Positions 1 through 64,000 of a stretch of 64,000 nucleotides of DNA are shown here, one piece after another. Below the pieces are notes generated by a model. The model was not told where the DNA came from, did not search any database, and was given only the letters and a program-made list of their open reading frames with translations. Made by a program: the position numbers and the translations under genes. The number at the start of each line of letters is the position of its first letter. Within the stretch, counting starts at the first letter, position 1. This stretch comes from Candidatus Magasanikiibacteriota bacterium (GTDB taxonomy: Bacteria; Patescibacteriota; Patescibacteriia; Magasanikbacterales; UBA922), in contig JBAYJP010000002.1 in the NCBI GenBank assembly GCA_041665025.1, forward strand, positions 128,691 through 192,690, written 5' to 3'.

Positions 1-337
1 AAAACATGGTCGAAATATGTTGTGCATAAAAAAAACCGGCGAGTCCGCCAAGCAAACAAATAAGTGAAAAAGTTCGTATACCACCAACAGAACCGGGGCG
101 GTCACCTTGTCCGCCATTTTCTCGTTCAAGTCCGATGACTGCACCCAAAATTACTGACAGTAATAATTGAAATGGGAGCGTTGCAAACATATTTTTAAAA
201 TTAAAATAATTTGTATGGTGATAGTATAACAAAAAAACAGAAAAAATACTAAAAAGATATTGAAAAAATATTACAAAATTACTAACAGATATGTTGTTCT
301 TATGTTACATCAACAAAAATATTTTTGCGGTATTTGT

Positions 338-3300
338 TTAATATTTTTTTATCCTTTTTCTCACAAATAAAATAATTTTATTCCCCCATGTTTTTATCTT
401 CTCTCCTTTCGTTTTTCCCAAAAGTCCTACAAAAATAGCAGTGAGTCCACCAGCTGTTGCCGTCAAATATTTTTCCGCAATATCCGTTGCATTTTCTTTT
501 TGCGTTTCTTCTTGCTTTTGCACAAATGATTCTGCCACGCCAGTCTTCACAATATCTGTCATTGATCGAGGTAGTAGTTCATATCCGCTTTTTGTTTGGT
601 GCACAAGTCCATTTACCGTAACCAGATCTCCTTCCTGCAATGTCTGTTTGCTGATTCCTGCTCCCCGTTTAAAGTAAACTTTTACCTCTTCAGTGCCATC
701 ATCAACATACATATATGAACTTTTTATTTCAGTTATTTCTCCATTAACCTGTACGAGCCAACCCTCATACGGCTCTCCAATATCGGTGATTTCGACAACT
801 TTAGATTGTGGCTCTCCGGCATGTTCTATTTTTACAATATCAGCTTTGGTTGAAGTTTTTATACGAAGGTCCCCGCTGGCTTCTGACAACTCCCCGGTTA
901 CTTCAACCTTGTCTCCAACTACAATCTTGGGAAAATCTTTTTTATACATATATACTTGTATACCTGGGGATCCTACAATATAAAAAAACTGTGAACCCAA
1001 AACTCCAGGCTCCACAGCTACTGTGCCTACCACTTTTACCATATCCCCAATATCATTATCTCTAACTTTTTCAAGAGTTGTTTCAATGACTGATTTAACC
1101 TTAGTACCTTTGACTGATTTTGATGAAGACTTGGTCGTCTTTATCTTTTGCATTACGATATTTTCCTCACCAGGAGTCACCGTGCCGGTCCACACCCACT
1201 GTCCTTCACTATTTTTTACATACGATGAACCTTCTTCTACATCATCATATGGCACTTCACTCATGACCGTATTGTCAAAAGCAAGCAAACGAACTGCGTC
1301 ACTAGTATTATTTAATGATAATTTTGTATCCTGTTTGGCAAATATGCTATATTCATGAGGCAATAAAATAGTATTTTCGGGAAATATATATGCGCGCGAG
1401 CCCCCTTCTTCATCATCCAATTTCATACCAGAAATATCTGTCTCTGTATCACTCGGATTATACAGTTCAATAAACTCTGTTGTATCACTTCCTTCTGGAT
1501 TAGGAAAAATTTCACTAATAATCACTGAGCCAAAGTCTCCAGAACTTCCTCCAACAAATGAGCCGTTTCGTTTTACCGTTATAATAACTTTCTTTTTACT
1601 TTCCTGTTTTCCGTCAGATACCGTGACATTCACCGTGAATGTTCCTTCTTTTTCATAGACATGTTCGATGCTACTCCCTTCGCCGTCTTCGCCATCTCCA
1701 AAGTCCCATTCAAATGCCAATACATCTCCGTCAGGATCAGTTGAATCAGACGCGTCAAATGAAACCGATTCTCCGACAGCAACGTGTGTATCTACATCAA
1801 TTGAAATTAATGGCGCGGCGCTTTTCCCTTCAATTATATTACTACTACCTGATGTAATACTACTCGTCCACGCCCAACCTCCGTCATCCCGCCGTGAATA
1901 GCTTGTGCTCTCTTCGGCGCTTCCCTCAAAACGAACACTGTCTGCCAATGTACTATTTGGCAAAAACAACTTCACTTCTTCTCCACCAGAATTATTCAAA
2001 GCAATACCCGTTTGTGTTCGTTTAAACACGATATAACCAGACGGCGCAATATCACCCTGGGTAATAGTAAATTGTTTCGCAGAAGAATCTCCCAACTTCC
2101 AATCTTTGAGCGATACTGTTTCACTGCCATTATTTTTTAATTCGATAAATTCTTCGTCATTATCTGACCCGGGAGGATTTGGATATATTTCATTGATAAT
2201 AATTTTTCCACCACTAACTATTTGCTCATTATTTTCCAATGTAACAACATTTTTCTTGCCCTTCGTAATTGTTTTGGTAACTGCAAAATCATATAAATCG
2301 TAATCACTGTCTTGTCCGTCAACTTTTCTCGACAAACTCATGGGGTCTTCGGCAATAAGGGCGTTGTCCGAAAGATTCCCATCATTCCACAATCCATACG
2401 AAACACGATCAATTTCTTTTCCGCTTGCATCAAAAAGAATGATAAGATCTCCTGTATTATTCAAGCTCCCTTTTGGTTTTTCAATAACATAATGACCATG
2501 ACTTAAAACAGAACCAGCAATGGCTGTTTTTGTTTCACTTCCATCTTCGACCCACCAGCCAGATACATTTATTGTCTGGCTTGTTTTGTTAAATAATTCA
2601 ACAAATTCATCAGCACCATCTGACGGGTCACTCACGAGTTCGTTAATTACAACATCACCTTTTTGAATCTCTTGTGTTGTTTGAGGTGTGGGCGCGGGAG
2701 TTGAAGAACCACCCCCTCCACCACCTCCGGATGACGGAGGATTTACGACGGGAGCCGTTATACTATTTGCAAATCCTTTAGTTGGTGTTGTTGTTTCTTT
2801 AAAATCTTGAACCGTGTCAGTATCAATGCCGTCAGAAAATCGCGCCAGTGTATTTCCATCTTTGGGTGCGGATACATCCGAACCATAGATAATTTCATCA
2901 AGGATGTTACCTTGCGCATCTTTTAAAATAATAGAATCGCCATCATTATTTAATTTACTTGACGAAAGTTCTATAACCAAAAATCCTAATGGCTCGATAG
3001 TAGAAGATATCGTCGCTATTTTCCCAACTGTGTCATATAGTTCAAACCCGCTGAGATCAAAAGCTGTTGACGTGGGATTATATAATTCAATCCACTCACC
3101 ATCGTCATTTGCTGGGTCCACCATAAATTCATTGATAACCACATTTGAAATAGTAGAAGAGGATGATTCGCCATTACTTTCGTCATCACCTTCTTCTTGT
3201 CCGTCTCCATTGTTATCATCTTCATCATCACCACCAGGTTCTTCATCATCCGTAAACCAATAATTTTGTTCACCGGGTGTTGAGCCGTCGGGATTCATAT

Positions 3301-3892
3301 CCCAATTTGTAATGTCCTCTGGAAGTGTTTCGAAATCCTTACGTTCAAAAGAGTGTTTGTCTACTAATGCTGATGAAATACTATACGAAAAACGCTCGAC
3401 AAAATCATTACTACCAGCACCCCACTTTATTCCAATTTCCTCTCCATCACCGTGCAACGTTCCCCATGTGCTGTCAAAAACAGTTGAAGTAACATTGGGA
3501 TAATCTTGAAAAAAATATAAATCATTTTGGGCAATAATTGCGTATTCTCCCGGTTCAATTATGGTATCTTCTTGGACGCTTGACTCACTTAATGTAATTT
3601 TATGTGCAGTTTCATCTTCCCAGAATCTCCAATCGACGAGATCAACGGGTGCTTCTCCTTTATTAAATAATTCAATCCACTGATGTCCACTACTGCTTCC
3701 ACAGCCCGTGGGACAAATTTCTGAAATAACTACGTCTGAATTTTCACTATGTGCATAGTGAATAAATAAAAAAACACTCCCTATAACTAAGAGTGCTACT
3801 CCAACCAAAAAATTCCTCCTCGTATTCATATCCCCCAAATTAAGATTAAATAAATATAAAAAAGTATAACATATACTAAGAGGAGTTGCCAC
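338..3892 (-). CDS. Giant membrane-anchored surface protein with about 5 lamin-tail-domain (LTD) repeats, a PKD domain and a C-terminal OB-fold module; probable true start is the MNTRRNF codon at about 3829
   Basis: 1184-aa ORF. N-terminal TM helix (LVGVALLVIGSVFLF). Repeated motifs VVINEFMVDP..EWIELYNPT, VVINELVSDP..EFVELFNKT, IIINEIYPNPPG..EFIELKNNG, VIISEIFPNPEG..EFIELYNPSD are typical of LTD. PKD-like DVDTHVAVGESVSFDASDSTDPDGD..FEWDFGDG. Poly-Gly linker. C-terminal OB-fold-like block and a terminal hydrophobic helix. Confidence 0.7.
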   Translation of the reverse strand: MATPLSICYTFLYLFNLNLGDMNTRRNFLVGVALLVIGSVFLFIHYAHSENSDVVISEICPTGCGSSSGHQWIELFNKGEAPVDLVDWRFWEDETAHKITLSESSVQEDTIIEPGEYAIIAQNDLYFFQDYPNVTSTVFDSTWGTLHGDGEEIGIKWGAGSNDFVERFSYSISSALVDKHSFERKDFETLPEDITNWDMNPDGSTPGEQNYWFTDDEEPGGDDEDDNNGDGQEEGDDESNGESSSSTISNVVINEFMVDPANDDGEWIELYNPTSTAFDLSGFELYDTVGKIATISSTIEPLGFLVIELSSSKLNNDGDSIILKDAQGNILDEIIYGSDVSAPKDGNTLARFSDGIDTDTVQDFKETTTPTKGFANSITAPVVNPPSSGGGGGGGSSTPAPTPQTTQEIQKGDVVINELVSDPSDGADEFVELFNKTSQTINVSGWWVEDGSETKTAIAGSVLSHGHYVIEKPKGSLNNTGDLIILFDASGKEIDRVSYGLWNDGNLSDNALIAEDPMSLSRKVDGQDSDYDLYDFAVTKTITKGKKNVVTLENNEQIVSGGKIIINEIYPNPPGSDNDEEFIELKNNGSETVSLKDWKLGDSSAKQFTITQGDIAPSGYIVFKRTQTGIALNNSGGEEVKLFLPNSTLADSVRFEGSAEESTSYSRRDDGGWAWTSSITSGSSNIIEGKSAAPLISIDVDTHVAVGESVSFDASDSTDPDGDVLAFEWDFGDGEDGEGSSIEHVYEKEGTFTVNVTVSDGKQESKKKVIITVKRNGSFVGGSSGDFGSVIISEIFPNPEGSDTTEFIELYNPSDTETDISGMKLDDEEGGSRAYIFPENTILLPHEYSIFAKQDTKLSLNNTSDAVRLLAFDNTVMSEVPYDDVEEGSSYVKNSEGQWVWTGTVTPGEENIVMQKIKTTKSSSKSVKGTKVKSVIETTLEKVRDNDIGDMVKVVGTVAVEPGVLGSQFFYIVGSPGIQVYMYKKDFPKIVVGDKVEVTGELSEASGDLRIKTSTKADIVKIEHAGEPQSKVVEITDIGEPYEGWLVQVNGEITEIKSSYMYVDDGTEEVKVYFKRGAGISKQTLQEGDLVTVNGLVHQTKSGYELLPRSMTDIVKTGVAESFVQKQEETQKENATDIAEKYLTATAGGLTAIFVGLLGKTKGEKIKTWGNKIILFVRKRIKKY

Positions 3893-4002
3893 AGAAAGAA
3901 TGTTGACAATTTCCAGCTTTTCACCTATAATAAACCATACTATTTTCTATATATTTTCACGCCTACCTCTACAAAAGAAAATAAATTTTCTTTTCATCCA
4001 CT

Positions 4003-4077
4003 GCGGGCATCATATAATGGTTATTATCCCAGTTTTCCAAACTGGTGACAGGAGTTCGATTCTCCTTGCCCGCTCCA
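4003..4077 (+). tRNA. tRNA-Gly (anticodon UCC) with encoded CCA
   Basis: Manual cloverleaf. Acceptor GCGGGCA/TGCCCGC. D-arm with GG. Anticodon stem CCAGT/ACTGG with loop TTTCCAA (U33, UCC, A37). T-arm AGGAG-TTCGATT-CTCCT. Discriminator T, then CCA. Confidence 0.75.
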
Positions 4078-5658
4078 AGTTGAAAAAACGGTCTGAAAAT
4101 GACTGTTTTTTCTTTTATCTTCGCACAAAACACTTGGTTCTACTCGGGCAATTTTTAAGATTTCGTTTTCAAGCCCGTTCTTCAAAGTGAGGTACGGTTT
4201 TTGTAGTTCAATACTGAGTTTTCCATCTCTAAAATAAAAGTTCTGACCAATGCATTTCAAAATATGCGTTTTGGTTTCAAAGTCCCCATGTTCAAACCAG
4301 TGCTTTGCATATGTAGCAAAATTAAATGTCTTTTCAGTGAGATCAAGCCAGTCGTCTACTCGCGTCTCGGTTTTCCTAATCTCAAGCTCTATTCGCCCCT
4401 TTTCTGACACCAAAGAACTTTTTTGTCCTCTAAATTCTTCTTCCGTTATCATCTCCTTTTTTGCATTTTCAGGAGAGATATACAAATTTATTAAATTATC
4501 TATGCGCCTAAGACAGGAATTATAATTATCTTGAAGGTTGCTGACGATAATGTTTCGGTCATACTCCTCTACAAGATTTTGGTCTCGCAAGACTTGAATT
4601 GCCCAGTGTAAAAATTCCTCTGGGATAGTAATACTGTCTAAGTAATCAGTTACTTGTTTTAACAATGCACTATGTTCTATAGATTTTTGATGACACTCAA
4701 TATCCCTGCGATTATGTGAGCAGTGGTGGTAAAGATACTGTTTAATTTTTCCGGTTGTTTTATTTTTCTTATGTTTTTCTTCGGCGACGATCATTCCTCC
4801 ACACTCTGCGCATTTAATCACTCCGCTAAATGGTAACCTCTTATTTTTTGGCCGCGGTTTACCCTTTTTACCCAAAATGGTCTGTGCCAAATCAAATTCT
4901 TCTTTTGTTATCATTGGTTTGTGTTTACCTTGATAAATCGTACTCTTGTACATAAATTCGCCACAATAAAACATATTATTAAGCATTTTGTAGGTTCCAT
5001 TAACACTCATCTTTTTGCCTTCTGATGTTCTTAAACCCCATTCTTCTGTGGCTATTCTTTTAATCTGCATTACTGAGTAGTTATCCGTTAGAAGTAAATC
5101 CCACATTTTTCTAACTAAAGAGAAACGCTCTTGATCTACGAATACAACTTTATTCCCTTTTTCTCCGAACTTGTCATTCAAGTAACCAATCGGGGCTTTA
5201 CCTGGCCGCCAACCCTTTTCTACCTTAGACTTCATACCGCGTGTAACATCTTTACTTAGGTCAATAATAAACTGATTTGCCATGCCAAGCTCTACTGCCA
5301 TCATAAGTACATTATCTGTCGGCAAATACTCACGCCCCGGGGTTATAATTGATTTCATCACCTCTTGCTGAAGTAACCACTGTATTTCCCCTCCATCCAC
5401 TGGATTTCGCGACAAACGATTGAGCTTCCAACAGATGATCGCGTCGGCTTGTCCACTCTTCAGCATGGCCATCATTTCGTTATACATCGGTCTTCCGGGC
5501 TGTTTGGCTGATTTTGACTCGCCGAATGTCTTAACAACATTTAGCCCCCTACGGGTAACTTCATATGCCAATTCGCGTCGTTGGTCTTCAATTGATTGAA
5601 CCTGACGATCTTCTGCATCGGTAGATTTTCTCAAATACATGATATATCGTAATTTCAT
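4024..5658 (-). CDS. Large serine recombinase (resolvase-type N-terminal catalytic domain, recombinase domain, zinc ribbon, coiled coil). Its 3' end overlaps the tRNA-Gly 3' half.
   Basis: N-terminal MYLRKSTDAEDRQ is the serine-recombinase catalytic Ser motif. Cys cluster CAECGG..HHCSH. 544 aa, typical size of large serine integrases. The ORF reads through tRNA positions 4024-4077. Confidence 0.85.
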   Translation of the reverse strand: MKLRYIMYLRKSTDAEDRQVQSIEDQRRELAYEVTRRGLNVVKTFGESKSAKQPGRPMYNEMMAMLKSGQADAIICWKLNRLSRNPVDGGEIQWLLQQEVMKSIITPGREYLPTDNVLMMAVELGMANQFIIDLSKDVTRGMKSKVEKGWRPGKAPIGYLNDKFGEKGNKVVFVDQERFSLVRKMWDLLLTDNYSVMQIKRIATEEWGLRTSEGKKMSVNGTYKMLNNMFYCGEFMYKSTIYQGKHKPMITKEEFDLAQTILGKKGKPRPKNKRLPFSGVIKCAECGGMIVAEEKHKKNKTTGKIKQYLYHHCSHNRRDIECHQKSIEHSALLKQVTDYLDSITIPEEFLHWAIQVLRDQNLVEEYDRNIIVSNLQDNYNSCLRRIDNLINLYISPENAKKEMITEEEFRGQKSSLVSEKGRIELEIRKTETRVDDWLDLTEKTFNFATYAKHWFEHGDFETKTHILKCIGQNFYFRDGKLSIELQKPYLTLKNGLENEILKIARVEPSVLCEDKRKNSHFQTVFSTWSGQGESNSCHQFGKLG

Positions 5659-5679
5659 ATAATTTTAATTAGGTAAATT

Positions 5680-5797
5680 AAAAGGGACGGCTAAGGTTGA
5701 CCCAAATCCGCTACCCCGAAGGATTGCCTCATTGGCATAGCCGCCCCTTTTAAGGGACGAGACAAAAAAACGGGGTTTTGATGGATTTTGGGTCAAC
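5680..5797. repeat. Nested inverted repeats immediately upstream of the recombinase start (candidate recombinase binding / att or res-like site)
   Basis: Inner IR: AAAAGGGACGGCTA (5680-5693) versus ATAGCCGCCCCTTTT (5737-5751). Outer IR: GGTTGACCCAAATCC (5695-5709) versus GGATTTTGGGTCAAC (5783-5797). Confidence 0.5.
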
Positions 5798-5825
5798 GAT
5801 TACATTATACCATAAGCAAATATTT

Positions 5826-6194
5826 TTAGAATGACTTAAAATTTTTGTTAAGGGTCTCCTCAATTTTTGAGACTCTTTCTCCTAAATCAGAGACTTCCAT
5901 GGCCTTAATCAAATGTCCAGATAGGTATCCCAAGCAATTTGCGATCTTTAATTCTATCAAGCCGCTGCGCACTTCATTGATTGTGGTTGCAAGTAGTACA
6001 ACCACATCTTTTGGTTTGTTGATAATAACTGGTGGGAGCCTGCTCCGGTTCTTCTTGGACATTCTTCCACCCCTAAGGATCGCCTCTCTTCTTTCTTTTT
6101 TTGTCTCTGGATTATGGATAAAGCAGAACCTGCTATTTTTCATTGCGCTGGCAAGACATTGTTTATTGTTAAATTTAATATAATTACATCTCAT
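5826..6194 (-). CDS. Hypothetical small protein (Cys/His-containing N-terminus), cargo of the putative element
   Basis: 122-aa ORF. Start overlaps the upstream ORF by 4 nt (operon-like). No recognisable family. Confidence 0.45.
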   Translation of the reverse strand: MRCNYIKFNNKQCLASAMKNSRFCFIHNPETKKERREAILRGGRMSKKNRSRLPPVIINKPKDVVVLLATTINEVRSGLIELKIANCLGYLSGHLIKAMEVSDLGERVSKIEETLNKNFKSF

Positions 6195-6544
6195 ACTTTT
6201 TTGAAAAATCTATAGGCCTTTACCATCTGTTCATATTCTTCTAATAATTTTTCTTTTATATCTTGCCTTTCTTCATGTTTTATTTCCCAGTCTCTTTGTT
6301 TAGCCAATAAACCAAGCATTTCATCATTCGTCTTTTCAGTCTGTCTAAGCATTTCAAATATCGTTGGATTATCTAAAAATAACTCTCTATATTCATTCGC
6401 TTCATCTTCATTTTTTATCCTCTGATAAATTGAGCGGCGCAATCGTAAAGATAACTCCACAAGTTGTGCTTCGGATAGGTTCCTAAATGGCCTATTATTC
6501 ACGGGAATGCTTTTTTCTATCTTTTTAATTCTTGATTCCATCAT
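6191..6544 (-). CDS. Hypothetical coiled-coil protein
   Basis: 117-aa ORF rich in charged residues, co-directional with and overlapping the next gene. Confidence 0.45.
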   Translation of the reverse strand: MMESRIKKIEKSIPVNNRPFRNLSEAQLVELSLRLRRSIYQRIKNEDEANEYRELFLDNPTIFEMLRQTEKTNDEMLGLLAKQRDWEIKHEERQDIKEKLLEEYEQMVKAYRFFKKV

Positions 6545-7081
6545 AAGCGTAGCTTATGGGGTATACCCCCACATATTTCTACTAAGTATTTATCGGATAT
6601 GGACAAGAGGGATTAAAAGCCCACTATTATACAGTAGCTTCTATTTCGGCCGTATTTCTCCGTTGTTTCTCGGTACGGCCTATGGCTCACTCTCCGTGGG
6701 GTCAGTACTCTGCCCGTTGGGTAACTCTATATCGCCAAGCCAATTCAATTTAACGATACAGACGGTCTTGGTTTATCGGCGTAAGGAGTTCCGATTGCTG
6801 TCGGAACCGCATCAGGATTACCAAGTCCTATGATTTGATGGCGTCCACGGGGTGGCTCATAGGTTCGCCCACCGTCCCCCGCAGTATTTAATCCCTCACC
6901 CAATTTCCGATATTATTCTTGAAACTGAGCATCTTCTTTTTTGATTGGTTTATAAATTAACCCAACAAGCTGGACGAGCTTTATTGCTTGTTCTCGTGCG
7001 TCTTCAAGACCGATCTCTTTACCAAAGAGGTTCTTGTAGAGTGTTTGAAATTTTGCAACTTGCTCATCCGATACCATACAA

Positions 7082-7363
7082 CTATGATTTACTGCTATAA
7101 ATTCTATTTTTTAGCATTTTGATATTATCAAAGTAAGCTCTTGCTCCCACATTCATTTTGTCACAAAAATAAGCACCAAACGCCTCCTCAACCTCAACTC
7201 CTTCCCTAAACCCAAAGAGCACCCTACGCGAGTTGGTCTTATCTAAAGATACGAGCTCCAAACCCACAGTTACAAGAGCTGCAGCACAACCCAGATCAGA
7301 TGTTGTGAAAATTTTTGGTTGTTCTTCTAACAATTGTTTATTTAATTCTAATCCAGTTTTCAT
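7082..7363 (-). CDS. Hypothetical protein
   Basis: 93-aa ORF, no recognised motif. Confidence 0.4.
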   Translation of the reverse strand: MKTGLELNKQLLEEQPKIFTTSDLGCAAALVTVGLELVSLDKTNSRRVLFGFREGVEVEEAFGAYFCDKMNVGARAYFDNIKMLKNRIYSSKS

Positions 7364-7510
7364 ATTTGCTATTGAATGTATTGCTTGTATTATGATGGGA
7401 AATCATTCTTTTTTTGATAGGTTTTTACTCTACCTCAAAAAATAAAAAAATGGCTTATATTAGCCATTTGATTTGACAAAATTAACACCCAGTTAAGGGA
7501 TAGTGTTACC

Positions 7511-8338
7511 TTAGTGGAAGCTTATGTCATATTCTTCTTTGTTTAGAGCATAGCCCCCAGTAGGCAGACTGATAATCAATTTTCTTTTTTTGTCTTGAGA
7601 TTTTTCTATTTGCATTTTTTTCAAAAAAATTTTATTAATATTTGATATCTCCTTTCCTATAAATTCAGCGTTCTTTTTTCTTAATAGTAATTCTGAAAGT
7701 TCTTTGCCGCTTAATTTTTTATTGCTAAGGAAGTCAATTATTTTTCGTCGGTTTCCTTTTATAGAATACTGTAATTTTTTTCCTCGTTCTATTCTCCAAA
7801 TTCCTGAATCAGAAGTAATATGGATAGTAAGTTTATTATCATCAAAACTATCATTGATCAAATCAACCTTTTTCTTTTCTTCTTTAAGATAATCAACAAA
7901 TTTCTTATTGCTGTGTTTCTTATTTTCACGCCGTTTTTTAAGTAGATTATTAATATAGTCAAAAATTTCTTTATCGTCCTCTGACAGACTAAATTTTGGC
8001 GACCCTACAAGGATATACTCCTTTTCAATTTGTGCAAGACATTTTTCAACTAAAATACGATCATGTTCCCAAACAATGTTCTTCTCTTGCAAGTCACTAA
8101 TAAGATCGTCTGGCAGCAGGAGCAGTAAATCGCGTTTAACACTATCAAATTCAGGGAAATCTAACATTGATTGGAGGTAACTTTTAATGAGCATGTAAAT
8201 ACCATTTAGTTCTCTATCCCCAATTGCCAAATAGCCTGTTAATACCAAATCTGTCATGTCTAATAATTTGTCCAAATATAGCTGGCTTAGGAAGAGACGC
8301 TGCCCAAAGTTTGTATAGGTTTTTCTTTTCATATTCAT
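7511..8338 (-). CDS. Hypothetical protein (Lys-rich, possible C-terminal winged-helix)
   Basis: 275-aa ORF with no overlapping alternative. Followed by a hairpin/T-run at 7455-7480. Confidence 0.5.
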   Translation of the reverse strand: MNMKRKTYTNFGQRLFLSQLYLDKLLDMTDLVLTGYLAIGDRELNGIYMLIKSYLQSMLDFPEFDSVKRDLLLLLPDDLISDLQEKNIVWEHDRILVEKCLAQIEKEYILVGSPKFSLSEDDKEIFDYINNLLKKRRENKKHSNKKFVDYLKEEKKKVDLINDSFDDNKLTIHITSDSGIWRIERGKKLQYSIKGNRRKIIDFLSNKKLSGKELSELLLRKKNAEFIGKEISNINKIFLKKMQIEKSQDKKRKLIISLPTGGYALNKEEYDISFH

Positions 8339-8516
8339 AATAATTTTACTTATATATTACGCCTTTACATTGTAAGTTACAATGTTTTAATCATTATAAC
8401 AATTGTCTAATTACAACCACTGAAAAATTACGCTTGGAACTTGATTTCTGGCCCAAAATGATATAGTATTAAGTGGACAACTTAAGACCTAAACCCGTCT
8501 CGGGCATGGTCAAAAA

Positions 8517-8635
8517 CACTGCACAAACATAGAGATGGCTATTCCGTCTCTGGCATTGTTTGTGCAGTCAGTAGCCGAAAGGTTACTGGGTTCCGAAAGG
8601 GACCGCCAGTGTACGGGTAGCCTTTTTTGTTTTCC
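8517..8635 (+). promoter_or_regulatory. Structured leader with an intrinsic-terminator-like T-run directly upstream of a secreted-protein gene (candidate attenuator / cis-regulatory RNA)
   Basis: Perfect 12-bp inverted repeat ACTGCACAAACA...TGTTTGTGCAGT (8517-8568) enclosing a second stem. Two CCGAAAGG motifs. GGGTAGCC followed by TTTTTTGTTTT (8621-8635). The gene starts at 8652/8661. Confidence 0.4.
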
Positions 8636-8651
8636 GAATATCAATAACACA

Positions 8652-9350
8652 ATGTGTAATATGGATAGATATAAAATTAAAAAAGGAATTTTCAATAAAT
8701 CCACAATAACAATTGTCGTTACTTTTTTGATTTTAGGGTCTGTATATTCTGGTGTTGTGCTGTATAGAAAATCTCTGGCTAACAAAACACAAGCGGAATT
8801 ATTGCACGTCACTGGAGCACAAGAAGAACCCACAGAAATTACAGGAGAGAAATTCTATCAAATTACCCTAAGTTCATCACCATATAGAAGATCAGATGAT
8901 GACCGTCTGGGCGATATAATGCTGGAGGTCAATTTGAAGAATTTGAACATTACTCCTTTTATTACCAATTTAGGTACTGACAAATGCATTCTTTCTGACA
9001 AGTTAGGCAGACAATACCAAGCGGACCTCATAAGCGAAGTCCCACTTAAAAAAGCACTTCTTACGGGGGAGGAAGTATCTGTAAAAATTGACGGGGCATT
9101 ATACATAAATGTTCTTCAAGAAGGAGAAACATCTTGCCAAAAAGAAGGGTCTGGAGTGATTGACTGGGTTCATAACAATGATTGGGTCAAAAACGCTGTT
9201 AAATGCGTCTACAGCCCTTCTGGAGAGTGTACATGTGAGGACATTGGTCCACTCTCAGTGAATGAATGCACTTTCCGCGTTACTTCGGATGGAAAACAGG
9301 CGTCTAACGGCTGGGGTCAATATCCATTAGTTGTACCTATCCAGAATTAA
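8652..9350 (+). CDS. Secreted/membrane-anchored Cys-rich hypothetical protein. The ORF-track start at 8535 lies inside the leader hairpin and is probably not used.
   Basis: MCNMDRYKIKK followed by a TM segment STITIVVTFLILGSVYSGVVLY. Multiple Cys in the C-terminal third. Confidence 0.55.
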   Translation: MCNMDRYKIKKGIFNKSTITIVVTFLILGSVYSGVVLYRKSLANKTQAELLHVTGAQEEPTEITGEKFYQITLSSSPYRRSDDDRLGDIMLEVNLKNLNITPFITNLGTDKCILSDKLGRQYQADLISEVPLKKALLTGEEVSVKIDGALYINVLQEGETSCQKEGSGVIDWVHNNDWVKNAVKCVYSPSGECTCEDIGPLSVNECTFRVTSDGKQASNGWGQYPLVVPIQN

Positions 9351-9361
9351 ACCTGAAATAT

Positions 9362-9790
9362 ATGAACAAGAAAATTATTATTTTTAGCATAATTATCATT
9401 ATCGTTACCATTCTTGCTGGTGGTATCTACAAGGTCGTATCATTAAACCAAAAAATCTCTTATTACAAAAACAAGGAAGCCGAGGATTACTTCAAAAAGA
9501 AATTAGAGTGCGGTGAAATGGCCGCCCCAATTAAAGAGGAACTTCAAAAATATAACTCGGGCCCTCTTTCTCTATTTGTAGAAAATTTTGAGATGGTTTT
9601 TTATAGCCCTAAAGAAAATAGCTGTATTTATTCCATAGAGAGACTTTACACGGGGGACCAACCCGAACGGGAATACGTTGTCTATAATGCCCTCACAAAA
9701 CACAAGATTACTTCTTTTCAATTTCCATCCCAGTGGGAAAATTACAAATCATTTTTATTAGAGTATTCAAACGGAGAGATTAGATTGTAA
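9362..9790 (+). CDS. Membrane-anchored hypothetical protein
   Basis: N-terminal hydrophobic helix IIIFSIIIIIVTILAGGIY. 142 aa. Confidence 0.5.
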   Translation: MNKKIIIFSIIIIIVTILAGGIYKVVSLNQKISYYKNKEAEDYFKKKLECGEMAAPIKEELQKYNSGPLSLFVENFEMVFYSPKENSCIYSIERLYTGDQPEREYVVYNALTKHKITSFQFPSQWENYKSFLLEYSNGEIRL

Positions 9791-9791
9791 A

Positions 9792-10211
9792 TTGATTACT
9801 GTGGCCATCATATCAACATTTTATAGCATCTTGATACCCATTGAAAACCTAAGAAGGGTTTTATCAAAAGAACAACTACAAGAAATTCTCCCTAAAAGAA
9901 CTTGCTATGGAGGAATTTGGTTTGATGATTATTTGTATTGTGAGATATCTATGGGACCAGCGGATAATGAGGCTATTGTTGAGTTTTGGAAAGAAAAGGG
10001 GTTAGTGCCATTTGAGACCAGAGACGGCAAACAATACTGGAACGAATTGTGTTTGATCCCATCTCCGGATAATCAGCCAACTTTGCCTTGTGATTGGGTA
10101 GAAATTAGATATGAAGATAAGCATGGATACTGCTATAATTTAAGGGGCAAACCACAAGGTGAAATTGTGAGAGGACCGAAACCAGTAAAAAATTTCTTTG
10201 ATCTCAACTAA
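9792..10211 (+). CDS. Hypothetical protein
   Basis: 139-aa ORF starting 2 nt after the previous stop (operon). Confidence 0.5.
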   Translation: MITVAIISTFYSILIPIENLRRVLSKEQLQEILPKRTCYGGIWFDDYLYCEISMGPADNEAIVEFWKEKGLVPFETRDGKQYWNELCLIPSPDNQPTLPCDWVEIRYEDKHGYCYNLRGKPQGEIVRGPKPVKNFFDLN

Positions 10212-10245
10212 TTATTTAACAATCCTTATAATAAAGCGTATAAAC

Positions 10246-10278
10246 AAAAAAGCGGGCGAAGCCCGCGTTCTTGTTTTT
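10246..10278 (+). terminator. Rho-independent terminator
   Basis: GCGGGC-GAA-GCCCGC stem followed by GTTCTTGTTTTT. Confidence 0.7.
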
Positions 10279-10712
10279 AAGTTTTTAGTTCTCTAATCGT
10301 TTACAACGTTCACATAGTCTACGTCCATCAGTACCTTGTCTAAGATTTTCTTTTTCTATATTATTACCCTCTGTACATTTATTAGAATTATGATAAACTT
10401 TTATCCATGTTAACTTTGAATGATAAGGTTGTACTTTCATATAGTAATAGTAATAGTAATAGTAATATTAAAATTAATTATTTATAAGTTGTTAATTTTT
10501 TGAAGACCTGCTATAATTAATTTGTTAGGGTAATTATAACTTGCAGGAAGACGCGATTAATTAACGATTGTTGCGTCTTTTTTATTGGGTATTTTGATTG
10601 ACATATATCTACTGTTAGATAATAATATTTTAACCTATGCGGTAAGTCTTGTCAATAGCTACTTATACCCACCGCTTGACTTTCTTATTACTATCAGATA
10701 AAATCAAAATAT

Positions 10713-11048
10713 ATGGATAACAATACCAAACAAATAATTGGAGGCAACATCCGCGCAAAACGGGAGGCCTTGGGTTTATCCCAAGAAGAACTCGCCCAAA
10801 AAGTAGGAAAGCAAACTGCTACTTATATAGCTTTTATTGAAAAAGGTGAAAGAAATATAACCACAGTAGATTTAATGGCGATAGCTAAACAGCTTGGCAC
10901 TACTGTTGCGGTTCTTATTGGTGAAGATAAAAAGGCAAAAACACCTTCTGTCGTTGATGTTTTAAGGTCTGCAAAAGAACTCAGTAAAGCTGACCGCGAA
11001 AAAATTGAAGCTATTTATAACTTTGCTAAAAACAAAAAAGATGAGTAA
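10713..11048 (+). CDS. XRE-family helix-turn-helix transcriptional regulator
   Basis: GNIRAKREALGLSQEELAQKVG..TYIAFIEKGERN is the Cro/C1 HTH signature. Confidence 0.85.
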   Translation: MDNNTKQIIGGNIRAKREALGLSQEELAQKVGKQTATYIAFIEKGERNITTVDLMAIAKQLGTTVAVLIGEDKKAKTPSVVDVLRSAKELSKADREKIEAIYNFAKNKKDE

Positions 11049-11556
11049 TGACTACGAAAGTGTATCTGATGATTTGTTGACCCCCAACTTAAAGGGAGCC
11101 AGACTTAGAGCTAAGAATATTTGGAATGAATTTTGTGGAGCAAAAATACCGGTAAAACTTAATGACATAATCCAAAAAATGGGGATTGATATTCGGGGAG
11201 AGGATCTAAATTCTGCCGATGCCATCACAAGAATGGATAGCAACGGCGTTTGCTGTATGGTTTATGACCAAAATAGTTCCGTTGTGAGGAAAAGATTCAC
11301 AATAGCACACGAAATAGGACACTTAGCAATGGAACACACATCATCGTGGGGAGGGTGTAATCAGTTTTCAAAAAAATCTCAGGAAAAGGAGGCTGATGCT
11401 TTTGCTGGTGAACTGTTAGTGCCATCTGAAGACTTGAAGGAATTTACTAAACAAAAACGCACAATTCAAGAAATAATGAGTAGATACTGGATAAGTAATC
11501 CTGCGGCCTTTGTGGCAGTGCAAAATAATCGTTTATTAGATAGGATTAAAATATAA
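11041..11556 (+). CDS. ImmA/IrrE-family zinc metallopeptidase (partner of the XRE regulator)
   Basis: HEIGHLAMEH (HEXXH). Start overlaps the XRE stop by 8 nt. The XRE+ImmA pairing is typical of phage/ICE immunity modules. Confidence 0.8.
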   Translation: MSNDYESVSDDLLTPNLKGARLRAKNIWNEFCGAKIPVKLNDIIQKMGIDIRGEDLNSADAITRMDSNGVCCMVYDQNSSVVRKRFTIAHEIGHLAMEHTSSWGGCNQFSKKSQEKEADAFAGELLVPSEDLKEFTKQKRTIQEIMSRYWISNPAAFVAVQNNRLLDRIKI

Positions 11557-11689
11557 TTTTACTGTGTATTTCCCACATAAAAAATTTGGCAGTTGGTTAT
11601 ATCATGTTTAATCTATTAGGTATTTGGAAAAGACAAAATAATACTTTTTAACTTTACTGCTGTGATACCAGCGTCGTATCTTTTATCAA

Positions 11690-11770
11690 AATAGTTCTGA
11701 CGTCTTTCACTAATTAAGCTCTCGTTAAAACTTCGCTTAACAAGCGTAGTTTTTTGTTTACCCTTACGTG
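11690..11770 (+). repeat. Copy 1 of a repeated sRNA-3'/terminator module
   Basis: GTTCTGACGTCTTTCACTAATTAAGCTCTCGTTAAAACTTCGCTTAACAAGCGTAGTTTTTTGTTTACC matches 14660-14735 and 16446-16490. Confidence 0.5.
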
Positions 11771-11795
11771 TGAGTAGAACAAGGCAGTAAAACTA

Positions 11796-11824
11796 TTGAC
11801 AAAAAGGAGATTTTATGCTATACT
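11796..11824 (+). promoter_or_regulatory. Consensus sigma70-type promoter reading into the GC-rich cassette
   Basis: TTGACA-N17-TATACT in AT-rich DNA. A structured leader (inverted repeats) follows, then the GGAGAGG RBS of the first GC-rich ORF. Confidence 0.6.
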
Positions 11825-11989
11825 TTTCGGTTCGATTATAATTCGAACTGTGCTCTTTTTAGCAAAAAATTAGATTAAAAAGACTTGGGTCACAAGAGAA
11901 CTAAATTATTTTAGTTTTGTTTTGACCCAGGTCTCGTTTGCTTGGTTGCGACGAGACTCCGAGACGGATAACACGGAGAGGTGATACCG

Positions 11990-13045
11990 ATGGACCGCAC
12001 CGAACTGACCACCCTCGCCACCCGCCTGCTCAACCCCATCGCCGGCCTGCACAAGCAGGTGATCGCCAGCTTCGACACCCCCCAGGTGGGCCCGTACCAC
12101 CAGGAGGGGAACTACCTGGTCGACCACCTCATCCGAATGTTCAACGAGTGGAGACGCCTCGCCGGCAGACCCGAGATGTCCGAGGTCCTCGAGGTCGCCC
12201 TCAACCAGGTCGAGTACCACATCGAAAACGGTGAGGACCTCATCGCCCTCTACATCGTCCTCCACGACGCGTGGAAGGGTGACGAGGTGATGCAGGTGAA
12301 GCTCGACGGTCTGCCCGAGATGACCATGACGCGCAAGTCCTGGGCCAAGTGGGTCAAGACCATGGGCTCGCAGGACAAGGACCCCGTCGACATCGCCAAG
12401 GCCAAGGGCATGCTGCAGGTCTCCTACGAAGACCACGCGGAAGTCGCTGCCGTACAGCTTGAGTGCTTCACCGAAACCCTCAAGCTGCCGGAGTGGTTCG
12501 TGCGCGTAGTTCTGCTGCACATGGTGGCCATCCAGCTCGCTCAGGTGAACGTCCCGCTCTACGAGCGGTCGTTCGCCAACCTGCCCGAGGAGGCCTGGCA
12601 GTTCCTGACGGTCGTGACCTGGCTCGACGCTCAGGGTGCGGTCGGGGAAGACGGCAACTGCAACATCTCCGGCTGGAACAACCTCATCTCGTCCAAGTGG
12701 GCCGCCGAGAGCTACAGGCGCGTCGAGCGCGCCATCAGGAAGGCGGACCGACTGGACGGGCAGAAGATGGAGCGCGCTCTGTCCGATCTGCGCAATTCGC
12801 ACGACATCTTCCACAACGAGACGCCGGATGAGTCCATCGACCGCCTGAAGCGCGAGTGCGCGCTGCCCAAGGTCACGGAGGCTGACGTCCGCAACGCGCT
12901 GGCCAACATCGAGGGCCTGGGCGAAGCGCTCATCGCGACCATCGCGGCCGAGATGGCCACGGACGGCAAGCTGAGCCCGGACACGGGCAGGGCGCTCGGC
13001 CGGTTCAACAAGCCGGTCCGCGACGCGCTCAAGAGCCTCGGCTGA
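11990..13045 (+). CDS. HD-motif (LHDxxK) putative metal-dependent phosphohydrolase encoded in very GC-rich foreign DNA. ATG at 11990 is preferred to the GTG at 11981.
   Basis: GPYHQEG...YIVLHDAWKGDE resembles HD-domain His / His-Asp motifs. Strong codon bias. RBS GGAGAGG 7 nt upstream. Confidence 0.6.
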   Translation: MDRTELTTLATRLLNPIAGLHKQVIASFDTPQVGPYHQEGNYLVDHLIRMFNEWRRLAGRPEMSEVLEVALNQVEYHIENGEDLIALYIVLHDAWKGDEVMQVKLDGLPEMTMTRKSWAKWVKTMGSQDKDPVDIAKAKGMLQVSYEDHAEVAAVQLECFTETLKLPEWFVRVVLLHMVAIQLAQVNVPLYERSFANLPEEAWQFLTVVTWLDAQGAVGEDGNCNISGWNNLISSKWAAESYRRVERAIRKADRLDGQKMERALSDLRNSHDIFHNETPDESIDRLKRECALPKVTEADVRNALANIEGLGEALIATIAAEMATDGKLSPDTGRALGRFNKPVRDALKSLG

Positions 13046-13187
13046 CGACCACAACCCCGAACCCCGGGCGAAAGGGGTGACAGTTCGGAAAGACGGACAA
13101 CTCTCGTGTGTCGCGTACGTTCGTACGTAGTGCGATAGTCGAGGAAATACGCGCGGGGAGCTGGATGCAAAAGCGTTCAGCACCCCG

Positions 13188-13255
13188 TGGATTTTCCGGT
13201 GAGACCGGAACTGATGAGTCCTTTAACGATAGAATACGACAGGACGAAATCCAAA
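13188..13255 (+). ncRNA. Type III hammerhead ribozyme (HH1)
   Basis: GGAU-U|UUCCGG-UGAGA-CCGGAA-CUGAUGA-GUCC-(20 nt loop)-GGAC-GAAA-UCC. Full conserved core. Predicted cleavage after 13194. Confidence 0.8.
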
Positions 13256-13407
13256 AACTGTTCTTTACAATTCGACATGGTTCTTAAATAAAAAAACGGA
13301 CGTGGGTCAACACATGGCCAGGAGTTCTCCTGGACAGATGGACCCCACGTCCGGAGGTTTTGGTCAACCACCGGATGAACTTCGAACGCACACACGGAGG
13401 TGCACTC

Positions 13408-14373
13408 ATGACCCAGTTCACGAATGCGGTGACGCACAGCGGCGACATGCACCCGGACGACGTCATGGCGGGTGGCTTCCTCAAGGAGACCAACCCCGGC
13501 ATCCGCTTCGTCCGCACCCGCGACAAGACCGTGCTCGAGGCGGCGATGTCCGACGACGACACCGTCGTCTACGACGTCGGCTTCGTGTACGACGAGTCGC
13601 GGAACTGCTACGACCACCACCAGCGGCAGAACGCCCCCAACCCCCGCCCGAACGGCGTGCCGTTCTCGAGCTTCGGGCTCCTGTGGCAGCGCTTCGGCCT
13701 GTCCTACTGCGAGCGCCTCGTGGCCAAGTACGGCAAGGACATCGACCCCGCCCAACTCCACGAGCTCATCGACCACGAGCTGGTCCAGGGCATCGACGTC
13801 ATCGACACCGGCGCGGTGGACAACCCCCGCTTCCAGCCGAAGGTCGGCGAGGTGTCCGTCGAGGTCAAGACCTTCGCGCTGGCCCTGTTCGAGCTCGCCC
13901 CCCAGCCGCTCCTGTTCGAGATCCCGCCTTACGACGAGGCCTACAACCAGGCCACCGACATCGCCGCGGTCTTCCTGAACCGCTTCGCCGAGGCCTGCCT
14001 GGCCAAGCTCTGCGGGCGTCAGCTTCTCGTGACCGGCCGCCGGGTCGAGGAGTGCGTCGTCGTGTCGCCCAAGGTCATCCCGGACTGGAGCGACGTCGTC
14101 AGCGCGGAGTTCCCCGAGACCCTCTACTACCTCGAGCCGGACACCAACGACCAGACGGGCAAGGCCTACATGCTGTGGCAGGTGCCCGTCGAGCCGCGGG
14201 GCTTCGTCGGCCGCAAGTCGCTCCCGGAGAGCTGGGCCGGCAAGCGCGGCACGGACCTCGTGGCCGTGACCGGCATCGAGGGCTCGGGCTTCTGCCACGT
14301 CGGGTGCTTCGTGGGCGGCGGCGAGACCCTCGAGGCGACGCTCGCGATGGCGAAGGCGGCCATCGCGGCGTAG
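13408..14373 (+). CDS. MYG1/UPF0160-family metal-dependent hydrolase homologue (GC-rich foreign gene)
   Basis: N-terminal THSGDMHPDDVMAGGFL and YDHHQ motifs recalled as the MYG1 signature. Start taken at MTQFTNAV (13408). Confidence 0.7.
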   Translation: MTQFTNAVTHSGDMHPDDVMAGGFLKETNPGIRFVRTRDKTVLEAAMSDDDTVVYDVGFVYDESRNCYDHHQRQNAPNPRPNGVPFSSFGLLWQRFGLSYCERLVAKYGKDIDPAQLHELIDHELVQGIDVIDTGAVDNPRFQPKVGEVSVEVKTFALALFELAPQPLLFEIPPYDEAYNQATDIAAVFLNRFAEACLAKLCGRQLLVTGRRVEECVVVSPKVIPDWSDVVSAEFPETLYYLEPDTNDQTGKAYMLWQVPVEPRGFVGRKSLPESWAGKRGTDLVAVTGIEGSGFCHVGCFVGGGETLEATLAMAKAAIAA

Positions 14374-14477
14374 CGCGGATCAAATCCGCGCAGAGGACCA
14401 TGTCGGCTACTGATTCAGTCGGCGGCGCAAGCTGCTGAAGGAGTCGTAGACGTCGGGGTGTGTATTTCACGCACCCC

Positions 14478-14538
14478 GGTCCTCTACTGATAATGTCAGT
14501 ACTGATGAGCCCATTTGTTTATGCAGGGCGAAAGGACA
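14478..14538 (+). ncRNA. Type III hammerhead ribozyme (HH2)
   Basis: GGUCCU-C|UACUGA-UAAUG-UCAGUA-CUGAUGA-GCCC-(13 nt loop)-GGGC-GAAA-GGAC. Full conserved core. Predicted cleavage after 14484. Confidence 0.8.
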
Positions 14539-14542
14539 AATT

Positions 14543-14575
14543 AAAAACCACTTATAGTAATATGAGTGGTTTTTA
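14543..14575 (+). terminator. Bidirectional intrinsic terminator (start of repeated module copy 2)
   Basis: AAAAACCACT-TATAGTAATAT-GAGTGGTTTTT. Confidence 0.65.
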
Positions 14576-14611
14576 ATTAGAAATAAGATTTATTATTGTG
14601 AATTTGCAGAG

Positions 14612-14640
14612 TTGACCAAAACTAAATTATGCGTTATACT
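14612..14640 (+). promoter_or_regulatory. Consensus promoter inside the repeated module
   Basis: TTGACC-N17-TATACT. The homologous copy at 16197-16225 reads TTGGCC-N17-TATATT. Confidence 0.5.
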
Positions 14641-14646
14641 CATCGG

Positions 14647-14724
14647 CAGTTTCAATACTTCGGTTCTAACCTCCTTTACTAAGGAGCTCTCAATAAAACT
14701 TCGCTCAAACAGCGTAGTTTTTTG
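14647..14724 (+). ncRNA. Candidate small RNA (about 80 nt) ending in an intrinsic terminator. A paralogous copy lies at about 16232-16316 and a 3' fragment at 11690-11750.
   Basis: Promoter about 7 nt upstream. Internal hairpin CCTCC-TTTACTAA-GGAG. Terminator CTTCGCT-CAAAC-AGCGTAG plus TTTTTT. Homologous 5' part (TCGGCAGTTT..GTTCTAA) in copy 2. Confidence 0.35.
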
Positions 14725-14759
14725 TTTACCCGCAAGTGTGAGTAGAACCGAGCTGCAGA

Positions 14760-15548
14760 CTATTTCAAACTATTCCATAGCATTTCCCATACAAACCGTT
14801 GGTTGTCTGCATTTGCTTGGTCTTCAATAATTACTAAGATCATACTGTCCCACGACACGGTCATGACGCGATCACCATAAATGATGGTATGACTTTTGAA
14901 AAATTTCCCATCTGGTAAAAATTTTACATCGCGCAATTCTTCTTTTGCCCGCTTAGCTTCCTGTAAGCCAAATTTAGATTTTTCTACAATTATCCTGGCT
15001 TTTATCCCACGTCTAATTCTTTCCTTAGTAAATTTCTTGTATTCTTCAGGAAAAATCGTTAGAAGTTCGGTTGATGTCCCATAGACCAAATTTTCTTTTT
15101 GGGTCATGTCGTGCCTTATCCTGTCCAAATAGGCCTGCCATACATTTTCTTTACCCTCATAATACAAGACCTTTGGTTTTTTATTTGTTTTATTTTGAAT
15201 GGCACGAAGCTCCGGTAAAAGATTAATAAAAGAAATTTCTTTATCATGTAACGATTGATAAATTTTGTCCGGATCAACTGCTTCCAGCAGTCTTTTTTTA
15301 CCACTCGGCGTTTGTTGAACAAGACCTTTGCTAATAAGATCATCCAAAACATCGTATGTAGACACACGGTGTAGGGATGCTACCTTAGCAATATTTTGTA
15401 CAGGCGCAGGCCCTAATTGTAGACAAGCCAAATAAACCTTAGCTTCTTTTATGCTTAGCCCAAATTCTTGAAGTTGCGTTGGAGTAATCATAGATGTTGT
15501 AGAGAAAATACTACATTTTAGTATATAACAATACCAACAATTAATCAA
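14760..15548 (-). CDS. TrmB-like winged-helix transcriptional regulator (paralogue 1 of 3)
   Basis: N-terminus LQEFGLSIKEAKVYLACLQLGPAPVQNIAKVASLHRVSTYDVLDDLISKGLV is the TrmB HTH signature. Confidence 0.7.
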   Translation of the reverse strand: MINCWYCYILKCSIFSTTSMITPTQLQEFGLSIKEAKVYLACLQLGPAPVQNIAKVASLHRVSTYDVLDDLISKGLVQQTPSGKKRLLEAVDPDKIYQSLHDKEISFINLLPELRAIQNKTNKKPKVLYYEGKENVWQAYLDRIRHDMTQKENLVYGTSTELLTIFPEEYKKFTKERIRRGIKARIIVEKSKFGLQEAKRAKEELRDVKFLPDGKFFKSHTIIYGDRVMTVSWDSMILVIIEDQANADNQRFVWEMLWNSLK

Positions 15549-15669
15549 TTTAGCTAAAATTAAATAAAAAATAGCTATTTTATAACAGTCTATACGTAGA
15601 ACTTTATTGACAGAATAAAAAAATATTATAAGGTTAGTTAAGATCCATCAACCGGTATGGAGGGACCAC

Positions 15670-16020
15670 ATGGAGTGGCACAATTGGGGTAAACGCCCGA
15701 ACTCTCAAACCATGAGGCATATGGTAGAGTGGGAGGAGTGCCCTTATTGCGGGCATAGAGAAAAAGATTTTCTTAACTTCATTGTTGGTTTCTCAAATAG
15801 TGAAGATATTTTTACCAAAAGCACTTGGGGAGAAAATATCTTGTGGGGCGCAGAAGCCTTGGAGTGCCCAGTATGCTTTGAAAATTCTTGGAGACATACA
15901 AAATATCGGAACCCGGACACTTTTTCCTGCCTTGTGGGTGAGGGTAAAATAGTGCTTCGCGTGCCAGGGGCAGACGAGGCCTTTCACACCATGCTCGAGA
16001 TGCACAAACAGAAAGAATAG
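15670..16020 (+). CDS. Zinc-ribbon hypothetical protein (two CxxC pairs)
   Basis: CPYCGH ... CPVCFEN. Moderately GC-enriched. Followed by GC hairpins at 16040-16110. Confidence 0.5.
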   Translation: MEWHNWGKRPNSQTMRHMVEWEECPYCGHREKDFLNFIVGFSNSEDIFTKSTWGENILWGAEALECPVCFENSWRHTKYRNPDTFSCLVGEGKIVLRVPGADEAFHTMLEMHKQKE

Positions 16021-16126
16021 TCCCGTGTATCTCGTCCGACTGGCTGGGTGCGACCACAAGTCAGCCCAGCCTCCTTGAGTGGTAATATTTATTACCTCTT
16101 GAGGAGGACTGACTTGTGTAAAAATA

Positions 16127-16260
16127 TAAAACCACTTATAGCAATATGAGTGGTTTTTGATTAAAGAGAATTATTTACTGTTGTGAATTTACCGAGTTGG
16201 CCAAAACTAAATTATGCGTTATATTCGTCGGCAGTTTGAGCACCTCAGTTCTAATGTTAA
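16127..16260 (+). repeat. Copy 3 of the terminator-promoter-sRNA module (about 85% identical to 14543-14675)
   Basis: AAAACCACTTATAGCAATATGAGTGGTTTTT ... TTGGCC-N17-TATATT ... TCGGCAGTTTGAGCACCTCAGTTCTAA. Confidence 0.55.
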
Positions 16261-16426
16261 GTACTAATGAGCTCAAATAAAATCACTCCAATTTGTTGGG
16301 GTGATTTTATTTTGTACTGTAAAGGGGAACCGAACGGGAAAGGGAGAAAACGGTAGTTTTCTCTTGCCGAGGAAAGTTCACGAAAACCCGAAGGTTTTCG
16401 TGGGAGGAGCCTAGGGCGACGAATGA

Positions 16427-16449
16427 GATTTCTCCTTGCCCGCTCACCA
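16427..16449 (+). repeat. Degenerate direct repeat of the tRNA-Gly 3' end (candidate distal att site of the integrated element)
   Basis: GATTTCTCCTTGCCCGCTCACCA versus tRNA 4058-4077 GATTCTCCTTGCCCGCTCCA. A 15-mer is identical and the rest differs by two 1-nt indels. Confidence 0.5.
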
Positions 16450-16542
16450 TAAAACTTCGCTCAAACAGCGTAGTTTTTGTTTACCGGTAAGGAGAAAACA
16501 ATCGCGGTCGAAGCGACTTGTGATTGTTTAAAAGAGGACTAA

Positions 16543-17403
16543 ATGATAAAATATAGAACAATTACTAATATGCAAAAATTTAATAAAGAAAATTCTTTTT
16601 GGTATATTTTTTTTCTAGGGTTTCTAGTTCTAATCGCCACCAGCATAGGACAAATGTTTAGTTTGCCTTTTTTTAATAATTTAATTTTTTCCATAATTAT
16701 TCCAATAATAATTCCTATGGGGTTAATGGGTTATCATGCTTTTTTTACATTAAATATACGTCGCGGTTTATTTTTAATTGTCTTTGCTGGATTGGTAGGA
16801 TGGTTCTTTGAGATTATCGGCTTAAAATATAGAACATTTTTTGGTGGTCAATATATTTATAATACAACTATACCTCTTATTTTAGATGTCCCATATGCAG
16901 TAGTTATTTTTTGGTCATTTTTTATCTATTTTGGCTATACTTTCACAACATCATTTCTCTACTGGTCTCATAAAGACAAACCCAACAAAGATAATCATAA
17001 ATTATTTCTACTTTTCGTACTTATATTAATGGATGGCCTAACAGTAACTGCCATAGATTTGTTTATGGATCCAATACAAGCCAAAGCAGGTACATGGACA
17101 TGGTTACAAGGCGGAGCTTATTTTGGAGTACCAATAGGAAATTTTGTTGGCTGGTTTACAGTTACCGTTATTGTAACTTCTATATTTAGAATATTTGAAT
17201 ATTTTTTTCCTCAAAAATCAACAGGTGCAAACAAAAAATTTTTTTTAATACCTGTAATTGGATATATTATACTGGCTTTTTATTACACGGCGAATGCTAT
17301 CTATTTTGAATTGTATGGCTTAATAGTCGTTGGTTTATTTTTAATGCTTTCTATGGTTACAGCAAATTTGTTTTATTATTTTAATTCATCAAAACCGTCC
17401 TAA
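16543..17403 (+). CDS. Polytopic integral membrane protein (8+ TM helices), function unknown
   Basis: 286 aa, highly hydrophobic, Phe/Ile-rich helices. Confidence 0.6.
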   Translation: MIKYRTITNMQKFNKENSFWYIFFLGFLVLIATSIGQMFSLPFFNNLIFSIIIPIIIPMGLMGYHAFFTLNIRRGLFLIVFAGLVGWFFEIIGLKYRTFFGGQYIYNTTIPLILDVPYAVVIFWSFFIYFGYTFTTSFLYWSHKDKPNKDNHKLFLLFVLILMDGLTVTAIDLFMDPIQAKAGTWTWLQGGAYFGVPIGNFVGWFTVTVIVTSIFRIFEYFFPQKSTGANKKFFLIPVIGYIILAFYYTANAIYFELYGLIVVGLFLMLSMVTANLFYYFNSSKPS

Positions 17404-17423
17404 CATCCCTACCAGGGAGTTCA

Positions 17424-17459
17424 AAATAAAATCCACCTCTTTGGTGGATTTTATTTTTT
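17424..17459 (+). terminator. Bidirectional intrinsic terminator
   Basis: AAAATCCACC-TCTTT-GGTGGATTTT flanked by A-run and T-run. Confidence 0.7.
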
Positions 17460-17474
17460 GAAGGCAGAAATTAT

Positions 17475-17660
17475 TTATTCCTTCTTATCGTCTTCTTTGG
17501 CATCTTTTTCACCCATTTTTTTTCCTATTTCATGTAGTTCTTCTCTCTCTTTTTTGTCTTCTTCTTTTTTGTTTTTATCGTCATCCATATAATTTTTGTT
17601 ATGTGTGTTTATATTTTTCAATCCTCTCTTGGTGATTTTTTTGGTTTGCCCCGAGGACAA
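17475..17660 (-). CDS. Small Lys/Glu/Asp-rich protein (paralogue A; motif HEIGKKMGEKDAKE)
   Basis: 61-aa ORF. Shares its C-terminal motif with ORFs at 18356-18478 and 19235-19345. Confidence 0.45.
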   Translation of the reverse strand: MSSGQTKKITKRGLKNINTHNKNYMDDDKNKKEEDKKEREELHEIGKKMGEKDAKEDDKKE

Positions 17661-17767
17661 TCCATTCTACCAATCATTATCCCAGCTGCCCTGAGAACAA
17701 AAAGTAGAATTTAAAACTAAACAAGATCAGGTTTAATCGGTGGAAAAATTTGTGGTAACATACCCCA

Positions 17768-18112
17768 CTAGTTAAGCTTACTTGCGGCCTCAGATGTTGA
17801 AACGGTTTTACTCATGAAAAAAAGTCTAACAATACCCCAACCAATAAAAAAATAAACAAGCATTGCCAAAAGTGTTGTCCATTCAAAGAGACTACCTTCC
17901 ACGCTACGTGTGCGAAATACACTCGTAAACGGTGTGGTTAGAGGCATTGAGGCTGTATAAATAAAATTCGTGAATCCAGCTTCAGCATTGGCGCCAAACA
18001 TCTTCAGAAATAAACGAAACGCAAGCAAAATCTCAAGTAGACCTACCAGGTACCAAATAATTTGGGTACCATAGTACAGAGGTTTAGTGCTCGGTGAATT
18101 ATAAGAGTCCAT
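17768..18112 (-). CDS. YggT-family small membrane protein
   Basis: 114 aa, 2-3 TM helices, with the Trp/Tyr-rich loop typical of YggT. Confidence 0.55.
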   Translation of the reverse strand: MDSYNSPSTKPLYYGTQIIWYLVGLLEILLAFRLFLKMFGANAEAGFTNFIYTASMPLTTPFTSVFRTRSVEGSLFEWTTLLAMLVYFFIGWGIVRLFFMSKTVSTSEAASKLN

Positions 18113-18148
18113 ATAATTTGTATGTATTAATAAATAAATATTCTTGGT

Positions 18149-18307
18149 TTATACTATTTTCTGGCCTTTAATCAATCTCACAAGTACTATGATAACTGCT
18201 ATTACAAGCAAAACATGGATAAAACCTCCGAGCGTGTAGGAAGTCACAAGTCCGAGTACCCAGAGAATGATTAGAATAATCGCAATAGTCCACAACATAT
18301 AATACAT
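18149..18307 (-). CDS. Small hydrophobic membrane peptide (52 aa)
   Basis: MYYMLWTIAIILIILWVLGLVTSYTLGGFIHVLLVIAVIIVLVRLIKG. Not in the ORF track (under 60 aa). Confidence 0.4.
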   Translation of the reverse strand: MYYMLWTIAIILIILWVLGLVTSYTLGGFIHVLLVIAVIIVLVRLIKGQKIV

Positions 18308-18355
18308 TTAATTAATTACACTATAAGTTACAAAAAAATAATTTTACATTTTACC

Positions 18356-18478
18356 TCAATCTTTAGCAGAATTTTCATTGTCAATTTCTTTTTCTTCCCC
18401 ATCTTTAGACAGTGCCATTCCTATCTCATAATATTCATCAAATAATTTATTAATGCTTATATTTGTATTATCGTCCAT
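18356..18478 (-). CDS. Small acidic protein (paralogue B; YEIGMALSKDGEEK)
   Basis: 40-aa ORF MDDNTNISINKLFDEYYEIGMALSKDGEEKEIDNENSAKD. Confidence 0.35.
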   Translation of the reverse strand: MDDNTNISINKLFDEYYEIGMALSKDGEEKEIDNENSAKD

Positions 18479-18718
18479 ATAATCAATTTTATTTATTTTA
18501 AAAAAATATTAAATATCTTTCTTCTATTCCTTTTGTCTACTGGTTATTACCTAGGCTGTTTCCCGATAAGGAGTAGAATTTTTAATAATTAAACAAGAAA
18601 GCATCACTATGGTAGTTATCCAATATTAGCTATCAGACTTCCCCCGTATATCTTCAGTAGACACGATGGGCAGTTGGGGTTTCTTTTTCATATACATATA
18701 ATTATTTGTTTTTATTTT

Positions 18719-19057
18719 TTATTTCATTAATTTTAGAGTTTCTTGAATTGTCTTAACAACTGCCTGGACAAACGGATTTCCATGTTCAAGTTTTGGAAAA
18801 ATCTTTTTCCCTTCTTTCTCTTTTTGCAATAAGTTGGCGTGCATTAAAATTTTGATGTGTTGTGATGTTAAAGGTAAAGAAATATCCAGGATCCGCGCTA
18901 TGTTGCTTACTGATATTCTTGGTTGTTGGGCGAGAATGCGAAAAATTCGGTAACGATTAACATCACTCAATACTTTAAACGAAGCCGCCATACTCTTGTC
19001 AGTTTCGCTAAATATTTTACGATTTTCTTTAATTTCCTTTTTGCTCAACATATACAT
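18719..19057 (-). CDS. ArsR/SmtB-family HTH transcriptional regulator
   Basis: FKVLSDVNRYRIFRILAQQPRISVSNIARILDISLPLTSQHIKIL. Confidence 0.75.
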   Translation of the reverse strand: MYMLSKKEIKENRKIFSETDKSMAASFKVLSDVNRYRIFRILAQQPRISVSNIARILDISLPLTSQHIKILMHANLLQKEKEGKKIFPKLEHGNPFVQAVVKTIQETLKLMK

Positions 19058-19234
19058 TAGTTAAATAGTTGTTTAATTGTTTAATAATTGTATTATATAT
19101 CATACTAAATCATATGTAAATAGTAAAGTATATGCTCAGGTGTATAAGCCGTGCATAAAGAGTGCATAACTATTACCTAAAATATCAAAAACAGCCCTTG
19201 TAGGCTGTCTTATTTTTTCTCACCTTGCCCCTCT

Positions 19235-19345
19235 CTACTCATCGTTGTCCTTGTCTTCTTTCTTGGCGTCTTTTTCGCCCATCTCTTTTCCTATATCATG
19301 ATATTCTTTTTTTTCATCTTTATTTTTGTCGTCATCGTTGTTCAT
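19235..19345 (-). CDS. Small acidic protein (paralogue C; HDIGKEMGEKDAKK)
   Basis: 36-aa ORF MNNDDDKNKDEKKEYHDIGKEMGEKDAKKEDKDNDE. Confidence 0.35.
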   Translation of the reverse strand: MNNDDDKNKDEKKEYHDIGKEMGEKDAKKEDKDNDE

Positions 19346-19607
19346 ATATTTTTGTTAGTTATGAATTAAATATACTTTGTTGTGCATGAGTAATAACATA
19401 AATCCCTATATAACCCGCAAACAAATTATTTGTCTCCATAGATTAGCCATATTTCGAGCTACCTACCTTTTTTAGTATAATATATAAATACGATATATAA
19501 ACTATCCAACATGTCAAGAGTAATGGATTAAACCCTTTACATAGCAATTCTGACCTAGGCTTGATTTATTATTACTTTTCCATTATACTACTCACCACAA
19601 AAGATCG

Positions 19608-19715
19608 CGGGGTAGAGCCACATAAAATGGACTTCGTCCATCACGTGGCTAGATAATAAGCTTTTTGAAGTATAGTTATCTAGCGGCGTGATACTACGAA
19701 GTTAGTATTTTACGC
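19608..19715 (+). other. Duplicated 13-nt tRNA-fMet 5' fragment followed by three consecutive strong hairpins (leader of tRNA-fMet)
   Basis: CGCGGGGTAGAGC at 19608-19620 is identical to the tRNA 5' end at 19716-19728. Hairpins GCCAC..ATGGAC-TTC-GTCCAT..GTGGC, CTAGATAA..TTATCTAG and CGGCGT..ACGCCG. Confidence 0.5.
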
Positions 19716-19789
19716 CGCGGGGTAGAGCAGCCAGGCAGCTCGTCGGGCCCATAACCCGAAGGTCGCCGGTTCAAATCCGGCCCCCGCAA
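19716..19789 (+). tRNA. Initiator tRNA-fMet (CAU)
   Basis: Near-identical to the E. coli tRNA-fMet sequence (CGCGGGG..CTCGTCGGGCCCATAACCCGAAGGTCGCCGGTTCAAATCCGGCCCCCGCAA), including the C1-A72 mismatch. Confidence 0.85.
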
Positions 19790-19849
19790 CTAAATTTTGC
19801 ATGTGCAATTATTCTGTGATAATATATGTTGCACATCCAAAAATGGCAT

Positions 19850-19876
19850 GCGGTAGTAGTTCAGTTGGCTAGAACG
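19850..19876 (+). pseudogene. Truncated/degenerate copy of the tRNA-Gly(GCC) 5' portion
   Basis: The first 27 nt GCGGTAGTAGTTCAGTTGGCTAGAACG are identical to 19932-19958. The downstream sequence lacks a foldable anticodon arm. Confidence 0.5.
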
Positions 19877-19931
19877 CCCGGCCGGGAGGTCGCCGTTCGG
19901 CTCTGATTCTACATTCGAATTTGATAAACAT

Positions 19932-20005
19932 GCGGTAGTAGTTCAGTTGGCTAGAACGTCTCCTTGCCAAGGAGAAGGTCGCCGGTTCGAATCCGGTCTG
20001 CCGCT
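19932..20005 (+). tRNA. tRNA-Gly (anticodon GCC)
   Basis: Acceptor GCGGTAG/CTGCCGC. Anticodon arm TCTCC-TTGCCAA-GGAGA. T-arm GCCGG-TTCGAAT-CCGGT. Confidence 0.8.
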
Positions 20006-20146
20006 CACCCTGTACCCTTGTGATATGGGGTCACAGTTGAGAAATCAACTGTAACAATAAGGGTTTAGTAATTCATAGGCCCTTACTGTATGGCAACGCA
20101 AAAATCCCCGAAAGGGGATTTTTGTATTATTACCACATCATTTTTA

Positions 20147-21016
20147 CTAGGCAGTTATAAGCGAATTCCAATCACTCACAAATTTACTAAGCCCTGCATC
20201 AGTGAGTTCATGCTGAATATTATAATTACTAAAATCCTTTTCCAAACCTATTTCTTGATAAGGAATCTCTTTCAAATTTTGTACAGGATACACATAATTT
20301 TCCTTTGGCAACTCCATGTTCTTGTGTGCCCACTGTTCCAAAATTTTCAATGGTGCCGTGATAATATCCACACCAAGCGCGAGACAATATAGAAAATGAT
20401 CATACGTTCGGACGCTTGCAGCCAAAACCTCTACATGGTGATCACTCGATTCAAACATGCACATAACATTTTTTATAAATTGCATACCATTTTCTCCCCT
20501 ATCATCAAACCGTCCGATAAAAGGTGACAAATAAACTTGTCCTGGCATTGAGCCAGATGTGGCTGTATACACTGCCCCGGCCTGTTCTTGGGAAAAACAT
20601 AACGTCATATTTACTCGTATTCCCTCTTGGGTTAATTGACGTGCGGTTTCCAGGCCTGCTGATGTAATGGGAAGTTTGATATGAGCATTAGGGATCCACG
20701 CATTCATTTCATGAGCCTGTTCAATCATTGCTTCTGCTAGCGTGGAACTGTCTGCATAGACTTCTACAGAGACCGACCCTTTTGGAACAAGAGAAGAAAT
20801 TTCACTCACAACTTTTTTATAAAATTCATTTATCTGATCCGAGCTCAAGCGCTCACCTGCCCCAAGTTTTTCTTTAAGCTGAGGGTTTTTCGCAATAAGT
20901 GATGGATTGGTTGTCTGCCCATCCAAAAATCCAAGCAGAGCTAGTGCTATTTTCGTTTCACCAGGGTCACCACTATCGAGAAATATCTTGGTTTTTAAAT
21001 TGGTTGGTTTTTCCAT
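20147..21016 (-). CDS. tal: Transaldolase-family protein
   Basis: FLDSGDPGE...TTNPSLIAK motif. Confidence 0.75.
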   Translation of the reverse strand: MEKPTNLKTKIFLDSGDPGETKIALALLGFLDGQTTNPSLIAKNPQLKEKLGAGERLSSDQINEFYKKVVSEISSLVPKGSVSVEVYADSSTLAEAMIEQAHEMNAWIPNAHIKLPITSAGLETARQLTQEGIRVNMTLCFSQEQAGAVYTATSGSMPGQVYLSPFIGRFDDRGENGMQFIKNVMCMFESSDHHVEVLAASVRTYDHFLYCLALGVDIITAPLKILEQWAHKNMELPKENYVYPVQNLKEIPYQEIGLEKDFSNYNIQHELTDAGLSKFVSDWNSLITA

Positions 21017-21142
21017 AGGTCTAGCAATTTTAAATTATAAAAATTTCTCAAATAAACAATACCAAAAAAACATACAGCTTTCAAGACTACATCCGTATCC
21101 AAAAATATGATATACTGATTCTATCAATACTAATAACATTTT

Positions 21143-22873
21143 ATGTTGCCTCAAACGACATTGGAGTTTTTGCTTAAAAAAGAATTCAAAATAGCCCCGG
21201 GAGCCCTCAAAATATACCGGGAAGAAGCAGAAAAAAAGAAAAAGGAGTTGGAAGAATATTTGATAAGCCAAGATGCAATTGACGAAACAAAGCTATACAC
21301 GGCTGCCGCAAAAAAGCTCAGTGTGCCCTATATTGAACTCAAGGGAAAGGAGATAAAAAAAGAAGTCCTGAACCTGGTCCCGGCACAGTTTGCCTCTATT
21401 CACAATGTCATTGCTTTTGATAAAACTTCAAATGAACTGCATCTCGCCATGTGTGATTCAGACGATATCCAGACGATCGAATTTTTGCGCCGGAAAACAG
21501 GCCTTACGCCCAAAGTATTTCTTACTTCACCAAGCGACATGAAAGAGGCCTTGCGTAGATATCACGCTGATCTCTCTTCAGACCAGGTTATTGTACAGCT
21601 CAGCGGAGACGCACAATCTGGCGATGTCAAAGATCTCAAAAAAGCCGCGGAAGAGCTTCCTATTATAAACATTGTCAATTCTATACTTGAGCATGCAGTA
21701 TTTGAAGGAGCAAGCGATATTCACATAGAACCGACAGAAAAAGAAGTGTCTGTACGATACCGAGTAGATGGTATGCTCCAACAAGTCATGACCTTGCCCA
21801 AGCAAGTCCAAAATGGAATCATGGCCCGCGTCAAAATATTGGCTCGTTTAAAAATTGATGAACACATGATTCCGCAAGACGGAAGGTTCAAAATACAGGT
21901 ACAAGATGAAAAACTCTCTTTCCGTGTTTCTATAATACCGGTATACGATGGAGAAAAAATTGTTATGCGCCTTTTGCATGAAGGCCAGAAGCCGCTCACA
22001 CTCGAAGAACTTGGGTTCTCTCAAAATATACGAGAAGAGGTTGAAGATTCTCTCAAAAAACCACACGGCATGATACTTGTTACTGGGCCAACAGGAAGTG
22101 GAAAGACGACGACGCTATACTCGGTCCTGGGGATGCTCAACCAGCCAAATGTTAATATTTGTACCATAGAAGACCCTATTGAGTACCACGTTCAAGGAAT
22201 TAACCAAAGTCAGATAAATCCCAAAGCAGGATTCACGTTTGCGTCCGGGTTGCGCGCATTTTTACGCCAAGATCCAGACATTATTATGGTCGGAGAAATC
22301 CGCGACAAAGAGACAGCAGAAATTGCGATTCATGCCGCCATGACCGGGCACCTCGTCCTTTCCACGCTCCATACCAACGATGCTCCTACGACGCTTCCTC
22401 GTCTTATTGATATGGACATCCCGCCATTTTTGGTTGCATTCACGGCAAACATTATCATTGCACAGCGTCTTGTACGAAAAATTTGTCCGTACTGCAAAAA
22501 ACCGTACACTCTTTCTGCTTCAGAGATAAAACAGCTGGGGAAACTTATTGATATGAAGAAAACGCTTGGATTATTTAAAAAAGAAAATATAAAACTTGAT
22601 GCAAAAGAAAAAAATCTCCAAGCCATGACATTTTACCGCGGAGAAGGATGCGCACGCTGTCACAAGAGTGGCTACAAAGGACGCATGGGTATTTATGAAG
22701 TACTTACCATCACCGAAGAACTAATAAAACGCATCAATGAACGCGCAACTGCCCAAGACATCAAAGATTATGCGCAAGAACACGGCATGGTTACATTATT
22801 TCAAGATGGTCTTGTCAAAGCCAAACAAGGCATTACCACTATTGAAGAAATTTTACGCGTCACCAAAGAATAA
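21143..22873 (+). CDS. pilB: Type IV pilus assembly ATPase PilB (GspE family)
   Basis: Walker A GPTGSGKTTTLYS, Asp/His boxes and a tetracysteine CPYC..CARC motif. Confidence 0.9.
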   Translation: MLPQTTLEFLLKKEFKIAPGALKIYREEAEKKKKELEEYLISQDAIDETKLYTAAAKKLSVPYIELKGKEIKKEVLNLVPAQFASIHNVIAFDKTSNELHLAMCDSDDIQTIEFLRRKTGLTPKVFLTSPSDMKEALRRYHADLSSDQVIVQLSGDAQSGDVKDLKKAAEELPIINIVNSILEHAVFEGASDIHIEPTEKEVSVRYRVDGMLQQVMTLPKQVQNGIMARVKILARLKIDEHMIPQDGRFKIQVQDEKLSFRVSIIPVYDGEKIVMRLLHEGQKPLTLEELGFSQNIREEVEDSLKKPHGMILVTGPTGSGKTTTLYSVLGMLNQPNVNICTIEDPIEYHVQGINQSQINPKAGFTFASGLRAFLRQDPDIIMVGEIRDKETAEIAIHAAMTGHLVLSTLHTNDAPTTLPRLIDMDIPPFLVAFTANIIIAQRLVRKICPYCKKPYTLSASEIKQLGKLIDMKKTLGLFKKENIKLDAKEKNLQAMTFYRGEGCARCHKSGYKGRMGIYEVLTITEELIKRINERATAQDIKDYAQEHGMVTLFQDGLVKAKQGITTIEEILRVTKE

Positions 22874-22882
22874 TAATACGAC

Positions 22883-23995
22883 ATGACTAAAGTTGAAAAA
22901 CAACTATCGCCTCTCGAACAAAAACTCAATAGTATTGCGATACGTCTAACACGCATCAAGGCGATTCAGAAAACTTTTTTTCTAGACCACCTCAGAACCA
23001 TGCTACACGCAGGGCTTTCTCTTGTGGAAGCGCTTCATGTACTGAGTAAAGAAACTGAAAACAAAAAACTCAAAGATATCATCGGCCATATTACTGAAGA
23101 TGTTGAAAAAGGCCAGCAATTGAGCGAAACACTAAATAAATATCCCAAAGTGTTTCCCTCTATGTATGTGAAGATGATTGAATCTGGCGAAGTAGCGGGA
23201 AAACTCGAGGAATCACTTGAACAAATTGTGATCCAAATGAAAAAAAGCAATGCGCTCAAAAGCAGCATACGCGGCGCCATGATTTATCCCGCAGTCATTA
23301 TCATAGCTATCAGCATAGTTGCAATACTTATGGTTACCGTAGTCTTGCCAAAAATCATGACGCTATTTGACGAATTTGAAACTGAGTTGCCTCTTGCAAC
23401 CCGTGTGTTAATAGCAATTACTTCATTTCTCAGCAGCCCCGTCAATCTCGTTTTAACGCTAGGAACTATAATCGGCCTTATCATTCTGTTTGTTGTGGGA
23501 TTAAAAAAATCTGTGCCATTCAAAGATGTCGTACACCGTGTAAATTTGAAGTTGCCTATTGCAGGACATGTTATAAAACAAATCAATCTTGCACGTTTTT
23601 CATTGACCCTTTCATCCCTTTTAAAAAGTACCATACCTATTACCGAAGCAGTCGAAATTACCGGACAGACATGCAGCAACGTGCAATACCAAAAAGCCCT
23701 CCACGCGGCAACTGACAAAATCCAAAAAGGCATCCCCTTATCAGAAATTCTTGTTGAGCATGAAAAATTATTTCCCCCACTTGTCACCGAGATGATCATG
23801 GTAGGTGAACGAACCGGTGAAATAGATCGATTGCTCAGTGAACTTGCGAATTTTTATTCTGACGAGGTAGACAAAACAATGAAAAACTTTTCTACCATCA
23901 TTGAACCTGCTATCATTATTCTGCTTGGACTTGCCGTAGCTGGAATTGCTGTCGCGGTTATCGCACCAATGTTTAGTTTGATGCAGAATTTTTAA
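22883..23995 (+). CDS. pilC: Type IV pilus platform protein PilC (GspF family)
   Basis: Polytopic protein with duplicated GspF-like cytoplasmic domains. Directly downstream of pilB. Confidence 0.8.
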   Translation: MTKVEKQLSPLEQKLNSIAIRLTRIKAIQKTFFLDHLRTMLHAGLSLVEALHVLSKETENKKLKDIIGHITEDVEKGQQLSETLNKYPKVFPSMYVKMIESGEVAGKLEESLEQIVIQMKKSNALKSSIRGAMIYPAVIIIAISIVAILMVTVVLPKIMTLFDEFETELPLATRVLIAITSFLSSPVNLVLTLGTIIGLIILFVVGLKKSVPFKDVVHRVNLKLPIAGHVIKQINLARFSLTLSSLLKSTIPITEAVEITGQTCSNVQYQKALHAATDKIQKGIPLSEILVEHEKLFPPLVTEMIMVGERTGEIDRLLSELANFYSDEVDKTMKNFSTIIEPAIIILLGLAVAGIAVAVIAPMFSLMQNF

Positions 23996-24048
23996 AAAAC
24001 AACAACTTAGATAACTTAGGTACTTAGCAAACTTAGCCACTTATCATA

Positions 24049-25155
24049 ATGTTCACCAACCCTTTCCCCAATGCATTTGGCCTGGATATCGGAGACCTGT
24101 CTATCAAACTGGTCCAATTATCTAATGTTTCAAATTATTTCAAAGGTTCTCACTATGAATATGCGTCAGCACGTTCTATTTCTTTACCTCCAGGACTGGT
24201 AGTCAATGGTGAACTCACACAGCCAGAAGAAATCAGACACTACATACAAAAACTTTTAGGACACAGATCAAAAACCGAAAAACCTATAAAAAGTCCATGG
24301 GTTGTCGCTTCATTGCCTGAACCGCAGGGTTTTACCAAGCTCATAACCATTCCAAAATCACCTCAAGAATTGATAGAAGATGATATTATCATAGAAGCTA
24401 AAAAGAATATACCATTTACCGAAGATGACCACTATTATATTGATTGGCAAGTATTAACTCCATCAAGTGAAAAAGATGTGATGGTGCGTGCCCTCATCAC
24501 TGCGATCCCCAAATTTACTGCGGACAGCTATACCTATTTGCTTGAGAGTCTTGGTCTTGGAGTAATTGCACTTGAGCTAGAAGCTCTCTCAACCACTCGG
24601 TCTATGGTGACTTCAAAAAAGGAATATACTGGGCAAGCACGAGCACTTTTGGATATTGGCTCGACCCGGTCAAATCTTGTTATTTATGATGATAATACCA
24701 TTCAATTTACAACTTCCCTCCCATATTCAGGGGAACTTCTCACAACCGCACTCTCTCAAAAACTCCATGTCTCATATGAAGAAGCTACCCGAATCAAAAA
24801 AGAATACGGACTCGAATATAAAAAAGATAAGCAAGCGTGGACGGCACTGATACATGAGACAAAATTATTTGCTGATGACATAAGAAAAAATATTTTGTTT
24901 TACTACAGTCACTTCAAAAACACGAACCGCATCACACATATTACCATGTGTGGCAGTGGAAGCAATCTAAAGCATTTGGAACGTTTCTTATCTCTTGAGC
25001 TTAAAATAGAATGCAGGCCGGGTCATGTGTGGAAAAATCTTTCAGCAAAAAAACAAATACCTATCTCAGACGAGGAATCATTGGGTTATGCAACTGCCAT
25101 TGGTCTTGCATTGCGTGCCGCCGACAACCCATTTTTTAAGCATGACACCATATAA
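24049..25155 (+). CDS. pilM: Type IV pilus assembly protein PilM (actin-like ATPase)
   Basis: N-terminal GLDIGDLSIKLVQL actin-fold phosphate-1 motif. Operon position. Confidence 0.75.
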   Translation: MFTNPFPNAFGLDIGDLSIKLVQLSNVSNYFKGSHYEYASARSISLPPGLVVNGELTQPEEIRHYIQKLLGHRSKTEKPIKSPWVVASLPEPQGFTKLITIPKSPQELIEDDIIIEAKKNIPFTEDDHYYIDWQVLTPSSEKDVMVRALITAIPKFTADSYTYLLESLGLGVIALELEALSTTRSMVTSKKEYTGQARALLDIGSTRSNLVIYDDNTIQFTTSLPYSGELLTTALSQKLHVSYEEATRIKKEYGLEYKKDKQAWTALIHETKLFADDIRKNILFYYSHFKNTNRITHITMCGSGSNLKHLERFLSLELKIECRPGHVWKNLSAKKQIPISDEESLGYATAIGLALRAADNPFFKHDTI

Positions 25156-25158
25156 CGT

Positions 25159-25701
25159 ATGCACCCTTTACGACTCAATTTGCTATCTCCGCAAAAAAAA
25201 TCTTATCTGACACAAATGACTCATTTTCAGTTTATAAAAAATATTTGTGAGATACTCCTCATTATTGCCAGCCTTATTGGTATAGCTTTACTCGGATCCC
25301 AGCTTATCCTACAAACATACTTTGGAAATCTCATGGAGAGCATCGTGCAAATAGACAACCAACATACCGAGGAAATTCGTACAATAATACAAATTAATAA
25401 GGCCCTCGACCACACCCGAGAAATCCAAAAAGAATTTGTGGTATGGACGCCAAAACTCGAAAAAATAACGTCTGCTATTCCTGAAGGAATCACTATTTAC
25501 TCACAATCAATATCATATCCAGACAAAATGCTCACTCTAACAGGTCTTGCATCCACGCGTGACAACCTCATTACATTTCACGAAAATCTTAAGAAAATCC
25601 CCTTTGTGCAAGGCGTCAACACCCCACTCTCAGAACTTACACAGCCTGAAAATATTTCATTTACCATAACCGCAAGCCTTGTAAACCAAGATTCTTTGTA
25701 A
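25159..25701 (+). CDS. pilN: PilN-like bitopic protein
   Basis: Single TM helix after a short cytoplasmic N-terminus. Follows pilM by 3 nt. Confidence 0.55.
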   Translation: MHPLRLNLLSPQKKSYLTQMTHFQFIKNICEILLIIASLIGIALLGSQLILQTYFGNLMESIVQIDNQHTEEIRTIIQINKALDHTREIQKEFVVWTPKLEKITSAIPEGITIYSQSISYPDKMLTLTGLASTRDNLITFHENLKKIPFVQGVNTPLSELTQPENISFTITASLVNQDSL

Positions 25702-25703
25702 GT

Positions 25704-26273
25704 ATGAAGACCCTTCCGCTAAAATATAGAATTATAAGTGTCACGGGAATTATTTTTCTTGGTGTTCTTGCGATTGGCCTTGGCATTATATACCCTACTA
25801 CCCGCCATATCGTTGTCACAAGAAAGAGCATTGAAAAAACAGAGTCTCAATTGGAGGAACAATACCAAAAAGCAAAATTATTGAGACGTTCTATTGTGGA
25901 ATTAGACACAATCAAACAAAAAATGTCACAGTTAAATAAAATCACACTCAATAAAGGCGATGAACTGGTAACGATACGAGAATTTGAACAGCTAGCTGCT
26001 CGCCACTCCTTAAAGCAAAAGCTCGACGTAGTATATAATGATGGAAAAAATATAGACTCCAAACCAAAAAAAGAAAAAGTAATAAAAAGACCTCATTATA
26101 TCTTTTCATTCTCCCTTGAAGGTTCATACAAAAACCTTATGTCTTATATCCAAGATCTAGAACGCACGCCATACTATATTATCATTGAACAATTGTCATG
26201 GACCAGGCCATCCAAAAGCGAACAACAAACCGTTATCTTGGAATTTGACGGACGCGTATATAGTAAAGAATAA
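25704..26273 (+). CDS. pilO: PilO-like bitopic protein
   Basis: Single TM helix plus coiled coil. Operon position. Confidence 0.5.
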   Translation: MKTLPLKYRIISVTGIIFLGVLAIGLGIIYPTTRHIVVTRKSIEKTESQLEEQYQKAKLLRRSIVELDTIKQKMSQLNKITLNKGDELVTIREFEQLAARHSLKQKLDVVYNDGKNIDSKPKKEKVIKRPHYIFSFSLEGSYKNLMSYIQDLERTPYYIIIEQLSWTRPSKSEQQTVILEFDGRVYSKE

Positions 26274-26276
26274 CGT

Positions 26277-26672
26277 ATGAATATTAATTTTTTTCCGCAC
26301 AAAAAAAGATTTTCTCTCGATGAACCGCACGAATACCGTTCAGCTCAATCATTGCGCATTATTAATTTTTTGGTTATTGGTGCGACGATTGCCATACTTG
26401 GAGTTAGTGCCTGGTTTATTTATTCATACATATATCTTACTATTGGAAAAGTCGAAAATATTATGCTCATAAATACTGCACCACACTTTGAACCTATCAA
26501 TTTCAAATCATACGACGATGCCATGGATGCATGGAATAACAAAAATGAATTACCTGTGCAAGAAATCATTGTAGATCCATTTTATCCTCAGACGTCAACT
26601 ACTACCAGTACAGCGACTACAACCCCAGATATACCGCCTATTCTTCCAACTGGCACAGCTATTTCGTTATGA
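26277..26672 (+). CDS. Hypothetical bitopic membrane protein in the pilus operon
   Basis: 131 aa, one TM helix, Thr-rich C-terminus. Overlaps the next gene by 4 nt. Confidence 0.45.
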   Translation: MNINFFPHKKRFSLDEPHEYRSAQSLRIINFLVIGATIAILGVSAWFIYSYIYLTIGKVENIMLINTAPHFEPINFKSYDDAMDAWNNKNELPVQEIIVDPFYPQTSTTTSTATTTPDIPPILPTGTAISL

Positions 26673-27814
26673 AATATCTATTTCAACTTGGCCATCAACC
26701 ACACATCTCTACTGCTGAACTCGATGCAGTTTTTTTGCATAAGCACATACGCACGTCGGCACATACGCACGTCGGCACATACTTGATCCTAGAGAGCAAT
26801 GACTTAAGAGATTCTCAAAAACTTTTAGAACAGCTCGGGGGAACAATTAAAATAGGAAAAGAAATTGACTTACACAAGTCTGCAGAACAGTCCATTTCTG
26901 ATTTTTTACATGAAAAAACTGAAGGAAAAATTCATTTCTCTATCTCGGGTGATAATGCAAAGACAGCTGCTCTTGCAGTAAAGAAAAACCTAAAATCATT
27001 GGGAAAATCAGTGCGCTTTATTGAGCCAAAAAACACAGCCACCATCCTACACAATAATTTAATTGAGAAAAAAGGAGATTTTACCATTGTGGGCAAGGAT
27101 GTTTTTGTCACCGTGGCAATTCAGGATATAGAAGAATTTACTAAGCGTGATTTTGACCGTCCCGGCAGTGATAGTTTTTCTGGTATGATTCCACCAAAAC
27201 TTGCACGCATCATGATAAATCTCGCACAAGTAGATCACAACTCAATAATTTTAGATCCATTTTGTGGTTCAGGTACTGTTCTCACCGAAGCGCTATCAAT
27301 GGGATACACGAATCTCATTGGTTCTGACATTTCCGAAAAAGCCATCGCAGATACCAAAAAAAATATTGAGTGGCTACAAAGTAATTTCAAATCCTTAGAC
27401 CCGGACTTAGGGTTTCAAATTTCAAATTTCAAGTTATTTATCTCACCGGCCCAGTCCATCAACAAAATTATCTCCAAGCCTGGTATCGAGGCTATCATTA
27501 CAGAGCCCTACCTCGGCAAACCCCTCAAAGGTAATGAAACTCGATCTCAACTTGAAAAACAAGCAGAGGAGCTTAAACAGCTTTATATAGACTCTTTTAA
27601 AAGCTTTAAACAGGCTCTCAAACTAAAAGGCGTAATAGTATTTATTTTCCCTAAATTTAAATACAAAGACGAATGGATATCTACATTTCCCCGTGAGCAA
27701 TTAAAACAAGAAGGCTTTAGTATACAACCACTCAATAAAGACAACGAATCACTCCTATATCACCGGCCCAAACAGCACCTAGGAAGAGAGATACATAGAC
27801 TAATAAAAAAATAG
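26669..27814 (+). CDS. Class I SAM-dependent methyltransferase (RlmL/Trm11-like N-methyltransferase)
   Basis: Motif I ILDPFCGSGTVLTEA. IITEPYLGK resembles the (D/N)PPY motif IV. Contains a 16-nt x2 tandem repeat at 26741-26776. Confidence 0.65.
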   Translation: MKYLFQLGHQPHISTAELDAVFLHKHIRTSAHTHVGTYLILESNDLRDSQKLLEQLGGTIKIGKEIDLHKSAEQSISDFLHEKTEGKIHFSISGDNAKTAALAVKKNLKSLGKSVRFIEPKNTATILHNNLIEKKGDFTIVGKDVFVTVAIQDIEEFTKRDFDRPGSDSFSGMIPPKLARIMINLAQVDHNSIILDPFCGSGTVLTEALSMGYTNLIGSDISEKAIADTKKNIEWLQSNFKSLDPDLGFQISNFKLFISPAQSINKIISKPGIEAIITEPYLGKPLKGNETRSQLEKQAEELKQLYIDSFKSFKQALKLKGVIVFIFPKFKYKDEWISTFPREQLKQEGFSIQPLNKDNESLLYHRPKQHLGREIHRLIKK

Positions 27815-27848
27815 CACTTTACCTAGTGCTATTTTTTATCCCAGAGTT

Positions 27849-28616
27849 CTATTCAATGGGCAAAGAATCCTCCCATACCGAATCCCACATTGCTTTCATA
27901 CTTTGACTAAAGGATTTATTATGCACCAAAAAACCAAACATCTCCGGTAAAAAATTAATAAAGATAACCATATCATCGACAATGGTAATCATGACACTAT
28001 TTTTTCCTCTCAACTTTTCTGGCGCTAGACGTACGTTCCATAACATCTTTTTAAATTCAGAAATTGTCTTATCTGCAGGTTTATCGTGCAATATACTATA
28101 ATTCACAATTCCCTTTCTTACTCTTTTTTTTAAGAAATTTCTGATATACACATTCTCTTCTGTTTCCATGTACTTAAATAGAACCCCAAAAGTATAAATA
28201 ACTTTCGACGTGGACAAAAATATCTTCTCCATTAAGTTTTTTAGATTTTCCAAACCATAATAGTACTCTATATATGGCGCATGTTGTATATCATCAAAAA
28301 CCGATGGGAAAGAGGAAATAGACTCCTGAATTTTTTCTTTCAAACCAACAATCTCTTCTTGTTTTCTTTCGAGTATTGAAACAAGCTGTTGTGGGGGTTG
28401 CGACTTAAACTTTTCCACCTTAGAGCCTGCAGAAATCATTAGCCCTTTATCAACGAGCAACCTAAGAGTGTGATAGACGCTTGAACGTTTTAACCCTGCC
28501 GCTTGAGCTACCTGTCCTGCGGTCAAATAATTCTTTTGCATTGCCTTTAAATATACCTTTGTCTCAACCTCTGATAAACCAAAAGATTGTAGTAATTGTG
28601 TAATTTCCATATACAA
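27849..28616 (-). CDS. TrmB-like transcriptional regulator (paralogue 2 of 3)
   Basis: LQSFGLSEVETKVYLKAMQKNYLTAGQVAQAAGLKRSSVYHTLRLLVDKGLM. Confidence 0.7.
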   Translation of the reverse strand: MYMEITQLLQSFGLSEVETKVYLKAMQKNYLTAGQVAQAAGLKRSSVYHTLRLLVDKGLMISAGSKVEKFKSQPPQQLVSILERKQEEIVGLKEKIQESISSFPSVFDDIQHAPYIEYYYGLENLKNLMEKIFLSTSKVIYTFGVLFKYMETEENVYIRNFLKKRVRKGIVNYSILHDKPADKTISEFKKMLWNVRLAPEKLRGKNSVMITIVDDMVIFINFLPEMFGFLVHNKSFSQSMKAMWDSVWEDSLPIE

Positions 28617-28812
28617 CCATATTATAAACTAATCATATATTTGTCAACTATCATCAACAAATATTTTTTTATTTTAAAATAATACCAAATAATTTATACA
28701 AAAAATGAATAGCACACAACTAGACATAAAATTCAAAAAGGCTAATATATAAAATGAAAATCCTGGCTCTGACCTAATCGATGAGACATGCGCGGCACAA
28801 AAAAGGAGAAAA

Positions 28813-29165
28813 TGATGATCGGATTTCCCGAGGAAGACTTCTCAGAGAGAGCTACTCGAAGTTCGATAACACTCCGAGACAAAGAGATGTGGGAAAGGGT
28901 AATCAAACGGAACTCAAGCGACTTCTTCTCTGCGACCGTTGTCTGTTTTGCAGCTGTCTGGGCGGAACAGATGGAAGCGTGTATCGCTATAGGAGAAAAT
29001 GTTGAACAGTGCGCCCGCAAAGCCAAAGAAATAGCTATGGAAATGAGTCCTTTTTTCTCTGGTATGACTGGGCAGATGGTCGGGTATGCAGCAAATATTC
29101 TGGTAGGCGTCTGGATTCACGGGCAGGAGCTTAGGTCTTGGTACAAGGGTGAATACCAGGTCTGA
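28813..29165 (+). CDS. Hypothetical protein (moderately GC-enriched)
   Basis: RBS AAGGAGAAA then ATGATG. 117 aa. No recognised family. Confidence 0.4.
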
Positions 29166-29316
29166 GATGAGCCATAAAAAGGAGGAAAGGAGGGGATCAA
29201 CTCTCGTACGAGTGAGAACAAAAAATCATGCCATATTGGCTGGTTTTTTGTTTATAAATTGTTATGTGATACGTGCGCTATGATACGTATAAAATTGTAT
29301 ACACTATCCTACACAT

Positions 29317-29362
29317 GTGGATAACCTTGTGGAAAATAGACTATTACTGTGGATATCTTTGA
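29317..29362. promoter_or_regulatory. Cluster of three DnaA-box-like 9-mers
   Basis: TGTGGATAA (perfect reverse complement of TTATCCACA), TGTGGAAAA and TGTGGATAT within 45 bp. Confidence 0.45.
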
Positions 29363-29452
29363 CCTTACAGATGTATAAACTAATCTATACAAATATACTT
29401 TTTGGCTTAAATTAGCCAATTTTAAATTAAAAAATAACAAAAAACCTTACAG

Positions 29453-29481
29453 TTGACACGTTTTTCAAATCATGCTATAAT
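29453..29481 (+). promoter_or_regulatory. Perfect consensus sigma70 promoter of the ncRNA candidate
   Basis: TTGACA-N17-TATAAT. Confidence 0.65.
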
Positions 29482-29487
29482 GAATAT

Positions 29488-29823
29488 GTGATCATTTCAT
29501 TGTCCCGATACTATCGGGACCTACACCCTTCTTAACTGCTCTCCATATAATGTAGCTTCGGCTACATTCAAAAACAAACATCAAACGAACATAGGTGACC
29601 TCACCCATTACAGATTCGCAGTACCCCTGCTGATCTGCCCGAGGCTTCCACCATTGAGCGGTAGAGGGTTTTGATCCCAGGTTTTCCTGGCCTTTCTCAA
29701 GCATTTGAGTACTATAGTATATACTTCTATAGTATTGAAACGCTTGAGGAAAACCGGACTCTGGGATTAATAAGAGGCTTCCAGCCACCTTATTACCCAG
29801 GGCGAACGGACGCCTCTTTTTTT
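29488..29823 (+). ncRNA. Candidate approximately 335-nt highly structured non-coding RNA (family unassigned)
   Basis: Bounded by the consensus promoter and a GAGGC..GCCTC hairpin plus T7 run. Hairpins include GTCCCGA-TACTA-TCGGGAC, AATGTAGC-UUCG-GCTACATT (UUCG tetraloop), CCAGG-TTTT-CCTGG, CTCAAGC..GCTTGAG and CTGGGATTAATAAG..CTTATTACCCAG. Repeated GAGGCTTCCA motif. The only ORF is antisense and has no RBS. Confidence 0.5.
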
Positions 29824-30005
29824 ATTCTCCAAACTTACGGGTAATCCTGATTTACTGATGAAAATGCCCAAAATCCGTAAATTACGGATAACCTGTAAGA
29901 TGTTATTAACAACATTATTCACACATAGCCCCTCTGAGCTTGATAAAATGATTCAATTCACATATACTTACTGTGTTTTTTATGAATTTGAGGCTAAATA
30001 ATTGT

Positions 30006-30401
30006 ATGACTAAACAAGTAATACATCTCAGTCAGGAATTTCTCGACAAAGTAAAAACGATCTTGTTGGAAGAAAAAACCAAACTTGAGAACGAATTAAA
30101 CAAATTTACAGAAAAAAATCCTCATACTACAGAGGAGGATTTTGATGCAGTCTATCCTGACTATGGAGACAAAAGCGATGAAAACGCCCAAGAAATTACT
30201 GATTTCCTGGCAAACAAACCGCTTGAAATGAATTTGGAAAAGACGTTACGAGATATTAACAAAGCTCTTGAGAGTATCCAAAAGGGCACATATGGTACTT
30301 GCAAGTATTGCAAAGAGCCAATTGATGAGAAACGCTTAATTGCCCGACCAACTTCAAGTGCATGCATTAGTTGCAAAAAAACACTCACTCAAGAAGCTTA
30401 A
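30006..30401 (+). CDS. DksA/TraR-family C4 zinc-finger protein
   Basis: CKYCKEPIDEKRLIARPTSSACISCKK. Confidence 0.75.
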   Translation: MTKQVIHLSQEFLDKVKTILLEEKTKLENELNKFTEKNPHTTEEDFDAVYPDYGDKSDENAQEITDFLANKPLEMNLEKTLRDINKALESIQKGTYGTCKYCKEPIDEKRLIARPTSSACISCKKTLTQEA

Positions 30402-30429
30402 ACCAAGTTTTCTAAATAGAAAACTTATT

Positions 30430-30897
30430 ATGAACATATCAAAAACCCACATTATAACAGCTATTGTTACCAGTGGGTTTTTTTTAGTATGTGACCAATA
30501 TCTAAAATTTATTGCAAGCCGCGATCCGATGCGTTCCTATTACATATGGAAATCCTGGCTTGGATGGGAATATTTCGAGAATCCTGGGATTGCATTTGGC
30601 ATTCCTGTTCCTTCGTCTATTGTAATTAGTATAACCCCTATTATTATCGCCGGAATTTTATGGTGGCTGTATTTTAAAAATAAATGCACGATCTCAATGT
30701 ATGGAGGAATTTGTATAATTGCAGGCGCTTTTTCCAATTTTATTGATAGGATATTTTATTCTATTACTATTGATTACATACGAATATTGACCTCTCTGAT
30801 AAACTTGGCAGATGTTCTTATTATTGTTGGCGCGGGACTTATTGTGATAGATCATTGGGAAAGTGAGGCGACGAAGATTAAAAGATTAAAAGATTAA
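30430..30897 (+). CDS. lspA: Lipoprotein signal peptidase II
   Basis: Conserved ENPGIAFGI and FSNFIDR motifs, 4 TM helices. Confidence 0.8.
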   Translation: MNISKTHIITAIVTSGFFLVCDQYLKFIASRDPMRSYYIWKSWLGWEYFENPGIAFGIPVPSSIVISITPIIIAGILWWLYFKNKCTISMYGGICIIAGAFSNFIDRIFYSITIDYIRILTSLINLADVLIIVGAGLIVIDHWESEATKIKRLKD

Positions 30898-31038
30898 AAG
30901 ATTACGACGTTTTGAATCTCGCGTACAAATCTTTCAATCTTTTAATCTTGAATTTTTCTTCCAAGTGGCTCGGATATACGTTTAAGCTCGTTCGAAATAA
31001 AACAATAAAACTTACATTTAACAACCACCCGCCTGTCT

Positions 31039-32562
31039 ATGTTCTCCAAAATTAACTCCGCCGCAATGGTGGGTCTTGATTGTACGCCTATTACAGTGGA
31101 GGTGGATGTATCTCCGCGCTGGCCTGGATACCAAATTGTTGGGCTTCCAGATACTGCCATACAAGAAGCAAAACAACGTATTCGTACAGCCTGGAAAAAT
31201 ACAGATCTCCAATTTCCTCACAATGCAGGCATTGTCATAAACTTAGCTCCGGCTGACGTACGTAAAGAAGGTTCTGCCTATGACCTGCCTATTGCGGTTG
31301 GTATGTATATGGCAACCGAAGGAAAAGAGTTTTCTCTTCTCACCCATGCAATGTTTGTTGGTGAATTAGCATTGGATGGTAGCCTACGCCACACAAACGG
31401 CATACTCCCACTTGCCATATTTGCTTCACAACACGGGTATACTGAATTATTTGTGCCAGCCGTTAATGCAAAAGAGGCATCTATTATCCCCCATGTCACG
31501 GTATACCCAGCAGAATCTTTCAAATCTATTATCAACCACATAAATGGTACAGAACTCATACTAGCCATGAAGCCTGTTTCTGTAGCTGATTTTTTTGAGG
31601 CCACGACTTATGAAATGGATATGGCATATGTCAAAGGACAAGAATTTGTAAAGCGTGCTCTAGAAATTGCGGCAAGCGGAGCACACAATGTGTTATTGTC
31701 TGGTCCCCCTGGATCAGGAAAGACACTCCTTGCACGCACATTGCCGTCCATACTTCCACAAATGACTACGGAAGAATCAATTGAGGTAACCAAAATATAT
31801 TCTGTGGCAGGCTTGCTCCCCACAGAATTGCCCCTCGTAACCGAACGGCCCTTTAGATCACCTCACCATAGCGCTTCAGGAGTTGCACTTGTCGGAGGCG
31901 GAGCATTCCCCAAGCCAGGTGAAATATCTCTTGCACACAGAGGTGTGTTATTTCTTGATGAATTCCCTGAATTTCCACGCCAAGTGCTTGAAAATCTTCG
32001 GCAACCTCTCGAAGATGGCATAGTGACAATATCGCGTGCACAAGGAACAATCACCTTCCCTGCCCGCTTCACACTTATCGCAAGTCAAAATCCATGTCCC
32101 TGTGGGTATGCAAGCGACCCAGAGCGAACATGTTCATGCTCTCAGATGATGATTGAACGATACAAGAAAAAAATTAGTGGTCCCCTGCTTGACCGTATTG
32201 ATTTGCATGTGGAAGTGCCCCGTGTTCAATTTGAAAAACTTTCCCAGTCAGAGCTTGCTGAAAGTTCACAAAATATCCGTGCTCGAGTTGAACAAGCGCG
32301 CGAACGCCAGCAACAACGATTCAAAAATTCTCCGTACACGACAAATAGCGAAATGAAAAATAAAGATATACGCGAATTTTGCAAACTGCGCGACGATTCA
32401 GTTGACTTATTGCGTCAAGCAGTTACACATATGCACTTGTCAGCACGTGCATATCACCGCATTTTAAAATTAGCGCGAACCATCGCAGATCTTGCCTCAA
32501 AAGATGATATTGCGACTGAACATATTGCTGAAGCATTACAATACAGAGCAAAAAGTGAATAA
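31039..32562 (+). CDS. comM: ComM/YifB Mg-chelatase-like AAA+ protein
   Basis: N-terminal Lon-like domain, Walker A GPPGSGKT, and the C-terminal YifB-specific region. Confidence 0.85.
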   Translation: MFSKINSAAMVGLDCTPITVEVDVSPRWPGYQIVGLPDTAIQEAKQRIRTAWKNTDLQFPHNAGIVINLAPADVRKEGSAYDLPIAVGMYMATEGKEFSLLTHAMFVGELALDGSLRHTNGILPLAIFASQHGYTELFVPAVNAKEASIIPHVTVYPAESFKSIINHINGTELILAMKPVSVADFFEATTYEMDMAYVKGQEFVKRALEIAASGAHNVLLSGPPGSGKTLLARTLPSILPQMTTEESIEVTKIYSVAGLLPTELPLVTERPFRSPHHSASGVALVGGGAFPKPGEISLAHRGVLFLDEFPEFPRQVLENLRQPLEDGIVTISRAQGTITFPARFTLIASQNPCPCGYASDPERTCSCSQMMIERYKKKISGPLLDRIDLHVEVPRVQFEKLSQSELAESSQNIRARVEQARERQQQRFKNSPYTTNSEMKNKDIREFCKLRDDSVDLLRQAVTHMHLSARAYHRILKLARTIADLASKDDIATEHIAEALQYRAKSE

Positions 32563-32641
32563 ATAAAAAGACAAAATTTCCATTTCTTCCCACGCGACAA
32601 ACTAGAATATTTTTTAATGATTATTTTTTAATATAAATATT

Positions 32642-33832
32642 ATGAGTTTACCAAAAAATGTTTGGCGCTGGTCTTTCTACGACTTTGCCAATTCTAGTTA
32701 TGTTTTGATATTTCAAGCATTTTTGCTCCCCGCGTTCTTTTCAACTGTTTTATTCACAAAAGGATACAGTTTAAGTGCTTGGGGTATTGCAAATGGCATT
32801 TCCACAGCCATTGGAATACTGCTGGCAATTATACTGGGGAAATATGCCGATAAACATAGCCGTTTAAAGATTTTTAAGTGGGTTATATTAACTTGTTTTG
32901 CAGGAATGGCGACCCTGTCCTTATTTGTTGGAATATTCGCCAGTGGTGTATTTTATCTTTTTATTTTTACTAACTGTTTGTTTATTGCTTCCTTGTCACT
33001 ATCGGATTCAATTTTGCCCTATGTCTCAAATAAAAATAATTCCTACGAATATAGCGGTTTCGCATGGGGTTTTGGGTATTTAGGTGGAATTGCAAGTTTA
33101 GTCATAGCCGTGATACTACAAAAATTATTTTCAGAATATTCTCCAATAGTTTTTTTGAGTGTAGCAATTTTTTATTTATGTTTTTCGCTTTATGCACTAA
33201 ATGGGCTAAAAGATACACCGCTAAATGACCCAAAAGATAAAAATAAAAAAGATATTATCTCCAAAAAACAAAAAATATTTTTATTGATCGGGTACTGGTT
33301 AATCAGTGAAAGCATTACAGTAATTATATTGTTCTTTTCTATTTTTGCTGCCAAAGAATTAGGTTTTTCCACTTTCAAAATTGGAATCAGCCTATTGTTC
33401 GTGCAATTAATCGGCTTTCCCGCAACTTGGCTCGGCGGTAAATTGACTAAACGATTTAACAACGTCTCATTGTTAGGATTATCTATTTTGTTGTGGGGGA
33501 TAGTTATTGCCTTGATGATTACTAACCCAAGTTTAGTAACATTTGCCTTCGTTGTATTTTTTACTGGCTTAACAATCGGTAACAGTCAATCCTTTCTGCG
33601 TGCACAATATTCTACTGTTATAAATAAAAGTGAATCTGGATACCAATTTGGAATTTATGCCTTTATTTCTCAGGCTGCCGCTTCTATTGGTCCAATTATT
33701 TATGGACTTGCTAGTGACTCTCTTGGCAGTCAAAAAGTGCCTATGTTATTTCTTTTTGCATTAATGGTTATCGGATTTGTAATTATATGGAAAATAATGA
33801 ATAAAGTTAAACCAAAAATAGAAATGATATAA
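32642..33832 (+). CDS. MFS-type transporter
   Basis: 12 predicted TM helices with a GKYADK loop motif. Confidence 0.65.
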   Translation: MSLPKNVWRWSFYDFANSSYVLIFQAFLLPAFFSTVLFTKGYSLSAWGIANGISTAIGILLAIILGKYADKHSRLKIFKWVILTCFAGMATLSLFVGIFASGVFYLFIFTNCLFIASLSLSDSILPYVSNKNNSYEYSGFAWGFGYLGGIASLVIAVILQKLFSEYSPIVFLSVAIFYLCFSLYALNGLKDTPLNDPKDKNKKDIISKKQKIFLLIGYWLISESITVIILFFSIFAAKELGFSTFKIGISLLFVQLIGFPATWLGGKLTKRFNNVSLLGLSILLWGIVIALMITNPSLVTFAFVVFFTGLTIGNSQSFLRAQYSTVINKSESGYQFGIYAFISQAAASIGPIIYGLASDSLGSQKVPMLFLFALMVIGFVIIWKIMNKVKPKIEMI

Positions 33833-33981
33833 AAATACAATAAAATCTTGACTACAAGAGATCGACTCTCAAATTTTGAGATTAAACTTAAGATAAAATT
33901 TATTTAATATAAAGTTGAAAACAAAAAAAACATCCTAATTCCTCTGGATGTTTTTTAGTTGACATGTGTTACGTGAAAACA

Positions 33982-35424
33982 TTATTTCCTTATATACGCA
34001 AGCGGATTTTGCCTTTTGCCATTTACCTGAATTTCAAAGTGCAGATGCGGACCAGTCGAGCGTCCCGTAGACCCCATAAGCGCGATTGATTGACCTTGCT
34101 CTACCGCATCACCCACAGAAACCAACAGCTGAGATGCATGCGCATAAATAGTACTAACCCCTGCTCCGTTATTAAGTTGTACATAACATCCATACCCAAT
34201 CGCATTATTACACTCAGACTTTACTACCGTACCACTCTTGGTCGCATATATGGCAGTACCTTTGGGTCCGGCAATATCCAGACCACCATGTCTCCAGCTA
34301 AAATACTGCGTAATATGAGATGCTGCTGTTGGCCATAAATAACCAGAACCAGCCGGAGCGGAAACAGATGGGGGCGGAGCCGAAACTTTATCAAATGAAG
34401 TTGGTTTTTGTGCAATATATTGAGGCACTACCACTGGCTGTGGTTTTACACCGCCAGGAATAATTAGTTCTTCACCCATGACAATATCGGCTCCATCTTC
34501 TTGTAATTTATTATATGAAATAATTTCTTCTGATTTTGCATCATACTTCCGTGCTATCTTTGTAATAGTGTCTCCTTTTGCTATGGTGTGTACGAGTCCA
34601 TCCACGGGTAAAATCTTTAGTTTATCTCCTGGGCGTATGTATGATCTCACCGTCAAATTATTGGCCCACAAAATTGTTTCTATACTTACGCCATAATTAT
34701 TTGCAATTTGACCTATCACATCTCCAGACTGTACTTCATAATATTCAACTTCAGTTCTTTGTGTATGAGTCAATGAATCCCCTTCTGTTGCCACACCTAC
34801 ATCAATATTTGACATGATCATTGGTTTTTCCAAAGCAGTGCCGCCCATACTAACCCCCACAAGTTCAGTGGATAATCCTGTGCCCCTTTCTTTTCCTTGT
34901 TGTATATTTGTAGAAACAGATCCTTCTTTCCAAAGCGAAATAGAAACATCACTTTGAGAAACATTTTGAACGGTTTCTTCTTCCAAAACAAAATCTTGAT
35001 TCCCCGGACCAACAATGGAATATAAAAGCGTGTTTCTCCCAGGTACATCCTCATACGATTTTGAATATAATCTGCTGTGGGGAAACATGATAACCAATAC
35101 CAGAATAAAAAGAACTACCTGCAATGTAGCTCTGCGTCCAAAAAATTCCAGCTTGCTTTCTTTACGAGAAAAAAATATATGTTTTGAGATAAACTTTTTA
35201 GTATAAAAAAAGAACTTATATAAAATAAAACCTACTGATCTCTGATATCCATCATTTACCCTTAAAATCCCCTGCCATACAAATTTAAAAAACCAAAAAA
35301 GGCCACGTTTAGCATAGATTAGGCCTTTCAATAGATGAAGGAGGACTTGGTACTTATTTACTGACATAATATGGGGTCTGTAAAAGCCATTATATCCCAA
35401 ATCTAATCTTTTTTCAACTACCAA
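33982..35424 (-). CDS. LysM-domain M23 family metallopeptidase (peptidoglycan hydrolase)
   Basis: Two LysM repeats (YEVQSGDVIGQIANNYGVS; VHTIAKGDTITKIARKYD). M23 motifs HxxxD and HLHFEI. Confidence 0.8.
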   Translation of the reverse strand: MVVEKRLDLGYNGFYRPHIMSVNKYQVLLHLLKGLIYAKRGLFWFFKFVWQGILRVNDGYQRSVGFILYKFFFYTKKFISKHIFFSRKESKLEFFGRRATLQVVLFILVLVIMFPHSRLYSKSYEDVPGRNTLLYSIVGPGNQDFVLEEETVQNVSQSDVSISLWKEGSVSTNIQQGKERGTGLSTELVGVSMGGTALEKPMIMSNIDVGVATEGDSLTHTQRTEVEYYEVQSGDVIGQIANNYGVSIETILWANNLTVRSYIRPGDKLKILPVDGLVHTIAKGDTITKIARKYDAKSEEIISYNKLQEDGADIVMGEELIIPGGVKPQPVVVPQYIAQKPTSFDKVSAPPPSVSAPAGSGYLWPTAASHITQYFSWRHGGLDIAGPKGTAIYATKSGTVVKSECNNAIGYGCYVQLNNGAGVSTIYAHASQLLVSVGDAVEQGQSIALMGSTGRSTGPHLHFEIQVNGKRQNPLAYIRK

Positions 35425-35478
35425 TTACATCTTGAAAACAAAGAATGTATGTGATATCATGTGTGTATTCTGTTGTCC

Positions 35479-35553
35479 TGGTACGGTAGCCAAGTGGTAA
35501 GGCAGGAGTCTGCAAAACTCCCATCGCGGGTTCGATTCCCACCCGTACCTCCC
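35479..35553 (+). tRNA. tRNA-Cys (GCA)
   Basis: Acceptor GGTACGG/CCGTACC. Anticodon arm GGAGT-CTGCAAA-ACTCC. T-loop TTCGATT. Confidence 0.8.
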
Positions 35554-35599
35554 AGGCTTTGCTCAGCTGTCTGTCGGCAGGCAGACGCCGGGCAGGTAT

Positions 35600-35637
35600 A
35601 AAAAACTCCCCACAATACATGTAAGGGAGTTTTTTTA
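35600..35637 (+). terminator. Bidirectional intrinsic terminator
   Basis: AAAAAACTCCC-CACAATACATGTAA-GGGAGTTTTTTT. Confidence 0.7.
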
Positions 35638-35648
35638 TAAACGTTATA

Positions 35649-36197
35649 TTATCTGTAGAAGATTTCCATTTTTACCTTTTTAACGCCAAATTGCTTTGCT
35701 TCAGGATACGAAGGCATCCAAATATCCCCTCTGGCATATCCATAACGGGCATTCATGCGATCACGAACCGTAAATACCTTGTCCCCATAGAGTTCTGGAA
35801 ACTTAACCTTTGTCCCAAGAGGCAAGAAATTAGCAGCAATCGTATCTTGCAAACCTAATTCTTCATAATTTACACATAAATTGAAAGAAGAGTCAGCAGG
35901 AATACAAGGTGTTGAGTCTGTTTGAGCAACGTCACTTGAATAAGCAGTCATAACAGCCCAAATAACCATACGAGGGCTTTCCTCATTTTCTGGGAAAGAA
36001 AGTGAGACGTCAGTAACGGCATTGACTTCTTCGGTGTTTCTGCCAAGCAAAAAATCAATAGAATTAGACAAGAAATTGCCTTTGGCCTCTACTGTCTGAG
36101 GAACCATATTAGAGGTAATAAAAACACCAATAAGCACAAGCGAAGAAATCCCCTTAAACAAGCTATAGTGTATATATTTTTTGATAGAAAATGACAT
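35649..36197 (-). CDS. Secreted 3D-domain (MltA-like) protein
   Basis: Signal/TM N-terminus. C-terminal FTVRDRMNARYG..GDIWMP is the 3D domain signature. Confidence 0.65.
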   Translation of the reverse strand: MSFSIKKYIHYSLFKGISSLVLIGVFITSNMVPQTVEAKGNFLSNSIDFLLGRNTEEVNAVTDVSLSFPENEESPRMVIWAVMTAYSSDVAQTDSTPCIPADSSFNLCVNYEELGLQDTIAANFLPLGTKVKFPELYGDKVFTVRDRMNARYGYARGDIWMPSYPEAKQFGVKKVKMEIFYR

Positions 36198-36331
36198 ATT
36201 TTACCTTAAGTTAGCCAAATTTATTATTTTTTACCTTTTTTAGCCAACTTAAAAGATACCCTATAAGGTATCCATATCAGTTGACGCAGAAGTGTATCAC
36301 AAAATGGCAATTTTGTCAATAGTTTGATACA

Positions 36332-39223
36332 ATGTATCCAATTACATATATGCCAATTCCACACCTACAAAAACGAATATATGGGTATGTGAGACGTTCG
36401 ACAGGCAGAGAGCCCAAACAAGGACGTCCGCCAAGAAGCCCGAAACGACGCTTTAAAGGCCTCAAAAAGCGCCTTGTCCTTGGCCTCATAATCGCAGGTG
36501 TCCTTGGATTCTTGTTTTTAACAGTACTTGTGGCCTGGACAAGCAAAGACTTACCCAATCCTGACCGGCTCCTGGACAGCTCTATAGCCCAAAGCACTAA
36601 AATCTATGATAGAACAGGTGAACATCTCTTGTACGAAATTTTTGCCCAAGAAAAACGCACCATTATCGAATTCGAGGAGGTACCAAAAGATTTGGTGAAC
36701 GGCGTAATTGCAACTGAAGATACAAAATTTTATGAACATAAAGGCATCCGTCCATTAAGCATTTTGCGCGCTTTTGTATATGGCGTATTTACAAATAAAC
36801 GCATAAGTGGTACATCCACGCTCACTCAACAATTGGTAAAAAATGCAATTTTGACAAATGAACGATCACTGACTCGAAAAATAAAAGAAGCCATTTTGTC
36901 TATACGTCTTGAACAAAAATATACCAAAGACCAAATTCTTAAAATCTATTTTAATGAGATCCCCTATGGATCTACCAACTACGGCGTAGAAGCTGCTGCT
37001 CAAAGTTATTTTGGCAAACATGTGTCTGATTTAACGCTTGCAGAAAGTGCAACGCTTGCTGGATTCCCCAAAGCACCTTCAAAATACTTGAATGATCCTG
37101 ACAGTTTGAAACAGCGCAGGGATTTTGTATTACGCAGGATGTTTGAAGAGGGATACATCACAGAAGAGCAAAAAAATACCGCGCAAGCGGAAGCTTTGAC
37201 TCTTACTCAACATTATGGAGAAATCAAAGCTCCTCACTTTGTCTTGCACGTAAAACAATTGCTTATCGAACAATACGGACTGGAAGAATCCAAAGTTGAA
37301 AAAGGTGGATTAAAAGTTATTACCACACTTGACTGGGACAAACAACAAATTGCAGAAAAAGTTATTTCTGAAGATAGTTTGCCTATACTTGAAAAAGCTG
37401 AGGCGGATAATGCTGCACTGGTCGCCCTTGATCCAAAGACTGGACAAATACTTGCACTCGTTGGATCGCGAGATTTTAATAATGATGAAATAAAAGGAAA
37501 ATTTAATGTGGTCACCCAAGGAAAACGACAGCCGGGTTCGTCATTTAAACCCATTATTTATTCCGCTGCATTTGAAAAAGGATATACGCCAGATACCATT
37601 CTTTTTGATGTAACCACAAACTTTGCCATGTCTGGAAAACCATACACTCCACAAAATTATGACGGCAAAGAATATGGGCCACTTACTATGCGCCAAGCAT
37701 TGCAAGGTTCACTCAATATTCCTGCGGTGCAAACATTGTATTTGGTTGGACCAAAAAAAGGCGTGGAGTTTGCACAACGACTCGGATACACCACACTAAA
37801 CGAGGGAGAATTTGGTCTCACACTGGTTCTGGGAGGTGGCGAGGTCAAGCTTCTTGAACACACCAATGCATATGCAACATTTGCAAATAACGGTTTGCAA
37901 CACACACCAACTGCGGTACTTAAAATTGAAGATCCGACAGGAAAAACATTGTATGAGTGGAAAAAAGATAATGGCAAACGCGTGATAGAACCTGAAATTG
38001 CCGCGACTATAAGTAATGTGCTCAGTGACGACGGTGCACGCTCATACATATTTGGTGCAAATGGAATACTCACACTACCCGGCAGACCGGTGGCAGTAAA
38101 AACGGGTACTACAAACAATTATGTTGATACGTGGACAGTTGGATTTACTCCAAGTCTTGTTACGGGCATCTGGGTTGGCAATACTGACAACACTCCAATG
38201 AAATTCGGAAATAGCAGTGCAGCTGTAGCAGCTCCGCTGTGGAATTCTTTTATGAAACAGTCACTTGAGGGCACACCCGTAGAACAATTTCCAACTCCTC
38301 CGGCAAATGATGCAGACAAACCAATTTTACGAGGTTCACTCGGCGGATCAATAAAATTATTAGTGGACAAGGCAACAGGAAAACGCGCATCAAGTTCAAC
38401 ACCAGAAAATTTAATTGAAGAAAAGACATTTATTCCACCGCACTCTGTTCTTCATTATGTACAAAAAGAAGATCCGCGCGGAGATCCTCCCACAAATCCT
38501 GCAGACGACCCACAATATGAACGATGGGAAGCCTCTATACAAGATTGGATCAAACGAAAAAAAGAACAAGACCCCAATTGGAATGTTTCATTTGAAGAAC
38601 CTCCAACTGAATATGATGATGAACATTCCCTTGAGCTTATTCCCATGGTCGAAATTCTCTCGCCTACCGAAGGGCAAATTCTCACTGACCGACGTATTAT
38701 CACAAGCATTATCGCAAGCGCACCACGAGGCGTAACACAAGTTACATACAAGATTGATGGCGTATATGTTGGAGTTATAACGCAACACCCATTTAATCTC
38801 GATTATACTGCTGAAAATCTTGATTCAGGAGAGCATACGCTTACGGTCATTGTGGAGGATGACATCCGTAATCGCGCTGAAAAAGATATTAAGTTTTTAT
38901 TAAACACAGACCCGCTAGCTCCTGGAGTTACATTTAGTAAATCTCTTGGAACTATGTCTGTAAATTCATTCCCCCAAACACTATATTTAGATTATCACAA
39001 ACTCAATGAAATCGAAGAAACACGATTATATATTAAAAAAGATGGCAGTAATGACAAACAACTTGTAACAAAAACGGATGACTTCTCAAACATGTTCAAT
39101 AGCCAGCTCGTGCTTAATTGGAATACTGCACCAGATAAAGGCTCATACGATGTAATACTTGAAGTAGTGGCGCAAGGTGGGGACACAAGAGAAAGTGACA
39201 AACAAAAAATTATTATTAACTAG
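36332..39223 (+). CDS. Class A penicillin-binding protein (transglycosylase + transpeptidase) with a long C-terminal extension
   Basis: GT51 motifs EDTKFYEHKGI, RKxxE. TPase SSFKP, SLN, KTGT. Confidence 0.9.
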   Translation: MYPITYMPIPHLQKRIYGYVRRSTGREPKQGRPPRSPKRRFKGLKKRLVLGLIIAGVLGFLFLTVLVAWTSKDLPNPDRLLDSSIAQSTKIYDRTGEHLLYEIFAQEKRTIIEFEEVPKDLVNGVIATEDTKFYEHKGIRPLSILRAFVYGVFTNKRISGTSTLTQQLVKNAILTNERSLTRKIKEAILSIRLEQKYTKDQILKIYFNEIPYGSTNYGVEAAAQSYFGKHVSDLTLAESATLAGFPKAPSKYLNDPDSLKQRRDFVLRRMFEEGYITEEQKNTAQAEALTLTQHYGEIKAPHFVLHVKQLLIEQYGLEESKVEKGGLKVITTLDWDKQQIAEKVISEDSLPILEKAEADNAALVALDPKTGQILALVGSRDFNNDEIKGKFNVVTQGKRQPGSSFKPIIYSAAFEKGYTPDTILFDVTTNFAMSGKPYTPQNYDGKEYGPLTMRQALQGSLNIPAVQTLYLVGPKKGVEFAQRLGYTTLNEGEFGLTLVLGGGEVKLLEHTNAYATFANNGLQHTPTAVLKIEDPTGKTLYEWKKDNGKRVIEPEIAATISNVLSDDGARSYIFGANGILTLPGRPVAVKTGTTNNYVDTWTVGFTPSLVTGIWVGNTDNTPMKFGNSSAAVAAPLWNSFMKQSLEGTPVEQFPTPPANDADKPILRGSLGGSIKLLVDKATGKRASSSTPENLIEEKTFIPPHSVLHYVQKEDPRGDPPTNPADDPQYERWEASIQDWIKRKKEQDPNWNVSFEEPPTEYDDEHSLELIPMVEILSPTEGQILTDRRIITSIIASAPRGVTQVTYKIDGVYVGVITQHPFNLDYTAENLDSGEHTLTVIVEDDIRNRAEKDIKFLLNTDPLAPGVTFSKSLGTMSVNSFPQTLYLDYHKLNEIEETRLYIKKDGSNDKQLVTKTDDFSNMFNSQLVLNWNTAPDKGSYDVILEVVAQGGDTRESDKQKIIIN

Positions 39224-39350
39224 TATCTCCCAATTTCGGTTTATAATGAATAATACATAGAACGCGAATGTAACAAATTAAACGAATACAAACGAATTCG
39301 TCTTAATTTGTTAGATTCGTTCAATTCGTGTTACATTATCTTACTATTCT

Positions 39351-40532
39351 ATGCAGCTTAAAAATAAAGTTTTGCTTATTGCTTTGTTCACCTTGGGCAT
39401 ATTTTTATTCACCACCCAAAAAGCACATGCCGGTGGCTGCACAATACTCTCCGAGGGTGACCTATTCAAAACAACAAACAATCCAGCCGTATTCCTTGTC
39501 AAAAAAGTAAATGGCACACTCAAACGCCAAAGCTTTTTTTCTGATCAAATATACAAGACTTGGTACAATGATTTTTCTACGGTAAAAACGATCGACCCTC
39601 TCTGTGTAGACAATTATCCGAATGGTGGTGCAGTTCCGCTTCGTTCGGGTGTATATATGGTAAAATCCGTTATTAGTCCACGTGTATACGCCGTGCTTCC
39701 TAGCGGAGTGCTGGGACGAATCAACAACGAAATAGAGGCCACAAAACTATACGGGGCAAACTGGAGCTCGTGGCTCATCGATATCCCAGATTCTTACTTT
39801 GATACATTTTCTGTACAAACAGAACCGCTCAATACAAACACTCCTCACAACGGACAAGTCATTCGCGTAGAAGGAAGAAACACATTATATTATGTTGACG
39901 ACGGAAAAGTGTACAAAATGGATGGCACAACGACCGTAATCGCACGACATACAATTACCATTAATGATTCAACATTTGATCTTCTTAACCAAGTGGGACA
40001 AACCATTACTCAAGATGAAATTATAGATCGTCAGTTTGGTTTTAACATCACACCTCTTAGCACTCCAGACACAACTCCCCTTACAACACCTATTACCATA
40101 AACCCCGAAGTGCCTATCACACCAGATCCTGTGCCTGAAACAGTTACCCCAGACAACACAAATATAAACGACACAATACTACTAAGTAAACTTGAACAAG
40201 ATACTATAGATGAATTAAATAATTATAGAAAAGCAAATAACCTAAACATTGTTACGCACGACGACGCACTCTACACTCTCGCACGAGAACACAGCCAATT
40301 TATGCAAGATAATAATATTTTTGAACATGTCGGGTTTGATGAACGGTTTGAGCGCGCCAATCGCATGCTCTGTGTAGAAAATCTTGCGTGGAATTATCAA
40401 AGCGCGTACAGCGTGGTGTGGCAAGGATGGAAAAATTCTCCTGGTCACAATGTGAATATGCTTCAACCAGAAATAACAATAGTTGGCATGGCGTGGGTGG
40501 GGCCGTATGTAACCATGTTTGCGTGTAAGTAA
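39351..40532 (+). CDS. Secreted protein with a C-terminal CAP/SCP (PR-1-like) domain
   Basis: Signal peptide. The C-terminal block NNYRKANNL...HSQFM..GHNVNML matches the CAP-domain HxxxM/GHY-type motifs. Confidence 0.7.
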   Translation: MQLKNKVLLIALFTLGIFLFTTQKAHAGGCTILSEGDLFKTTNNPAVFLVKKVNGTLKRQSFFSDQIYKTWYNDFSTVKTIDPLCVDNYPNGGAVPLRSGVYMVKSVISPRVYAVLPSGVLGRINNEIEATKLYGANWSSWLIDIPDSYFDTFSVQTEPLNTNTPHNGQVIRVEGRNTLYYVDDGKVYKMDGTTTVIARHTITINDSTFDLLNQVGQTITQDEIIDRQFGFNITPLSTPDTTPLTTPITINPEVPITPDPVPETVTPDNTNINDTILLSKLEQDTIDELNNYRKANNLNIVTHDDALYTLAREHSQFMQDNNIFEHVGFDERFERANRMLCVENLAWNYQSAYSVVWQGWKNSPGHNVNMLQPEITIVGMAWVGPYVTMFACK

Positions 40533-40600
40533 ATATAAAGAATAAAACACTCGAATTTAATCGGGTGTTTTTTTATTGAAAAAGTCTCAATTTTTTTAAT

Positions 40601-41737
40601 CTATTGTCGTATCGGCATCACAATATACAAATATTCTTTTTTATTTTTTGGTCTAAAGATACATGGTGCATCAGCGCTATTTACCCCAAACTCGATTTCT
40701 TCTGTTTCCATATGTTGCAAACCATCAAGTACATACCTATGATTGAGTAGTATTGAATTTTCTTCTCCATTTATCTCTACATCGACATCAGACGTGTGTT
40801 CACCTGTTTGGGTACTTGTAGAAGATACACCAATGTTTCCTTGTGAAACATTGAGATCAAATGAAACCGCGTTGACGCCTGTGGTGGTAAACAAACTTGC
40901 GGCCTTTATTTTATTTACCATGATATCGCGACTAAATACCGCGGTTGTCTTAAATTTTTCTGGAATAATCTGGGTGTAATCTGGATATTTTCCGTCTACG
41001 AGCCGACTTACCATTTCAAAATTATCGTAGCGTATTCCAATTTGATTTTCGCTTATCCAAAGCCTCACGCTTTCTTCCCCTTCTTGATTTTTTCCAAGCT
41101 GGAGCAAACGACTTATTTCATATGCAACTTTTGCCGGTATAATACATCGGACGTCTTTATCTTTGCCTTGTTTAAGCGGTACACGTGATTCTGCCAGACG
41201 ATATGAATCTGTGGCTGCCATGATTACACCCTCAAAACGATCACTTAAAAATTGAAAACAGATACCTGAAAGCTCGGGACGTATTTCGTTTTTTGCAACA
41301 GCGATAACTGTTTTACTTATTCCATTTCTAAATTCTTCAGCACCTACGGTGTATGCATGCTCTTCTTCAAGGGCGGGAATGAGAGGATATTCTTCGGCAG
41401 AAGATCCTTTTATTTTGGTACTAGAACTTCCACACACTAGATGAAGTTCATTTTCTTGCAACTCTATTTCAACTTGTTCATTGTTGAGCAGATGTACATA
41501 GTCTGCCAAAGTCTTTGCTGGAACAGTAAACGAGCCTCCCTGTTCTACTTTTGCGCGAAGTTGAGCCCGGATACCAATTTCAAGATTTGTCGCGCTTACC
41601 TCCACGCCCGAGTCTTGTGCTTTGAGTAAAATATTACCCAGGATTGGCAAGTTTGCGTGCTTGCTCGCAAGAGGACTTACCAAATCAAGTATATAAACTA
41701 GATTCTCCCTTGTGCATGTGAACTTCATATGCGCCAC
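40601..41737 (-). CDS. dnaN: DNA polymerase III beta sliding clamp
   Basis: Three-domain 378-aa protein immediately downstream of dnaA. Confidence 0.85.
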   Translation of the reverse strand: MAHMKFTCTRENLVYILDLVSPLASKHANLPILGNILLKAQDSGVEVSATNLEIGIRAQLRAKVEQGGSFTVPAKTLADYVHLLNNEQVEIELQENELHLVCGSSSTKIKGSSAEEYPLIPALEEEHAYTVGAEEFRNGISKTVIAVAKNEIRPELSGICFQFLSDRFEGVIMAATDSYRLAESRVPLKQGKDKDVRCIIPAKVAYEISRLLQLGKNQEGEESVRLWISENQIGIRYDNFEMVSRLVDGKYPDYTQIIPEKFKTTAVFSRDIMVNKIKAASLFTTTGVNAVSFDLNVSQGNIGVSSTSTQTGEHTSDVDVEINGEENSILLNHRYVLDGLQHMETEEIEFGVNSADAPCIFRPKNKKEYLYIVMPIRQ

Positions 41738-42098
41738 GCATTAATAATTATTTATAATCAAAATGGATAAACACAAATTATATCGAGGGTGATTTATTTT
41801 TTCAGTGTGTACAAGTCTCGCGTCGTTGTTCGATTACGTTATATTAAATATTTTAAACTTGTTGTAATAGTAAAGGCTGTGGACAGGGTTAACAAGTGTA
41901 TTTTGTGTGTATGTTTAGCTATTATTTTTTAATTTTGCTGTTGATAGTTTTTGATTGTTTTGGTGTCAGTTTGTGTGTAAGTTTAGTTTTGCATTTTTAG
42001 TTGTTGATATCTATTTTTTTGTTAACACTAATTGCACTGTTTGTTAAAAATTTTTGTTAGGTTATTTTTTAGCCTGTTGATATGTGTCTGGTAAATTT
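41738..42098. other. dnaA-dnaN intergenic AT-rich region (candidate origin unwinding element)
   Basis: Very AT-rich, with repeated TGTTGATA(T) 8-9-mers (x3) and TTTTTAG repeats, plus DnaA-box-like TGGATAAAC / TGTGGACAG. Confidence 0.5.
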
Positions 42099-43496
42099 TT
42101 AGATTTTATTTGCGTATAATCTTTGTTTTATAAGTTCTATATCTTGTTTTAGTTTTAGGTCATTTTCAATTTCCAAAGAAATTTTTGTGTGTGCGTGCAT
42201 TGCTGTTGTGTGGTCTCGTCCGCCAAGTTCGTCTCCAATAGAGGGATACGAAAGTTTTAGTTCTTCACGCAACAGGTACATGATAATTTGTCTGGGGAAC
42301 GCGAGTCTCTTTTCTCTGCTTTTTCCAAGTACGTCGGGAGTTTGGATGTCATAAAACGTGGAAATTTCTTGTATGAGTTCGCGCGGTGTGAGCGAACGTC
42401 GCATATGTTGTTCTTCAAAACTGGTAAGCAGTTGGCGTAAGGATTCTTCGGTTGGTTGAACATTTTTTAGATCATGGTACGCAATAATTTTATTAAGAGC
42501 TCCTTCAAGTTCACGAATATTATTTTGCACATGTGTTGCGATATATTGCAACATGTCGCGTGATATAGAAAATTGGTGTTCCTGAGCTTTCTTTTCGAGA
42601 ATTGCGATGCGAGTTTCAAGATCTGGCGCTGAAATATCAGCAATCATTCCCCACTCCAGTCTGCTGCGCAAGCGATCCTCGAGGGCTGGAATTGCTTTTG
42701 GTGGACGGTCGCTCGTTAATACAATTTGTTTTCCTTGCTGGTGTAATTCGTTGAATGTGTGAAAAAATTCTTCCTGAGTTTGTTCTTTTCCGCCGATGAA
42801 TTGGATGTCATCAATAAGCAACAAATCAACATTGCGGTAGCGGTCTTTGAATTCTTTTGCGCGCCCTTCTTTTACTGATGACACAAACTCATTGGTAAAT
42901 TTTTCTGATGAAACGTATAATATTTTAGTTTGTGGATTGGCTTCAAGCATGGCGTGGCCAATTCCTTGAATAAGGTGTGTTTTGCCCAAACCAACACCAC
43001 CATATATAAATAATGGGTTGTAAGCTTCTCCGGGACGAGAGGCGACTGCTTGAGCGGCGGCATGTGCGAGTTCATTTCCTTTGCCGACCACAAATGTACT
43101 AAATGTATATTTTGGGTTGAGGCCAAACTGTTGTGCGAGTGTTTGTTTCCGCTGAGGAGTGTAAAGGGGTGTGTTGATCGTAGAGATTTTTGGTTGCTCA
43201 GTAGAAGGAGTACATTCTTGTTCTTTGATATTTTTGAGATTATCAACCATGTAATCAATTTTGCGAATTGGTTTGCCGGTGACGCGTTCGAGAATCTGTA
43301 CAATTTTTGCGTGATATTTTTTTTCAAGCCAGCTTTTGGTAAATGCATTGGGTACACATACTGCTACTTGTCCGTTATCGTATTTTGCAATTCCTGTGCT
43401 TTTGAACCATGTAGTAAAGTTTGCTTTGGATAATGAGAGTTCAAATTCTGCCAAAACAGCCTGCCAGATTTCGTAATTAGTCATATTTTGAAACAC
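42099..43496 (-). CDS. dnaA: Chromosomal replication initiator DnaA
   Basis: AAA+ Walker A GGVGLGKTHL, sensor motifs, and a C-terminal DnaA-box-binding domain. Confidence 0.95.
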   Translation of the reverse strand: MFQNMTNYEIWQAVLAEFELSLSKANFTTWFKSTGIAKYDNGQVAVCVPNAFTKSWLEKKYHAKIVQILERVTGKPIRKIDYMVDNLKNIKEQECTPSTEQPKISTINTPLYTPQRKQTLAQQFGLNPKYTFSTFVVGKGNELAHAAAQAVASRPGEAYNPLFIYGGVGLGKTHLIQGIGHAMLEANPQTKILYVSSEKFTNEFVSSVKEGRAKEFKDRYRNVDLLLIDDIQFIGGKEQTQEEFFHTFNELHQQGKQIVLTSDRPPKAIPALEDRLRSRLEWGMIADISAPDLETRIAILEKKAQEHQFSISRDMLQYIATHVQNNIRELEGALNKIIAYHDLKNVQPTEESLRQLLTSFEEQHMRRSLTPRELIQEISTFYDIQTPDVLGKSREKRLAFPRQIIMYLLREELKLSYPSIGDELGGRDHTTAMHAHTKISLEIENDLKLKQDIELIKQRLYANKI

Positions 43497-43778
43497 AGAT
43501 TAGGGACAGATAACACAGATTCTTTTGTTTTTCATTAGTTAATACATTCTATCATATATTAATAATTTAAAAAATCCTCTAAATTAAGGCAAAAGTGCAT
43601 AGAGTGTGGAAAAGCTGTGGATGGTGGGGATAACGTTGACACTTAAGCACGGCAGCACTTAAACTCTTGAGCACCTATATTGACATTTTACAAAAGTTTA
43701 GGTATACTTGTTTCATTCTTATTTATTTTTAAAGTTTGTGCTTAAGTGCTATTGTGCTTAAGTGCTATTGTGAAATGT
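43497..43778. promoter_or_regulatory. Divergent dnaA/rpmH promoter region with a DnaA-box cluster and a palindromic 12-mer repeat
   Basis: AGATAACAC, TGTGGAAAA, TGTGGATGG, GGGATAACG. GCACTTAAGCAC (x2, one orientation) and GTGCTTAAGTGCTATTG x2 direct (43737-43768). Confidence 0.55.
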
Positions 43779-43958
43779 ATGGCAACAAAACGAACATACC
43801 AGCCAAAAAAGCGTAAGAGAGCAAAAACTCATGGTTTTCGATCACGCATGAAGACCAAAGATGGACGTGATGTACTCAAAAGACGCCGAAATAAAGGGAG
43901 AAAGAAGCTTACGGTCAGCGACGAGAAAAAAGGAAAACGAACACGAAAAACACGATAA
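43779..43958 (+). CDS. rpmH: Ribosomal protein L34 with a basic C-terminal extension
   Basis: [46 protein letters not shown]. Confidence 0.85.
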
Positions 43959-44168
43959 AACCTTATAAATAAGCCAAAACTCTCGCCAAAACGGGGGTTT
44001 TGTGTTATTATATTAATAACCAAGGTACAAGAAACCCTAGACCCGGGCCTGAGGGCAAATAAATCTCAAACAATAATCACCAAGATTTTGAATTTGATTA
44101 TTGGAAATTATTTGGAAATTGTATCTTGTGTCCTAGTTTATATGCTTCAACAAATCAACCGGTTAACA

Positions 44169-44519
44169 AGGATGAAGGACTGGGAAATACTCTTTAGAGA
44201 GGGTAAATTTTGTGGTGGGAGGTTTTTGACCGTAAAATACTGGAAAGTACAGCCGGAAAAGTATCCAAAGAGAGATTATACCCAAGATGATTTGAAGATT
44301 GGCTTTGCTGTTGGGTTGAAAATTAGTAAAAGTGCAGTAAAACGCAATAGAGTGAAGCGACAAATGAGAGAAGTTGTTCGGCTTTTGCTAAAAGATGGTA
44401 AGATACATAAAGGGTTTATGGTTGGTGTGCTCGCGAAACCGGAAATTTTGGAGAAAGAATATGAAGATATTGGAAAAGATGTGGTTGAAGTTTTTAGTAG
44501 AGCGCGATTATTAATGTGA
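44169..44519 (+). CDS. rnpA: RNase P protein component
   Basis: Basic RnpA motif region KISKSAVKRNRVKRQMRE. Conserved rpmH-rnpA-yidD synteny. Confidence 0.85.
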   Translation, partial: RMKDWEILFREGKFCGGRFLTVKYWKVQPEKYPKRDYTQDDLKIGFAVGLKISKSAVKRNRVKRQMREVVRLLLKDGKIHKGFMVGVLAKPEILEKEYEDIGKDVVEVFSRARLLM

Positions 44520-44733
44520 TTTTTTGGCTAAGTTTACTGTCATTCCGAGGAGTCGGGCGACGAGGAATCTTTCTTGTTGAAGATTTTGGAAAAACAAAAT
44601 ATATTGATTCAAAAAATTTTATGACAATAAAGATTATTCATCCTGCTGTGGTGGGATTCAAGATGACATATTATTAATCGCAAAAAATAGCTGTATGAAG
44701 CTAATTTTTAAAAAGATAGTTATTATACCGCGC

Positions 44734-44961
44734 ATGCCGGTTCTTTTTTTAATAAAAATATACCAAAAAACTATTTCTCCTGATCACGGGTGGTTTAAAT
44801 CGCGTTTTCCGCATGGATATTGTCGTTTTCACCCTACATGCAGCCAATATGGGTATGAAGTAATAAAAAAAAGAGGACTCCTGGTAGGAGTGCCTAAAGC
44901 TGTATGGAGAGTAATGAGGTGTAATCCGTGGAGTAAGGGAGGAATAGATTTACCTAGGTAA
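44734..44961 (+). CDS. yidD: Membrane protein insertion efficiency factor YidD
   Basis: YQKTISP...CRFHPTCSQYG motif. Confidence 0.85.
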   Translation: MPVLFLIKIYQKTISPDHGWFKSRFPHGYCRFHPTCSQYGYEVIKKRGLLVGVPKAVWRVMRCNPWSKGGIDLPR

Positions 44962-45004
44962 TTTTGAATTTCAAATTTGAAATTTTAAAACAATTTTGAA
45001 TGAT

Positions 45005-45235
45005 TTAATTTTCCATTTGAATTATCTTATTCTTACTCGTCAGTCCCCTGACGATTTTTATTTTAGATTTGGGAAGATTAAAGTGTTCTGATAGCAATTC
45101 AATCAATGCTTCGTTTGCTTTTCCATCTACTGGCGGCGCAGTAAGTTTTACTTTGAGTGTTCCGTCTGCCATTTCTCCCACAACTTCGTTGCGAGAAGAA
45201 CGAGGTAATACTTTTATATGAAGCGTGCGGGGCAT
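45005..45235 (-). CDS. DUF167/YggU-family protein
   Basis: LKVKLTAPPVDGKANEALIELLSEHF. Confidence 0.7.
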   Translation of the reverse strand: MPRTLHIKVLPRSSRNEVVGEMADGTLKVKLTAPPVDGKANEALIELLSEHFNLPKSKIKIVRGLTSKNKIIQMEN

Positions 45236-45360
45236 AGTGGTGAGGTTACATGGAACATTGATTTGACTGATTGAACAAATTATAACAGATTATAATGCAT
45301 ATATAAAACAATCACCCATTTAAGGCGATTGTTTTTGTAATCTGTTAGTCTTTTGATCTT

Positions 45361-46680
45361 TTATTTTTCGTCATGCTCATGTTCATGCACATGCGACTCC
45401 CCTTCCATCACTTTTCCTTTCAAAAATGCAAGTACTTTTTTATTGAGCAACATGGAACGGATACTATCGTGGACTTCTGGCCTGTTGATGTTATCCATGT
45501 ATTCTTTGTTATCTTTATAAACTTTTTTCATCATTTCGATTTCTTTGTTCAATTCATCATCAGATATAGAAAGTTCATGTTCTTTTGCCACTTGGCGTGA
45601 GATAAGGGCGGCTTTGGCACGTTTGGTAGCTTGCTCTTTGAACCCTTCAAAAATTTCTTTTTCAGTCTTTTTTATATCTTGCAGGTATTGTTCAATACTA
45701 ACTCCGTTGCGGTCCAAATCATGTTTGAGTTCATAAAACATTTTCTGGCGTTCTGCGTTGATAAGAACTTCTGGGATTTCATCGAATCCAGATTTTTCAA
45801 TAAGCGTATCAAAGATTTCAATTTCAGCACGCTCTTCTGCTTTGTGTTCTTCCTCGTGTGACAAGTTGTGCTGTAGTAATTCGCGAAGTTTTGCTGTGCT
45901 CTCTTGTCCCAGTGTTTTGGCAAATTCATCAGTTACTTCTGGAAATTGGCGCTGATATACTCCTTTCACTTTTACTTTAAATGTTCCGGTATTTCCTGCA
46001 AGCATTTTGTTGTAATAGTCTTTTGGAAATGGCAAATCAAATTCTTTTTCCTCGCCTTCTTCTACGCCAACCAAAGCGTCATTGAATCCTGGAATATGCT
46101 GGTTTTCGGATAAATATACGTGGTAATCTTTTGCTTGGCCACCCTCAACTGGTACGCCATTCAAATGCAAATCCATGTCTATGGTAACTTTATCTTCTTT
46201 GGTTGATTTTTCTTTTTTCAATACTTCTTTTGCTTGCATTTTGGTTAAATTTTCCAAAACCTCATCAACTTCTTTATCAGTAATTGGTTTTGCTGTTCTT
46301 TTTACTTTTATGGTAGAAAGATCTGCAAGTTTTACTTTTGGTAAGAGTGCGACTTTGGCTTTGTATACGACATCGTTACCCGGTGCGCTTTTTTCAATCG
46401 TAATTTCTGGCATGCCTATGGTATCGAGTTTTTCTTTTTGTATTGTCTGATAAAAACTTTCTTGAACAATTTTTTCAAGGGCTTCTTGTAAAATTTTCAT
46501 TTCACCAACCTCAAGTTTTACCATGTCATAGGGCGCTTTACCAGGACGAAATCCTTTTATTGCGACGCGATCTGAAATGCGGGTAGCTGCACTTTTAAGA
46601 TGTTTTTCATACTCCCCCGGGGTGACGGTAATGGAGAGTTCGACTTGGGATTGTTCGAGTTTTTTGAGTTCGTGTTTCAT
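45361..46680 (-). CDS. tig: Trigger factor
   Basis: N-terminal ribosome-binding GFRPGKAP motif, a central PPIase-like region, and a His/Glu-rich tail. Confidence 0.85.
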   Translation of the reverse strand: MKHELKKLEQSQVELSITVTPGEYEKHLKSAATRISDRVAIKGFRPGKAPYDMVKLEVGEMKILQEALEKIVQESFYQTIQKEKLDTIGMPEITIEKSAPGNDVVYKAKVALLPKVKLADLSTIKVKRTAKPITDKEVDEVLENLTKMQAKEVLKKEKSTKEDKVTIDMDLHLNGVPVEGGQAKDYHVYLSENQHIPGFNDALVGVEEGEEKEFDLPFPKDYYNKMLAGNTGTFKVKVKGVYQRQFPEVTDEFAKTLGQESTAKLRELLQHNLSHEEEHKAEERAEIEIFDTLIEKSGFDEIPEVLINAERQKMFYELKHDLDRNGVSIEQYLQDIKKTEKEIFEGFKEQATKRAKAALISRQVAKEHELSISDDELNKEIEMMKKVYKDNKEYMDNINRPEVHDSIRSMLLNKKVLAFLKGKVMEGESHVHEHEHDEK

Positions 46681-46818
46681 AATTCGAAAGAATTAAGATT
46701 AAGGTTGGCGTAATATAAGGTATTTGGAGGGAAAAGTCAATGGTATATAACAAAACACCCTCCATTTGGAGAGTGTTTTTACTGTATATTCTGTGAACTA
46801 AGGACTATGAACTCCGAA

Positions 46819-48804
46819 CTACTTGAGCAATCCAATTATGAGCAACGCCACAATATTCGCCACTTTAATCATCGGATTAATAGCAGGACCAGCGGTATCT
46901 TTGTATGGGTCGCCCACGGTGTCTCCTGTTACTGCGGCCTGGTGAGCAAAAGAGCCCTTACCGCCGTAATTGCCATCTTCAATGTATTTCTTTGCATTGT
47001 CCCATGCTCCACCTCCTGTGGTCATGGAAATGGCTACAAACAGTCCTGTTACAATCGTACCAACAAGCAAACCACCAAGAGCTGCCGGTCCAAGAAGCCA
47101 TCCAACAAGAATGGGCACTACAACAGGGATCATGGCAGGGAGAACCATTTGTCCTATAGCGCCTTTGGTAACAATATCAACGCAAGCGGCATAATCTGGC
47201 TTTGCTTGACCTTCCATAATGCCTTTGATTTCTTTAAATTGTCTGCGAACTTCTTCCACTACTTTTCCTGCAACTTTTCCAACTGATTGCATGAGCATTG
47301 AACCAAATAAATATGGAAGTAATCCCCCAATGAAAAGACCAGTTAATATTTTTGGATCATTGATTTGAAACACGGTATCAATTCCTTTTTCTGCAAGTTT
47401 GTGTGTAAAATCTCCAAATAACACGAGGGCAGCGAGACCAGCAGACGCAATAGCATATCCTTTGGTAACTGCTTTGGTTGTGTTTCCAACCGCGTCAAGA
47501 GGATCTGTCGTATTGCGGATTTCGTCTCCGAGTTCAGCCATTTCTGCAATGCCACCTGCGTTGTCTGTGATTGGTCCGTATGCGTCAATCGTAACGACGA
47601 TGCCCGTCAATGACAACATTGCCATGGCAGCAATTGCAATGCCGTAGAGCCCTGCCAAATTGTTTGCAATAAGCATACCAGCAACAATTGCAAGTACAGG
47701 CAAAGCAGTAGATTTCATCGAAACAGCAAGGCCAGTGATAACGTTTGTACCGTGTCCTGTTTCACTTGCTTTTGCAATTTGTTTCACGGCACTGTACCGT
47801 TTGGAAGTATAAAATTCAGTAATCCAAAACATCGCTCCAGTGAGAAGTACGCCAACAACGGCACTCCAGAATAAATCACCTGTTCCCATTTTCAAACTTT
47901 TTGCGTAGTAAGCACTTGCGAAATAGAATCCAACAAGTGAGAGAGCTGCGCTTACGGCAAGTCCTTTGTACAGAGCGCCCATGATATTTTTGCCTTTGCC
48001 AAGTTTGATAAAGAATGTACCAACAATTGAAGCGATAATTGAAATAGCTCCAAGCATGAGAGGATAGATAATTCCTGCATCAGTGCCTTTGAATGTGAGA
48101 GATCCAAGTACGATAGCAGCGACAGCCGTAACAGCGTATGTTTCAAACAGATCTGCAGCCATACCTGCACAGTCTCCCACGTTGTCTCCCACGTTGTCTG
48201 CAATAACAGCCGGGTTGCGTGGATCATCTTCTGGAATTCCTTTTTCTACTTTACCTACGAGGTCAGCACCAACGTCCGCTGCTTTGGTAAATATACCGCC
48301 ACCTATACGTGCAAATATAGAAATAAGACTGCCTCCAAATGCAAGGCCGATAAGAGCATTTACATCTTTGGTGAGAAGATAAAATCCTGCAACACCGAGA
48401 AGTCCAAGTCCCACGACAAGTAAACCAGTAATAGATCCTCCTTTTACCGCAACATCAAGCGCCGCAGCTAAACCATTTTTTGCCGCTTCAGTTGTACGGA
48501 CATTTGCACGTACAGATATAGTCATGCCAACAAATCCGGCAATTCCAGAAAATACAGCTCCGATAACAAATCCCAAAGAAGTCATGAAACCAAGAAAAAT
48601 CCACAAAAGTGCAAAAACGACGACTGCTACCATGCCAATTGTCTTGTATTGGCGGCTTAGATAGGCTTTTGCGCCTTCTTGGATAGCGCGTGCGATAGTT
48701 TGCATCCGGTCTGAGCCAGATGGTTTCTTGTTGATCCATTGGATAAGGAAGAGGCCATATCCAATAGCCAATAATGCTGGTACTAGGAGGAGTACGTAGA
48801 GCAT
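46819..48804 (-). CDS. hppA: Membrane-bound proton/sodium-translocating pyrophosphatase
   Basis: 661 aa, about 15 TM helices, with [13 protein letters not shown] and DNVGDNVGD motifs. Confidence 0.9.
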
Positions 48805-48973
48805 ATAGAATGCTAAGTTAAGATTAATACTAAAAGAAATAGACGAGGTGGATTATAGGGAAAAATGAGAGAAAAGTCAACGCCTCTTAAAATAAAATAA
48901 TCCGCAGTTACGGATTATTTTATTTCCTCTATATTTAGTAAACGCTAAACACATAGGGAATGTGCGCCGGCTC

Positions 48974-49231
48974 TCACGAGAGATACCGGCGCTGACAAGC
49001 CGTCCACGAGCAGAGCGATTTCGCAATCGCCCCGACGTAGAGGACGGGGGCCGTCCACGGCGAGAGTGCCCCCAGGACCGGGAACACTGCCAGGAAGGAT
49101 GACACGAACCCGGCCGTTGCAGTGATGAGCGCGAGGCCGACTGTGAAGAGCCAGCCCTGTGCGATGGACAGGATGGCGAGTACCACCCCGATCATCACTG
49201 CGGAACAGCCCACGCACAACATCGCCAACAT
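48974..49231 (-). CDS. Small (85 aa) 2-3 TM membrane protein in a roughly 320-bp GC-rich islet
   Basis: Own RBS AAGGGGGA 3 nt upstream of ATG. Compositionally distinct from the flanking DNA. Preceded (plus-strand side) by the terminator hairpin AATAATCCG-CAGTTA-CGGATTATT. Confidence 0.5.
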   Translation of the reverse strand: MLAMLCVGCSAVMIGVVLAILSIAQGWLFTVGLALITATAGFVSSFLAVFPVLGALSPWTAPVLYVGAIAKSLCSWTACQRRYLS

Positions 49232-49343
49232 GCGTCCCCCTTTCCGTGGAAGTTGACGACGTGGTCAGACTAACGTAAATTTTATTTTTCGTCAATCTTT
49301 TTGTTATAGTTTTTCCTGCAGTCTTGTGTTACAATATTCCCAT

Positions 49344-52037
49344 ATGCCCAATCAAAATAAAAAAACATTTGTTATTATAGATGGTAATGCAATTATCCAT
49401 CGCGCATATCATGCTCTTCCACCTCTTACTGCCAAAGATGGCACTATGGTAAATGCTGTGTATGGGTTTACTTCCATGCTTCTTAAGGTTTTAAATGACT
49501 TGAAGCCAGATTACATGGCAGTGAGTTTTGATGTGGCGGGCGAAACATTCCGTGGCAAAATGTTTGAAGGATACAAAGCAAAACGCGTTAAAGCTGGCCA
49601 GGAATTGTATGATCAAATTCCTCTTGTGTACCAGGTTGTGGAAGCGTTTGAAATACCTATATATATCAAAGAAGGATATGAGGCCGATGACGTAATTGGA
49701 ACCGTTGCTAATTATATAAAAAAAGAGAAATTAGGTATCAAAAGTATTATTGTGACCGGAGACATGGATTTGTTGCAACTGGTTGATGACAATATTACGG
49801 AAGTATATCTTTTGCGAAAAGGTCTTTCTGATTTTCAATTATATAATGAGAAGGCAGTTATCGAACGATTTGGGTTTGGGCCAAAGCATATTGTGGATTA
49901 CAAATCATTGCGTGGTGATAGCTCGGATAATATTCCTGGTGTGAAAGGAATTGGAGAAAAAACTGCAGTCGAGTTGATTACAAAAGTTGGGGGGATTGCT
50001 GATATTTATAAAAAGATTGAATCTTTAAAAGATTATAAGATCAGTGATGGTGTTATCAAAAAATTAATAGATGATAAAGACAACGCACTCATGAGTCAAG
50101 AACTTGCAACGATTTGCGAGGACGTGAAAGGACTGGAATTTGATCTAAAGAAATGCGAGAATGGACCATTTGATCGAGAAAAAGTAGTTAAGCTCATGCA
50201 AAAATTTGAGTTTTATTCCCTTGCTAAACGGATTTCCGGCAATGCAGAGGCAGGTCGCGATTTGTCTGTACGGACAGAGCAAAAAAAGAAATCTCGAAAT
50301 AGTCAAAAATTAATTATTGCGGATAAAAAAAATATTAATGATATTTTGCAGGAATTGAAGAAAGAAGAAGTCGTTGCGTGTAAAGAAATTTTGTCAGGCG
50401 CCGAGGTGCTGACAAGCGATTTGCTTGGTCTTGTGTTTGCAACAAAGAATGGAAGTTACTATATTGAGAAACCAACAAATGATATTTTTAAATTATTTGA
50501 GGATGAAAAGAAAATAACCATCGGCCATGATGTGAAGTCCCTAATAAAAGTGCTCAAGTGCTCAAGTGCTCAAGTGCTCAAGTGTCAATTGTTCGACATC
50601 ATGATCGCCTCGTATCTTCTCAATTCAAGTACACGCGCACATGATTTGCGTTCCATTGCTCTTAGGGAATTAGGAAAAGAGTTGTCAGCTGGCTCAGATC
50701 AAAGTAGTTTGTTTGGGGTTGATGCGCAGGTTGTGGCGAATGAACTTCAGATCATGCTCGAAGTATATGAAATATACAAGAAAAAACTTGAAGATGAAGA
50801 AAATCGAGGACTTTTTGATGATATAGAAATGGCCCTTGTGCCGGTACTTGCAGAAATGGAGTTAAACGGGGTTGCAATAGATGAAAAAATGCTTCACGAA
50901 TCTTCTGTAGAAGTAAATCAAGAGATAAAAACACTTGAAAAGAAAATTTGGCAAGAAGCAGGAGAAGAATTTAATGTTGCCTCTTCAGTTCAATTACGCG
51001 ATATATTATTTGAAAAAATGGGTTTACCACACGAAGGAGTAAAAAAAGGTAAAACAGGTCTTTCAACTGCCGCGTCTGAACTAGAAAAATTGCATGGCAT
51101 TCACCCAATTATTGAATACATAGAGGATTATCGTGAATTAGAAAAATTACGTAACACCTATATTGATGTATTGCCGACCTTGGTTAATAAAAAGACCGGA
51201 CGCATACATTCTTCCTTTAATCAGACAGTTGCCACAACTGGTCGTTTGTCTAGTTCGGATCCAAATTTACAAAATATTCCTATTCGAACTAAGTTGGGAC
51301 GCAAAGTTCGCGAGGCATTTATCGCAGAGCCCGGCAATGTGCTTATTGTTGCTGATTATTCACAAATTGAATTGCGAATTGTCGCCTCACTTGCGCAGGA
51401 TAATACCCTTATCGATATCTTTAAGCGGGGCGAAGACGTCCACACGGCAACCGCGGCAGTCATAAATGGTGTGCCACTTGATAAAGTCACCAGAGAAATG
51501 CGCAGTGCCGCCAAAGGAGTCAATTTTGGTGTGTTGTATGGTATGGGATCGTATGGGTTGTCTTCGCGAACGGGTATTACTCAGTGGGAGGCAAAAGATT
51601 TTATAAAAAAATATTTTGAAAATTTTAAAGATGTTAAAAAATATATTGATGGAACGCTGGCATTTGCGCGTAAAGAGGGATATGTGGAAACATTATTTGG
51701 CCGACGGCGATATATTCCAGAATTGATGTCAGGAAATTATCAATTGAAATCTGCAGGAGAGCGTATGGCAATAAATATGCCCGTGCAGGGTACGGCCGCA
51801 GATCTCATGAAAATGGCAATGATAAAAATAAGAAACAAGATACAAGAAACAAGATATAAATCCGACGAGGTACGAATGATTTTGCAAGTGCATGATGAAT
51901 TGGTGTTTGAGATCAAAAAAGGATTAGAAGATGAGGTCGTTAAAATCGTAAAGTATGAAATGGAGCATGTGGCGCAGTTGCGTGTGCCCATTGATGTGCA
52001 CGTGAGCGTGGGAAAAAGATGGGGGGAGATGAAGTAA
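49344..52037 (+). CDS. polA: DNA polymerase I (5'-3' exonuclease + polymerase domains)
   Basis: N-terminal FEN-like domain. Polymerase motifs A (DYSQIELR), B (RxxAKxxNFGxxYG) and C (QVHDE). Confidence 0.9.
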   Translation: MPNQNKKTFVIIDGNAIIHRAYHALPPLTAKDGTMVNAVYGFTSMLLKVLNDLKPDYMAVSFDVAGETFRGKMFEGYKAKRVKAGQELYDQIPLVYQVVEAFEIPIYIKEGYEADDVIGTVANYIKKEKLGIKSIIVTGDMDLLQLVDDNITEVYLLRKGLSDFQLYNEKAVIERFGFGPKHIVDYKSLRGDSSDNIPGVKGIGEKTAVELITKVGGIADIYKKIESLKDYKISDGVIKKLIDDKDNALMSQELATICEDVKGLEFDLKKCENGPFDREKVVKLMQKFEFYSLAKRISGNAEAGRDLSVRTEQKKKSRNSQKLIIADKKNINDILQELKKEEVVACKEILSGAEVLTSDLLGLVFATKNGSYYIEKPTNDIFKLFEDEKKITIGHDVKSLIKVLKCSSAQVLKCQLFDIMIASYLLNSSTRAHDLRSIALRELGKELSAGSDQSSLFGVDAQVVANELQIMLEVYEIYKKKLEDEENRGLFDDIEMALVPVLAEMELNGVAIDEKMLHESSVEVNQEIKTLEKKIWQEAGEEFNVASSVQLRDILFEKMGLPHEGVKKGKTGLSTAASELEKLHGIHPIIEYIEDYRELEKLRNTYIDVLPTLVNKKTGRIHSSFNQTVATTGRLSSSDPNLQNIPIRTKLGRKVREAFIAEPGNVLIVADYSQIELRIVASLAQDNTLIDIFKRGEDVHTATAAVINGVPLDKVTREMRSAAKGVNFGVLYGMGSYGLSSRTGITQWEAKDFIKKYFENFKDVKKYIDGTLAFARKEGYVETLFGRRRYIPELMSGNYQLKSAGERMAINMPVQGTAADLMKMAMIKIRNKIQETRYKSDEVRMILQVHDELVFEIKKGLEDEVVKIVKYEMEHVAQLRVPIDVHVSVGKRWGEMK
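50550..50588 (+). repeat. 8-nt tandem repeat (GTGCTCAA x4 plus a partial copy) inside polA
   Basis: GTGCTCAAGTGCTCAAGTGCTCAAGTGCTCAAGTGTCAA encodes KVLKCSSAQVLKCQ. Related to the GTGCTTAAGTGC motif at the rpmH promoter. Confidence 0.6.
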
Positions 52038-52109
52038 GGACATTTTAGTACGTTCCCTTCCCTAATAGGGAAGGGACAGGGAAGGGTCTTACAAATATTT
52101 AAGGAGGAT

Positions 52110-52490
52110 ATGCAAAAGCGGGACCGCTATATTGTTGATAAAAAAATAAAAAGACGAAGGAAGTTTTTGCGTTCTTTGCCTACGAAAGCTGAATATGTAT
52201 TGTGGCAAGAGTTAAGAAGAAAATTATTAGGATATAAATTTAGAAGACAGGTGAGCATTGGAAAATTTATTGTAGATTTTTATTGTCACGAGTTAAGATT
52301 GGTAATAGAAGTTGACGGGCCTATTCATGAGGATCAAATTGAATATGACAATCAAAGACAGAAATTTTTAGAATCACGAGGTTATATCGTGATTCGTTTT
52401 TTAAATGATGAAGTATTGTTTGATAGAGATGTTGTATTGCAGTGTATAGAAGATTGGTGTTGCATATTGGACAGAAGTATTTGTTCATAA
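52110..52490 (+). CDS. DUF559 (Vsr/restriction-endonuclease-fold) protein
   Basis: YKFRRQVSIGKFIVDFYCHELRLVIEVDGPIH. Confidence 0.75.
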   Translation: MQKRDRYIVDKKIKRRRKFLRSLPTKAEYVLWQELRRKLLGYKFRRQVSIGKFIVDFYCHELRLVIEVDGPIHEDQIEYDNQRQKFLESRGYIVIRFLNDEVLFDRDVVLQCIEDWCCILDRSICS

Positions 52491-52751
52491 GTTGGCAAGA
52501 CCTCCACCTGTCCTCCTCCTAAAAGGAGAAGGAACGTTTTTAAGAGAGTTTATTTATCAAAAAAACACCCTTTCCAGGTTGTTTTATTTTTTATTTCTCT
52601 GTCTTCGGGGGTGTTCACGTTGAACACCCCCGTCCTCCTAATAAAGAACATGTTGCCCTCACTTTCGCGGGGCACCCCCCGCCCCGGCCGGAGCCAGGGC
52701 GGGGGTCCCGCTCGGCGACTCAGTCACCAGGAGCAGCGCAGGCTCGAAGCG

Positions 52752-53195
52752 CTAGCTCGTGGCGCACTGGGTCGCCGCGTTGAGGCCGGACGCGTCGGCG
52801 AAGGCACCCACGATCATCACGCCGTTGCGCGCGGTGACCTCGGACGGCGCCATCGCCGCGAAGTAGTCGACCTGCGCCGAGTTGGCCTGCGCCGCCGACA
52901 TCGTCGCGGTCGGGGGCGCGTTCGCCGTCGTGTCGTTCGCCTGGTCGACCGCCTGGGTCGTGTTCGCCGTCTCGGCCGGCGCCACCTCGAAGATCAACGC
53001 CACCGCGTCGTTGTTGCGGTTGACGGCGACCTCCATGAGCGTCGCGGACGACTCGGTGAGCGGCTGGTCGGTGTCCTCGGCGAAGGTCGCGGCGACCTGC
53101 TGCACGGCATGCTGCGGGGTCGCGGCGGAGACGGCCGGAGCGGCGATGGCGGCGATGGCGAGCATCGCGGCGAGGAGCCAGAGTCTCTTCGACAT
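52752..53195 (-). CDS. Secreted Ala/Thr-rich protein encoded in a GC-rich islet
   Basis: Signal peptide MSKRLWLLAAMLAIAAIAAPAVSA. SD GGGAGGA before ATG. GC-rich structured 5' leader at 53196-53420. GC-rich hairpin terminator on the minus strand at about 52640-52700. Confidence 0.55.
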   Translation of the reverse strand: MSKRLWLLAAMLAIAAIAAPAVSAATPQHAVQQVAATFAEDTDQPLTESSATLMEVAVNRNNDAVALIFEVAPAETANTTQAVDQANDTTANAPPTATMSAAQANSAQVDYFAAMAPSEVTARNGVMIVGAFADASGLNAATQCATS

Positions 53196-53566
53196 GGAAT
53201 CCTCCCTGCATGCGGGCCGATCACGTCGGCCCGGTAGCGAAGTCCGTCCCGGGACGCGTCAGTCTCCAGCACCATTGGCAATGAATCACAATCTTTCAAC
53301 TTGGCCCCATTGGGTCGATGGCGCGTTATTACCTTTAATGCGCCGGTTGAGTTGAGAAGATTGCGACTGAGAGCCGCGGGCACCAAAGAGCAAAACGCGG
53401 GGACGTTATAGTCTATCCTATCAATCTCTCTCTCTCTTTACAAGACGTACAGGACTGTTTATCCACATGAGCTAAATTATTTTCAAATAAAAAACAACAA
53501 TTCTTTCATTGCTGTTTTTAATATTGTGTATTACAATAGGACTGCTTAAAATGTTATAAATCGCAT

Positions 53567-54349
53567 ATGTATAAAATAATTCTTGTGGTAGTTTCTTTAT
53601 TTATTCTTGGCTTTAGCTGTACTTCCCCTATTCAATATGTGCAAAACGGTAGGCAGGCGCTTAATGATTGGGATTATGTACAACAACATCTCGTCATAAA
53701 AGAACAGACAATAGTTGAAACAAAAGAAGGGTCGTATGATATAGAAATTACATATCCTACTATAACTGAGCCAGCTAAAGAAGGAACTGAAGGATTTAAC
53801 AGATTTATTGAATTTTTGCTTAAAAATAATTTTCTGCCAGAGTTTAAAGTAAGAGTTGGGGAGGCCGGACCTCTATTAGTCGCCGATGTGCCATATTCAC
53901 TTTCTGGTTCATACGAAATACTTGAATCAAAGCTTGATTATATTTCAGTTCGTCTGTTTTTTACTGAATATCTAGGTGGAGCCCATCCAGTGTCATGGAC
54001 CTACACTATTGATTATGAGTTAGATGTTAGACATCTAGTTGATCTTGGTGATATTTTTAATGTCAAAGAAGATGTGTATTTACCACGTTTGTCCGAATTG
54101 TCCCAACCATTGCTTGTATCTCAATTGGATGATATGGCTGACCTGCAATGGATTGAAAAAGGCACAAAGCCAGTAAAGAGCAATTTTAAAAATTTTAATG
54201 TAACCGCAGAAGGGCTCAAATTTGTGTTTGATCCATATCAAGTTGCGCCGTATGCAGCTGGCATGCAGGAAATTACTATTTTTTATAATCAGTTGGAAGA
54301 TCTAATCAATAAAAATGGGCCGGTCAAATATGTTAGAACGGCCAACTAG
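53567..54349 (+). CDS. Lipoprotein (DUF4163/DUF3298-like)
   Basis: Lipobox LGFSC. 260 aa. Confidence 0.55.
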   Translation: MYKIILVVVSLFILGFSCTSPIQYVQNGRQALNDWDYVQQHLVIKEQTIVETKEGSYDIEITYPTITEPAKEGTEGFNRFIEFLLKNNFLPEFKVRVGEAGPLLVADVPYSLSGSYEILESKLDYISVRLFFTEYLGGAHPVSWTYTIDYELDVRHLVDLGDIFNVKEDVYLPRLSELSQPLLVSQLDDMADLQWIEKGTKPVKSNFKNFNVTAEGLKFVFDPYQVAPYAAGMQEITIFYNQLEDLINKNGPVKYVRTAN

Positions 54350-54352
54350 CTT

Positions 54353-55327
54353 ATGCTCATTTATCTACACGGTTCAGACACATTTCGAAGCCGTCAACAA
54401 CTCAAAAAAATGATTGAAAAATTCAAAATAGACCGTGATCCACAAGGATACAATGTGGCTGTTTTAGATTGTGCAAGAGAAGACGCAGGTAAGATAATGG
54501 AACAGCTACTCGCAAGTCCATTTTTGGCAGAAAAGCGCATGGTCGTTCTTGAAAATGTATTATCAGCAACAGGTAAGAAAGATCTTCAAGAAGAAATATT
54601 AAGTCGTATAAAAGAGAAGCGTATTCCCGAAAGTAATGTTGTGTTATTTTGGGAAGGTGAAGGCAAAACAAAGACGGATGTGTCAAAAAAACTCCATGAA
54701 GTGTTATCAAAAGAAAAATTCGCGCAAGAATTTAGGGAGCTTGCAGGAGTTCAACTATCTTCGTGGATAAGACAAGAAATTGAGGCGCGCGGTGGAATTA
54801 TTGACTCTCAAGCACTATCCTATATGTCTACGCATGTTGGAGGTAACATGTGGTCGCTTAATTCTCTGGTTGATCAGCTTACCAACTATACTTCGTCAAA
54901 GATTACCCTCGGCGATGTACAATTATTCTTAGAAGAAAAATTTGACGATAATATTTTTAATCTAGTTGATGCAATTGTAGGAAAACAGCCCAAACAAGTA
55001 TTTCGCATGATACAAGAACAATATAGTAAAGGAGAAGATGCACAATTTATATTTGCCATGATTTTGCGTCAGATACGCATATTGGTTGAACTGCGTGATT
55101 TGTTTGAACGTGAAGATAATTTACAAAGCGATGCAATTGCCAAACGGCTTAATCTCCATCCGTTTGTTGTCAAAAAATCTTTACCTCTTATCAAGCGTTA
55201 TACTCTTTTACAGTTGCAATATATATATCAAAAGCTTCTTGAACTTGATATCAAAACAAAAACCGGCCAAGGTGGCCAGTCTCTGTTGTTGGATGTGTTG
55301 GTGGGGAGAATCTCGATTAACATCTAA
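54353..55327 (+). CDS. holA: DNA polymerase III delta subunit
   Basis: N-terminal MLIYLHGSDTF, length and low-complexity pattern typical of HolA. Confidence 0.7.
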   Translation: MLIYLHGSDTFRSRQQLKKMIEKFKIDRDPQGYNVAVLDCAREDAGKIMEQLLASPFLAEKRMVVLENVLSATGKKDLQEEILSRIKEKRIPESNVVLFWEGEGKTKTDVSKKLHEVLSKEKFAQEFRELAGVQLSSWIRQEIEARGGIIDSQALSYMSTHVGGNMWSLNSLVDQLTNYTSSKITLGDVQLFLEEKFDDNIFNLVDAIVGKQPKQVFRMIQEQYSKGEDAQFIFAMILRQIRILVELRDLFEREDNLQSDAIAKRLNLHPFVVKKSLPLIKRYTLLQLQYIYQKLLELDIKTKTGQGGQSLLLDVLVGRISINI

Positions 55328-55815
55328 AAGTTTCTTAAAAATTTTCCATCTCGCTCTGCCTCTTTAAGACTCTCGTCTTCTAAGTGTTCTCTGTGCATTT
55401 CATCTCGCTCTGGTTGAAAAGTGTCATGTTTTTGAATCTCACGAAATAAGACACGTATCTCATGGATATCTTGTTCTGTTTTGCATTTTTTTAGTAGAGC
55501 TTCAAAACGTTTTCGTTGCCAGTCGGAATACATTATAAGTTTGTGTAAGGATGGATACTTTTTTAGTAGTGAATTGAGTGTTGCAGTTTCGTCGGGGACA
55601 CAGTCTTTGAAATATTGGGAAATAAGATCTGCACCCTGGCCTCCTTCGCCATATGTTTCTTCAAATGTAGGTATCATAAATACGCTTGTGTCTAGTCCAT
55701 CCAGTAAGTCAGCCTCATATAAGTCGATTCCCGCACCGCCAATTTGGTTTCCAAAATAACCATCCCTGATTATTTTTTTGTAAAATATATTATATACTTC
55801 CTGTTCTTTTATCAT
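55324..55815 (-). CDS. Hypothetical protein
   Basis: 163-aa ORF. Its stop overlaps the holA stop region. Confidence 0.45.
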   Translation of the reverse strand: MIKEQEVYNIFYKKIIRDGYFGNQIGGAGIDLYEADLLDGLDTSVFMIPTFEETYGEGGQGADLISQYFKDCVPDETATLNSLLKKYPSLHKLIMYSDWQRKRFEALLKKCKTEQDIHEIRVLFREIQKHDTFQPERDEMHREHLEDESLKEAERDGKFLRNF

Positions 55816-55936
55816 AAAGTAAAATAGAGGTATTGATCCTATAGTTACTCCTCGGCTCGCCCCGAGTACTCGGGGTCTCGCCTGCGTCGTAAATAAAATC
55901 CCGACTTAATTCGTCGGGATTATTGTATCGTGTTTA

Positions 55937-56203
55937 CTATTTCTTTGCAACTTTGTTTTTCTTTATCATGAGGCGGGATAAGTAACGTCCTGCTGCGCCT
56001 GCTTTGATAACACCTTTTTTCGCGGCCTTATCAAGCTTCTTTTGTGCAAGTTTTATTTTGTCTTGTACATCGGCTGTACTTGTATCAATAGCTTGTTTGG
56101 CGTCTTTCAAAGCTTTTTTGTATGCTTTTTTGTAAATAAGATTTTCTGCAGTACGTCGTAAATCTTGGCGCAAAGCTTTCTTTGCATGTTTTTTAATAGG
56201 CAT
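55937..56203 (-). CDS. rpsT: Ribosomal protein S20
   Basis: MPIKKHAKKALRQDLRR... with an intrinsic terminator downstream (55880-55910). Confidence 0.9.
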   Translation of the reverse strand: MPIKKHAKKALRQDLRRTAENLIYKKAYKKALKDAKQAIDTSTADVQDKIKLAQKKLDKAAKKGVIKAGAAGRYLSRLMIKKNKVAKK

Positions 56204-56418
56204 AATAGTTTTGAGATTGGATAATTAGTTAATTTTTATCCGCCGAAGCTTTTGCGTAGGCGGAGAGAGCGTCGTTATAATACGTTATTTATCGCATTTT
56301 GTCAATAGTTTGCTTAAAAGTTAGCTAAGTAACTAAGTCGGCTAAGTTTACTAGGTTTATATTATTGAATATCAGCTTTTTAACTTAGGTACTTAGAAAA
56401 CTTAGCAAACTTAGCTAG

Positions 56419-57504
56419 CTATTCTTCCATCACAGGCTTTTCCAGTGCCAGAGGTTCAACAGTCTTTTCTCCTTCCGTTATCCTCATTACATCCTTATCA
56501 ATCTTCCCAAATTCTTTATACGCGCTATTGTACATGTTTACGGTAGTCGTGAGATTGTTTCCCATCTTCTTGAGATAATCTTCGTAGCTTAATAAGTGTT
56601 TACCCAGCTGTTCCACTTGTTTTCGTATTTCTTTTGCGCTTTCTTCAATTTGTAAAGCGCGTAGTCCCTGCATGACTGTCTGTAAATAAGCAAAAAAGCT
56701 CGTTGGGGAAACAATAATGACATGTTTATCTTTGAACGCATATTCTATCAGGTCTTGCGTATTTATTTGTATGGCCCCAACCTTGTTGATAAGCAAATCA
56801 TAGTAAATCCCCTCTGCTGGAATAAACATGAATGCAAAATCCATAGTATTTTCTTTTGGTTTGATATATTTTGCTGTTTCATCAATTCTATTTTTTAAAT
56901 CCCGTTTAAATTCCTTTTCCAGTTCTGCTTTTCTGTCAGGATCGTTTTCTGCTATTACGCGATTGTAATTTTCCAAACTAAATTTGGAATCAATCGGGAT
57001 AATTTTATCTTTGATAAATATCGCCGCATCTACAATATCGCCATCAGCAAATTTGTATTGCATTTCATATGCTCCTGGTGGCATCACATTTTTTAATACA
57101 TTTTCTAGATAGTATTCACCCAAAACTCCTCTATGTTTGGGATTTTTCAATACATTTTCTAATCCTTGTAATTGTTCTGCAACGCCTACAACCTGCTTGT
57201 TTGTTTCATCAAGCTTGGTTAGTTTTTCAGTTACGTCAGTGATGATTTTTGTGCTTTGTGCAAATTGATTTTGCATGGTCTTATGAATATTTTCTTGTAC
57301 GTCCCCCATTGATTTATAGGTATCAGACATTTTCTGGTCTACGGTTTTGTTGAGTTCTTGGATTTGTTGTTGGAGCATTAGGAACAAGTTTTGATCCCCT
57401 TCTCTGGGTTTGTTTATATTAGACATTTTTTTATACAACAAAAAAAGCGTAACTATAGTTGCGACGAGAAGCATTGATAAAATAATAAGTAGCCAGGTAA
57501 GCAT
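56419..57504 (-). CDS. rmuC: DNA recombination protein RmuC
   Basis: N-terminal TM, long coiled coil, C-terminal RmuC nuclease-like region. Confidence 0.8.
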   Translation of the reverse strand: MLTWLLIILSMLLVATIVTLFLLYKKMSNINKPREGDQNLFLMLQQQIQELNKTVDQKMSDTYKSMGDVQENIHKTMQNQFAQSTKIITDVTEKLTKLDETNKQVVGVAEQLQGLENVLKNPKHRGVLGEYYLENVLKNVMPPGAYEMQYKFADGDIVDAAIFIKDKIIPIDSKFSLENYNRVIAENDPDRKAELEKEFKRDLKNRIDETAKYIKPKENTMDFAFMFIPAEGIYYDLLINKVGAIQINTQDLIEYAFKDKHVIIVSPTSFFAYLQTVMQGLRALQIEESAKEIRKQVEQLGKHLLSYEDYLKKMGNNLTTTVNMYNSAYKEFGKIDKDVMRITEGEKTVEPLALEKPVMEE

Positions 57505-57723
57505 ATGTTTATTTGTTTCTTTTTATAAACATAAAGAAGAACACAGCAATTCCAGCTATTGTCATCGCACCAATCGAAATGATAATACCCAGAAGTCCTT
57601 CCATAGTGCGTGTATTATAGCACAAACAAAAAATCCGCCCAGGGCGGATGATTTGTCCTTTCTTTGGCCAAAAGGTTGGGTGCCAGTTTTACGTGATGGC
57701 GCACGCGAGAGACGAACTCGCTA

Positions 57724-58146
57724 TTATTCGTCATCCTCCTTAAGCCTGAACCAACTGGCAGGCGTCATAAAATCTTCACTGCCCTTGAACCAGACAGCGT
57801 ATCCTCCTCGGCACCCTCCCACCCACCCAGATTTATCGACAACGAGCTGGCGGTCTGGCCCCGCATTTGTCAGTTGACTCACTCTGACTATGAAGTCGAC
57901 CGTGGCTTGATCAGGGTGGTGTTCGTTTGTGACCAGACATTCACCTACTCTGAAAGGTGCGAAGAAGTTGGCTACCAGTTGGAAAATGCGTTTTCGTTCC
58001 ACAGCAAGTGTCGCAAGAGCCAAGATCGCTATTCCCAATCCGATGGCTCGCGGCAGTGGAAGCATCAGTCCCAGGAACGAGCCGATAAATGTCCAGAAGC
58101 ACACCATGAACAAGTGAACCACAAAACGTTTTTCCGACTTCTTCAT
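57724..58146 (-). CDS. Membrane protein (2 TM + soluble domain) in a moderately GC-enriched islet
   Basis: RBS AGGGGG before ATG at 58146. Intrinsic terminator ATCCGCCC-TGG-GGCGGAT plus T-run at 57640-57665. Composition differs from the neighbours. Confidence 0.5.
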   Translation of the reverse strand: MKKSEKRFVVHLFMVCFWTFIGSFLGLMLPLPRAIGLGIAILALATLAVERKRIFQLVANFFAPFRVGECLVTNEHHPDQATVDFIVRVSQLTNAGPDRQLVVDKSGWVGGCRGGYAVWFKGSEDFMTPASWFRLKEDDE

Positions 58147-58359
58147 GGTACCCCCTATGGTTTGGGTGATCCGCATACTTCGTAGGAAATTACTTTTCCT
58201 CGAAGTGGGTTATGATCTTCTTTTTATATATATTTGTCAATATGTATTCATAATTAATTTATATATATTTATTTAAATTTAGATATTTTTTTAATAAATT
58301 TATAAATATGTAAACATATATTGACATAATTTACTTATTATTATATACTGATTTTTAGT

Positions 58360-59160
58360 ATGATTGAACAACTAAAAAATTTAGGTTTGGAAGAAAGCGA
58401 GGTTCAAGTTTATTTAGCCTTGCTTGAGCTTGGGCCCTCCAATGTGAGTGAAATTACTAAAAAGGCCGGTGTCACCCGAACTCTTGGCTATCATGTGCTT
58501 GAAAAATTAGGATGGTATGGACTCGTGGATCAAACCTCAAGCAAAGGAAAGAAAAAAATTTATTCTGCTCAACATCCGCATCGTTTACTTCAATTTGTTA
58601 AAAATAAAAAAAATGTATGGGATAGGAAAGTCAAGGATATAGAAAGCTACTTGCCAAATTTGGTTTCTTTATATAAAATTGCTGACAAGCCAACAGTCCG
58701 GTATCAAATGGGAGACGAAGGGCTAAAAAATATTTATATTGAAAATTTGGAATCAAAAACAGAGATATTATCTATCCTGGATGTTGACGGATGGGACGTG
58801 CCAGAATTTAGACAATTTGGAAAATGGTATATTAGAGAACGTGTTAAGAGAAAGATCCCAGAGAGAATTTTGATGCTCGAACGTGAGTCTGTTCATGAAT
58901 ATTACAATGATCCTTCCAAACTTACTGACTACAAGTGGATTAAATTTTCGCAATTACCTGGGATTTTAGATTTGGGTGGAGAAATTAATATATTTGAGAA
59001 TAAAGTGCTCATTGCAATAACAAAAAAGCCTAATAGGATGGGAATTTTGATTGAAAGTGAAGTTTTGGCGAATTTAATCAGAGCAATGTTCGAACTTGCT
59101 TGGCAAGTTGGTATTCCTGCAGACAGGAAAAGAAAAAAAGTTTTACGTAAAACAAAGTAA
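58360..59160 (+). CDS. TrmB-like transcriptional regulator (paralogue 3 of 3)
   Basis: LKNLGLEESEVQVYLALLELGPSNVSEITKKAGVTRTLGYHVLEKLGWYGLV. Confidence 0.7.
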   Translation: MIEQLKNLGLEESEVQVYLALLELGPSNVSEITKKAGVTRTLGYHVLEKLGWYGLVDQTSSKGKKKIYSAQHPHRLLQFVKNKKNVWDRKVKDIESYLPNLVSLYKIADKPTVRYQMGDEGLKNIYIENLESKTEILSILDVDGWDVPEFRQFGKWYIRERVKRKIPERILMLERESVHEYYNDPSKLTDYKWIKFSQLPGILDLGGEINIFENKVLIAITKKPNRMGILIESEVLANLIRAMFELAWQVGIPADRKRKKVLRKTK

Positions 59161-59161
59161 T

Positions 59162-59396
59162 GCCTCCATAGTTCAACGGATAGAACAGGCCCGTCCTACC
59201 TGCCCGCCATGGCCAGAGCCCCCGTAGTTCAACGGATAGAACAGATCCGTCCTAAGGATAAAATATATGTTCAATTCATATCGGGGGTACTGGCGATGGC
59301 AGGCGGGAGGACAAAATGTATGTTCAATTCATATCGGGGGTACTGGCGATGGCAGGCGGGAGGACAAAATGTATGTTCAATTCATACTGGGGGTAC
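59162..59396 (+). repeat. tRNA-derived repeat array: a partial 5' tRNA copy, one candidate intact tRNA, and 52-bp tandem repeats of its 3' end
   Basis: GCCTCCATAGTTCAACGGATAGAACAGG.. (partial). Then a full cloverleaf at 59218-59289. Then ATGTTCAATTCATATCGGGGGTAC + CTGGCGATGGCAGGCGGGAGGACAAAATGT repeated at 59267, 59319 and 59371. Confidence 0.55.
59218..59289 (+). tRNA. Candidate tRNA-Arg (CCU)
   Basis: Acceptor GCCCCCG/CGGGGGT (G1-U72). D-arm GTTC-AACGGATA-GAAC. Anticodon arm (G)ATCC-GTCCTAA-GGAT(A). T-arm ATATG-TTCAATT-CATAT. Weak 27-43 pair. Confidence 0.45.
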
Positions 59397-59901
59397 CAGT
59401 CTTCGCCTTCGTTCCTCAGGCTACGCCTGGCAAACTAAATTTATATTTGTGTAGACAGAAGTTGAAACTATCTAAAAGTACACAATATCGTATACAAAAT
59501 CCGGGCTTCGCTAAGCTACGCCGGACAAGCTAATATCTAATATAGATCGACTTGTCTGGTGTAATAAAGTGTAGCCGGGATTTTTTGTATAGAAATGTTC
59601 TACGTGGAACAGGCGAAGTTGAAAGTTGTAAAGTAAAAAGTTATAAAGTTTTAAAGTACCAATTTTTGAAGATCTTTATTTAATAGTGTGTTTTAATAAA
59701 AAGGAAAAGCATCAAAAGAGATTAAAATTTATCATTTTATAACTTTAAAACTACGGACTTTGTTTCACGGGGAACATATATTGATATTTTTATGTTGCAA
59801 ATATATGTATTTATAATAAAATAGCTAATTTATATATAAATATGATGTCGTACAATATATAGAATGGGAAAATAAGGTCTTTAAAATAAAATACTATAAT
59901 T

Positions 59902-59930
59902 TTGACATATCCCAAAGGAGTTGTTATAAT
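59902..59930 (+). promoter_or_regulatory. Consensus promoter of tRNA-Ala
   Basis: TTGACA-N17-TATAAT. Confidence 0.6.
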
Positions 59931-59951
59931 TTGGCTCGATAACATAAAATA

Positions 59952-60025
59952 GGGCCGTTAGCTCAGCTGGCTAGAGCGTCGCGATGGCATCGCGAAGGTC
60001 GCTGGTTCAAGCCCAGTACGGTCCA
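59952..60025 (+). tRNA. tRNA-Ala (GGC)
   Basis: Acceptor GGGCCGT/ACGGTCC with the G3-U70 Ala identity pair. Anticodon arm TCGCG-ATGGCAT-CGCGA. T-loop TTCAAGC. Confidence 0.85.
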
Positions 60026-60056
60026 CAAAAGGATTCCCTAAGCGTGGGGTCCTTTA

Positions 60057-60767
60057 TTGTATATTGCGCATGTAGAATGTCTGTGGTACAATTTACCACA
60101 TATGGATAGCTCTACAAAAAATCAAATTATAGAAATGAGGGAGAATGGAAATACATATTCTGAAATTAAAATGAAACTTGGCATACATATACCCAAAGGC
60201 ACTATTTCTTATATCTGTAAAAATGTCCAATTACCTAAAGGATATAAAGAAAAAGTTAAATTAATTAATGAAAAAAATTTATCAATCGCCCGAAGAAAGG
60301 CTTTGCAAGTAAATCAGGAAAAACAGAGAGAACTGTTACAAAATTTTTATATAAAAAATATAGGATTGAAAAAATTAATTGATAAAGATATTTCTAAATT
60401 GTTGCTCGCCTGTCTTTATTTAGCTGAAGGGGGTAAAACCCAAAAAGGATCAATAATGTTTGGAAATTCTGATAAACATATAATTAGTTTTTTTTTAAAA
60501 CTCTTGAGGGAGGCCTATTCGATTGATGAGAAAAAGTTTCGGTGTACTCTCCAATGTAGAGGAGACCAGGATATCAGGGTGTTGGAAAATTTTTGGTCGG
60601 CAGTTACTCAAATTCCCTTGAAACAATTTTATAAAGCACAGATTGACAGCAGAACCCTTGGAAAAAAGACAAATAAAGTAGAATATAAAGGCGTATGTAG
60701 GATAGATTATTTTTCTGCCAATATATTTCATGAATTGAATATAATCGGGAAAATAATTACTGAATAA
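60057..60767 (+). CDS. LAGLIDADG-family (single-motif) homing-endonuclease-like protein with an N-terminal HTH
   Basis: LLLACLYLAEGGK matches the LAGLIDADG motif. The gene starts 32 nt after tRNA-Ala. Likely start MDSSTKNQ (60102). Confidence 0.65.
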   Translation: MYIAHVECLWYNLPHMDSSTKNQIIEMRENGNTYSEIKMKLGIHIPKGTISYICKNVQLPKGYKEKVKLINEKNLSIARRKALQVNQEKQRELLQNFYIKNIGLKKLIDKDISKLLLACLYLAEGGKTQKGSIMFGNSDKHIISFFLKLLREAYSIDEKKFRCTLQCRGDQDIRVLENFWSAVTQIPLKQFYKAQIDSRTLGKKTNKVEYKGVCRIDYFSANIFHELNIIGKIITE

Positions 60768-60778
60768 AAAGTTTATTT

Positions 60779-61732
60779 ATGAAATTTACACAAAAATATT
60801 TTGGTTTGATTATCATTTTTTCTTTAGTTATCGGGCTTCTGTGTAAAAGCCCCGGTTTATTCTTTAAAGAACATCTAATTCTTATACTTGGCGTCATGAT
60901 GGCCTTGAGTAGTTTGAAAATTGACATGCGAGAATTAAAACATGTTCGGAGTGAGTGGTGGAAATATGTTGTAGTGCTTGTGTGTGTCTTTGGTTTATTC
61001 CCTTTGCTCTCGTTATTGGTCCGTCCATTTTTAAATGATCAATACTATATAGGTTTGCTGCTAGTTGTTGCAGTTCCTTGTGCGGTCTCTGTCGTTTTTC
61101 TATCTGATTTTCTGGGAGGAGACCCTTCCAAAGCTTTGGTTTCAACAACACTTGCACATTTGTTCAGTCCATTTGTTATGCCATTTATTATATGGATGCT
61201 TGCGCATAAGGATATTGGAGTAGACGTTATTGGAATGATGTGGTTTATTGCAAAAATAATTATTATTCCATTTGTTATTGCCCAGATAATTCGTACTCAG
61301 AAAAAATGGCATGACACGTTAGTTCCTTTTTCGAATTCGGTAAATACCTATCTATTGTTCATACTTATCTGGGGTATGACGGCGCCAGTGTCTCATTTGT
61401 TATTTACCAATGCAAAACAAGTGTTGATAATGCTTGTCATTAGTATTTTCATTGTATGTATTGCGGTATGTGTTGCTTTTGTGTTTGGTAGAAATAAAAA
61501 AGAACGTATTACCTGGGCAATATGTATGATGTATCGAAATTTGGGATTGTCTTCAGCTATTGCATTTACTATGTTTAATTCAACGGTCGCACTTGTGCCA
61601 GTGGTGTATACGTTTGTAGGAAATGCGGCGATTGCTATAATGCAATGGAAAACGGGAAAAAACGTCGAAGGCGGGTCTTTAAAATTTCAGAAAATTTTTA
61701 AATTTGTACATTCAAAATTGTTTAAAAATTAA
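60779..61732 (+). CDS. Bile acid:sodium symporter (BASS/ACR3-like) family membrane protein
   Basis: About 9 TM helices, arrangement typical of the BASS fold. Confidence 0.55.
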   Translation: MKFTQKYFGLIIIFSLVIGLLCKSPGLFFKEHLILILGVMMALSSLKIDMRELKHVRSEWWKYVVVLVCVFGLFPLLSLLVRPFLNDQYYIGLLLVVAVPCAVSVVFLSDFLGGDPSKALVSTTLAHLFSPFVMPFIIWMLAHKDIGVDVIGMMWFIAKIIIIPFVIAQIIRTQKKWHDTLVPFSNSVNTYLLFILIWGMTAPVSHLLFTNAKQVLIMLVISIFIVCIAVCVAFVFGRNKKERITWAICMMYRNLGLSSAIAFTMFNSTVALVPVVYTFVGNAAIAIMQWKTGKNVEGGSLKFQKIFKFVHSKLFKN

Positions 61733-61758
61733 AAATTCTAAATTTAAAATTAATCTTT

Positions 61759-62862
61759 ATGTTATCTATTGGAATAGTTGGGCTGCCAAACGTAGGGAAG
61801 TCAACATTGTTTAATGCGTTAACGCGTAGTAAGCAAGCCGATGCACAGAATTATCCTTTTTGTACCATTGAGCCAAATGTGGGTGTTGTTGAGGTGCCTG
61901 ACGATAGATTACAAAAATTATCTGATGTCTCTAACTCAAAAAAAATAATTCCAACCGCGATTCAGTTTGTTGACATCGCTGGTCTTGTTAAGGGTGCATC
62001 TGAGGGGCAAGGCTTGGGGAATCAATTTTTGTCTCACATACGCGAATGCGATGCCGTAGTACAGGTGGTGCGTTCATTTGAAGATGGAAATATTATTCAC
62101 GTAAACAATCGCGTGAATCCAAAAGAGGACGCAGACGTGATTAATTTAGAATTAATTCTTGCTGATTTGCAAACTGTTAGTAAGCGACATGACAACGCAA
62201 AACGAAATGCAAAGGGCGTTATTGAAAAAAAGACTAAGATTGAAATTGAAGTTTTGGAAAAAATAAAAATTCAGTTGGAAACTGAAAAACCAGCGCGTCT
62301 GTTGGAATTTAGTGAAGATGAGATTGAGGTTGTGCGTGATTTGCATTTGATAACCATGAAACCCATGCTTTATGTTTTGAATGTTGATGAACGAATAACG
62401 AACAATGAACAACTAACAACGAGCAGCGAATTTGAAAATAAATTGGAGTTGGCTGATGGTCGTTCGTTGATTGTTGTCAGTGCGAAGCTAGAATCAGAAT
62501 TGGCCGAGCTAAGTCCCGATGATGCGAAGGAATATATGAAAGAATTGGGTATGACAGAGACAGGATTGGATAAATTAATCGTAGCAGGGTACAAGCTGTT
62601 GGATTTGGTAACATATTTTACATCTGGCGAACCAGAGACGCGTGCGTGGACAGTAAAACAGGGGACGTGCGGACCTGACGCAGCTGGTGTCATTCATACA
62701 GATTTTATAAAAGGATATATAAAGGCAGATGTGGTGAATTGGAAAGATTTTGTTGAGGCCGGCGGGTGGAATAAGATAAAGGAAACAGGCAAAATGAAAT
62801 TGGTGGGAAAGGATTATGTCGTGGAGGATGGAGATGTGTGTTACTTTCATATAAGTACGTAA
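61759..62862 (+). CDS. ychF: Ribosome-binding ATPase YchF
   Basis: GIVGLPNVGKSTLFNALT P-loop, a coiled-coil insertion, and a C-terminal TGS domain. Confidence 0.9.
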   Translation: MLSIGIVGLPNVGKSTLFNALTRSKQADAQNYPFCTIEPNVGVVEVPDDRLQKLSDVSNSKKIIPTAIQFVDIAGLVKGASEGQGLGNQFLSHIRECDAVVQVVRSFEDGNIIHVNNRVNPKEDADVINLELILADLQTVSKRHDNAKRNAKGVIEKKTKIEIEVLEKIKIQLETEKPARLLEFSEDEIEVVRDLHLITMKPMLYVLNVDERITNNEQLTTSSEFENKLELADGRSLIVVSAKLESELAELSPDDAKEYMKELGMTETGLDKLIVAGYKLLDLVTYFTSGEPETRAWTVKQGTCGPDAAGVIHTDFIKGYIKADVVNWKDFVEAGGWNKIKETGKMKLVGKDYVVEDGDVCYFHIST

Positions 62863-62946
62863 CACGTATCACATAGCACATAACATTTACAAATTTTATA
62901 ATCTTCTAGTCTTACAATCTTTTAATCTTTCAATCCTCGTCAAGAT

Positions 62947-63960
62947 ATGAACCAAGTCGTGCATATTGCGAATAAAAAAGATTTTTTAAAAATGCGTTTT
63001 TTAATTACGCAGTATATTCGTGAGTTTTTTTGGTCAGAAGGTTTTCTCGAGGTGGAGACGCCAAGTATTTTGAAAACATCTGGGCAAGAACCAAACATAC
63101 AAGCAATGAAAGTTGTCGCGCATAATGAACGGCACGAATCTTTTCAAGGGTATTTGGCAACATATCCCGAATATACCATGAAAAAAATGATTGTGGCTGG
63201 GTTTGATAAGATATTTACGATTTGCAAAGCATTTCGAGATCATGAAAGTTTTGGTGGCACACATAATCCAGAGTTTACGATTATTGAATGGTATCGTAAC
63301 GGCAAAGATTTTTTTGCACTTATGGATGACATGGAGCACATGTTTCACTTTATTGCGAGACGTTTGGAAGAACAAGGATATCCTGTGCCGGCAAATTTAA
63401 AACAATCGTGGAAACGAAGTCCTATACCAGGATTATGGAAACAATATGCTGAAGTAAATCTTGATAATTATTTAGATAAAGATTCAATGTATCAATTGTG
63501 TGTAGAAAAGGGTTACAAGCCAGAAGCAGGCGAGAGCTATGAGGAATTATTTTATCGAATATTTTTAAATCATATTGAAAAGCACTTGGGGAATGACGGC
63601 CCAGAAATTATTTATCATTATCCTGCGCTCATGGCATCTCTGTCAAAACGATCAACTCGAGCCCCAGGGTATGCAGAGCGTTTTGAAGCATATTATAATA
63701 ATATCGAAATTGCGAATGGTTTTACCGAGCTTACGGACGCCGATGAACAGTTGAAACGTCTTGAAGCGGATAAAACAGAGCGTGCCCGGCTCAAATTAGA
63801 TGACTATGAAATTGACAATGAGTTCATCGATGCCGTGCACCAGCTTCCTGAATGCACGGGAAACTCTATGGGAATTGATCGTATTGTGCAGGTATTCACG
63901 GGTTGCAAAAATATAGATAATGTGATAGCATTGCCGATGTCTAGGATCTTTAATTCCTAA
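62947..63960 (+). CDS. epmA: Elongation factor P lysyl-transferase (truncated class II LysRS-like)
   Basis: 337 aa. Class II aaRS motifs FLEVETP, TIIEWY, GIDRI without an anticodon-binding domain. Confidence 0.7.
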   Translation: MNQVVHIANKKDFLKMRFLITQYIREFFWSEGFLEVETPSILKTSGQEPNIQAMKVVAHNERHESFQGYLATYPEYTMKKMIVAGFDKIFTICKAFRDHESFGGTHNPEFTIIEWYRNGKDFFALMDDMEHMFHFIARRLEEQGYPVPANLKQSWKRSPIPGLWKQYAEVNLDNYLDKDSMYQLCVEKGYKPEAGESYEELFYRIFLNHIEKHLGNDGPEIIYHYPALMASLSKRSTRAPGYAERFEAYYNNIEIANGFTELTDADEQLKRLEADKTERARLKLDDYEIDNEFIDAVHQLPECTGNSMGIDRIVQVFTGCKNIDNVIALPMSRIFNS

Positions 63961-64000
63961 ACTCGAAACCCTAAATTCTAAACAAATTCGAATTACCAAA

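Follow-up and report, generated by a model that had tools for sequence, protein, structure and literature searches.

Why should a bacterial gene lie between two hammerhead motifs on its own coding strand, and what would become of the RNA between them? The question is raised by a locus in an AT-rich (37% GC) Candidatus Magasanikbacteria MAG (CPR/Patescibacteria). A sequence-only reading had placed a MYG1-like gene there, in an island, between two complete type III hammerheads (here HH1 and HH2), and had likened the arrangement to viroid-like RNAs and retrozymes. Throughout, the window is the whole 64-kb stretch of DNA that was analyzed.

Both strands of the window were scanned with a strict type III hammerhead descriptor. 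It called for CUGANGA, GAAA, U16.1 and an H17 other than G, together with three helices: stem I, capped and with 4 bp or more; stem II, with 3 bp or more and closed at 10.1/11.1; and stem III, also with 3 bp or more. The scan gave two matches and no more, both on the + strand. In 300 dinucleotide-preserving shuffles of the window, relaxed matches occurred at 0.0067 per window and none was seen at the observed stem lengths, and the same descriptor gave no match in 146 other fetched loci (1.08 Mb). A simpler pattern, CTGATGAG..CGAAA, was matched twice vs. 0.06 expected.

HH1 (13188–13253) and HH2 (14479–14537), with all their parts on the + strand, were each recovered by the descriptor, by an Rfam E-value search and by folding, and have one topology, in which stem III is open and the other two stems are capped. 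HH1 consists of a 5-bp stem III (13188–13192 with 13249–13253), H17 (U13193; predicted cleavage 13193/13194), a stem I of 6–7 bp (13194–13199(13200) with 13205(13204)–13210), the core CUGAUGA (13211–13217), a 5-bp stem II (13218–13222 with 13241–13245) and GAA (13246–13248). The corresponding parts of HH2 are a 5-bp stem III (14479–14483 with 14533–14537), H17 (C14484; predicted cleavage 14484/14485), stem I (14485–14490 with 14496–14501; 6–7 bp by descriptor), CUGAUGA (14502–14508), a 4-bp stem II (14509–14512 with 14526–14529) and GAA (14530–14532). The invariant core (C3 U4 G5 A6 N7 G8 A9, G12 A13 A14) is intact in both, A15.1–U16.1 is present in both (U13192–A13249 in HH1 and U14483–A14533 in HH2), and H17 is U in HH1 and C in HH2. 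Of the other core-adjacent positions, 1.1–2.1 is U–A and 10.1–11.1 is G–C in each. Folded in isolation, HH1 and HH2 each take the three-way junction as their minimum-free-energy (MFE) structure. The descriptor, the folds and the perfect cores bear out the two complete coding-strand hammerheads, with corrections to their proposed coordinates: the cut after C14484 in HH2 holds, whereas H17 of HH1 is U13193, so that its cut falls at 13193/13194 rather than after 13194, and HH1 starts at 13188/13189 rather than at 13190.

Two significant Rfam hits had been expected, and the lack of any had been named as a refutation, which is borne out only by half: there are hits, but weak ones. In a local search by E-value, Hammerhead_3 was indeed the top Rfam family for each of the two sites, with 27.4 bits for HH2 (E 0.0033, 14477–14539) and 22.3 bits for HH1 (E 0.089, 13187–13254), but both scores lie under the RF00008 gathering score of 48.5 bits and these E-values alone would not be significant at whole-window scale; at the gathering threshold, no hammerhead match was obtained in the window. 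The long stem II loops (18 nt in HH1 and 13 nt in HH2) and a CM mis-registration of the HH1 U-run are probably part of this shortfall. The loops had also been called odd, being AU-rich in what was taken for very GC-rich DNA. The window averages ~37% GC, the only GC-rich stretch being ~11.95–14.48 kb, and the hammerheads themselves have 45–46% GC, so the AU-rich loops are host-like and not odd.

Scores below gathering would suit inactive look-alikes, or decaying relics of the history of the element, with no useful cleavage in vivo. Several points speak against such a view: neither core has a flaw and every helix is intact, the two elements lie between genes on one strand at a distance of 1.3 kb, and the shuffles gave no match at these stem lengths. 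A loop I/loop II (or pseudoknot) tertiary contact is needed for fast cleavage at physiological Mg2+. Candidates for it here are short pairings of four possible pairs (UGAG with UUUA in HH1, AAUG with CAUU in HH2); that the contact is not demonstrable counts in favor of relics. The cleavage triplet of HH1, AUU, is a less favored one. The structure is supported by two sequences, no homologous locus with these hammerheads having been found, hence no cross-species covariation, and their presence in none of the relatives found would also fit decay. When HH1 and HH2 are compared with each other, however, 4/5 pairs of stem III, 3/6 of stem I and 1/4 of stem II differ, and pairing is kept at all of them. 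Selection for structure would be expected to leave such a pattern, and these compensatory differences point to a maintained structure. Relics normally have core mutations or core-adjacent mispairs, the rejection criteria of Perreault et al. (PMC3088659), and neither occurs in HH1 or HH2. We consider relics or look-alikes quite improbable: as judged from sequence and fold, HH1 and HH2 are genuine type III hammerhead ribozymes, for which self-cleavage is predicted.

The island in which they had been placed is a 12.4-kb integrative element (4003–16449) inserted in tRNA-Gly, with a serine integrase; a mobile element that has an integrase is the usual setting of bacterial hammerheads. tRNA-Gly(UCC) (4003–4077) forms its left end, the large serine integrase is encoded at 4024–5658 on the − strand (NCBIfam XisF/Ccr-like; phrog_95 integrase, E 3e-66), and the displaced tRNA 3′ end (16430–16449) forms its right end, where an exact 16-nt att repeat of the tRNA 3′ end (16430–16445) is followed by ACCA and a terminator. 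Two direct repeats on the + strand (11717–11780 and 14685–14748; 88% identical) bound the GC-rich operon. They are related to sequence beside the right end of the element, a third, partial copy lying at 16450–16485; these two are the only long direct repeats, and they fall outside the hammerheads. A TrmB-family regulator adjoins the locus, as it does in another locus (L151). Blastn of the island vs. INPHARED phages gave no match.

A consensus promoter, ribozyme "insulators", terminators and GC-rich ORFs could belong to a synthetic construct. This was ruled out, since the whole locus recurs without a difference in a second assembly (ENA contig L147, 440 kb), and since several other environmental samples contain divergent homologues whose UTRs have the same architecture. 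The identical L147 locus and the divergent homologues in other samples also rule out an assembly chimera.

The operon has one promoter (TTGACA-17 nt-TATACT with a TG extension; 11796–11824, + strand; 11/12 consensus positions), and a promoter scan listed no promoter-like site between its two genes. A long hairpin in the 5′ UTR of gene 1 (GACUUGGGUCA...UGACCCAGGUC; 11882–11933, + strand; fold z-score −5.6) is homologous to the hairpin that precedes a gene-1 relative (P0024) in L044. Gene 1 (11990–13045, + strand; GC3 0.92) encodes a 351-aa protein of a divergent HD-like family, which in a database of 5.8e9 proteins had a close match only to itself. Among ~100 remote homologues, H95, D96, Y149, H152 and D216 are invariant and H40, H49 and H180 nearly so, giving the family pattern H..HD..H..H..D; matches to PF01966 HD and Cas3-HD were weak, and Pfam, PHROGs and PADLOC yielded no function. 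Gene 2 (13408–14373, + strand; GC3 0.98) encodes a 321-aa protein of the MYG1/UPF0160 family (PF03690, MYG1_exonuc, E 1e-47), whose product is named "MYG1 family protein" (Candidatus Magasanikbacteria) at NCBI. It is the one ORF between the cleavage sites, in agreement with the proposal that the hammerheads bracket a MYG1-like gene. The two products of the operon are predicted to be a phosphohydrolase of the HD-like kind and a nuclease/hydrolase of the MYG1 family.

The two hammerheads are built on a common module, in which a hairpin that ends in GCACCCCG is separated by 23 nt from CUGAUGA. The first of these GC-rich hairpins (13152–13189, + strand), at the 3′ end of the gene-1 message, ends in GCACCCCG(UG) (fold of 13140–13256, z-score −6.0); the second, just 5′ of HH2 (14454–14478, + strand), ends in GCACCCCG (fold of 14440–14540). 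After HH1 comes the conserved 5′ UTR of the MYG1 cassette (13254–13407, + strand), made up of TGTTCTTTACAA, a hairpin (13297–13353), GGUUUUGGUCAACC and an SD-containing hairpin (GCAC...GGAGGUGC) that precedes the MYG1 ATG. A RAGATH-25 match at 13311–13342 (E 5) was not significant, and Rfam in E-value mode, run upstream of gene 1 and on the related arrays L017, L018 and L044, gave noise and no third ribozyme. After HH2 stands the intrinsic terminator that had been noticed there, a hairpin with a T-run (14539–14582, + strand; AAAAACCACUUAUA/UAUGAGUGGUUUUU, an inverted repeat with 18-nt arms, 94% complementary).

With gene 1 preceded by the only strong promoter and HH2 closely followed by a terminator, both hammerheads would be carried on one transcript, starting at promoter 11796–11824 and ending at terminator 14539–14582. 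During transcription, HH1 would cut U13193/U13194 and HH2 would cut C14484/U14485, yielding (i) a gene-1 message with the GC hairpin and GGAUU at its 3′ end, closed by a 2′,3′-cyclic phosphate; (ii) a MYG1 message of 1291 nt (13194–14484), where 1.29 kb had been predicted, with its 5′-OH directly on the HH1 stem I hairpin and its 3′ end formed by the GC hairpin 14454–14478 and GUCCUC with a cyclic phosphate; and (iii) a ~100-nt tail comprising the HH2 body and the terminator. The ribozymes would uncouple the two cistrons, a host RNase not being required, and the structured, defined ends would make each message exonuclease-resistant, with a presumed effect on stability or translation. HH1 would recreate roughly the 5′ end that monocistronic MYG1 relatives owe to a promoter of their own. 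The best reading of the locus, and one we think likely, is that the ribozymes process a bicistronic mRNA into monocistronic units whose ends are structured. The position of the HH2 cut, 55 nt before the terminator, has no explanation from precedent.

A cut just before the terminator is without obvious use for a linear mRNA, and this favors another fate for the 1291-nt product, circularization of this MYG1 mRNA by an RtcB-type ligase in the manner of retrozymes and viroid-like RNAs. The 5′-OH and 2′,3′-cyclic phosphate left by hammerhead cleavage are exactly the ends that RtcB joins, and HH1 and HH2 lie on one strand and bracket a single ORF. HH1 and HH2 are not repeats, however, and the junction GUCCUC|UUCCGG...GAAAUCCA cannot rebuild stem III, given that GUCCU (the 5′ strand from HH2) and AUCCA (the 3′ strand from HH1) cannot form it. 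The first and last 120 nt show no complementarity beyond that of shuffles (9% of which do as well), so nothing keeps the ends of the 1291-nt RNA together, unlike in viroids and retrozymes. Where the same UTRs occur in homologous cassettes, the genes are plain and monocistronic, with a promoter and a terminator. Perreault et al. raised circular products as a possibility for clustered bacterial hammerheads, but sought circular or spliced products and detected none (PMC3088659). A circular MYG1 mRNA is very improbable, and the viroid/retrozyme analogy fails on the junction, the complementarity of the ends, the difference of HH1 and HH2 at most stem pairs, the ORF in the unit and the lack of an LTR-type repeat bracketing it.

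In its 117-nt context (13140–13256), the MFE fold of HH1 loses stem III, which shares 2 nt with the very stable upstream GC hairpin (13152–13189). Such competition, or a bound factor, could belong to a regulated switch, in which conditional rather than constitutive cleavage of one or both hammerheads would tune the intact bicistronic or the MYG1 mRNA; the loops of stem II are large (18 and 13 nt) and might serve as binding sites, and a TrmB-family regulator is adjacent here and in L151. Folding revealed no competing structure for HH2, though, and neither an aptamer-like conserved element nor an Rfam riboswitch match was found. The relatives have a plain promoter in place of HH1, which argues for a simple end-defining role. 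We judge a switch unlikely and retain the processing of one transcript into separate messages.

The homologous MYG1 cassettes (47–62% amino-acid identity) are informative about that processing by what stands at the hammerhead positions. The 5′ UTR of the MYG1 cassette is homologous to 5′ UTRs in L011, L013, L016 and L018. A consensus promoter stands ahead of the conserved MYG1 5′ UTR in five loci (L011, L013, L016, L017 and L020), and a small covarying RNA motif stands there in the polycistronic array L018. The HH2-equivalent slot, from the 3′ GC hairpin to the terminator, holds the same small motif in L012, L016, L017, L018 and L020. This motif (R1; eight independent instances) has an outer helix, an internal loop (5′-RACUN/5′-(U)UGAR) and a variable hairpin, and corresponds to no Rfam family. 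R1 was also inspected as a k-turn, a reading rejected for its misfit to the 3-nt-bulge consensus. The cassettes are GC3-extreme (0.8–0.98) in genomes with a GC3 of 0.25–0.46, and their UTRs are conserved and heavily structured.

Searches for further loci added little. In viral contigs, the shared anchor GCACCCCG-N23-CTGATGAG gave nine matches, all chance and in coding DNA; the UTR pattern GACTTGGGTCA...TTGACCCA gave chance matches only; the 15-mer AGGTTTTGGTCAACC gave no new locus with UTR context, an extra regex match (L121) looking like chance; and a protein search with the MYG1 alignment gave nothing. Tblastn of MYG1 vs. phages returned one weak match (30%). A MYG1-clade search of genome and metagenome contigs yielded only a few close loci, all of them lacking a hammerhead.

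A bolder proposal is that the hammerheads are one of several interchangeable "cutters" punctuating an unnoticed class of CPR gene cassettes, with R1 a new self-cleaving or protein-independent RNA-processing element and the cassettes nuclease-hardened mRNAs. We regard it as rather unlikely; if it were true, the hardened cassette mRNAs would be A/U-poor, with ribozyme-made 5′-OH and cyclic-phosphate ends. The maintained GC3 of 0.9–0.98 in AT-rich genomes may be linked to the same RNA-stability logic.

The locus is a clean case, well suited to experiment, of hammerheads that flank a gene, and seemingly none had been noted before in a CPR/Patescibacteria genome; a full-text literature search returned no paper on hammerheads in Patescibacteria, the papers with both words being unrelated. 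It also comes with a natural comparison set, in which the same cassette has a promoter, a hammerhead or a small RNA motif at the same positions. This set is a direct way to test what cleavage is for (to define the 5′ end, uncouple the cistrons or remove the terminator tail), and it provides a candidate new processing element.

How does the arrangement compare with known systems? Lou, Stanton, Chen, Munsky and Voigt reportedly introduced, in 2012, the RiboJ-type insulator, a type III sTRSV hammerhead between promoter and RBS. With such an insulator, upstream RNA is cleaved off and expression becomes independent of upstream context. HH1 is likewise a type III hammerhead upstream of a 5′ UTR, and its predicted cleavage would give a 5′-OH message beginning with a hairpin. 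Unlike RiboJ, HH1 is natural and has no sequence relationship to sTRSV beyond the core, and the upstream context is another cistron.

Retrozymes and viroid-like RNAs have identical or nearly identical hammerheads in direct repeats, and their monomer has one whole ribozyme across the junction (PMC6765202). The central region of a retrozyme is non-coding and has a primer-binding site and a polypurine tract, while a viroid-like RNA folds as a rod or with branches over its whole genome. As in these RNAs, two same-strand hammerheads delimit a ~1.3-kb unit here, with predicted 5′-OH and 2′,3′-cyclic-phosphate ends. In contrast to them, HH1 and HH2 are not in direct repeats or LTRs, are not interchangeable and are unlike each other in every stem; a 321-codon ORF fills the unit, and its relatives are ordinary genes in monocistronic units; the logic of a target-site duplication, primer-binding site or polypurine tract was not seen; the junction folds without stem III; and a serine integrase moves the whole, which is an element of bacterial DNA.

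Interchangeable self-cleaving classes occur at the same gene contexts, those of twister and hammerhead having led to pistol, hatchet and twister-sister (PMC6765202). Here too the hammerhead is replaced in homologous loci by an unrelated conserved RNA, R1. Unlike those classes, R1 consists of no more than a hairpin interrupted by a 5+4-nt internal loop, and all known natural self-cleaving classes are larger; the alternative at the 5′ position is in most relatives simply a promoter.

The closest precedent is bacterial. The sequence-only reading had taken a ribozyme-delimited coding RNA in a bacterial island to be undescribed, but a description of hammerheads clustered around single genes in prophage-like elements appeared in 2011, together with assays that showed cleavage in vitro and in vivo (PMC3088659). 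The examples of Perreault et al. (2011) include the Agrobacterium tumefaciens ardA triple, Clostridium scindens and Azorhizobium caulinodans, and the role proposed for the clusters is to cut long transcripts into gene-length mRNAs (PMC3088659); this polycistronic-processing hypothesis has since been summarized, the role of bacterial hammerheads being still unsettled (PMC6765202). In common with the prophage clusters, the present locus has same-strand hammerheads with canonical cores bracketing one gene, in a mobile element with an integrase, and co-transcription is presumed, here with one promoter, one terminator and no internal promoter-like site. It differs from them in (i) its CPR/Patescibacteria host; (ii) cargo genes of extreme GC3 in an AT-rich genome; (iii) a GC hairpin preceding each hammerhead; (iv) a second hammerhead directly before a terminator; and (v) homologous cassettes with a promoter or another small motif at the same places. 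Most likely, the arrangement chops a two-gene transcript into separate messages, as already described for prophages, and is not a new circular-RNA system.

Reading of 13000-14760 bore out the two hammerhead structures drawn in the sequence-only reading, HH1 5′ and HH2 3′ of the MYG1-like gene 2, both on the plus strand. In HH1, as read from the sequence, stem III pairs U13188-U13192 with A13249-A13253, H17 is U13193, stem I pairs U13194-G13199 (optionally U13200) with C13205-A13210 (optionally from A13204) around a 3-5-nt loop, the CUGAUGA core lies at 13211-13217, stem II pairs G13218-U13222 with A13241-C13245 around an 18-nt loop, and G12, A13 and A14 are at 13246-13248. The HH1 coordinates first assigned were off by one base, and cleavage is predicted after 13193. 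In HH2, stem III pairs G14479-U14483 with A14533-C14537, H17 is C14484, stem I pairs 14485-14490 with 14496-14501, the core lies at 14502-14508, stem II (GCCC/GGGC) pairs 14509-14512 with 14526-14529 around a 13-nt loop, and GAA is at 14530-14532. The RNA between the predicted cleavage sites spans 13194-14484 (1291 nt). HH1 and HH2 share a layout in which a GC hairpin, its 3′ strand ending in GCACCCCG, stands exactly 23 nt 5′ of CUGAUGA. When their stems were compared in a pair table, most positions differed, yet all pairs were preserved, the pattern that selection for the fold would give, here in two sequences only.

The pattern CTGATGAG...CGAAA matched twice in the window vs. 0.06 matches expected. 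HH1 and HH2 were exactly what a type III descriptor returned from both strands of the 64 kb; it required the core, the closing pairs, a capped stem I, a stem II, an open stem III, U16.1 and any H17 but G. In 300 dinucleotide-preserving shuffles it matched 0.0067 times per window when stem lengths were relaxed and never at the observed lengths, and there were no matches in 1.08 Mb of 146 other loci, related or unrelated. The minimum-free-energy structure of each element folded alone was the three-way junction. Rfam at gathering thresholds reported no hammerhead. When 13100-14700 was searched by E-value, Hammerhead_3 was the top family at both sites, but its scores of 27.4 bits (E 0.0033) and 22.3 bits (E 0.089) were far under the gathering score of 48.5, and this is a real weakness of the assignment. 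By criteria after Perreault et al. (PMC3088659), namely an intact core, no mispair beside the core and sound stems, HH1 and HH2 are both accepted as hammerheads.

The operon is preceded by a TG-extended, near-consensus promoter (TTGACA-17-TATACT; 11796-11824, plus strand), the promoter scan listed no promoter-like site between gene 1 and gene 2, and a terminator (hairpin and T-run; 14539-14582, plus strand) lies 3′ of HH2. The simplest reading of these signals is a single bicistronic transcript that would be cut twice. Gene 1 (11990-13045, plus strand) belongs to a divergent HD-like family; the protein database search found no close relative besides itself, and there are ∼100 remote homologues. 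Invariant residues of this family are H95, D96, Y149, H152 and D216; H40, H49 and H180 come close (H..HD..H..H..D pattern), and similarity to HD-domain and Cas3-HD proteins is weak; gene 1 is a putative divergent HD-like phosphohydrolase. Gene 2 (13408-14373, plus strand) encodes a MYG1/UPF0160 protein (Pfam E 1e-47). A terminator-like hairpin with a T-run (11828-11860) lies directly 3′ of the operon promoter and might act as a 5′-terminal stabiliser or an attenuator; its palindrome GTTCGATTATAATTCGAAC is possibly an operator. A second strong promoter-like site (TTGACC-17-TATACT) within 14612-14720, ∼70 nt 5′ of a repeat-borne terminator, would yield a ∼70-nt RNA convergent with a TrmB-family gene (14760-15548, minus strand).

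Self-cleavage during transcription, at 13193/13194 and 14484/14485, would give three RNAs: (i) the gene-1 mRNA, ending in hairpin 13152-13189 and a few nucleotides with a cyclic phosphate; (ii) the 1291-nt MYG1 mRNA, with a 5′-OH on the stem I hairpin and a 3′ end formed by hairpin 14454-14478 and GUCCUC with a cyclic phosphate; and (iii) a short tail with the HH2 body and the terminator. In bacterial mRNA decay, 5′-OH ends and 5′-terminal hairpins impede 5′-end-dependent RNases, 3′ hairpins impede 3′ exonucleases, and ends without a 3′-OH impede tailing. We infer that such ends would stabilise and uncouple the cistrons without a host-specific RNase, which would suit a mobile element.

Members of the MYG1 clade (47-62% amino acid identity) were found on AT-rich CPR contigs, Uhrbacteria-like ones among them. 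No hammerhead was found in the relatives' loci, and the UTR architecture of the cassette is conserved among them. The 5′ UTR consists, in order, of a long hairpin (GGACG(C)UGGGU...ACCCAGCGUCC), GGUUUUGGUCAACC, an SD-containing hairpin (GCACCAGGAGGUGC) and the ATG (window 13254-13407; related loci L011 3290-3438, L013 9860-10003 and L016 8590-8667); it may serve to control translation. Upstream of gene 1 (11882-11933), and of its relative in L044, stands a similar hairpin, GGGUYR...YRACCC. What precedes the conserved MYG1 5′ UTR is a consensus promoter in L011, L013, L016, L017 and L020, and HH1 in the window. In L018, where the MYG1 gene lies in a polycistronic array, a small RNA motif, R1, stands 5′ of the UTR and is followed by the same TGTTCTTTACAA as HH1. 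On the 3′ side, the stop codon of the relatives is followed by a GC hairpin and then by R1, beyond which comes a terminator or the next gene; in the window HH2 fills the R1 slot. The 5′ boundary of cassettes in this family can thus hold a promoter, a hammerhead or R1, and the 3′ boundary a hammerhead or R1. This swap supports an end-defining, cistron-separating role of the hammerheads, and makes R1 a candidate processing element.

R1 comprises an outer helix, an internal loop (5′-RACUN / 5′-(U)UGAR) and a variable hairpin. Its covariation is strong: 88% of cells are paired, both sides change in 9 of 15 pairs, and none of 500 shuffles matched this. Instances lie in L016 (9656-9708), L017 (1603-1655), L018 (145-206 and 1556-1608) and L012 (10207-10260, the same as L042 3995-4048), and the covariance model added L020 (1381-1421), L151 (2631-2683) and L044 (1106-1161), the last two upstream of gene-1 homologues. 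They occupy the intercistronic and 3′-UTR slots taken by hammerheads in the window, where the model found no instance; R1 matched no Rfam family. Two further elements were seen. An ∼80-nt structured element (CCCCGACA..GUCGGGG, UGACACACGAUACUGUGUCA, GGCGAACG..CGUUCGCC), without an Rfam match, is repeated between successive GC-rich genes of the related array in L044 (330-410, 1055-1080 and 2390-2470). A long leader (AGCUCC..AAAGGCCG..AAAUAGYACC.GUUUUGGA) common to two MYG1 cassettes (L017 180-300 and L018 1-130), 5′ of R1 or the UTR, may be another conserved structured RNA.

Third-codon-position GC (GC3) is 0.92 in gene 1 and 0.98 in gene 2 vs. 0.27-0.41 in host genes. MYG1 homologues at 47-62% identity keep GC3 at 0.82-0.98, compared with 0.25-0.46 in same-contig neighbours and housekeeping genes. 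Genes in this extreme range (window 11990-13045 and 13408-14373; L011 3436-4416; L012 9255-10163; L013 329-2092 and 10001-10993; L017 490-1458; L018 450-1406; L020 370-1314; L041 2977-3960 and 4130-4465; L044 1270-2361; L151 1858-3973) form 1-3-kb spikes in AT-rich CPR contigs, and their UTRs and regulatory signals remain AT-rich. A recent, simple transfer from a donor of high GC fails to explain this, because the closest MYG1 proteins outside the clade, which are proteobacterial, are 35% identical; the database yielded no high-GC donor lineage. Di- and trinucleotide counts revealed the usual UA depletion only.

The window is AT-rich bacterial chromosome (∼37% GC) with genes for PolA, PilB, PBP1a and pyrophosphatase and scattered tRNAs. 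Database records place the two operon proteins in a CPR MAG, Candidatus Magasanikbacteria, on a contig of 278 kb. Over window 713-21048 the sequence agrees 100% with a second assembly (ENA, contig of 440 kb), which rules out a one-off assembly chimera. A tRNA-Gly(UCC) gene (4003-4077) marks the left end of an integrative element, and a large serine recombinase/integrase gene (4024-5658) on the opposite strand overlaps its 3′ half. A repeat of the tRNA's 3′-terminal 16 nt occupies 16430-16445, with ACCA and a terminator (to 16485) after it. This displaced 3′ end delimits an element of 12.4 kb that also contains small ORFs, a LOOT RNA, an HTH/ImmA pair, the GC-rich operon and a TrmB-family regulator. 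The LOOT RNA (RF03000, 81 bits, E 9e-14; 8486-8604) overlaps the start of ORF 8535-9350. Direct repeats of 64-90 nt, 88% identical, bound the operon (11717-11780 and 14685-14748) and resemble the sequence beside the right end of the element, where a third, partial copy lies at 16450-16485; all three contain terminators and are related to the tRNA-Gly downstream flank. From this arrangement, modules seem to have been added one after another at a single att site, the operon being an islet that lacks an integrase. The TrmB-family gene adjoins the operon, and another occurs in L151 (522-1346), in an array carrying a gene-1 homologue (P0025); the protein may be a dedicated regulator. An independent, unitig-style assembly from the same sample (SRR6484324; Logan contigs L148 and L001) breaks at 11813, 13304 and 14507, at AT/GC transitions of the island and in one case inside HH2, and many MYG1-clade homologues also lie on contigs of 1.1-1.7 kb, probably a coverage, GC-bias or variant effect.

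The sequence-only reading had likened the excised, potentially circularisable RNA to viroid-like RNAs and retrozymes, whose products are circularised by RtcB-type ligases. We consider RtcB-mediated circularisation of the 1291-nt MYG1 RNA highly improbable. In retrozymes and viroid-like RNAs identical hammerheads lie in repeats, so that the monomer ends meet inside one ribozyme (PMC6765202), whereas HH1 and HH2 differ in their stems and the junction (GUCCUC followed by UUCCGG...GAAAUCCA) is unable to form stem III. Moreover, the terminal 120 nt of the RNA are no more complementary than shuffles, and the cassette relatives are ordinary monocistronic genes. Circular or spliced products of clustered bacterial hammerheads were explicitly considered by Perreault et al. 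(PMC3088659), and none was detected. Cleavage of a bicistronic message into separate mRNAs corresponds to polycistronic processing, in a 2019 review still a suggested, unproven role of hammerheads (PMC6765202). A literature search on hammerheads in Patescibacteria found no relevant paper. What is new here is the host lineage, the cargo's extreme GC3 and the natural exchange of promoter, hammerhead and motif R1.

Follow-up and report, generated by a model that had tools for sequence, protein, structure and literature searches.

New large bacterial RNAs supported by covariation are rare. RNase P RNA, tmRNA, 6S RNA, the riboswitches and OLE, ROOL and GOLLD each opened a piece of biology, and the OLE, ROOL and GOLLD assemblies have been solved recently. 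The CPR/Patescibacteria have reduced genomes with little dispensable DNA, and we know of almost no ncRNA biology in this group; a literature search for ncRNAs of Magasanikbacteria, or for peculiarities of 6S RNA or RNase P in Patescibacteria, found none. The stretch described here, 29453-29823 (+ strand) of 64,000 nucleotides of a Candidatus Magasanikiibacteriota genome that we call the window, is a candidate ncRNA gene with its own promoter and its own terminator. Judged by the alignments of its homologues, the RNA is the founding member of a previously undescribed family, as far as seen restricted to Candidatus Magasanikbacteria-like CPR/Patescibacteria.

Comparison with described RNAs

Similar to OLE, ROOL, GOLLD and the raiA motif RNA, the RNA is a long multi-helix molecule with strong covariation and a narrow phylogenetic range; it likewise has its own transcription signals, is non-coding, and has a function that cannot be deduced from sequence. 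It has no sequence or structural similarity to these RNAs (the models, including that of HEARO, were silent) and is shorter, at 295-460 nt. Unlike them, it occupies a fixed, origin-proximal chromosomal locus, which is neither prophage nor tRNA-adjacent, and it alone is preceded by a module of DnaA boxes.

RNase P RNA (RNaseP_bact_a/b) is of similar size and is likewise produced from a stable-RNA type gene, and rnpA is located nearby. The present RNA lacks, however, the P1 pairing between the 5' and 3' ends, its 5' end being a local hairpin and its 3' end the terminator, as well as the P4 pseudoknot formed from CR-I (GAGGAAAGUCC) and CR-V (ACAGAA..GGCUUA); no CR-V-like string is found. It differs from tmRNA in having no tRNA-like domain and no tag frame. 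It resembles 6S RNA and Ms1 in being a stand-alone RNA with a very strong promoter ahead of it, and it adjoins a gene for a protein of the DksA/YteA family, which belongs to the RNA-polymerase secondary channel, whereas the rod with a central bubble is missing, the ends are unpaired and Rfam gives no match. SRP RNA is distinguished by domain IV (helix 8), with its GNRA tetraloop; the homologue alignment has no conserved GGAA/AGCA motif of this helix, and again there is no Rfam match.

In Bacillus, the genes are arranged in the order ileS leader-ileS-ylyA-lspA. As with T-box and riboswitch leaders, a structured RNA with an intrinsic terminator is found directly upstream of a ylyA/dksA-like gene and lspA, with competing pairings near the terminator in some members, but the downstream gene has its own promoter and the RNA is much longer than known leaders. 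A different parallel is offered by CcnA of Caulobacter crescentus, a CtrA-controlled 182-nt base-pairing sRNA of Alphaproteobacteria, of which the gene is situated in the origin region, is associated with DnaA boxes and is linked to the cell cycle (PMC8959179). The present locus is likewise an origin-proximal ncRNA gene with DnaA boxes in or adjoining it, but there is no homology, the RNA is twice as long, its conservation is structural, and no target complementarity was found.

An Infernal comparison with Rfam, recommended in the preliminary description and covering RNaseP_bact_a/b, tmRNA, ROOL, GOLLD and OLE, gave no matching family for the RNA in the window at the gathering score (Rfam 15), and the models for RNase P, tmRNA, 6S, SRP, OLE, ROOL and GOLLD gave no match at E<=10 in the region 29300-30000. 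No match was obtained at gathering with homologues from 13 loci, nor at E<=5 with those from 10 more; the chance matches that did appear were of the hairpin type (miRNA-like) only. T-box and riboswitch models did not match either. ARAGORN detected no tmRNA and placed all six tRNAs elsewhere in the window; a tag reading frame is absent, and in relatives stop codons occur within the A-rich tract. The homologue alignment contains no conserved P4/CR-I/CR-V, T-arm/CCA, central bubble or domain IV motif. The original statement that the RNA is not tmRNA, RNase P RNA, 6S or SRP RNA is in agreement with these Rfam and ARAGORN results, and so is the remark that the window contains rnpA (44088-44519) but, according to Rfam, no gene for RNase P RNA. 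Among the identities that had been proposed, that of a new family stands, while the silent models speak against an OLE-, ROOL- or GOLLD-like RNA and an unusual RNase P RNA. The supposedly CR-I-like string GGAAAACCGGACTCTGGG (29748-29765) is in fact the 3' strand of a long hairpin, and in the homologue alignment it is not conserved beyond the closest subtype.

Transcription unit and upstream module

The RNA unit was found in 37 loci, all on CPR (Ca. Magasanikbacteria-like) contigs; the distinct RNAs number 31 and are 295-460 nt long. The pattern of the upstream module served to retrieve the metagenome loci, and six genome loci were found independently of it. All 31 metagenome and 6 genome loci have a consensus-type promoter and a terminator. 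In 27 of the 31 metagenome loci the promoter fits a strict pattern (TTGAC(A/T)-type -35 and near-consensus -10), and the remaining 4 have weaker -10 variants, recognized with a relaxed pattern or by eye.

In the window, the perfect TTGACA-N17-TATAAT promoter reported earlier matches the consensus at all 12 positions, with the -35 at 29453-29458, a spacer of 17 bp, the -10 at 29476-29481 and an extended -10 TG ahead of it; it is the sole 12/12 sigma-70 site within a 2-kb scan. From the position of the -10 the 5' end is placed at 29487/8, which would give an RNA of ~336 nt (29487/8-29823, +), both ends being predicted. The intrinsic terminator (29812-29823) indeed ends in the seven T residues noted before (T7, 29817-29823). 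Its hairpin is composite, with AAGAGGC (29772-29778) pairing to GCCUCUU (29812-29818) and inner pairs between them. The GC content of the transcript, 45% against 32% in the intergenic flanks, is higher than that of its surroundings, as had been observed by eye.

Table 1. Features of the RNA gene, its upstream module and the next promoter (window coordinates)
Feature	Position	Strand	Sequence or pairing	Remark
20-bp motif, copy 1	29296-29315	+	TGTATACACTATCCTACACA; TGTATA-N8-TATACA type	palindromic-ended; two window copies
Three predicted DnaA boxes	29316-29356	+	TGTGGATAA (29316), TGTGGAAAA (29328), TGTGGATAT (29348)	same orientation
20-bp motif, copy 2	29372-29391	+	TGTATAAACTAATCTATACA	motif scan and 31-locus comparison
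AT-rich stretch	29392-29452	+	TTGGCTTAAATTAGCCAA (GCTAAAATTAGC type)	conserved palindrome at 29402-29419
Consensus promoter	29453-29481	+	TTGACA-N17-TGcTATAAT	12/12 match
5'-terminal element	29487-29501	+	(U)GUGAUCAUUUCAU	conserved 5' sequence in alignment
Hairpin H2	29502-29520	+	GUCCCGAUACUAUCGGGAC	MFE fold and alignment
Long-range helix P-LR, 5' strand	29526-29541	+	CCCUUCUUAACUGCUC	pairs with 29656-29668
UUCG-capped hairpin	29549-29568	+	AATGTAGC-TTCG-GCTACATT	P-X instead in most other members
Single-stranded A/C-rich tract	29569-29593	+	CAAAAACAAACAUCAAACGAACAUA; family consensus about CAAAAACAAAAAUAAAAG	unpaired in MFE fold
Three-way core	29594-29652	+	GGUG/CACC and CCUC/GAGG stems	bulge; hairpin 29611-29637
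P-LR, 3' strand	29656-29668	+	GAGCGGUAGAGGG	pairs with 29526-29541
Long irregular hairpin	29671-29769	+	base GAUCCCAG / CUGGGAUU	apex variable
3' domain and intrinsic terminator	29770-29823	+	AAGAGGC...GCCUCUU closing stem	ends in U7
Promoter of dksA/yteA-like gene	29940-29968	+	TTGATA-N17-TATACT	marks RNA 3' limit

The promoter is the last element of a module in which the 20-bp motif, three DnaA boxes, the second motif copy and the AT-rich stretch follow each other in this order (Table 1). Two copies of the 20-bp motif occur in the window versus none expected by chance, and in every related locus the motif directly adjoins the first DnaA box; it is probably a transcription-factor site. DnaA boxes are found at 3.06 per 340 bp of upstream DNA, compared to a background of 0.14, and across the 31 loci their orientation and their spacing (-171/-159/-139 from the RNA start) are fixed. 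In the window they lie 97-137 bp upstream of the -35, which bears out the DnaA-box triplet that had been placed 90-140 bp upstream. Mentioned only in passing at that time, the triplet is a defining, conserved part of the unit. A box is also located 5 bp upstream of the -35 in 5 of the 31 RNAs (L008, L095, L096, L098 and L099), which represent four distinct loci as L096 is a near-duplicate of L095, and locus L084 has one inside the promoter spacer. The distance of 100-140 bp is far for simple repression or activation, a counter-point to any tuning of this promoter by DnaA. In 15 of 31 loci, the palindrome of the GCTAAAATTAGC type in the AT-rich stretch is found again, 52-83 bp ahead of the RNA start; the stretch could be an UP element or a regulator site.

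Since the metagenome loci were retrieved through the module, the 100% co-occurrence of module and RNA is one-directional; the six independently found genome loci also carry DnaA boxes. The module pattern was not found in 2.9 million viral contigs, which suggests that the unit is chromosomal.

Fold, covariation and family definition

The preliminary description had read the locus as a discrete, highly structured ncRNA gene and had proposed a search of related genomes with a test for covariation. Massive compensatory covariation in the homologues supports this reading: the sequences of the 37 loci diverge strongly, but compensatory changes have preserved the helices. In alignment A8 (24 sequences), 89.4% of the cells are paired, against 38-46% with slid partners; compensatory double changes are seen at 26 of 31 pairs. 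The corresponding values for alignment A6, made with MAFFT only, are 90.6% against 37-49% and 24 of 30 pairs, with 0 of 500 shuffles as good. In the window, the + strand (29488-29823) folds with -122.6 kcal/mol (z = -8.76, 0 of 100 shuffles as good) and the - strand with z = -6.8. G.U pairs make up ~14% of the paired cells, one U.G pair being present in 22 of the 24 sequences of A8, and their frequency indicates that the + strand is the RNA strand.

RNAalifold recovered almost nothing from full-length or 3'-half MAFFT alignments because of the length variation; alignments of sub-domains and sub-types gave usable results. The covariance model was built on a trimmed core rather than on the full-length RNA, and it retrieves the window and other members outside the seed. 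The window scores 24.6 bits (E 0.002-0.006) with model R1, which was built without the window sequence. All elements that define the new family could be located in the window: P-LR (CCCUUnUUUACUGCU : AGCGGUAGAAGGG), which encloses the core and the A-rich tract, the GGUG/CACC-CCUC/GAGG three-way core, and then the long hairpin and the composite terminator.

The 5'-terminal element forms in relatives a hairpin of 4-5 bp with the loop WUCWUU, of which the stem covaries (GUUG:CAAC, GUAG:CUAC, GUCG:CGAC). All members have a hairpin at the position of H2, with differing sequences. P-LR contains a nearly invariant U.G pair, and sequence conservation in the family is highest in its 3' strand (GRGYGGUAGAAGGG). 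The UUCG-capped stem pointed out in the first reading is present as described, but most other members have in its place a long-range helix, P-X, that encloses variable hairpins and covaries in 8 of 8 pairs; locus L001 has a GAAA-capped GAGCGA/UCGCUC hairpin at this position. The sequence of the A/C-rich tract is kept across subtypes. In the three-way core, the bulge is conserved (ACCCAUUA; family consensus A-YUUAUG), and the inner stem and hairpin show double changes in all pairs.

Significant closure of the long hairpin was obtained for 63% of 30 members (alignment-free duplex test, mean z = -2.1). Its 3' strand has two possible partners, the 5' strand of the hairpin and the loop of the terminator domain, which in the window has UCC/GGA and CC/GG as inner pairs and a loop with CCCAG (29797-29801) able to pair with CUGGG at 29761-29765. 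RNAalifold found this pairing of the loop with upstream sequence supported by covariation in some members (for example CUGGG:CCCAG, CUAAG:CUUAG and CCUUGGGA:UCCCAAGG). The second pairing is a counter-point to a role in trans, as it also fits a cis-regulatory element. The 5' and 3' ends are not paired with each other, and neither P1 nor a closing stem is formed. The motif GAGGCTTCCA does occur twice (29641 and 29774), as had been noticed, but homologues do not share the repetition, which is thus incidental; this GAGGCUUCCA duplication and the CR-I-like string were both dropped as features for lack of conservation.

Gene neighbourhood and possible roles

Downstream of the RNA, a dksA/yteA-like gene (30006-30401, +) is followed by lspA and comM, and the downstream core genes are conserved among loci. 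This strict dksA-lspA-comM synteny is another counter-point to a role in trans, being equally what a cis-regulatory element would show. The RNA unit is found 1-14 kb from dnaA/dnaN/rpmH-rnpA in the 4 loci that have dnaA on the same sequence: dnaA/dnaN/rnpA are at 1-8 kb in L008, L006 and L083, and at 11-14 kb in the window. Two further ideas were rejected, as self and cross-locus scores were indistinguishable in both cases: an R-loop or primer function, in which the RNA pairs with or copies the upstream DNA, and antisense control of the start region of the dksA-like gene.

We favour, with moderate confidence, a stand-alone, origin-proximal structured RNA of a new family that acts in trans and is probably DnaA-controlled. 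The RNA would accumulate as a stable, abundant transcript, both properties being deduced from sequence only, and would most likely serve to bind proteins or to act as a scaffold, with the 5'-terminal loop, the A-rich tract, the A-YUUAUG bulge and the GGUAGAAGGG strand as possible contact surfaces. The trans-acting role follows mainly from exclusion of the alternatives. DnaA and the factor binding the 20-bp motif may tune transcription, in which case the RNA level would follow the status of replication initiation and the gene dosage near the origin. The fixed coupling to the DnaA-box module, the constant proximity to dnaA and the consensus promoter make the RNA a testable entry point to the question how uncultivated episymbionts couple gene expression to replication. 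A bolder version, to which we attach little probability, makes the RNA a working part of the replication-initiation/cell-cycle circuitry, its gene built into a DnaA-binding origin-type module and the folded RNA, e.g. as a DnaA- or replisome-binding scaffold, feeding back on DnaA or origin firing. If true, chromosomal replication control would include an RNA component for which no counterpart is known.

An unlikely explanation is that the transcript is associated with the origin itself: the module and AT-rich stretch would be the origin or half of a bipartite origin, the promoter firing away from it would help to open the DNA, and the RNA itself would help to control initiation. This would fit the three boxes of equal orientation and the ~70 bp after them, which are roughly 80% AT and lie immediately behind a very strong promoter that faces outward, the fact that the unit and dnaA/dnaN/rpmH-rnpA have stayed together through rearrangements (in L083 the unit comes directly after rnpA), and the precedent of ccnA, with its origin region and DnaA boxes, in Caulobacter (PMC8959179). 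The GC skew of the window does not sharply separate 29 kb from 41-44 kb, but the minimum of the cumulative skew is at 41-44 kb, at dnaN/dnaA and 12-14 kb from the module, and the dnaA-rpmH spacer has three DnaA boxes and an AT-rich stretch of its own. Moreover, DNA opening needs no covarying RNA structure, and between the RNA and the AT-rich DNA upstream of it there is neither similarity nor complementarity that co-evolves, the self rank being random compared to other loci. A cis-acting leader or attenuator, in which a ligand or protein sensed by the core causes conditional bypass of the terminator and so controls the dksA-like gene, lspA and comM, also seems improbable. In almost every locus the dksA-like gene does come next, 43-250 nt beyond the terminator and oriented like the RNA, and the alternative pairings of the long-hairpin 3' strand covary in some members and in L106 overlap the inner terminator stem. 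Against this, nearly all loci have a promoter matching 9-11 of 12 positions between the terminator and the dksA-like start codon, so that the gene does not depend on read-through, and in L107, L091 and L104 the RNA is not next to dksA/lspA, other DNA lying between them. Only 27% of the members show a significant alternative pairing, which is absent in one subtype and in the window neither overlaps nor disrupts the terminator stem; a perfect consensus promoter would also be more typical of stable RNA genes than of a leader.

That the RNA is a strongly diverged RNase P RNA, tmRNA, 6S or SRP RNA is very improbable. Its size in the RNase P range, the strong promoter, the nearby rnpA (directly upstream in L083) and the absence of all four RNAs from the window could be cited in favour, but the models are silent in the window and in the homologues at the thresholds given above, ARAGORN reports no tmRNA, the ends are unpaired and the hallmark motifs of these RNAs are not conserved. 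The Tad4-like (anti-Thoeris) gene just upstream of the RNA in the window and a 98-aa antisense ORF (29492-29788) could suggest, respectively, an ornate RNA of a mobile element or phage, of the ROOL/GOLLD kind, or an antisense protein-coding gene. Both proposals are largely refuted, and we give them next to no weight: in other loci the Tad4-like gene is not beside the RNA while the downstream core genes are conserved, the module is missing from the viral contigs, and the ROOL, GOLLD and OLE models are silent. The antisense ORF exists as reported but is not the only one, since a second ORF of 57 aa is found at 29671-29844 (+). Neither has a Pfam match. The antisense frame is intact in the window only, being disrupted in each of the homologues, and neither strand of the homologous loci has a conserved ORF. 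By this comparison, the RNA is not translated. The locus is a gap in the annotation, and gene callers can place spurious ORFs in it, of which the 98-aa antisense frame is an example; a covariance model would fix such calls.

Transcription unit, coding capacity and homologues

The RNA is a separately transcribed, non-coding and structurally constrained gene of a new family, located on the chromosome close to the replication origin and behind a conserved DnaA-box module. Its promoter agrees with the consensus at 12 of 12 positions (TTGACA, 17-bp spacer, TATAAT, with TG one base 5' of the -10 element) and is the only such match in the 2 kb scanned. The transcript ends about 336 nt further on at a hairpin followed by seven T, and has a GC content of 45%, as compared to 32% for the surrounding intergenic DNA. 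The details given in the preliminary description, among them a UUCG-capped stem, a repeated motif, three upstream DnaA boxes and an antisense ORF, were all recovered (see table). The folding energy of the transcript is -122.6 kcal/mol (mean of dinucleotide shuffles -77.2, z = -8.76); since the reverse strand also folds strongly (z = -6.8), the strand is not given by folding energy alone. In view of the consensus promoter and the efficient terminator, the RNA would be expected to be abundant and stable.

Coordinates of features in the window
Feature	Position	Strand	Remark
tRNA-Gly	4003-4077		
Large serine recombinase gene	4024-5658		Abuts tRNA-Gly
LOOT RNA (RF03000)	8486-8604	+	81 bits
Long ORF of GC-rich island	11906-13183	-	No Pfam match
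GC-rich island	12000-14400		60-73% GC
Long ORF of GC-rich island	13302-14438	+	No Pfam match
Hammerhead ribozyme-like match	14477-14539		Type III, sub-threshold
TrmB-family HTH paralogue	14760-15548	-	Pfam-confirmed
TrmB-family HTH paralogue	27849-28616	-	Pfam-confirmed
Tad4-like ORF	28788-29165	+	125 aa
20-bp motif	29296-29315, 29372-29391		
DnaA boxes	29316, 29328, 29348		
Promoter of the RNA	29453-29481		
The RNA	29488-29823	+	
Antisense ORF	29492-29788		98 aa
UUCG-capped stem	29549-29568		
Repeat GAGGCTTCCA	29641, 29774		
CUGGG, long hairpin	29761-29765		3' strand
CCCAG, terminator domain	29797-29801		Loop
Seven T	29817-29823		
DksA/YteA-family zinc-finger gene	30006-30401		Downstream of the RNA
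dnaN	40601-41737	-	
dnaA	42099-43496	-	
dnaA-rpmH spacer	43497-43780		Three DnaA boxes
rnpA	44088-44519	+	In rpmH-rnpA
TrmB-like ORF	58360-59160	+	N-terminus similar by eye only

A search of the whole window against Rfam 15 gave no match to the RNA at gathering score; the six tRNAs and the LOOT RNA that were found lie elsewhere. At E<=10 the region 29300-30000 gave only chance hairpin-shaped matches to plant and animal miRNA precursors, the RNA region was without a family match in 13 homologous loci (gathering score) and 10 more (E<=5), and ARAGORN found no tmRNA. A known RNA family is therefore rejected as the identity of the RNA. A protein-coding function is rejected as well: the antisense ORF is confined to the window (the longest antisense ORF of the closest relative has 50 aa), the longest ORFs of other members occupy unrelated positions on either strand, and the two window ORFs in the RNA region have no Pfam match.

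One homologue (L001, ca. 70% identity) was found with nhmmer, and its promoter, terminator and downstream genes are identical in kind. The equivalent spacers of four further loci (L008, L074, L006 and L025), read directly, keep this layout with very different sequences. JGI metagenome contigs were scanned for exact occurrences of the 20-bp motif joined to the first DnaA box, which gave 31 loci; the pattern was not found in IMG/VR viral contigs. In all 31 a promoter of the TTGAC(A/T) type lies 130-316 bp downstream (strict pattern in 27, weaker -10 variants in the remaining four); all also have a GC-enriched stretch of 300-460 nt and a composite terminator, and a dksA-like gene is next wherever the contig continues. 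The core covariance model retrieved a more distant member (L068) with DnaA boxes, A-rich tract, composite terminator and dksA-like gene. In total, 31 distinct RNA sequences are known, including that of the window, with one copy in each locus examined. Contig L098, which is Magasanikbacteria-like, additionally carries two Acido-Lenti-1 RNA matches (RF01687) above gathering score (11765-11810 on the - strand, 12361-12406 on the + strand), outside the phyla for which that family is named.

Architecture and covariation

The RNA starts with a conserved 5'-terminal element, (U)GWUCWUU..AAAA, which mostly forms a 4-5 bp hairpin, followed by a second hairpin (H2) and the 5' strand (CCCUUnUUUACUGCU) of the long-range helix P-LR. 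Next come either a simple hairpin, as in the subtype of the window, or the long-range helix P-X enclosing variable hairpins; an unpaired, sequence-conserved A-rich tract (about CAAAAACAAAAAUAAAAG); and a three-way core, in which GGUG/CACC and CCUC/GAGG stems are accompanied by a hairpin and a conserved A-YUUAUG bulge. The best-conserved sequence of the RNA, GRGYGGUAGAAGGG, is the 3' strand of P-LR and precedes a small hairpin, a long irregular hairpin and the 3' domain, which is closed by a stem (AAAGGCGG...CCGCCUUU type) that forms the terminator. There are four subtypes, distinguished by the simple hairpin or P-X part and by the hairpins following P-LR. One subtype has an internal repeat of an ACUGCU...AGCGGU unit; the four sequences belonging to the subtype of the window conserve both the long hairpin and an extended terminator hairpin.

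When 15 core sequences were aligned with MAFFT alone, RNAalifold recovered P-LR and P-X as well as the hairpin and the inner stem of the three-way core. Standard pairs made up 90.6% at the 30 paired positions versus 37-49% after sliding the 3' partners by 1-3 columns, 24 of the 30 pairs had changed on both sides, and none of 500 column shuffles reached the observed values. A covariance model built on a trimmed alignment (R1; 132 positions, 31 pairs) recognises members outside its seed, among others the window (24.6 bits), L001, L088, L094, L107, L081 and L084. With 24 sequences, 89.4% of cells are paired versus 38-46% when slid, double changes occur in 26 of 31 pairs and P-X covaries at 8 of 8; this alignment is biased to R1 by construction, a bias of which the 15-sequence result is free. 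Covariation among homologues, together with the silence of Rfam, bears out the new family that the preliminary description listed as a candidate. Of 661 paired cells, about 91 are G.U, and one U.G pair is shared by 22 of 24 sequences. Since such pairs would turn into A.C mismatches on the opposite strand, the RNA is encoded on the + strand, in agreement with promoter and terminator.

DnaA-box module and replication origin

Upstream of the promoter, the directly read loci and L001 share the order 20-bp motif (TGTATACAnnAnnCTATACA), two to three DnaA boxes, second motif copy, and then an AT-rich stretch, often with a palindrome GCTAAAATTAGC. DnaA boxes (<=1 mismatch) number 3.06 per locus in the 340 bp upstream of 31 RNAs versus 0.14 per 340 bp elsewhere in those loci, where one box per metagenome locus, and not the others, is imposed by the search pattern. 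Counted from the RNA start, the boxes lie at about -171, -159 and -139; this spacing is fixed, and they share one orientation. An extra box lies 5 bp upstream of the -35 element in 5 of 31 RNAs from four distinct loci (L008, L095 with its near-duplicate L096, L098 and L099), and in L084 a box lies within the promoter spacer; judged from position, this is the geometry that direct promoter control by DnaA would have. The 20-bp motif has palindromic ends (TGTATA-N8-TATACA), flanks the DnaA boxes in all related loci and has no further copy in the 64-kb window; it looks like the site of a dimeric DNA-binding protein. Candidates for binding the conserved upstream motifs are the TrmB-family regulators. 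The level of the RNA would be set by DnaA and the factor binding the 20-bp motif.

The neighbours of the RNA in the window include a type IV pilus operon, genes for a methyltransferase and a TrmB-like regulator and, after the DksA/YteA-family gene, lspA and comM/yifB; dnaN, dnaA and rpmH-rnpA follow 11-14 kb beyond the RNA. The nearest ComM loci in the GTDB species set belong to Candidatus Magasanikbacteria / Parcubacteria MAGs (72-79% identity), which places the source bacterium in the CPR/Patescibacteria. In the other loci, too, the unit is always close to the origin genes where these are on the contig: distances from the unit are +3.6 kb (dnaN), +5.1 kb (dnaA) and +6.4 kb (rnpA) in L008 and +6.5 kb (rnpA) and +7.9 kb (dnaA) in L006, and in L083 the module begins directly after rpmH-rnpA. 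The Tad4-like ORF (Pfam Tad4, type I Thoeris inhibitor, E 2e-15) is located immediately 5' of the module on this CPR chromosome; it has no NCBIfam match and is not found at the equivalent place in related loci.

The cumulative GC skew of the window is minimal at 41-44 kb, although on this scale skew would also be compatible with an origin at the module (29.3 kb) or with a bipartite layout. The dnaA-rpmH spacer lies at the skew minimum and has an AT-rich stretch, two tandem copies of GTGCTTAAGTGCTATTGT and three DnaA boxes with the 12-bp spacing seen at 29316-29336. It is probably the canonical oriC, and a better origin candidate than the module because of the skew minimum and its own boxes and AT-rich stretch. 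For an origin-type mechanism, no co-evolving pairing or match of the RNA with its own AT-rich upstream DNA was found.

Relation to the dksA-like gene and to known RNAs

Because a co-oriented dksA-like gene follows the RNA in almost all loci, the RNA might, with modest probability, be the leader of this gene. An alternative partner for the CUGGG on the 3' side of the long hairpin is CCCAG in the terminator-domain loop. When the 3' halves are aligned with MAFFT, this contact is the sole helix that RNAalifold keeps, and its pairs covary (CUAAG:CUUAG in L098, CCUUGGGA:UCCCAAGG in L105, CCUGA:UCAGG in L074). In an alignment-free duplex test against shuffles it is weaker (mean z = -1.1, p<0.05 in 27% of members) than the ordinary closure of the long hairpin (mean z = -2.1, p<0.05 in 63% of 30 members), and one subtype lacks it; it may be a pseudoknot, or an alternative conformation of some family members, rather than a general antiterminator. 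Nearly all loci have a separate promoter, matching the consensus at 9-11 of 12 positions, after the terminator and ahead of the start codon of the dksA-like gene, which makes this gene independent of read-through. Complementarity of the RNA co-evolving with the dksA-like start region was not found. The dksA/yteA-like promoters (29940-30008 in the window; spacers of L081-L111) are usually ca. 10-25 nt before the ATG with no Shine-Dalgarno sequence, hence these mRNAs are leaderless or nearly so.

In the separately transcribed RNA the helices drift while the unpaired strings are fixed. Such a pattern is typical of folded protein-binding RNA particles and not of base-pairing sRNAs, and the RNA would accordingly work as a folded, protein-binding particle. 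The nearest citable functional analogy is CcnA of Caulobacter, an ncRNA that modulates cell-cycle regulators and whose gene, within the origin region, carries DnaA boxes (PMC8959179), although CcnA is a short base-pairing sRNA unrelated to the Magasanikbacteria RNA. A search of the accessible literature found no paper on ncRNAs of Magasanikbacteria. We rate the RNA as a new family among the large orphan bacterial ncRNAs, unusual in its obligatory DnaA-box module and its proximity to dnaA.

Two further elements of the window deserve mention. The 2.4-kb GC-rich island, in a window of 39% GC, may represent foreign DNA, a chimeric assembly or some unusual element; the hammerhead match at its 3' edge scores 27.4 bits (gathering 48.5, E 0.007). 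The LOOT RNA, a clear match, lies 2.8 kb from the large serine recombinase gene at tRNA-Gly, which suggests that it is carried by an integrated element.

Follow-up and report, generated by a model that had tools for sequence, protein, structure and literature searches.

A GC-rich single-gene unit with a conserved structured leader, probably a long-term resident of the polA-holA gap in a Candidatus Magasanikbacteria genome

Between polA and holA, the window analyzed here (the whole 64,000-nucleotide stretch of a Candidatus Magasanikbacteria contig) carries a GC-rich islet, as a preliminary description of this DNA had proposed; its GC content is ~70% over positions 52640-53407 against 39% in the surrounding contig. 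Its content is a single minus-strand gene at 52752-53195, and its neighbor is a DUF559 endonuclease-like gene of host composition. The change in composition follows the parts of the gene unit. GC is 0.37 at 52491-52605 and 0.70-0.93 across 52676-53195, then 0.67 at 53196-53243, 0.55 at 53244-53407, 0.37 at 53408-53450, and 0.26 to the right of that. One end of the GC-rich span lies just inward of the 3' hairpins and the other at the base where pairing in the leader begins; the promoter and flanks are at 0.26-0.37.

An abrupt step in composition at both ends, along with a protein known from this organism only, is what one would see if high-GC reads of another organism had been misjoined into a CPR contig, and an artefact at the junctions had been raised in the preliminary description. 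The junctions are real and do not reflect faulty assembly. Both are identical in three assemblies that derive from different assemblers or samples, with the window matching a 440-kb contig of ENA ERZ27249449 at 100% identity over 50567-57349 and a 7.6-kb contig of Logan SRR6484324 at 100% identity over 50567-55856. In addition, the insert is internal, only 0.8 kb long, and has the same genome on either side; it constitutes an entire gene unit, with limits that fall at a promoter and at hairpins; and a homologous unit was seen in two assemblies of another lineage. We give a chimeric origin next to no credence. Signs of mobility were also sought at the islet, and no integrase or transposase, target duplication, terminal repeat, or tRNA target was found. 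Specifically, flanking repeats did not exceed chance, no tRNA adjoins the islet, and shared terminal repeats were not found for this islet (islet 3), direct flanking repeats of ~100 bp being confined to islet 1. Searches of the islet against plasmids and phages (blastn), of the host-side junction 22-mer against metagenomes, and of the DUF3298 neighbor against genome contigs returned no match or relative.

The islet gene encodes 147 amino acids. Its GC by codon position is 0.64/0.53/0.97, with A or T at just 4 of 148 third positions, and because of this strong three-base periodicity we take 52752-53195 to be the coding frame. Overall, the gene has a GC of 0.71 and a GC3 of 0.97, compared to 0.32-0.38 and 0.26-0.34 in the host genes that were measured. 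The preliminary description had assigned a signal peptide and a Shine-Dalgarno sequence to this reading frame, and both assignments hold. By inspection, residues 1-24 (53124-53195), MSKRLWLLAAMLAIAAIAAPAVSA followed by A, combine a charged start, a hydrophobic core, and V-S-A at -3 to -1, a layout (MSKR / LWLLAAMLAIAAIAAPA / VSA-A) that fits a Sec (SPase I) signal peptide and is matched in the signal-peptide genes of two other loci, L002 and L004. The mature part is rich in Ala and Thr (27% Ala). The Shine-Dalgarno sequence GGGAGGA, on the minus strand at 53200-53206, ends 4 nt before the ATG. The homology search that had been suggested for the protein yielded neither a homologue nor a donor: there was only a self-match in 5.8 billion clustered proteins (word-indexed search) and again in 1.84 billion representative proteins (full HMMER scan), back-translated patterns recovered no homologue from JGI metagenome contigs, and no family was assigned by Pfam, NCBIfam, PHROGs, or PADLOC. 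In an exact look-up the ORF was absent from records because gene callers picked a 163-aa shadow frame. A single-sequence AlphaFold model was uninformative (pLDDT 42). By these searches the product is an orphan, and it looks like a predicted secreted, fast-evolving, Ala/Thr-rich protein without relatives.

Downstream of the gene are the strong GC hairpins that had been noted before. The first (52676-52705, minus strand) begins 46 nt past the stop codon and has 13-nt arms that are 92% complementary (-37.7 kcal/mol, z -3.5). The second, at 52606-52632 and assigned to neither strand, is a perfect palindrome, CGGGGGTGTTCA-CGT-TGAACACCCCCG, that sits at the islet's outer edge (12-bp stem, 3-nt loop; -22.7 kcal/mol, z -5.2). 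On neither strand does a U-tract follow either hairpin, and on this ground we rejected an intrinsic terminator; the hairpin at 52676-52705 was not called by a terminator scan. Hairpins had been described at both junctions of the islet. Those on the left are present, but the right junction lacks one and is instead the boundary formed by the promoter and transcription start site.

At that right junction, the minus strand reads TTGTAA (53438-53443) as a candidate -35 hexamer and, 17 nt later, TAGGAT (53415-53420) as a candidate -10 hexamer. An identical -35 hexamer lies at the same distance in L002 (6878-6883 of that locus), where a 17-nt spacer leads to TAACAT, and in both genomes the first paired base of the leader comes 9 nt after the -10 element. 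The candidate falls under the threshold of a strict consensus scan. With this geometry, TTGTAA-17 nt-TAGGAT is likely an AT-rich sigma-70-like promoter. The (TC) run that had been listed as a feature in its own right exists, but at 53425-53438 rather than 53435-53447, and it belongs to the 17-nt spacer (53421-53437, minus strand) of the likely promoter. The DnaA box TTATCCACA was likewise given with correct sequence and position (53459-53467), but its significance was not upheld, as two such boxes occur in the window where 0.74 are expected by chance. As only one of the two lies at this site, a DnaA-box cluster or origin was rejected, and the box, like the (TC) run, belongs to the promoter region.

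The transcript predicted from this promoter would begin with a leader of ~215-220 nt, with a GC of 47-55%, that folds more stably than shuffled sequences (z -3.7 for the 220-nt leader). Most of it is taken up by a 164-nt rod, P1 (53244-53407, minus strand; MFE -68.9 kcal/mol), which is closed by the stem CGUCCC/GGGACG and contains an internal three-way junction with two small hairpins. The stem quoted in the preliminary description, GGCGCATTAAAGGTAATAACGCGCC, is present and corresponds to one arm of this junction. A second hairpin, P2 (CGGGCCGA-CGUGA-UCGGCCCG; 53213-53233, minus strand), was found by folding, and L002 has a hairpin of different sequence in the same place. When folded independently, the L002 leader adopted the same architecture of rod and three-way junction (z -4.6). 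Between the two leaders blastn reported no match at E<0.1, whereas Smith-Waterman comparison of the leader DNA gave a full-length alignment with a score of 28 against 11.1 +/- 1.9 in shuffles (z 8.9), and a covariance model (CM) built from the window leader alone found the L002 leader with an E value of 5.6e-06. Across 56 pairs, 12 had changed on both sides (0-2 in slid controls) and 95% of cells were paired (38-43% when slid), figures that describe one sequence pair in an alignment fitted to the structure. The comparison shows that the leader is genuine and has a homologue with a conserved predicted fold in a second lineage. The structured 5' leader of the preliminary description is thereby borne out, compensatory changes included, and the element can be regarded as a candidate new cis-acting RNA.

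The same data bear on whether the rod might be an element of the DNA, such as a MITE-like imperfect palindrome or a protein-binding cruciform, with no functional RNA. A long imperfect inverted repeat (arms at ~53244-53320 and 53330-53407) and the weak CM scores of the reverse strand (15.8-16.8 bits) would be compatible with this idea. However, several pairs in the leader are G-U, which would be A-C mismatches on the opposite strand; these pairs favor an RNA of the minus strand, and the plus strand scored just 16-17 bits with the CM. Twelve compensatory double changes would not be expected in decaying transposon copies, the center is a three-way junction and not a simple palindrome, and the position of the element, 9 nt after a conserved -10, is constant in both lineages. 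Furthermore, the window contains one copy of the leader, a target duplication was not seen, and neither CM found a third copy in ~0.88 Mb of related loci. We consider a purely DNA-level element very improbable. In viral contigs, the leader pattern gave 76 matches, all at chance level, and the CM scored none.

The preliminary description went further and suggested a riboswitch or attenuator of a donor lineage. Here the structured leader stands, but a known family and a donor do not. The Rfam scan that it had recommended was run with Rfam 15 on 52400-53700 and on the whole window, and no family reached its gathering score. At E<=10 the matches were at chance level only (the best with 21.6 bits against a threshold of 48), none of them on the sense strand within 53196-53420 and nothing relevant among them; those to Phe_leader lay outside the leader. 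An attenuator with a leader peptide was rejected as well, as the leader holds no U-tract hairpin and, on reading, no ORF preceded by a Shine-Dalgarno sequence. What could still be envisaged is a riboswitch, of a class not yet described, that would sense a ligand and gate translation by masking the Shine-Dalgarno sequence, a function compatible with the explanation we favor below. The three-way junction with its conserved unpaired stretches (e.g., AUCGACC) and invariant closing stem would suit such a role, and few bacterial genes have a UTR as long as 215 nt. In addition, the Shine-Dalgarno sequence is paired in both predicted folds: GGGAGGA partly with an upstream CUUC in the window, and GGGGGAA with CCACCC in L002. 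These pairings are weak, though, with folds only slightly better than shuffles (z -2.2 and -2.5, respectively). Against a riboswitch also stand the failure to match any Rfam family, a membership of two, upstream of an orphan secreted protein without a metabolic link, and the long, near-continuous rod, a form seen more in stabilizers and protein-binding elements than in compact aptamers. A riboswitch is therefore rather improbable in our estimation.

The second lineage just mentioned, represented by loci L002 and L003, is the nearest available relative, with a PolA 74% and a HolA 67% identical to those of the window organism. Its polA-holA gap is occupied by an islet of up to 0.75 GC with a minus-strand signal-peptide ORF, also of 147 aa and with a GC3 of 0.90. 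Homology between the window and L002 units extends over promoter geometry, the ~215-nt leader, and the DNA of the signal peptide, which aligns with a score reached by 1 of 500 shuffles. No homology was detected between the mature proteins (z -1.05; BLASTP nothing at E<=100). More broadly, the gap measures 1-11 bp in six loci (L009, L011, L016, L040, L041, and L077), and in numerous other lineages it spans 0.5-3.3 kb. Upstream of holA, the loci L004, L033, and L058 have signal-peptide genes of unrelated families that are GC-enriched and on the minus strand. Judged by this pattern of gene order, the adjacency of polA and holA is ancestral, the islet is an insertion, and the gap is a hot spot for the insertion and loss of variable genes in this clade. 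How often the unit was gained is less clear-cut. L009, a sister of L002 with a PolA that is 88% identical, has an empty and clean 5-bp gap, so two independent insertions would be about as parsimonious as one gain followed by losses. Should the window and L002 units have been gained separately, the argument for persistence would fail at this locus and would be left to a second islet of the window by itself.

That second islet carries MYG1 (13360-14373), a phosphoesterase gene. In five CPR genomes MYG1 has a GC3 of 0.79-0.97 next to neighbors with 0.24-0.53. Its amino acid identity tracks that of the neighbors (81% vs 53-90%, and 68% vs 64-81%) among three genomes with shared gene order. Between loci L006 and L087, four-fold sites of the neighbors are 0.31-0.42 identical where 0.26-0.28 is expected, which is near saturation; at the four-fold sites of MYG1, A+T still amounts to just 5-13%. 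MYG1 was not found in viral contigs. Since a GC3 above 0.9 can persist through vertical descent in these genomes, high GC alone is not a sign of recent arrival. Two further islet families keep a raised GC at 30-40% amino acid identity. Translational selection was rejected as the cause on two grounds: third positions favor A and T in the measured host genes and in the ribosomal-protein gene L27 of L089 (GC3 0.28), and the shift in the islet genes extends to codon positions 1 and 2. Our search of the literature on GC-rich genes or islets in CPR bacteria found no precedent, and we know of no mechanism that holds one gene at a GC3 of 0.97 amid host values of 0.26-0.34. It is plausible, if not quite probable, that CPR of the Magasanikbacteria/Uhrbacteria group harbor a class of single-gene units whose GC3 of 0.8-0.97 is kept beyond synonymous saturation, implying an undescribed force that maintains GC. 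The units seen so far often encode orphan signal-peptide proteins, predicted to be secreted, but MYG1 is also among them, and the 147-aa gene with its leader would be a further example. Recombination hot spots, with runaway GC-biased gene conversion, may supply the force, as may selection for transcripts that are hyperstable or resist nucleases.

MYG1 is one of several reasons for which we doubt a recent horizontal transfer. Under such a transfer, the islet would be an unameliorated gene that arrived with its native leader and terminator from a high-GC bacterium that has yet to be sampled and that may be the host of this episymbiont; the islet of L002 would be a separate capture from a related donor, and the leader would be a regulatory RNA of the donor lineage. 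The GC3 of 0.97, the Ala-rich signal peptide, the Shine-Dalgarno sequence GGGAGGA, and the U-less G+C hairpin do resemble a genome of ~70% GC, and the orphan protein and the insertion into an ancestral adjacency that is empty in the sister of L002 fit as well. Yet no donor-like sequence was found in representative or clustered proteins, JGI metagenome contigs, plasmids, or phages. Two homologous captures in one gap, by lineages whose PolA proteins are 74% identical, would call for a site-specific mechanism, and neither an integrase, a target duplication, nor a terminal repeat was seen. Moreover, the promoter is AT-rich, host-like, and identical in geometry in both lineages, and the leader, at 47-55% GC, falls well short of ~70%. 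We judge recent transfer to be unlikely. The foreign donor lineage of the preliminary description is not supported either, given that a like unit occupies the same gap in another lineage related to Magasanikbacteria.

We regard it as moderately probable that 52606-53443 is one self-contained transcription unit, resident in this Candidatus Magasanikbacteria genome and long-lived in its GC-richness, not a fresh foreign insert. Read along the minus strand, the unit would consist of an AT-rich promoter, a structured 5' UTR of ~215 nt (the 164-nt rod with its three-way junction, the second hairpin, and the partly paired Shine-Dalgarno sequence), a signal peptide, an orphan protein, and two 3' hairpins, all seated in what appears to be an insertion and loss hot spot. 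The leader would act in cis on its own mRNA, most likely as a 5'-terminal stabilizer and/or, through pairing of the Shine-Dalgarno sequence, as a translational gate; ligand sensing would be a possible function. By analogy with the MYG1 islet, the extreme GC may not be the unameliorated trace of a recent transfer but may be maintained on evolutionary timescales by a force specific to the gene or, to put it more exactly, spanning the transcript. Selection on the nucleic acid (for example, for an mRNA that is hyperstable or withstands nucleases) could supply such a force, as could GC-biased gene conversion at a hot spot of recombination.

Parts of this scheme have counterparts in known systems. 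The ompA leader of Escherichia coli and the aprE leader of Bacillus subtilis are structured 5' UTR stabilizers that act in cis. Like them, the islet leader has a stable stem a few nucleotides from the predicted 5' end, upstream of the Shine-Dalgarno sequence of a gene for an exported protein; unlike them, it is much longer, with its 164-nt rod and three-way junction, has no sequence relation to either, and starts at a site that is only predicted. It shares with the riboswitches and cis-acting leaders of Rfam its length, conservation, multistem junction, covarying pairs, and maskable Shine-Dalgarno sequence, but it matches no family in Rfam 15, has two members, and precedes a gene that hints at no ligand. 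Genomic islets at recombination hot spots tend to have a higher AT content than the genome around them and to ameliorate with time. The polA-holA islet resembles them in its lineage-specific content between core genes, its presence or absence in sisters, its orphan product, and its atypical composition. It departs from them in being extremely GC-rich and free of mobility genes, and the composition of MYG1 is stable over near-saturating divergence. In vertebrates, hot spots of GC-biased gene conversion produce genes with "runaway" GC3. There, too, a GC3 near 1.0 is maintained at the scale of a gene in a genome of lower GC, at a locus with signs of frequent recombination; in the islet, by contrast, the GC-rich span coincides with the transcript and not with a recombination tract. 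To our knowledge, gene conversion of such magnitude has never been shown in bacteria.

Atypical composition is routinely read as recent transfer or as contamination of a metagenome-assembled genome, and segments of this kind are frequently discarded. In the present case, an islet of extreme GC is reproducible across assemblies and recurs in the same gap of a diverged lineage with a homologous, covarying leader. In MYG1, moreover, high GC outlasts vertical descent over which its neighbors come near synonymous saturation. If this is general, calls of horizontal transfer and contamination that rely on composition would need a caveat in CPR genomes, an undescribed gene-specific force would act on base composition in bacteria, and the orphan secreted proteins of CPR, which are candidate host-interaction factors, would be marked by a signature that is easily scanned.

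Two further comparisons concern single genes of unusual form. The large G+C-rich (lgr) genes of Protochlamydia amoebophila are reported to be 5.6-kb leucine-rich-repeat paralogues tied to a conjugative island and, like the islet gene, markedly richer in G+C than their AT-rich host genome (PMC2216083); the islet units differ from them in being small, single-copy, mutually unrelated, and far more extreme in GC3. Finally, the islet recalls an integron cassette, being a single-gene unit with a palindrome at its 3' boundary. We rejected an integron cassette given that no attI or array was seen, that no integrase is present among the ORFs listed around the islet, and that promoter and leader are part of the unit itself; no more than two palindromes of this kind were seen. 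Their shared motif, GGGGTGT..CACCCC, is absent from 90 other loci; its two occurrences in the window, this one and one at islet 1's outer end (14455-14477), compare with an expectation of 0.01.

Our results are best accounted for by a resident, self-contained unit that would combine a promoter and a structured leader with the gene for an orphan secreted protein. The GC-rich islet with a minus-strand gene that a preliminary description had recognized was confirmed by the GC profile and by composition at individual codon positions. In a window with an overall GC content of 39%, GC is 0.37 to the left of 52605 and reaches 0.70-0.93 across 52676-53195, and on the leader side it is 0.67 (53196-53243) and 0.55 (53244-53407) before dropping to 0.37 and 0.26. 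The ORF at 52752-53195 (minus strand), which lies on a 278,561-bp contig of a Candidatus Magasanikbacteria MAG and whose product NCBI lists as hypothetical, has GC of 0.64, 0.53, and 0.97 at codon positions 1, 2, and 3, with G or C ending 144 of its 148 codons. On the basis of this pattern, we take it, rather than any of several shadow ORFs, to be the true coding frame. In line with the earlier proposal of a signal peptide, the N-terminus of its 147-aa product is organized like that of a Sec substrate, with V-S-A ahead of the cleavage point, and the Shine-Dalgarno (SD) sequence GGGAGGA (53200-53206) ends 4 nt from the ATG. The two strong hairpins downstream of the gene are as described, and neither is followed by a U-tract, while a DnaA box listed as a feature occurs once, which is not above chance. 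The neighboring plus-strand genes are polA (49326-52037), a DUF559 endonuclease-like gene (52110-52490), a DUF3298/PdaC-domain gene (53567-54349), and holA (54353-55327).

The junctions of the islet are supported by two further assemblies. An ENA contig (ERZ27249449, 440 kb) and a Logan contig of run SRR6484324, which encode the exact neighboring proteins, are 100% identical to the window across the islet and both junctions, and an origin as an assembly chimera is effectively excluded. The 147-aa product is not on record for these contigs because gene callers chose a 163-aa shadow frame. The ENA assembly (L169) and the window are distinguished by a single 8-nt gap at approximately 49102-49110, near the polA start, and in the former polA is split into ORFs of 430 and 478 aa; either the assemblies or strains differ here, or one of the records carries a frameshift.

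The protein has no relatives in the collections that we searched. It matched only itself among 5.8 billion clusters, in an HMMER scan of all 1.84 billion representatives, and in JGI metagenome contigs, and it belongs to no family in Pfam, NCBIfam, PHROG, or PADLOC. A single-sequence AlphaFold model was unconfident (pLDDT 42). A comparable unit exists in a relative whose HolA and PolA are 67% and 74% identical to those of the window, represented by two assemblies (L002, ENA ERZ794998; L003, GCA_002869205.1). Its polA-holA interval carries a 0.7-kb islet with GC up to 0.75, in a genome with GC of 0.38-0.40, and a minus-strand ORF that is also 147 aa long, with the N-terminus MKRLLLLLLAMALAVAVAAPTALA. 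The mature proteins gave no BLASTP alignment at E ≤ 100 and a Smith-Waterman z of -1.05. The upstream DNA aligned over its full length (score of 28 versus 11.1 ± 1.9 in shuffles; z of 8.9), with homology extending into the signal-peptide codons at a score reached by 1 of 500 shuffles. Furthermore, both units share a promoter layout of TTGTAA, a 17-nt spacer, and TAGGAT or TAACAT, with 9 nt between the -10-type hexamer and the first paired base of the leader. The (TC) run of the window is this spacer; it lies at 53425-53438, ten bases to the left of where it had been placed. The secreted protein would evolve beyond recognition, with the 5' module conserved.

The proposal of a structured leader was borne out by comparison of the two units. 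Folded separately, the window and L002 leaders take on one common architecture (z of -3.7 and -4.6), with a long, interrupted rod closed by the stem CGUCCC/GGGACG, a second hairpin, and a partly paired SD; the fold also includes an internal three-way junction that bears two small hairpins, one being the stem originally quoted. A covariance model built from the window leader alone recovered the L002 leader at 37 bits (E of 5.6e-06) and nothing else within 0.85 Mb. When the two leaders were aligned to the model, 95% of cells paired and 12 of 56 pairs had changed on both sides, versus 38-43% pairing and 0-2 such changes in controls with shifted partners. Several G-U pairs and a poor opposite-strand score favor an RNA transcribed from the same strand as the gene. 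When the model was built from both sequences, it detected no additional member in related loci (0.88 Mb) or among viral contigs selected by pattern. Conservation of the structure is therefore supported, if thinly. The leader may serve as a 5' stabilizer and/or a translational gate, and it might possibly sense a ligand. It matches no Rfam family, and the suggested membership of a known riboswitch class is not supported.

The location of the unit appears to be a hot spot for insertion. Among 80 species representatives, six lineages have polA immediately before holA, 1-11 bp apart, and in many others 0.5-3.3 kb separates the two genes. The gap is 5 bp in L009, whose PolA and HolA are 88% identical to those of L002, versus 1,021 bp in L002, with no target duplication in this comparison. 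One relative (L007) has an AT-rich membrane-protein gene in the gap, and three (L004, L033, and L058) have GC-enriched signal-peptide genes of other, unrelated kinds on the minus strand upstream of holA. From the variation in gap size, the empty L009 site, and these unrelated genes, we infer that the units were inserted at a variable site. Those of the window and L002 may go back to one insertion with subsequent losses, or to separate insertions of two related units. The DUF559 gene, which is Vsr-like and homing-endonuclease-like, matches the host in composition, is situated about 150 bp from the islet, and is absent from L002; speculatively, such a free-standing endonuclease could promote local recombination.

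The unit would also belong to a wider set of persistently GC-rich CPR genes. A larger islet in the window (islet 1, 11900-14530) holds two plus-strand genes separated by an AT-rich promoter-like stretch: a 354-aa ORF (11981-13045; GC3 of 0.92) and a MYG1/UPF0160-family gene (13360-14373; GC3 of 0.97). The former matches no Pfam or NCBIfam family, and its weak Cas3 matches (E of 0.006) possibly cover an HD-like domain. The closest MYG1 homologs (47-62% identity) are CPR wherever the source gives a name. In every genome examined, MYG1 forms a single-gene GC-rich islet with GC3 of 0.79-0.93 (L006 from Uhrbacteria, 5860-6979; L087, 8001-8993; L090, 3436-4416; L089, 6813-8981), surrounded by genes with GC3 of 0.24-0.53, at a genome GC of 0.43-0.47 in these Uhrbacteria-like and other CPR organisms. 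In L089, a 205-aa gene upstream of MYG1 is GC-rich as well, with a GIY-YIG gene about 0.6 kb before. In the three genomes whose gene order is shared, the identity of MYG1 follows that of its neighbors (81% versus 53-90%; 68% versus 64-81%), which indicates vertical descent. Between L006 and L087, four-fold sites of the neighbors are close to saturation (0.31-0.42 identical versus 0.26-0.28 expected), and only 5-13% of those in MYG1 are A or T. Two other islet families have kept raised GC at 30-40% protein identity. In these genomes, high GC can therefore persist stably as a property of individual genes.

These observations bear on the main rival, recent horizontal transfer from an unsampled donor. 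High GC might be read as a mark of recent arrival, but evidence from the same window contradicts this. The islet DNA matched no plasmid or phage and the protein matched only itself, so that the foreign donor lineage envisaged at first is not supported; we consider recent transfer unlikely. For the target unit, the GC-rich span coincides with the predicted transcript, with AT-rich promoter and flanks. Translational selection was rejected as the cause, since the host genes measured and an L089 ribosomal-protein gene are AT-rich at third positions, and since codon positions 1 and 2 are shifted too. Candidate causes would be selection acting on the transcript, or GC-biased conversion where recombination is frequent (a hot spot). 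Full-text literature searches found no description of such GC-richness in CPR bacteria.

None of ten further islet proteins scanned had a Pfam family, and many had signal peptides. A signal-peptide family of 160-166 aa retains elevated GC (0.55-0.63) at 25-34% identity in several genomes (L002, 11250-11741, between RmuC and TrmB; L063, 2446-2928; L038, 2521-2991), and the window has a moderately GC-rich stretch at 57600-57950 that is comparable in composition. Between the H+-pyrophosphatase gene and polA, an islet at 48945-49260 contains an 85-aa hydrophobic membrane ORF without a family (48974-49231, minus strand; GC3 of 0.81) and, at its 3' side, the hairpin GCGCCGGCTCTC-ACG-AGAGATACCGGCGC. 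Islet 1 is flanked by direct repeats of about 100 bp (11694-11797 and 14663-14764; 79% identical), which have a further incomplete copy at 16442-16491, and 14538-14709 resembles 16122-16291 at 80%. The hairpin motif GGGGTGT...CACCCC, expected 0.01 times by chance, occurs in the window only at 14455-14477 (islet 1) and 52608-52630 (target islet), both gene-distal boundaries, followed on the plus strand by G(G)TCCTC. Absent from 90 other loci, it could mark 3' ends or recombination sites in a way specific to this genome.

Finally, an Rfam RNA and a pair of candidate ncRNAs deserve mention. The window contains a LOOT RNA (Rfam RF03000; 8486-8604, plus strand) at 81.3 bits, with a gathering threshold of 46.4. 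In a further lineage (L029, 4340-4903), the polA-holA gap is occupied by two GC-rich non-coding units in tandem, each about 250-300 nt long, neither with a 3-periodic ORF or an Rfam match. These candidate paralogous ncRNAs share the 5' hairpin GCGCCyCCGACUCCrCC...GGyGGAGCCGGAGGGC, and an AT-type terminator-like hairpin follows the first.
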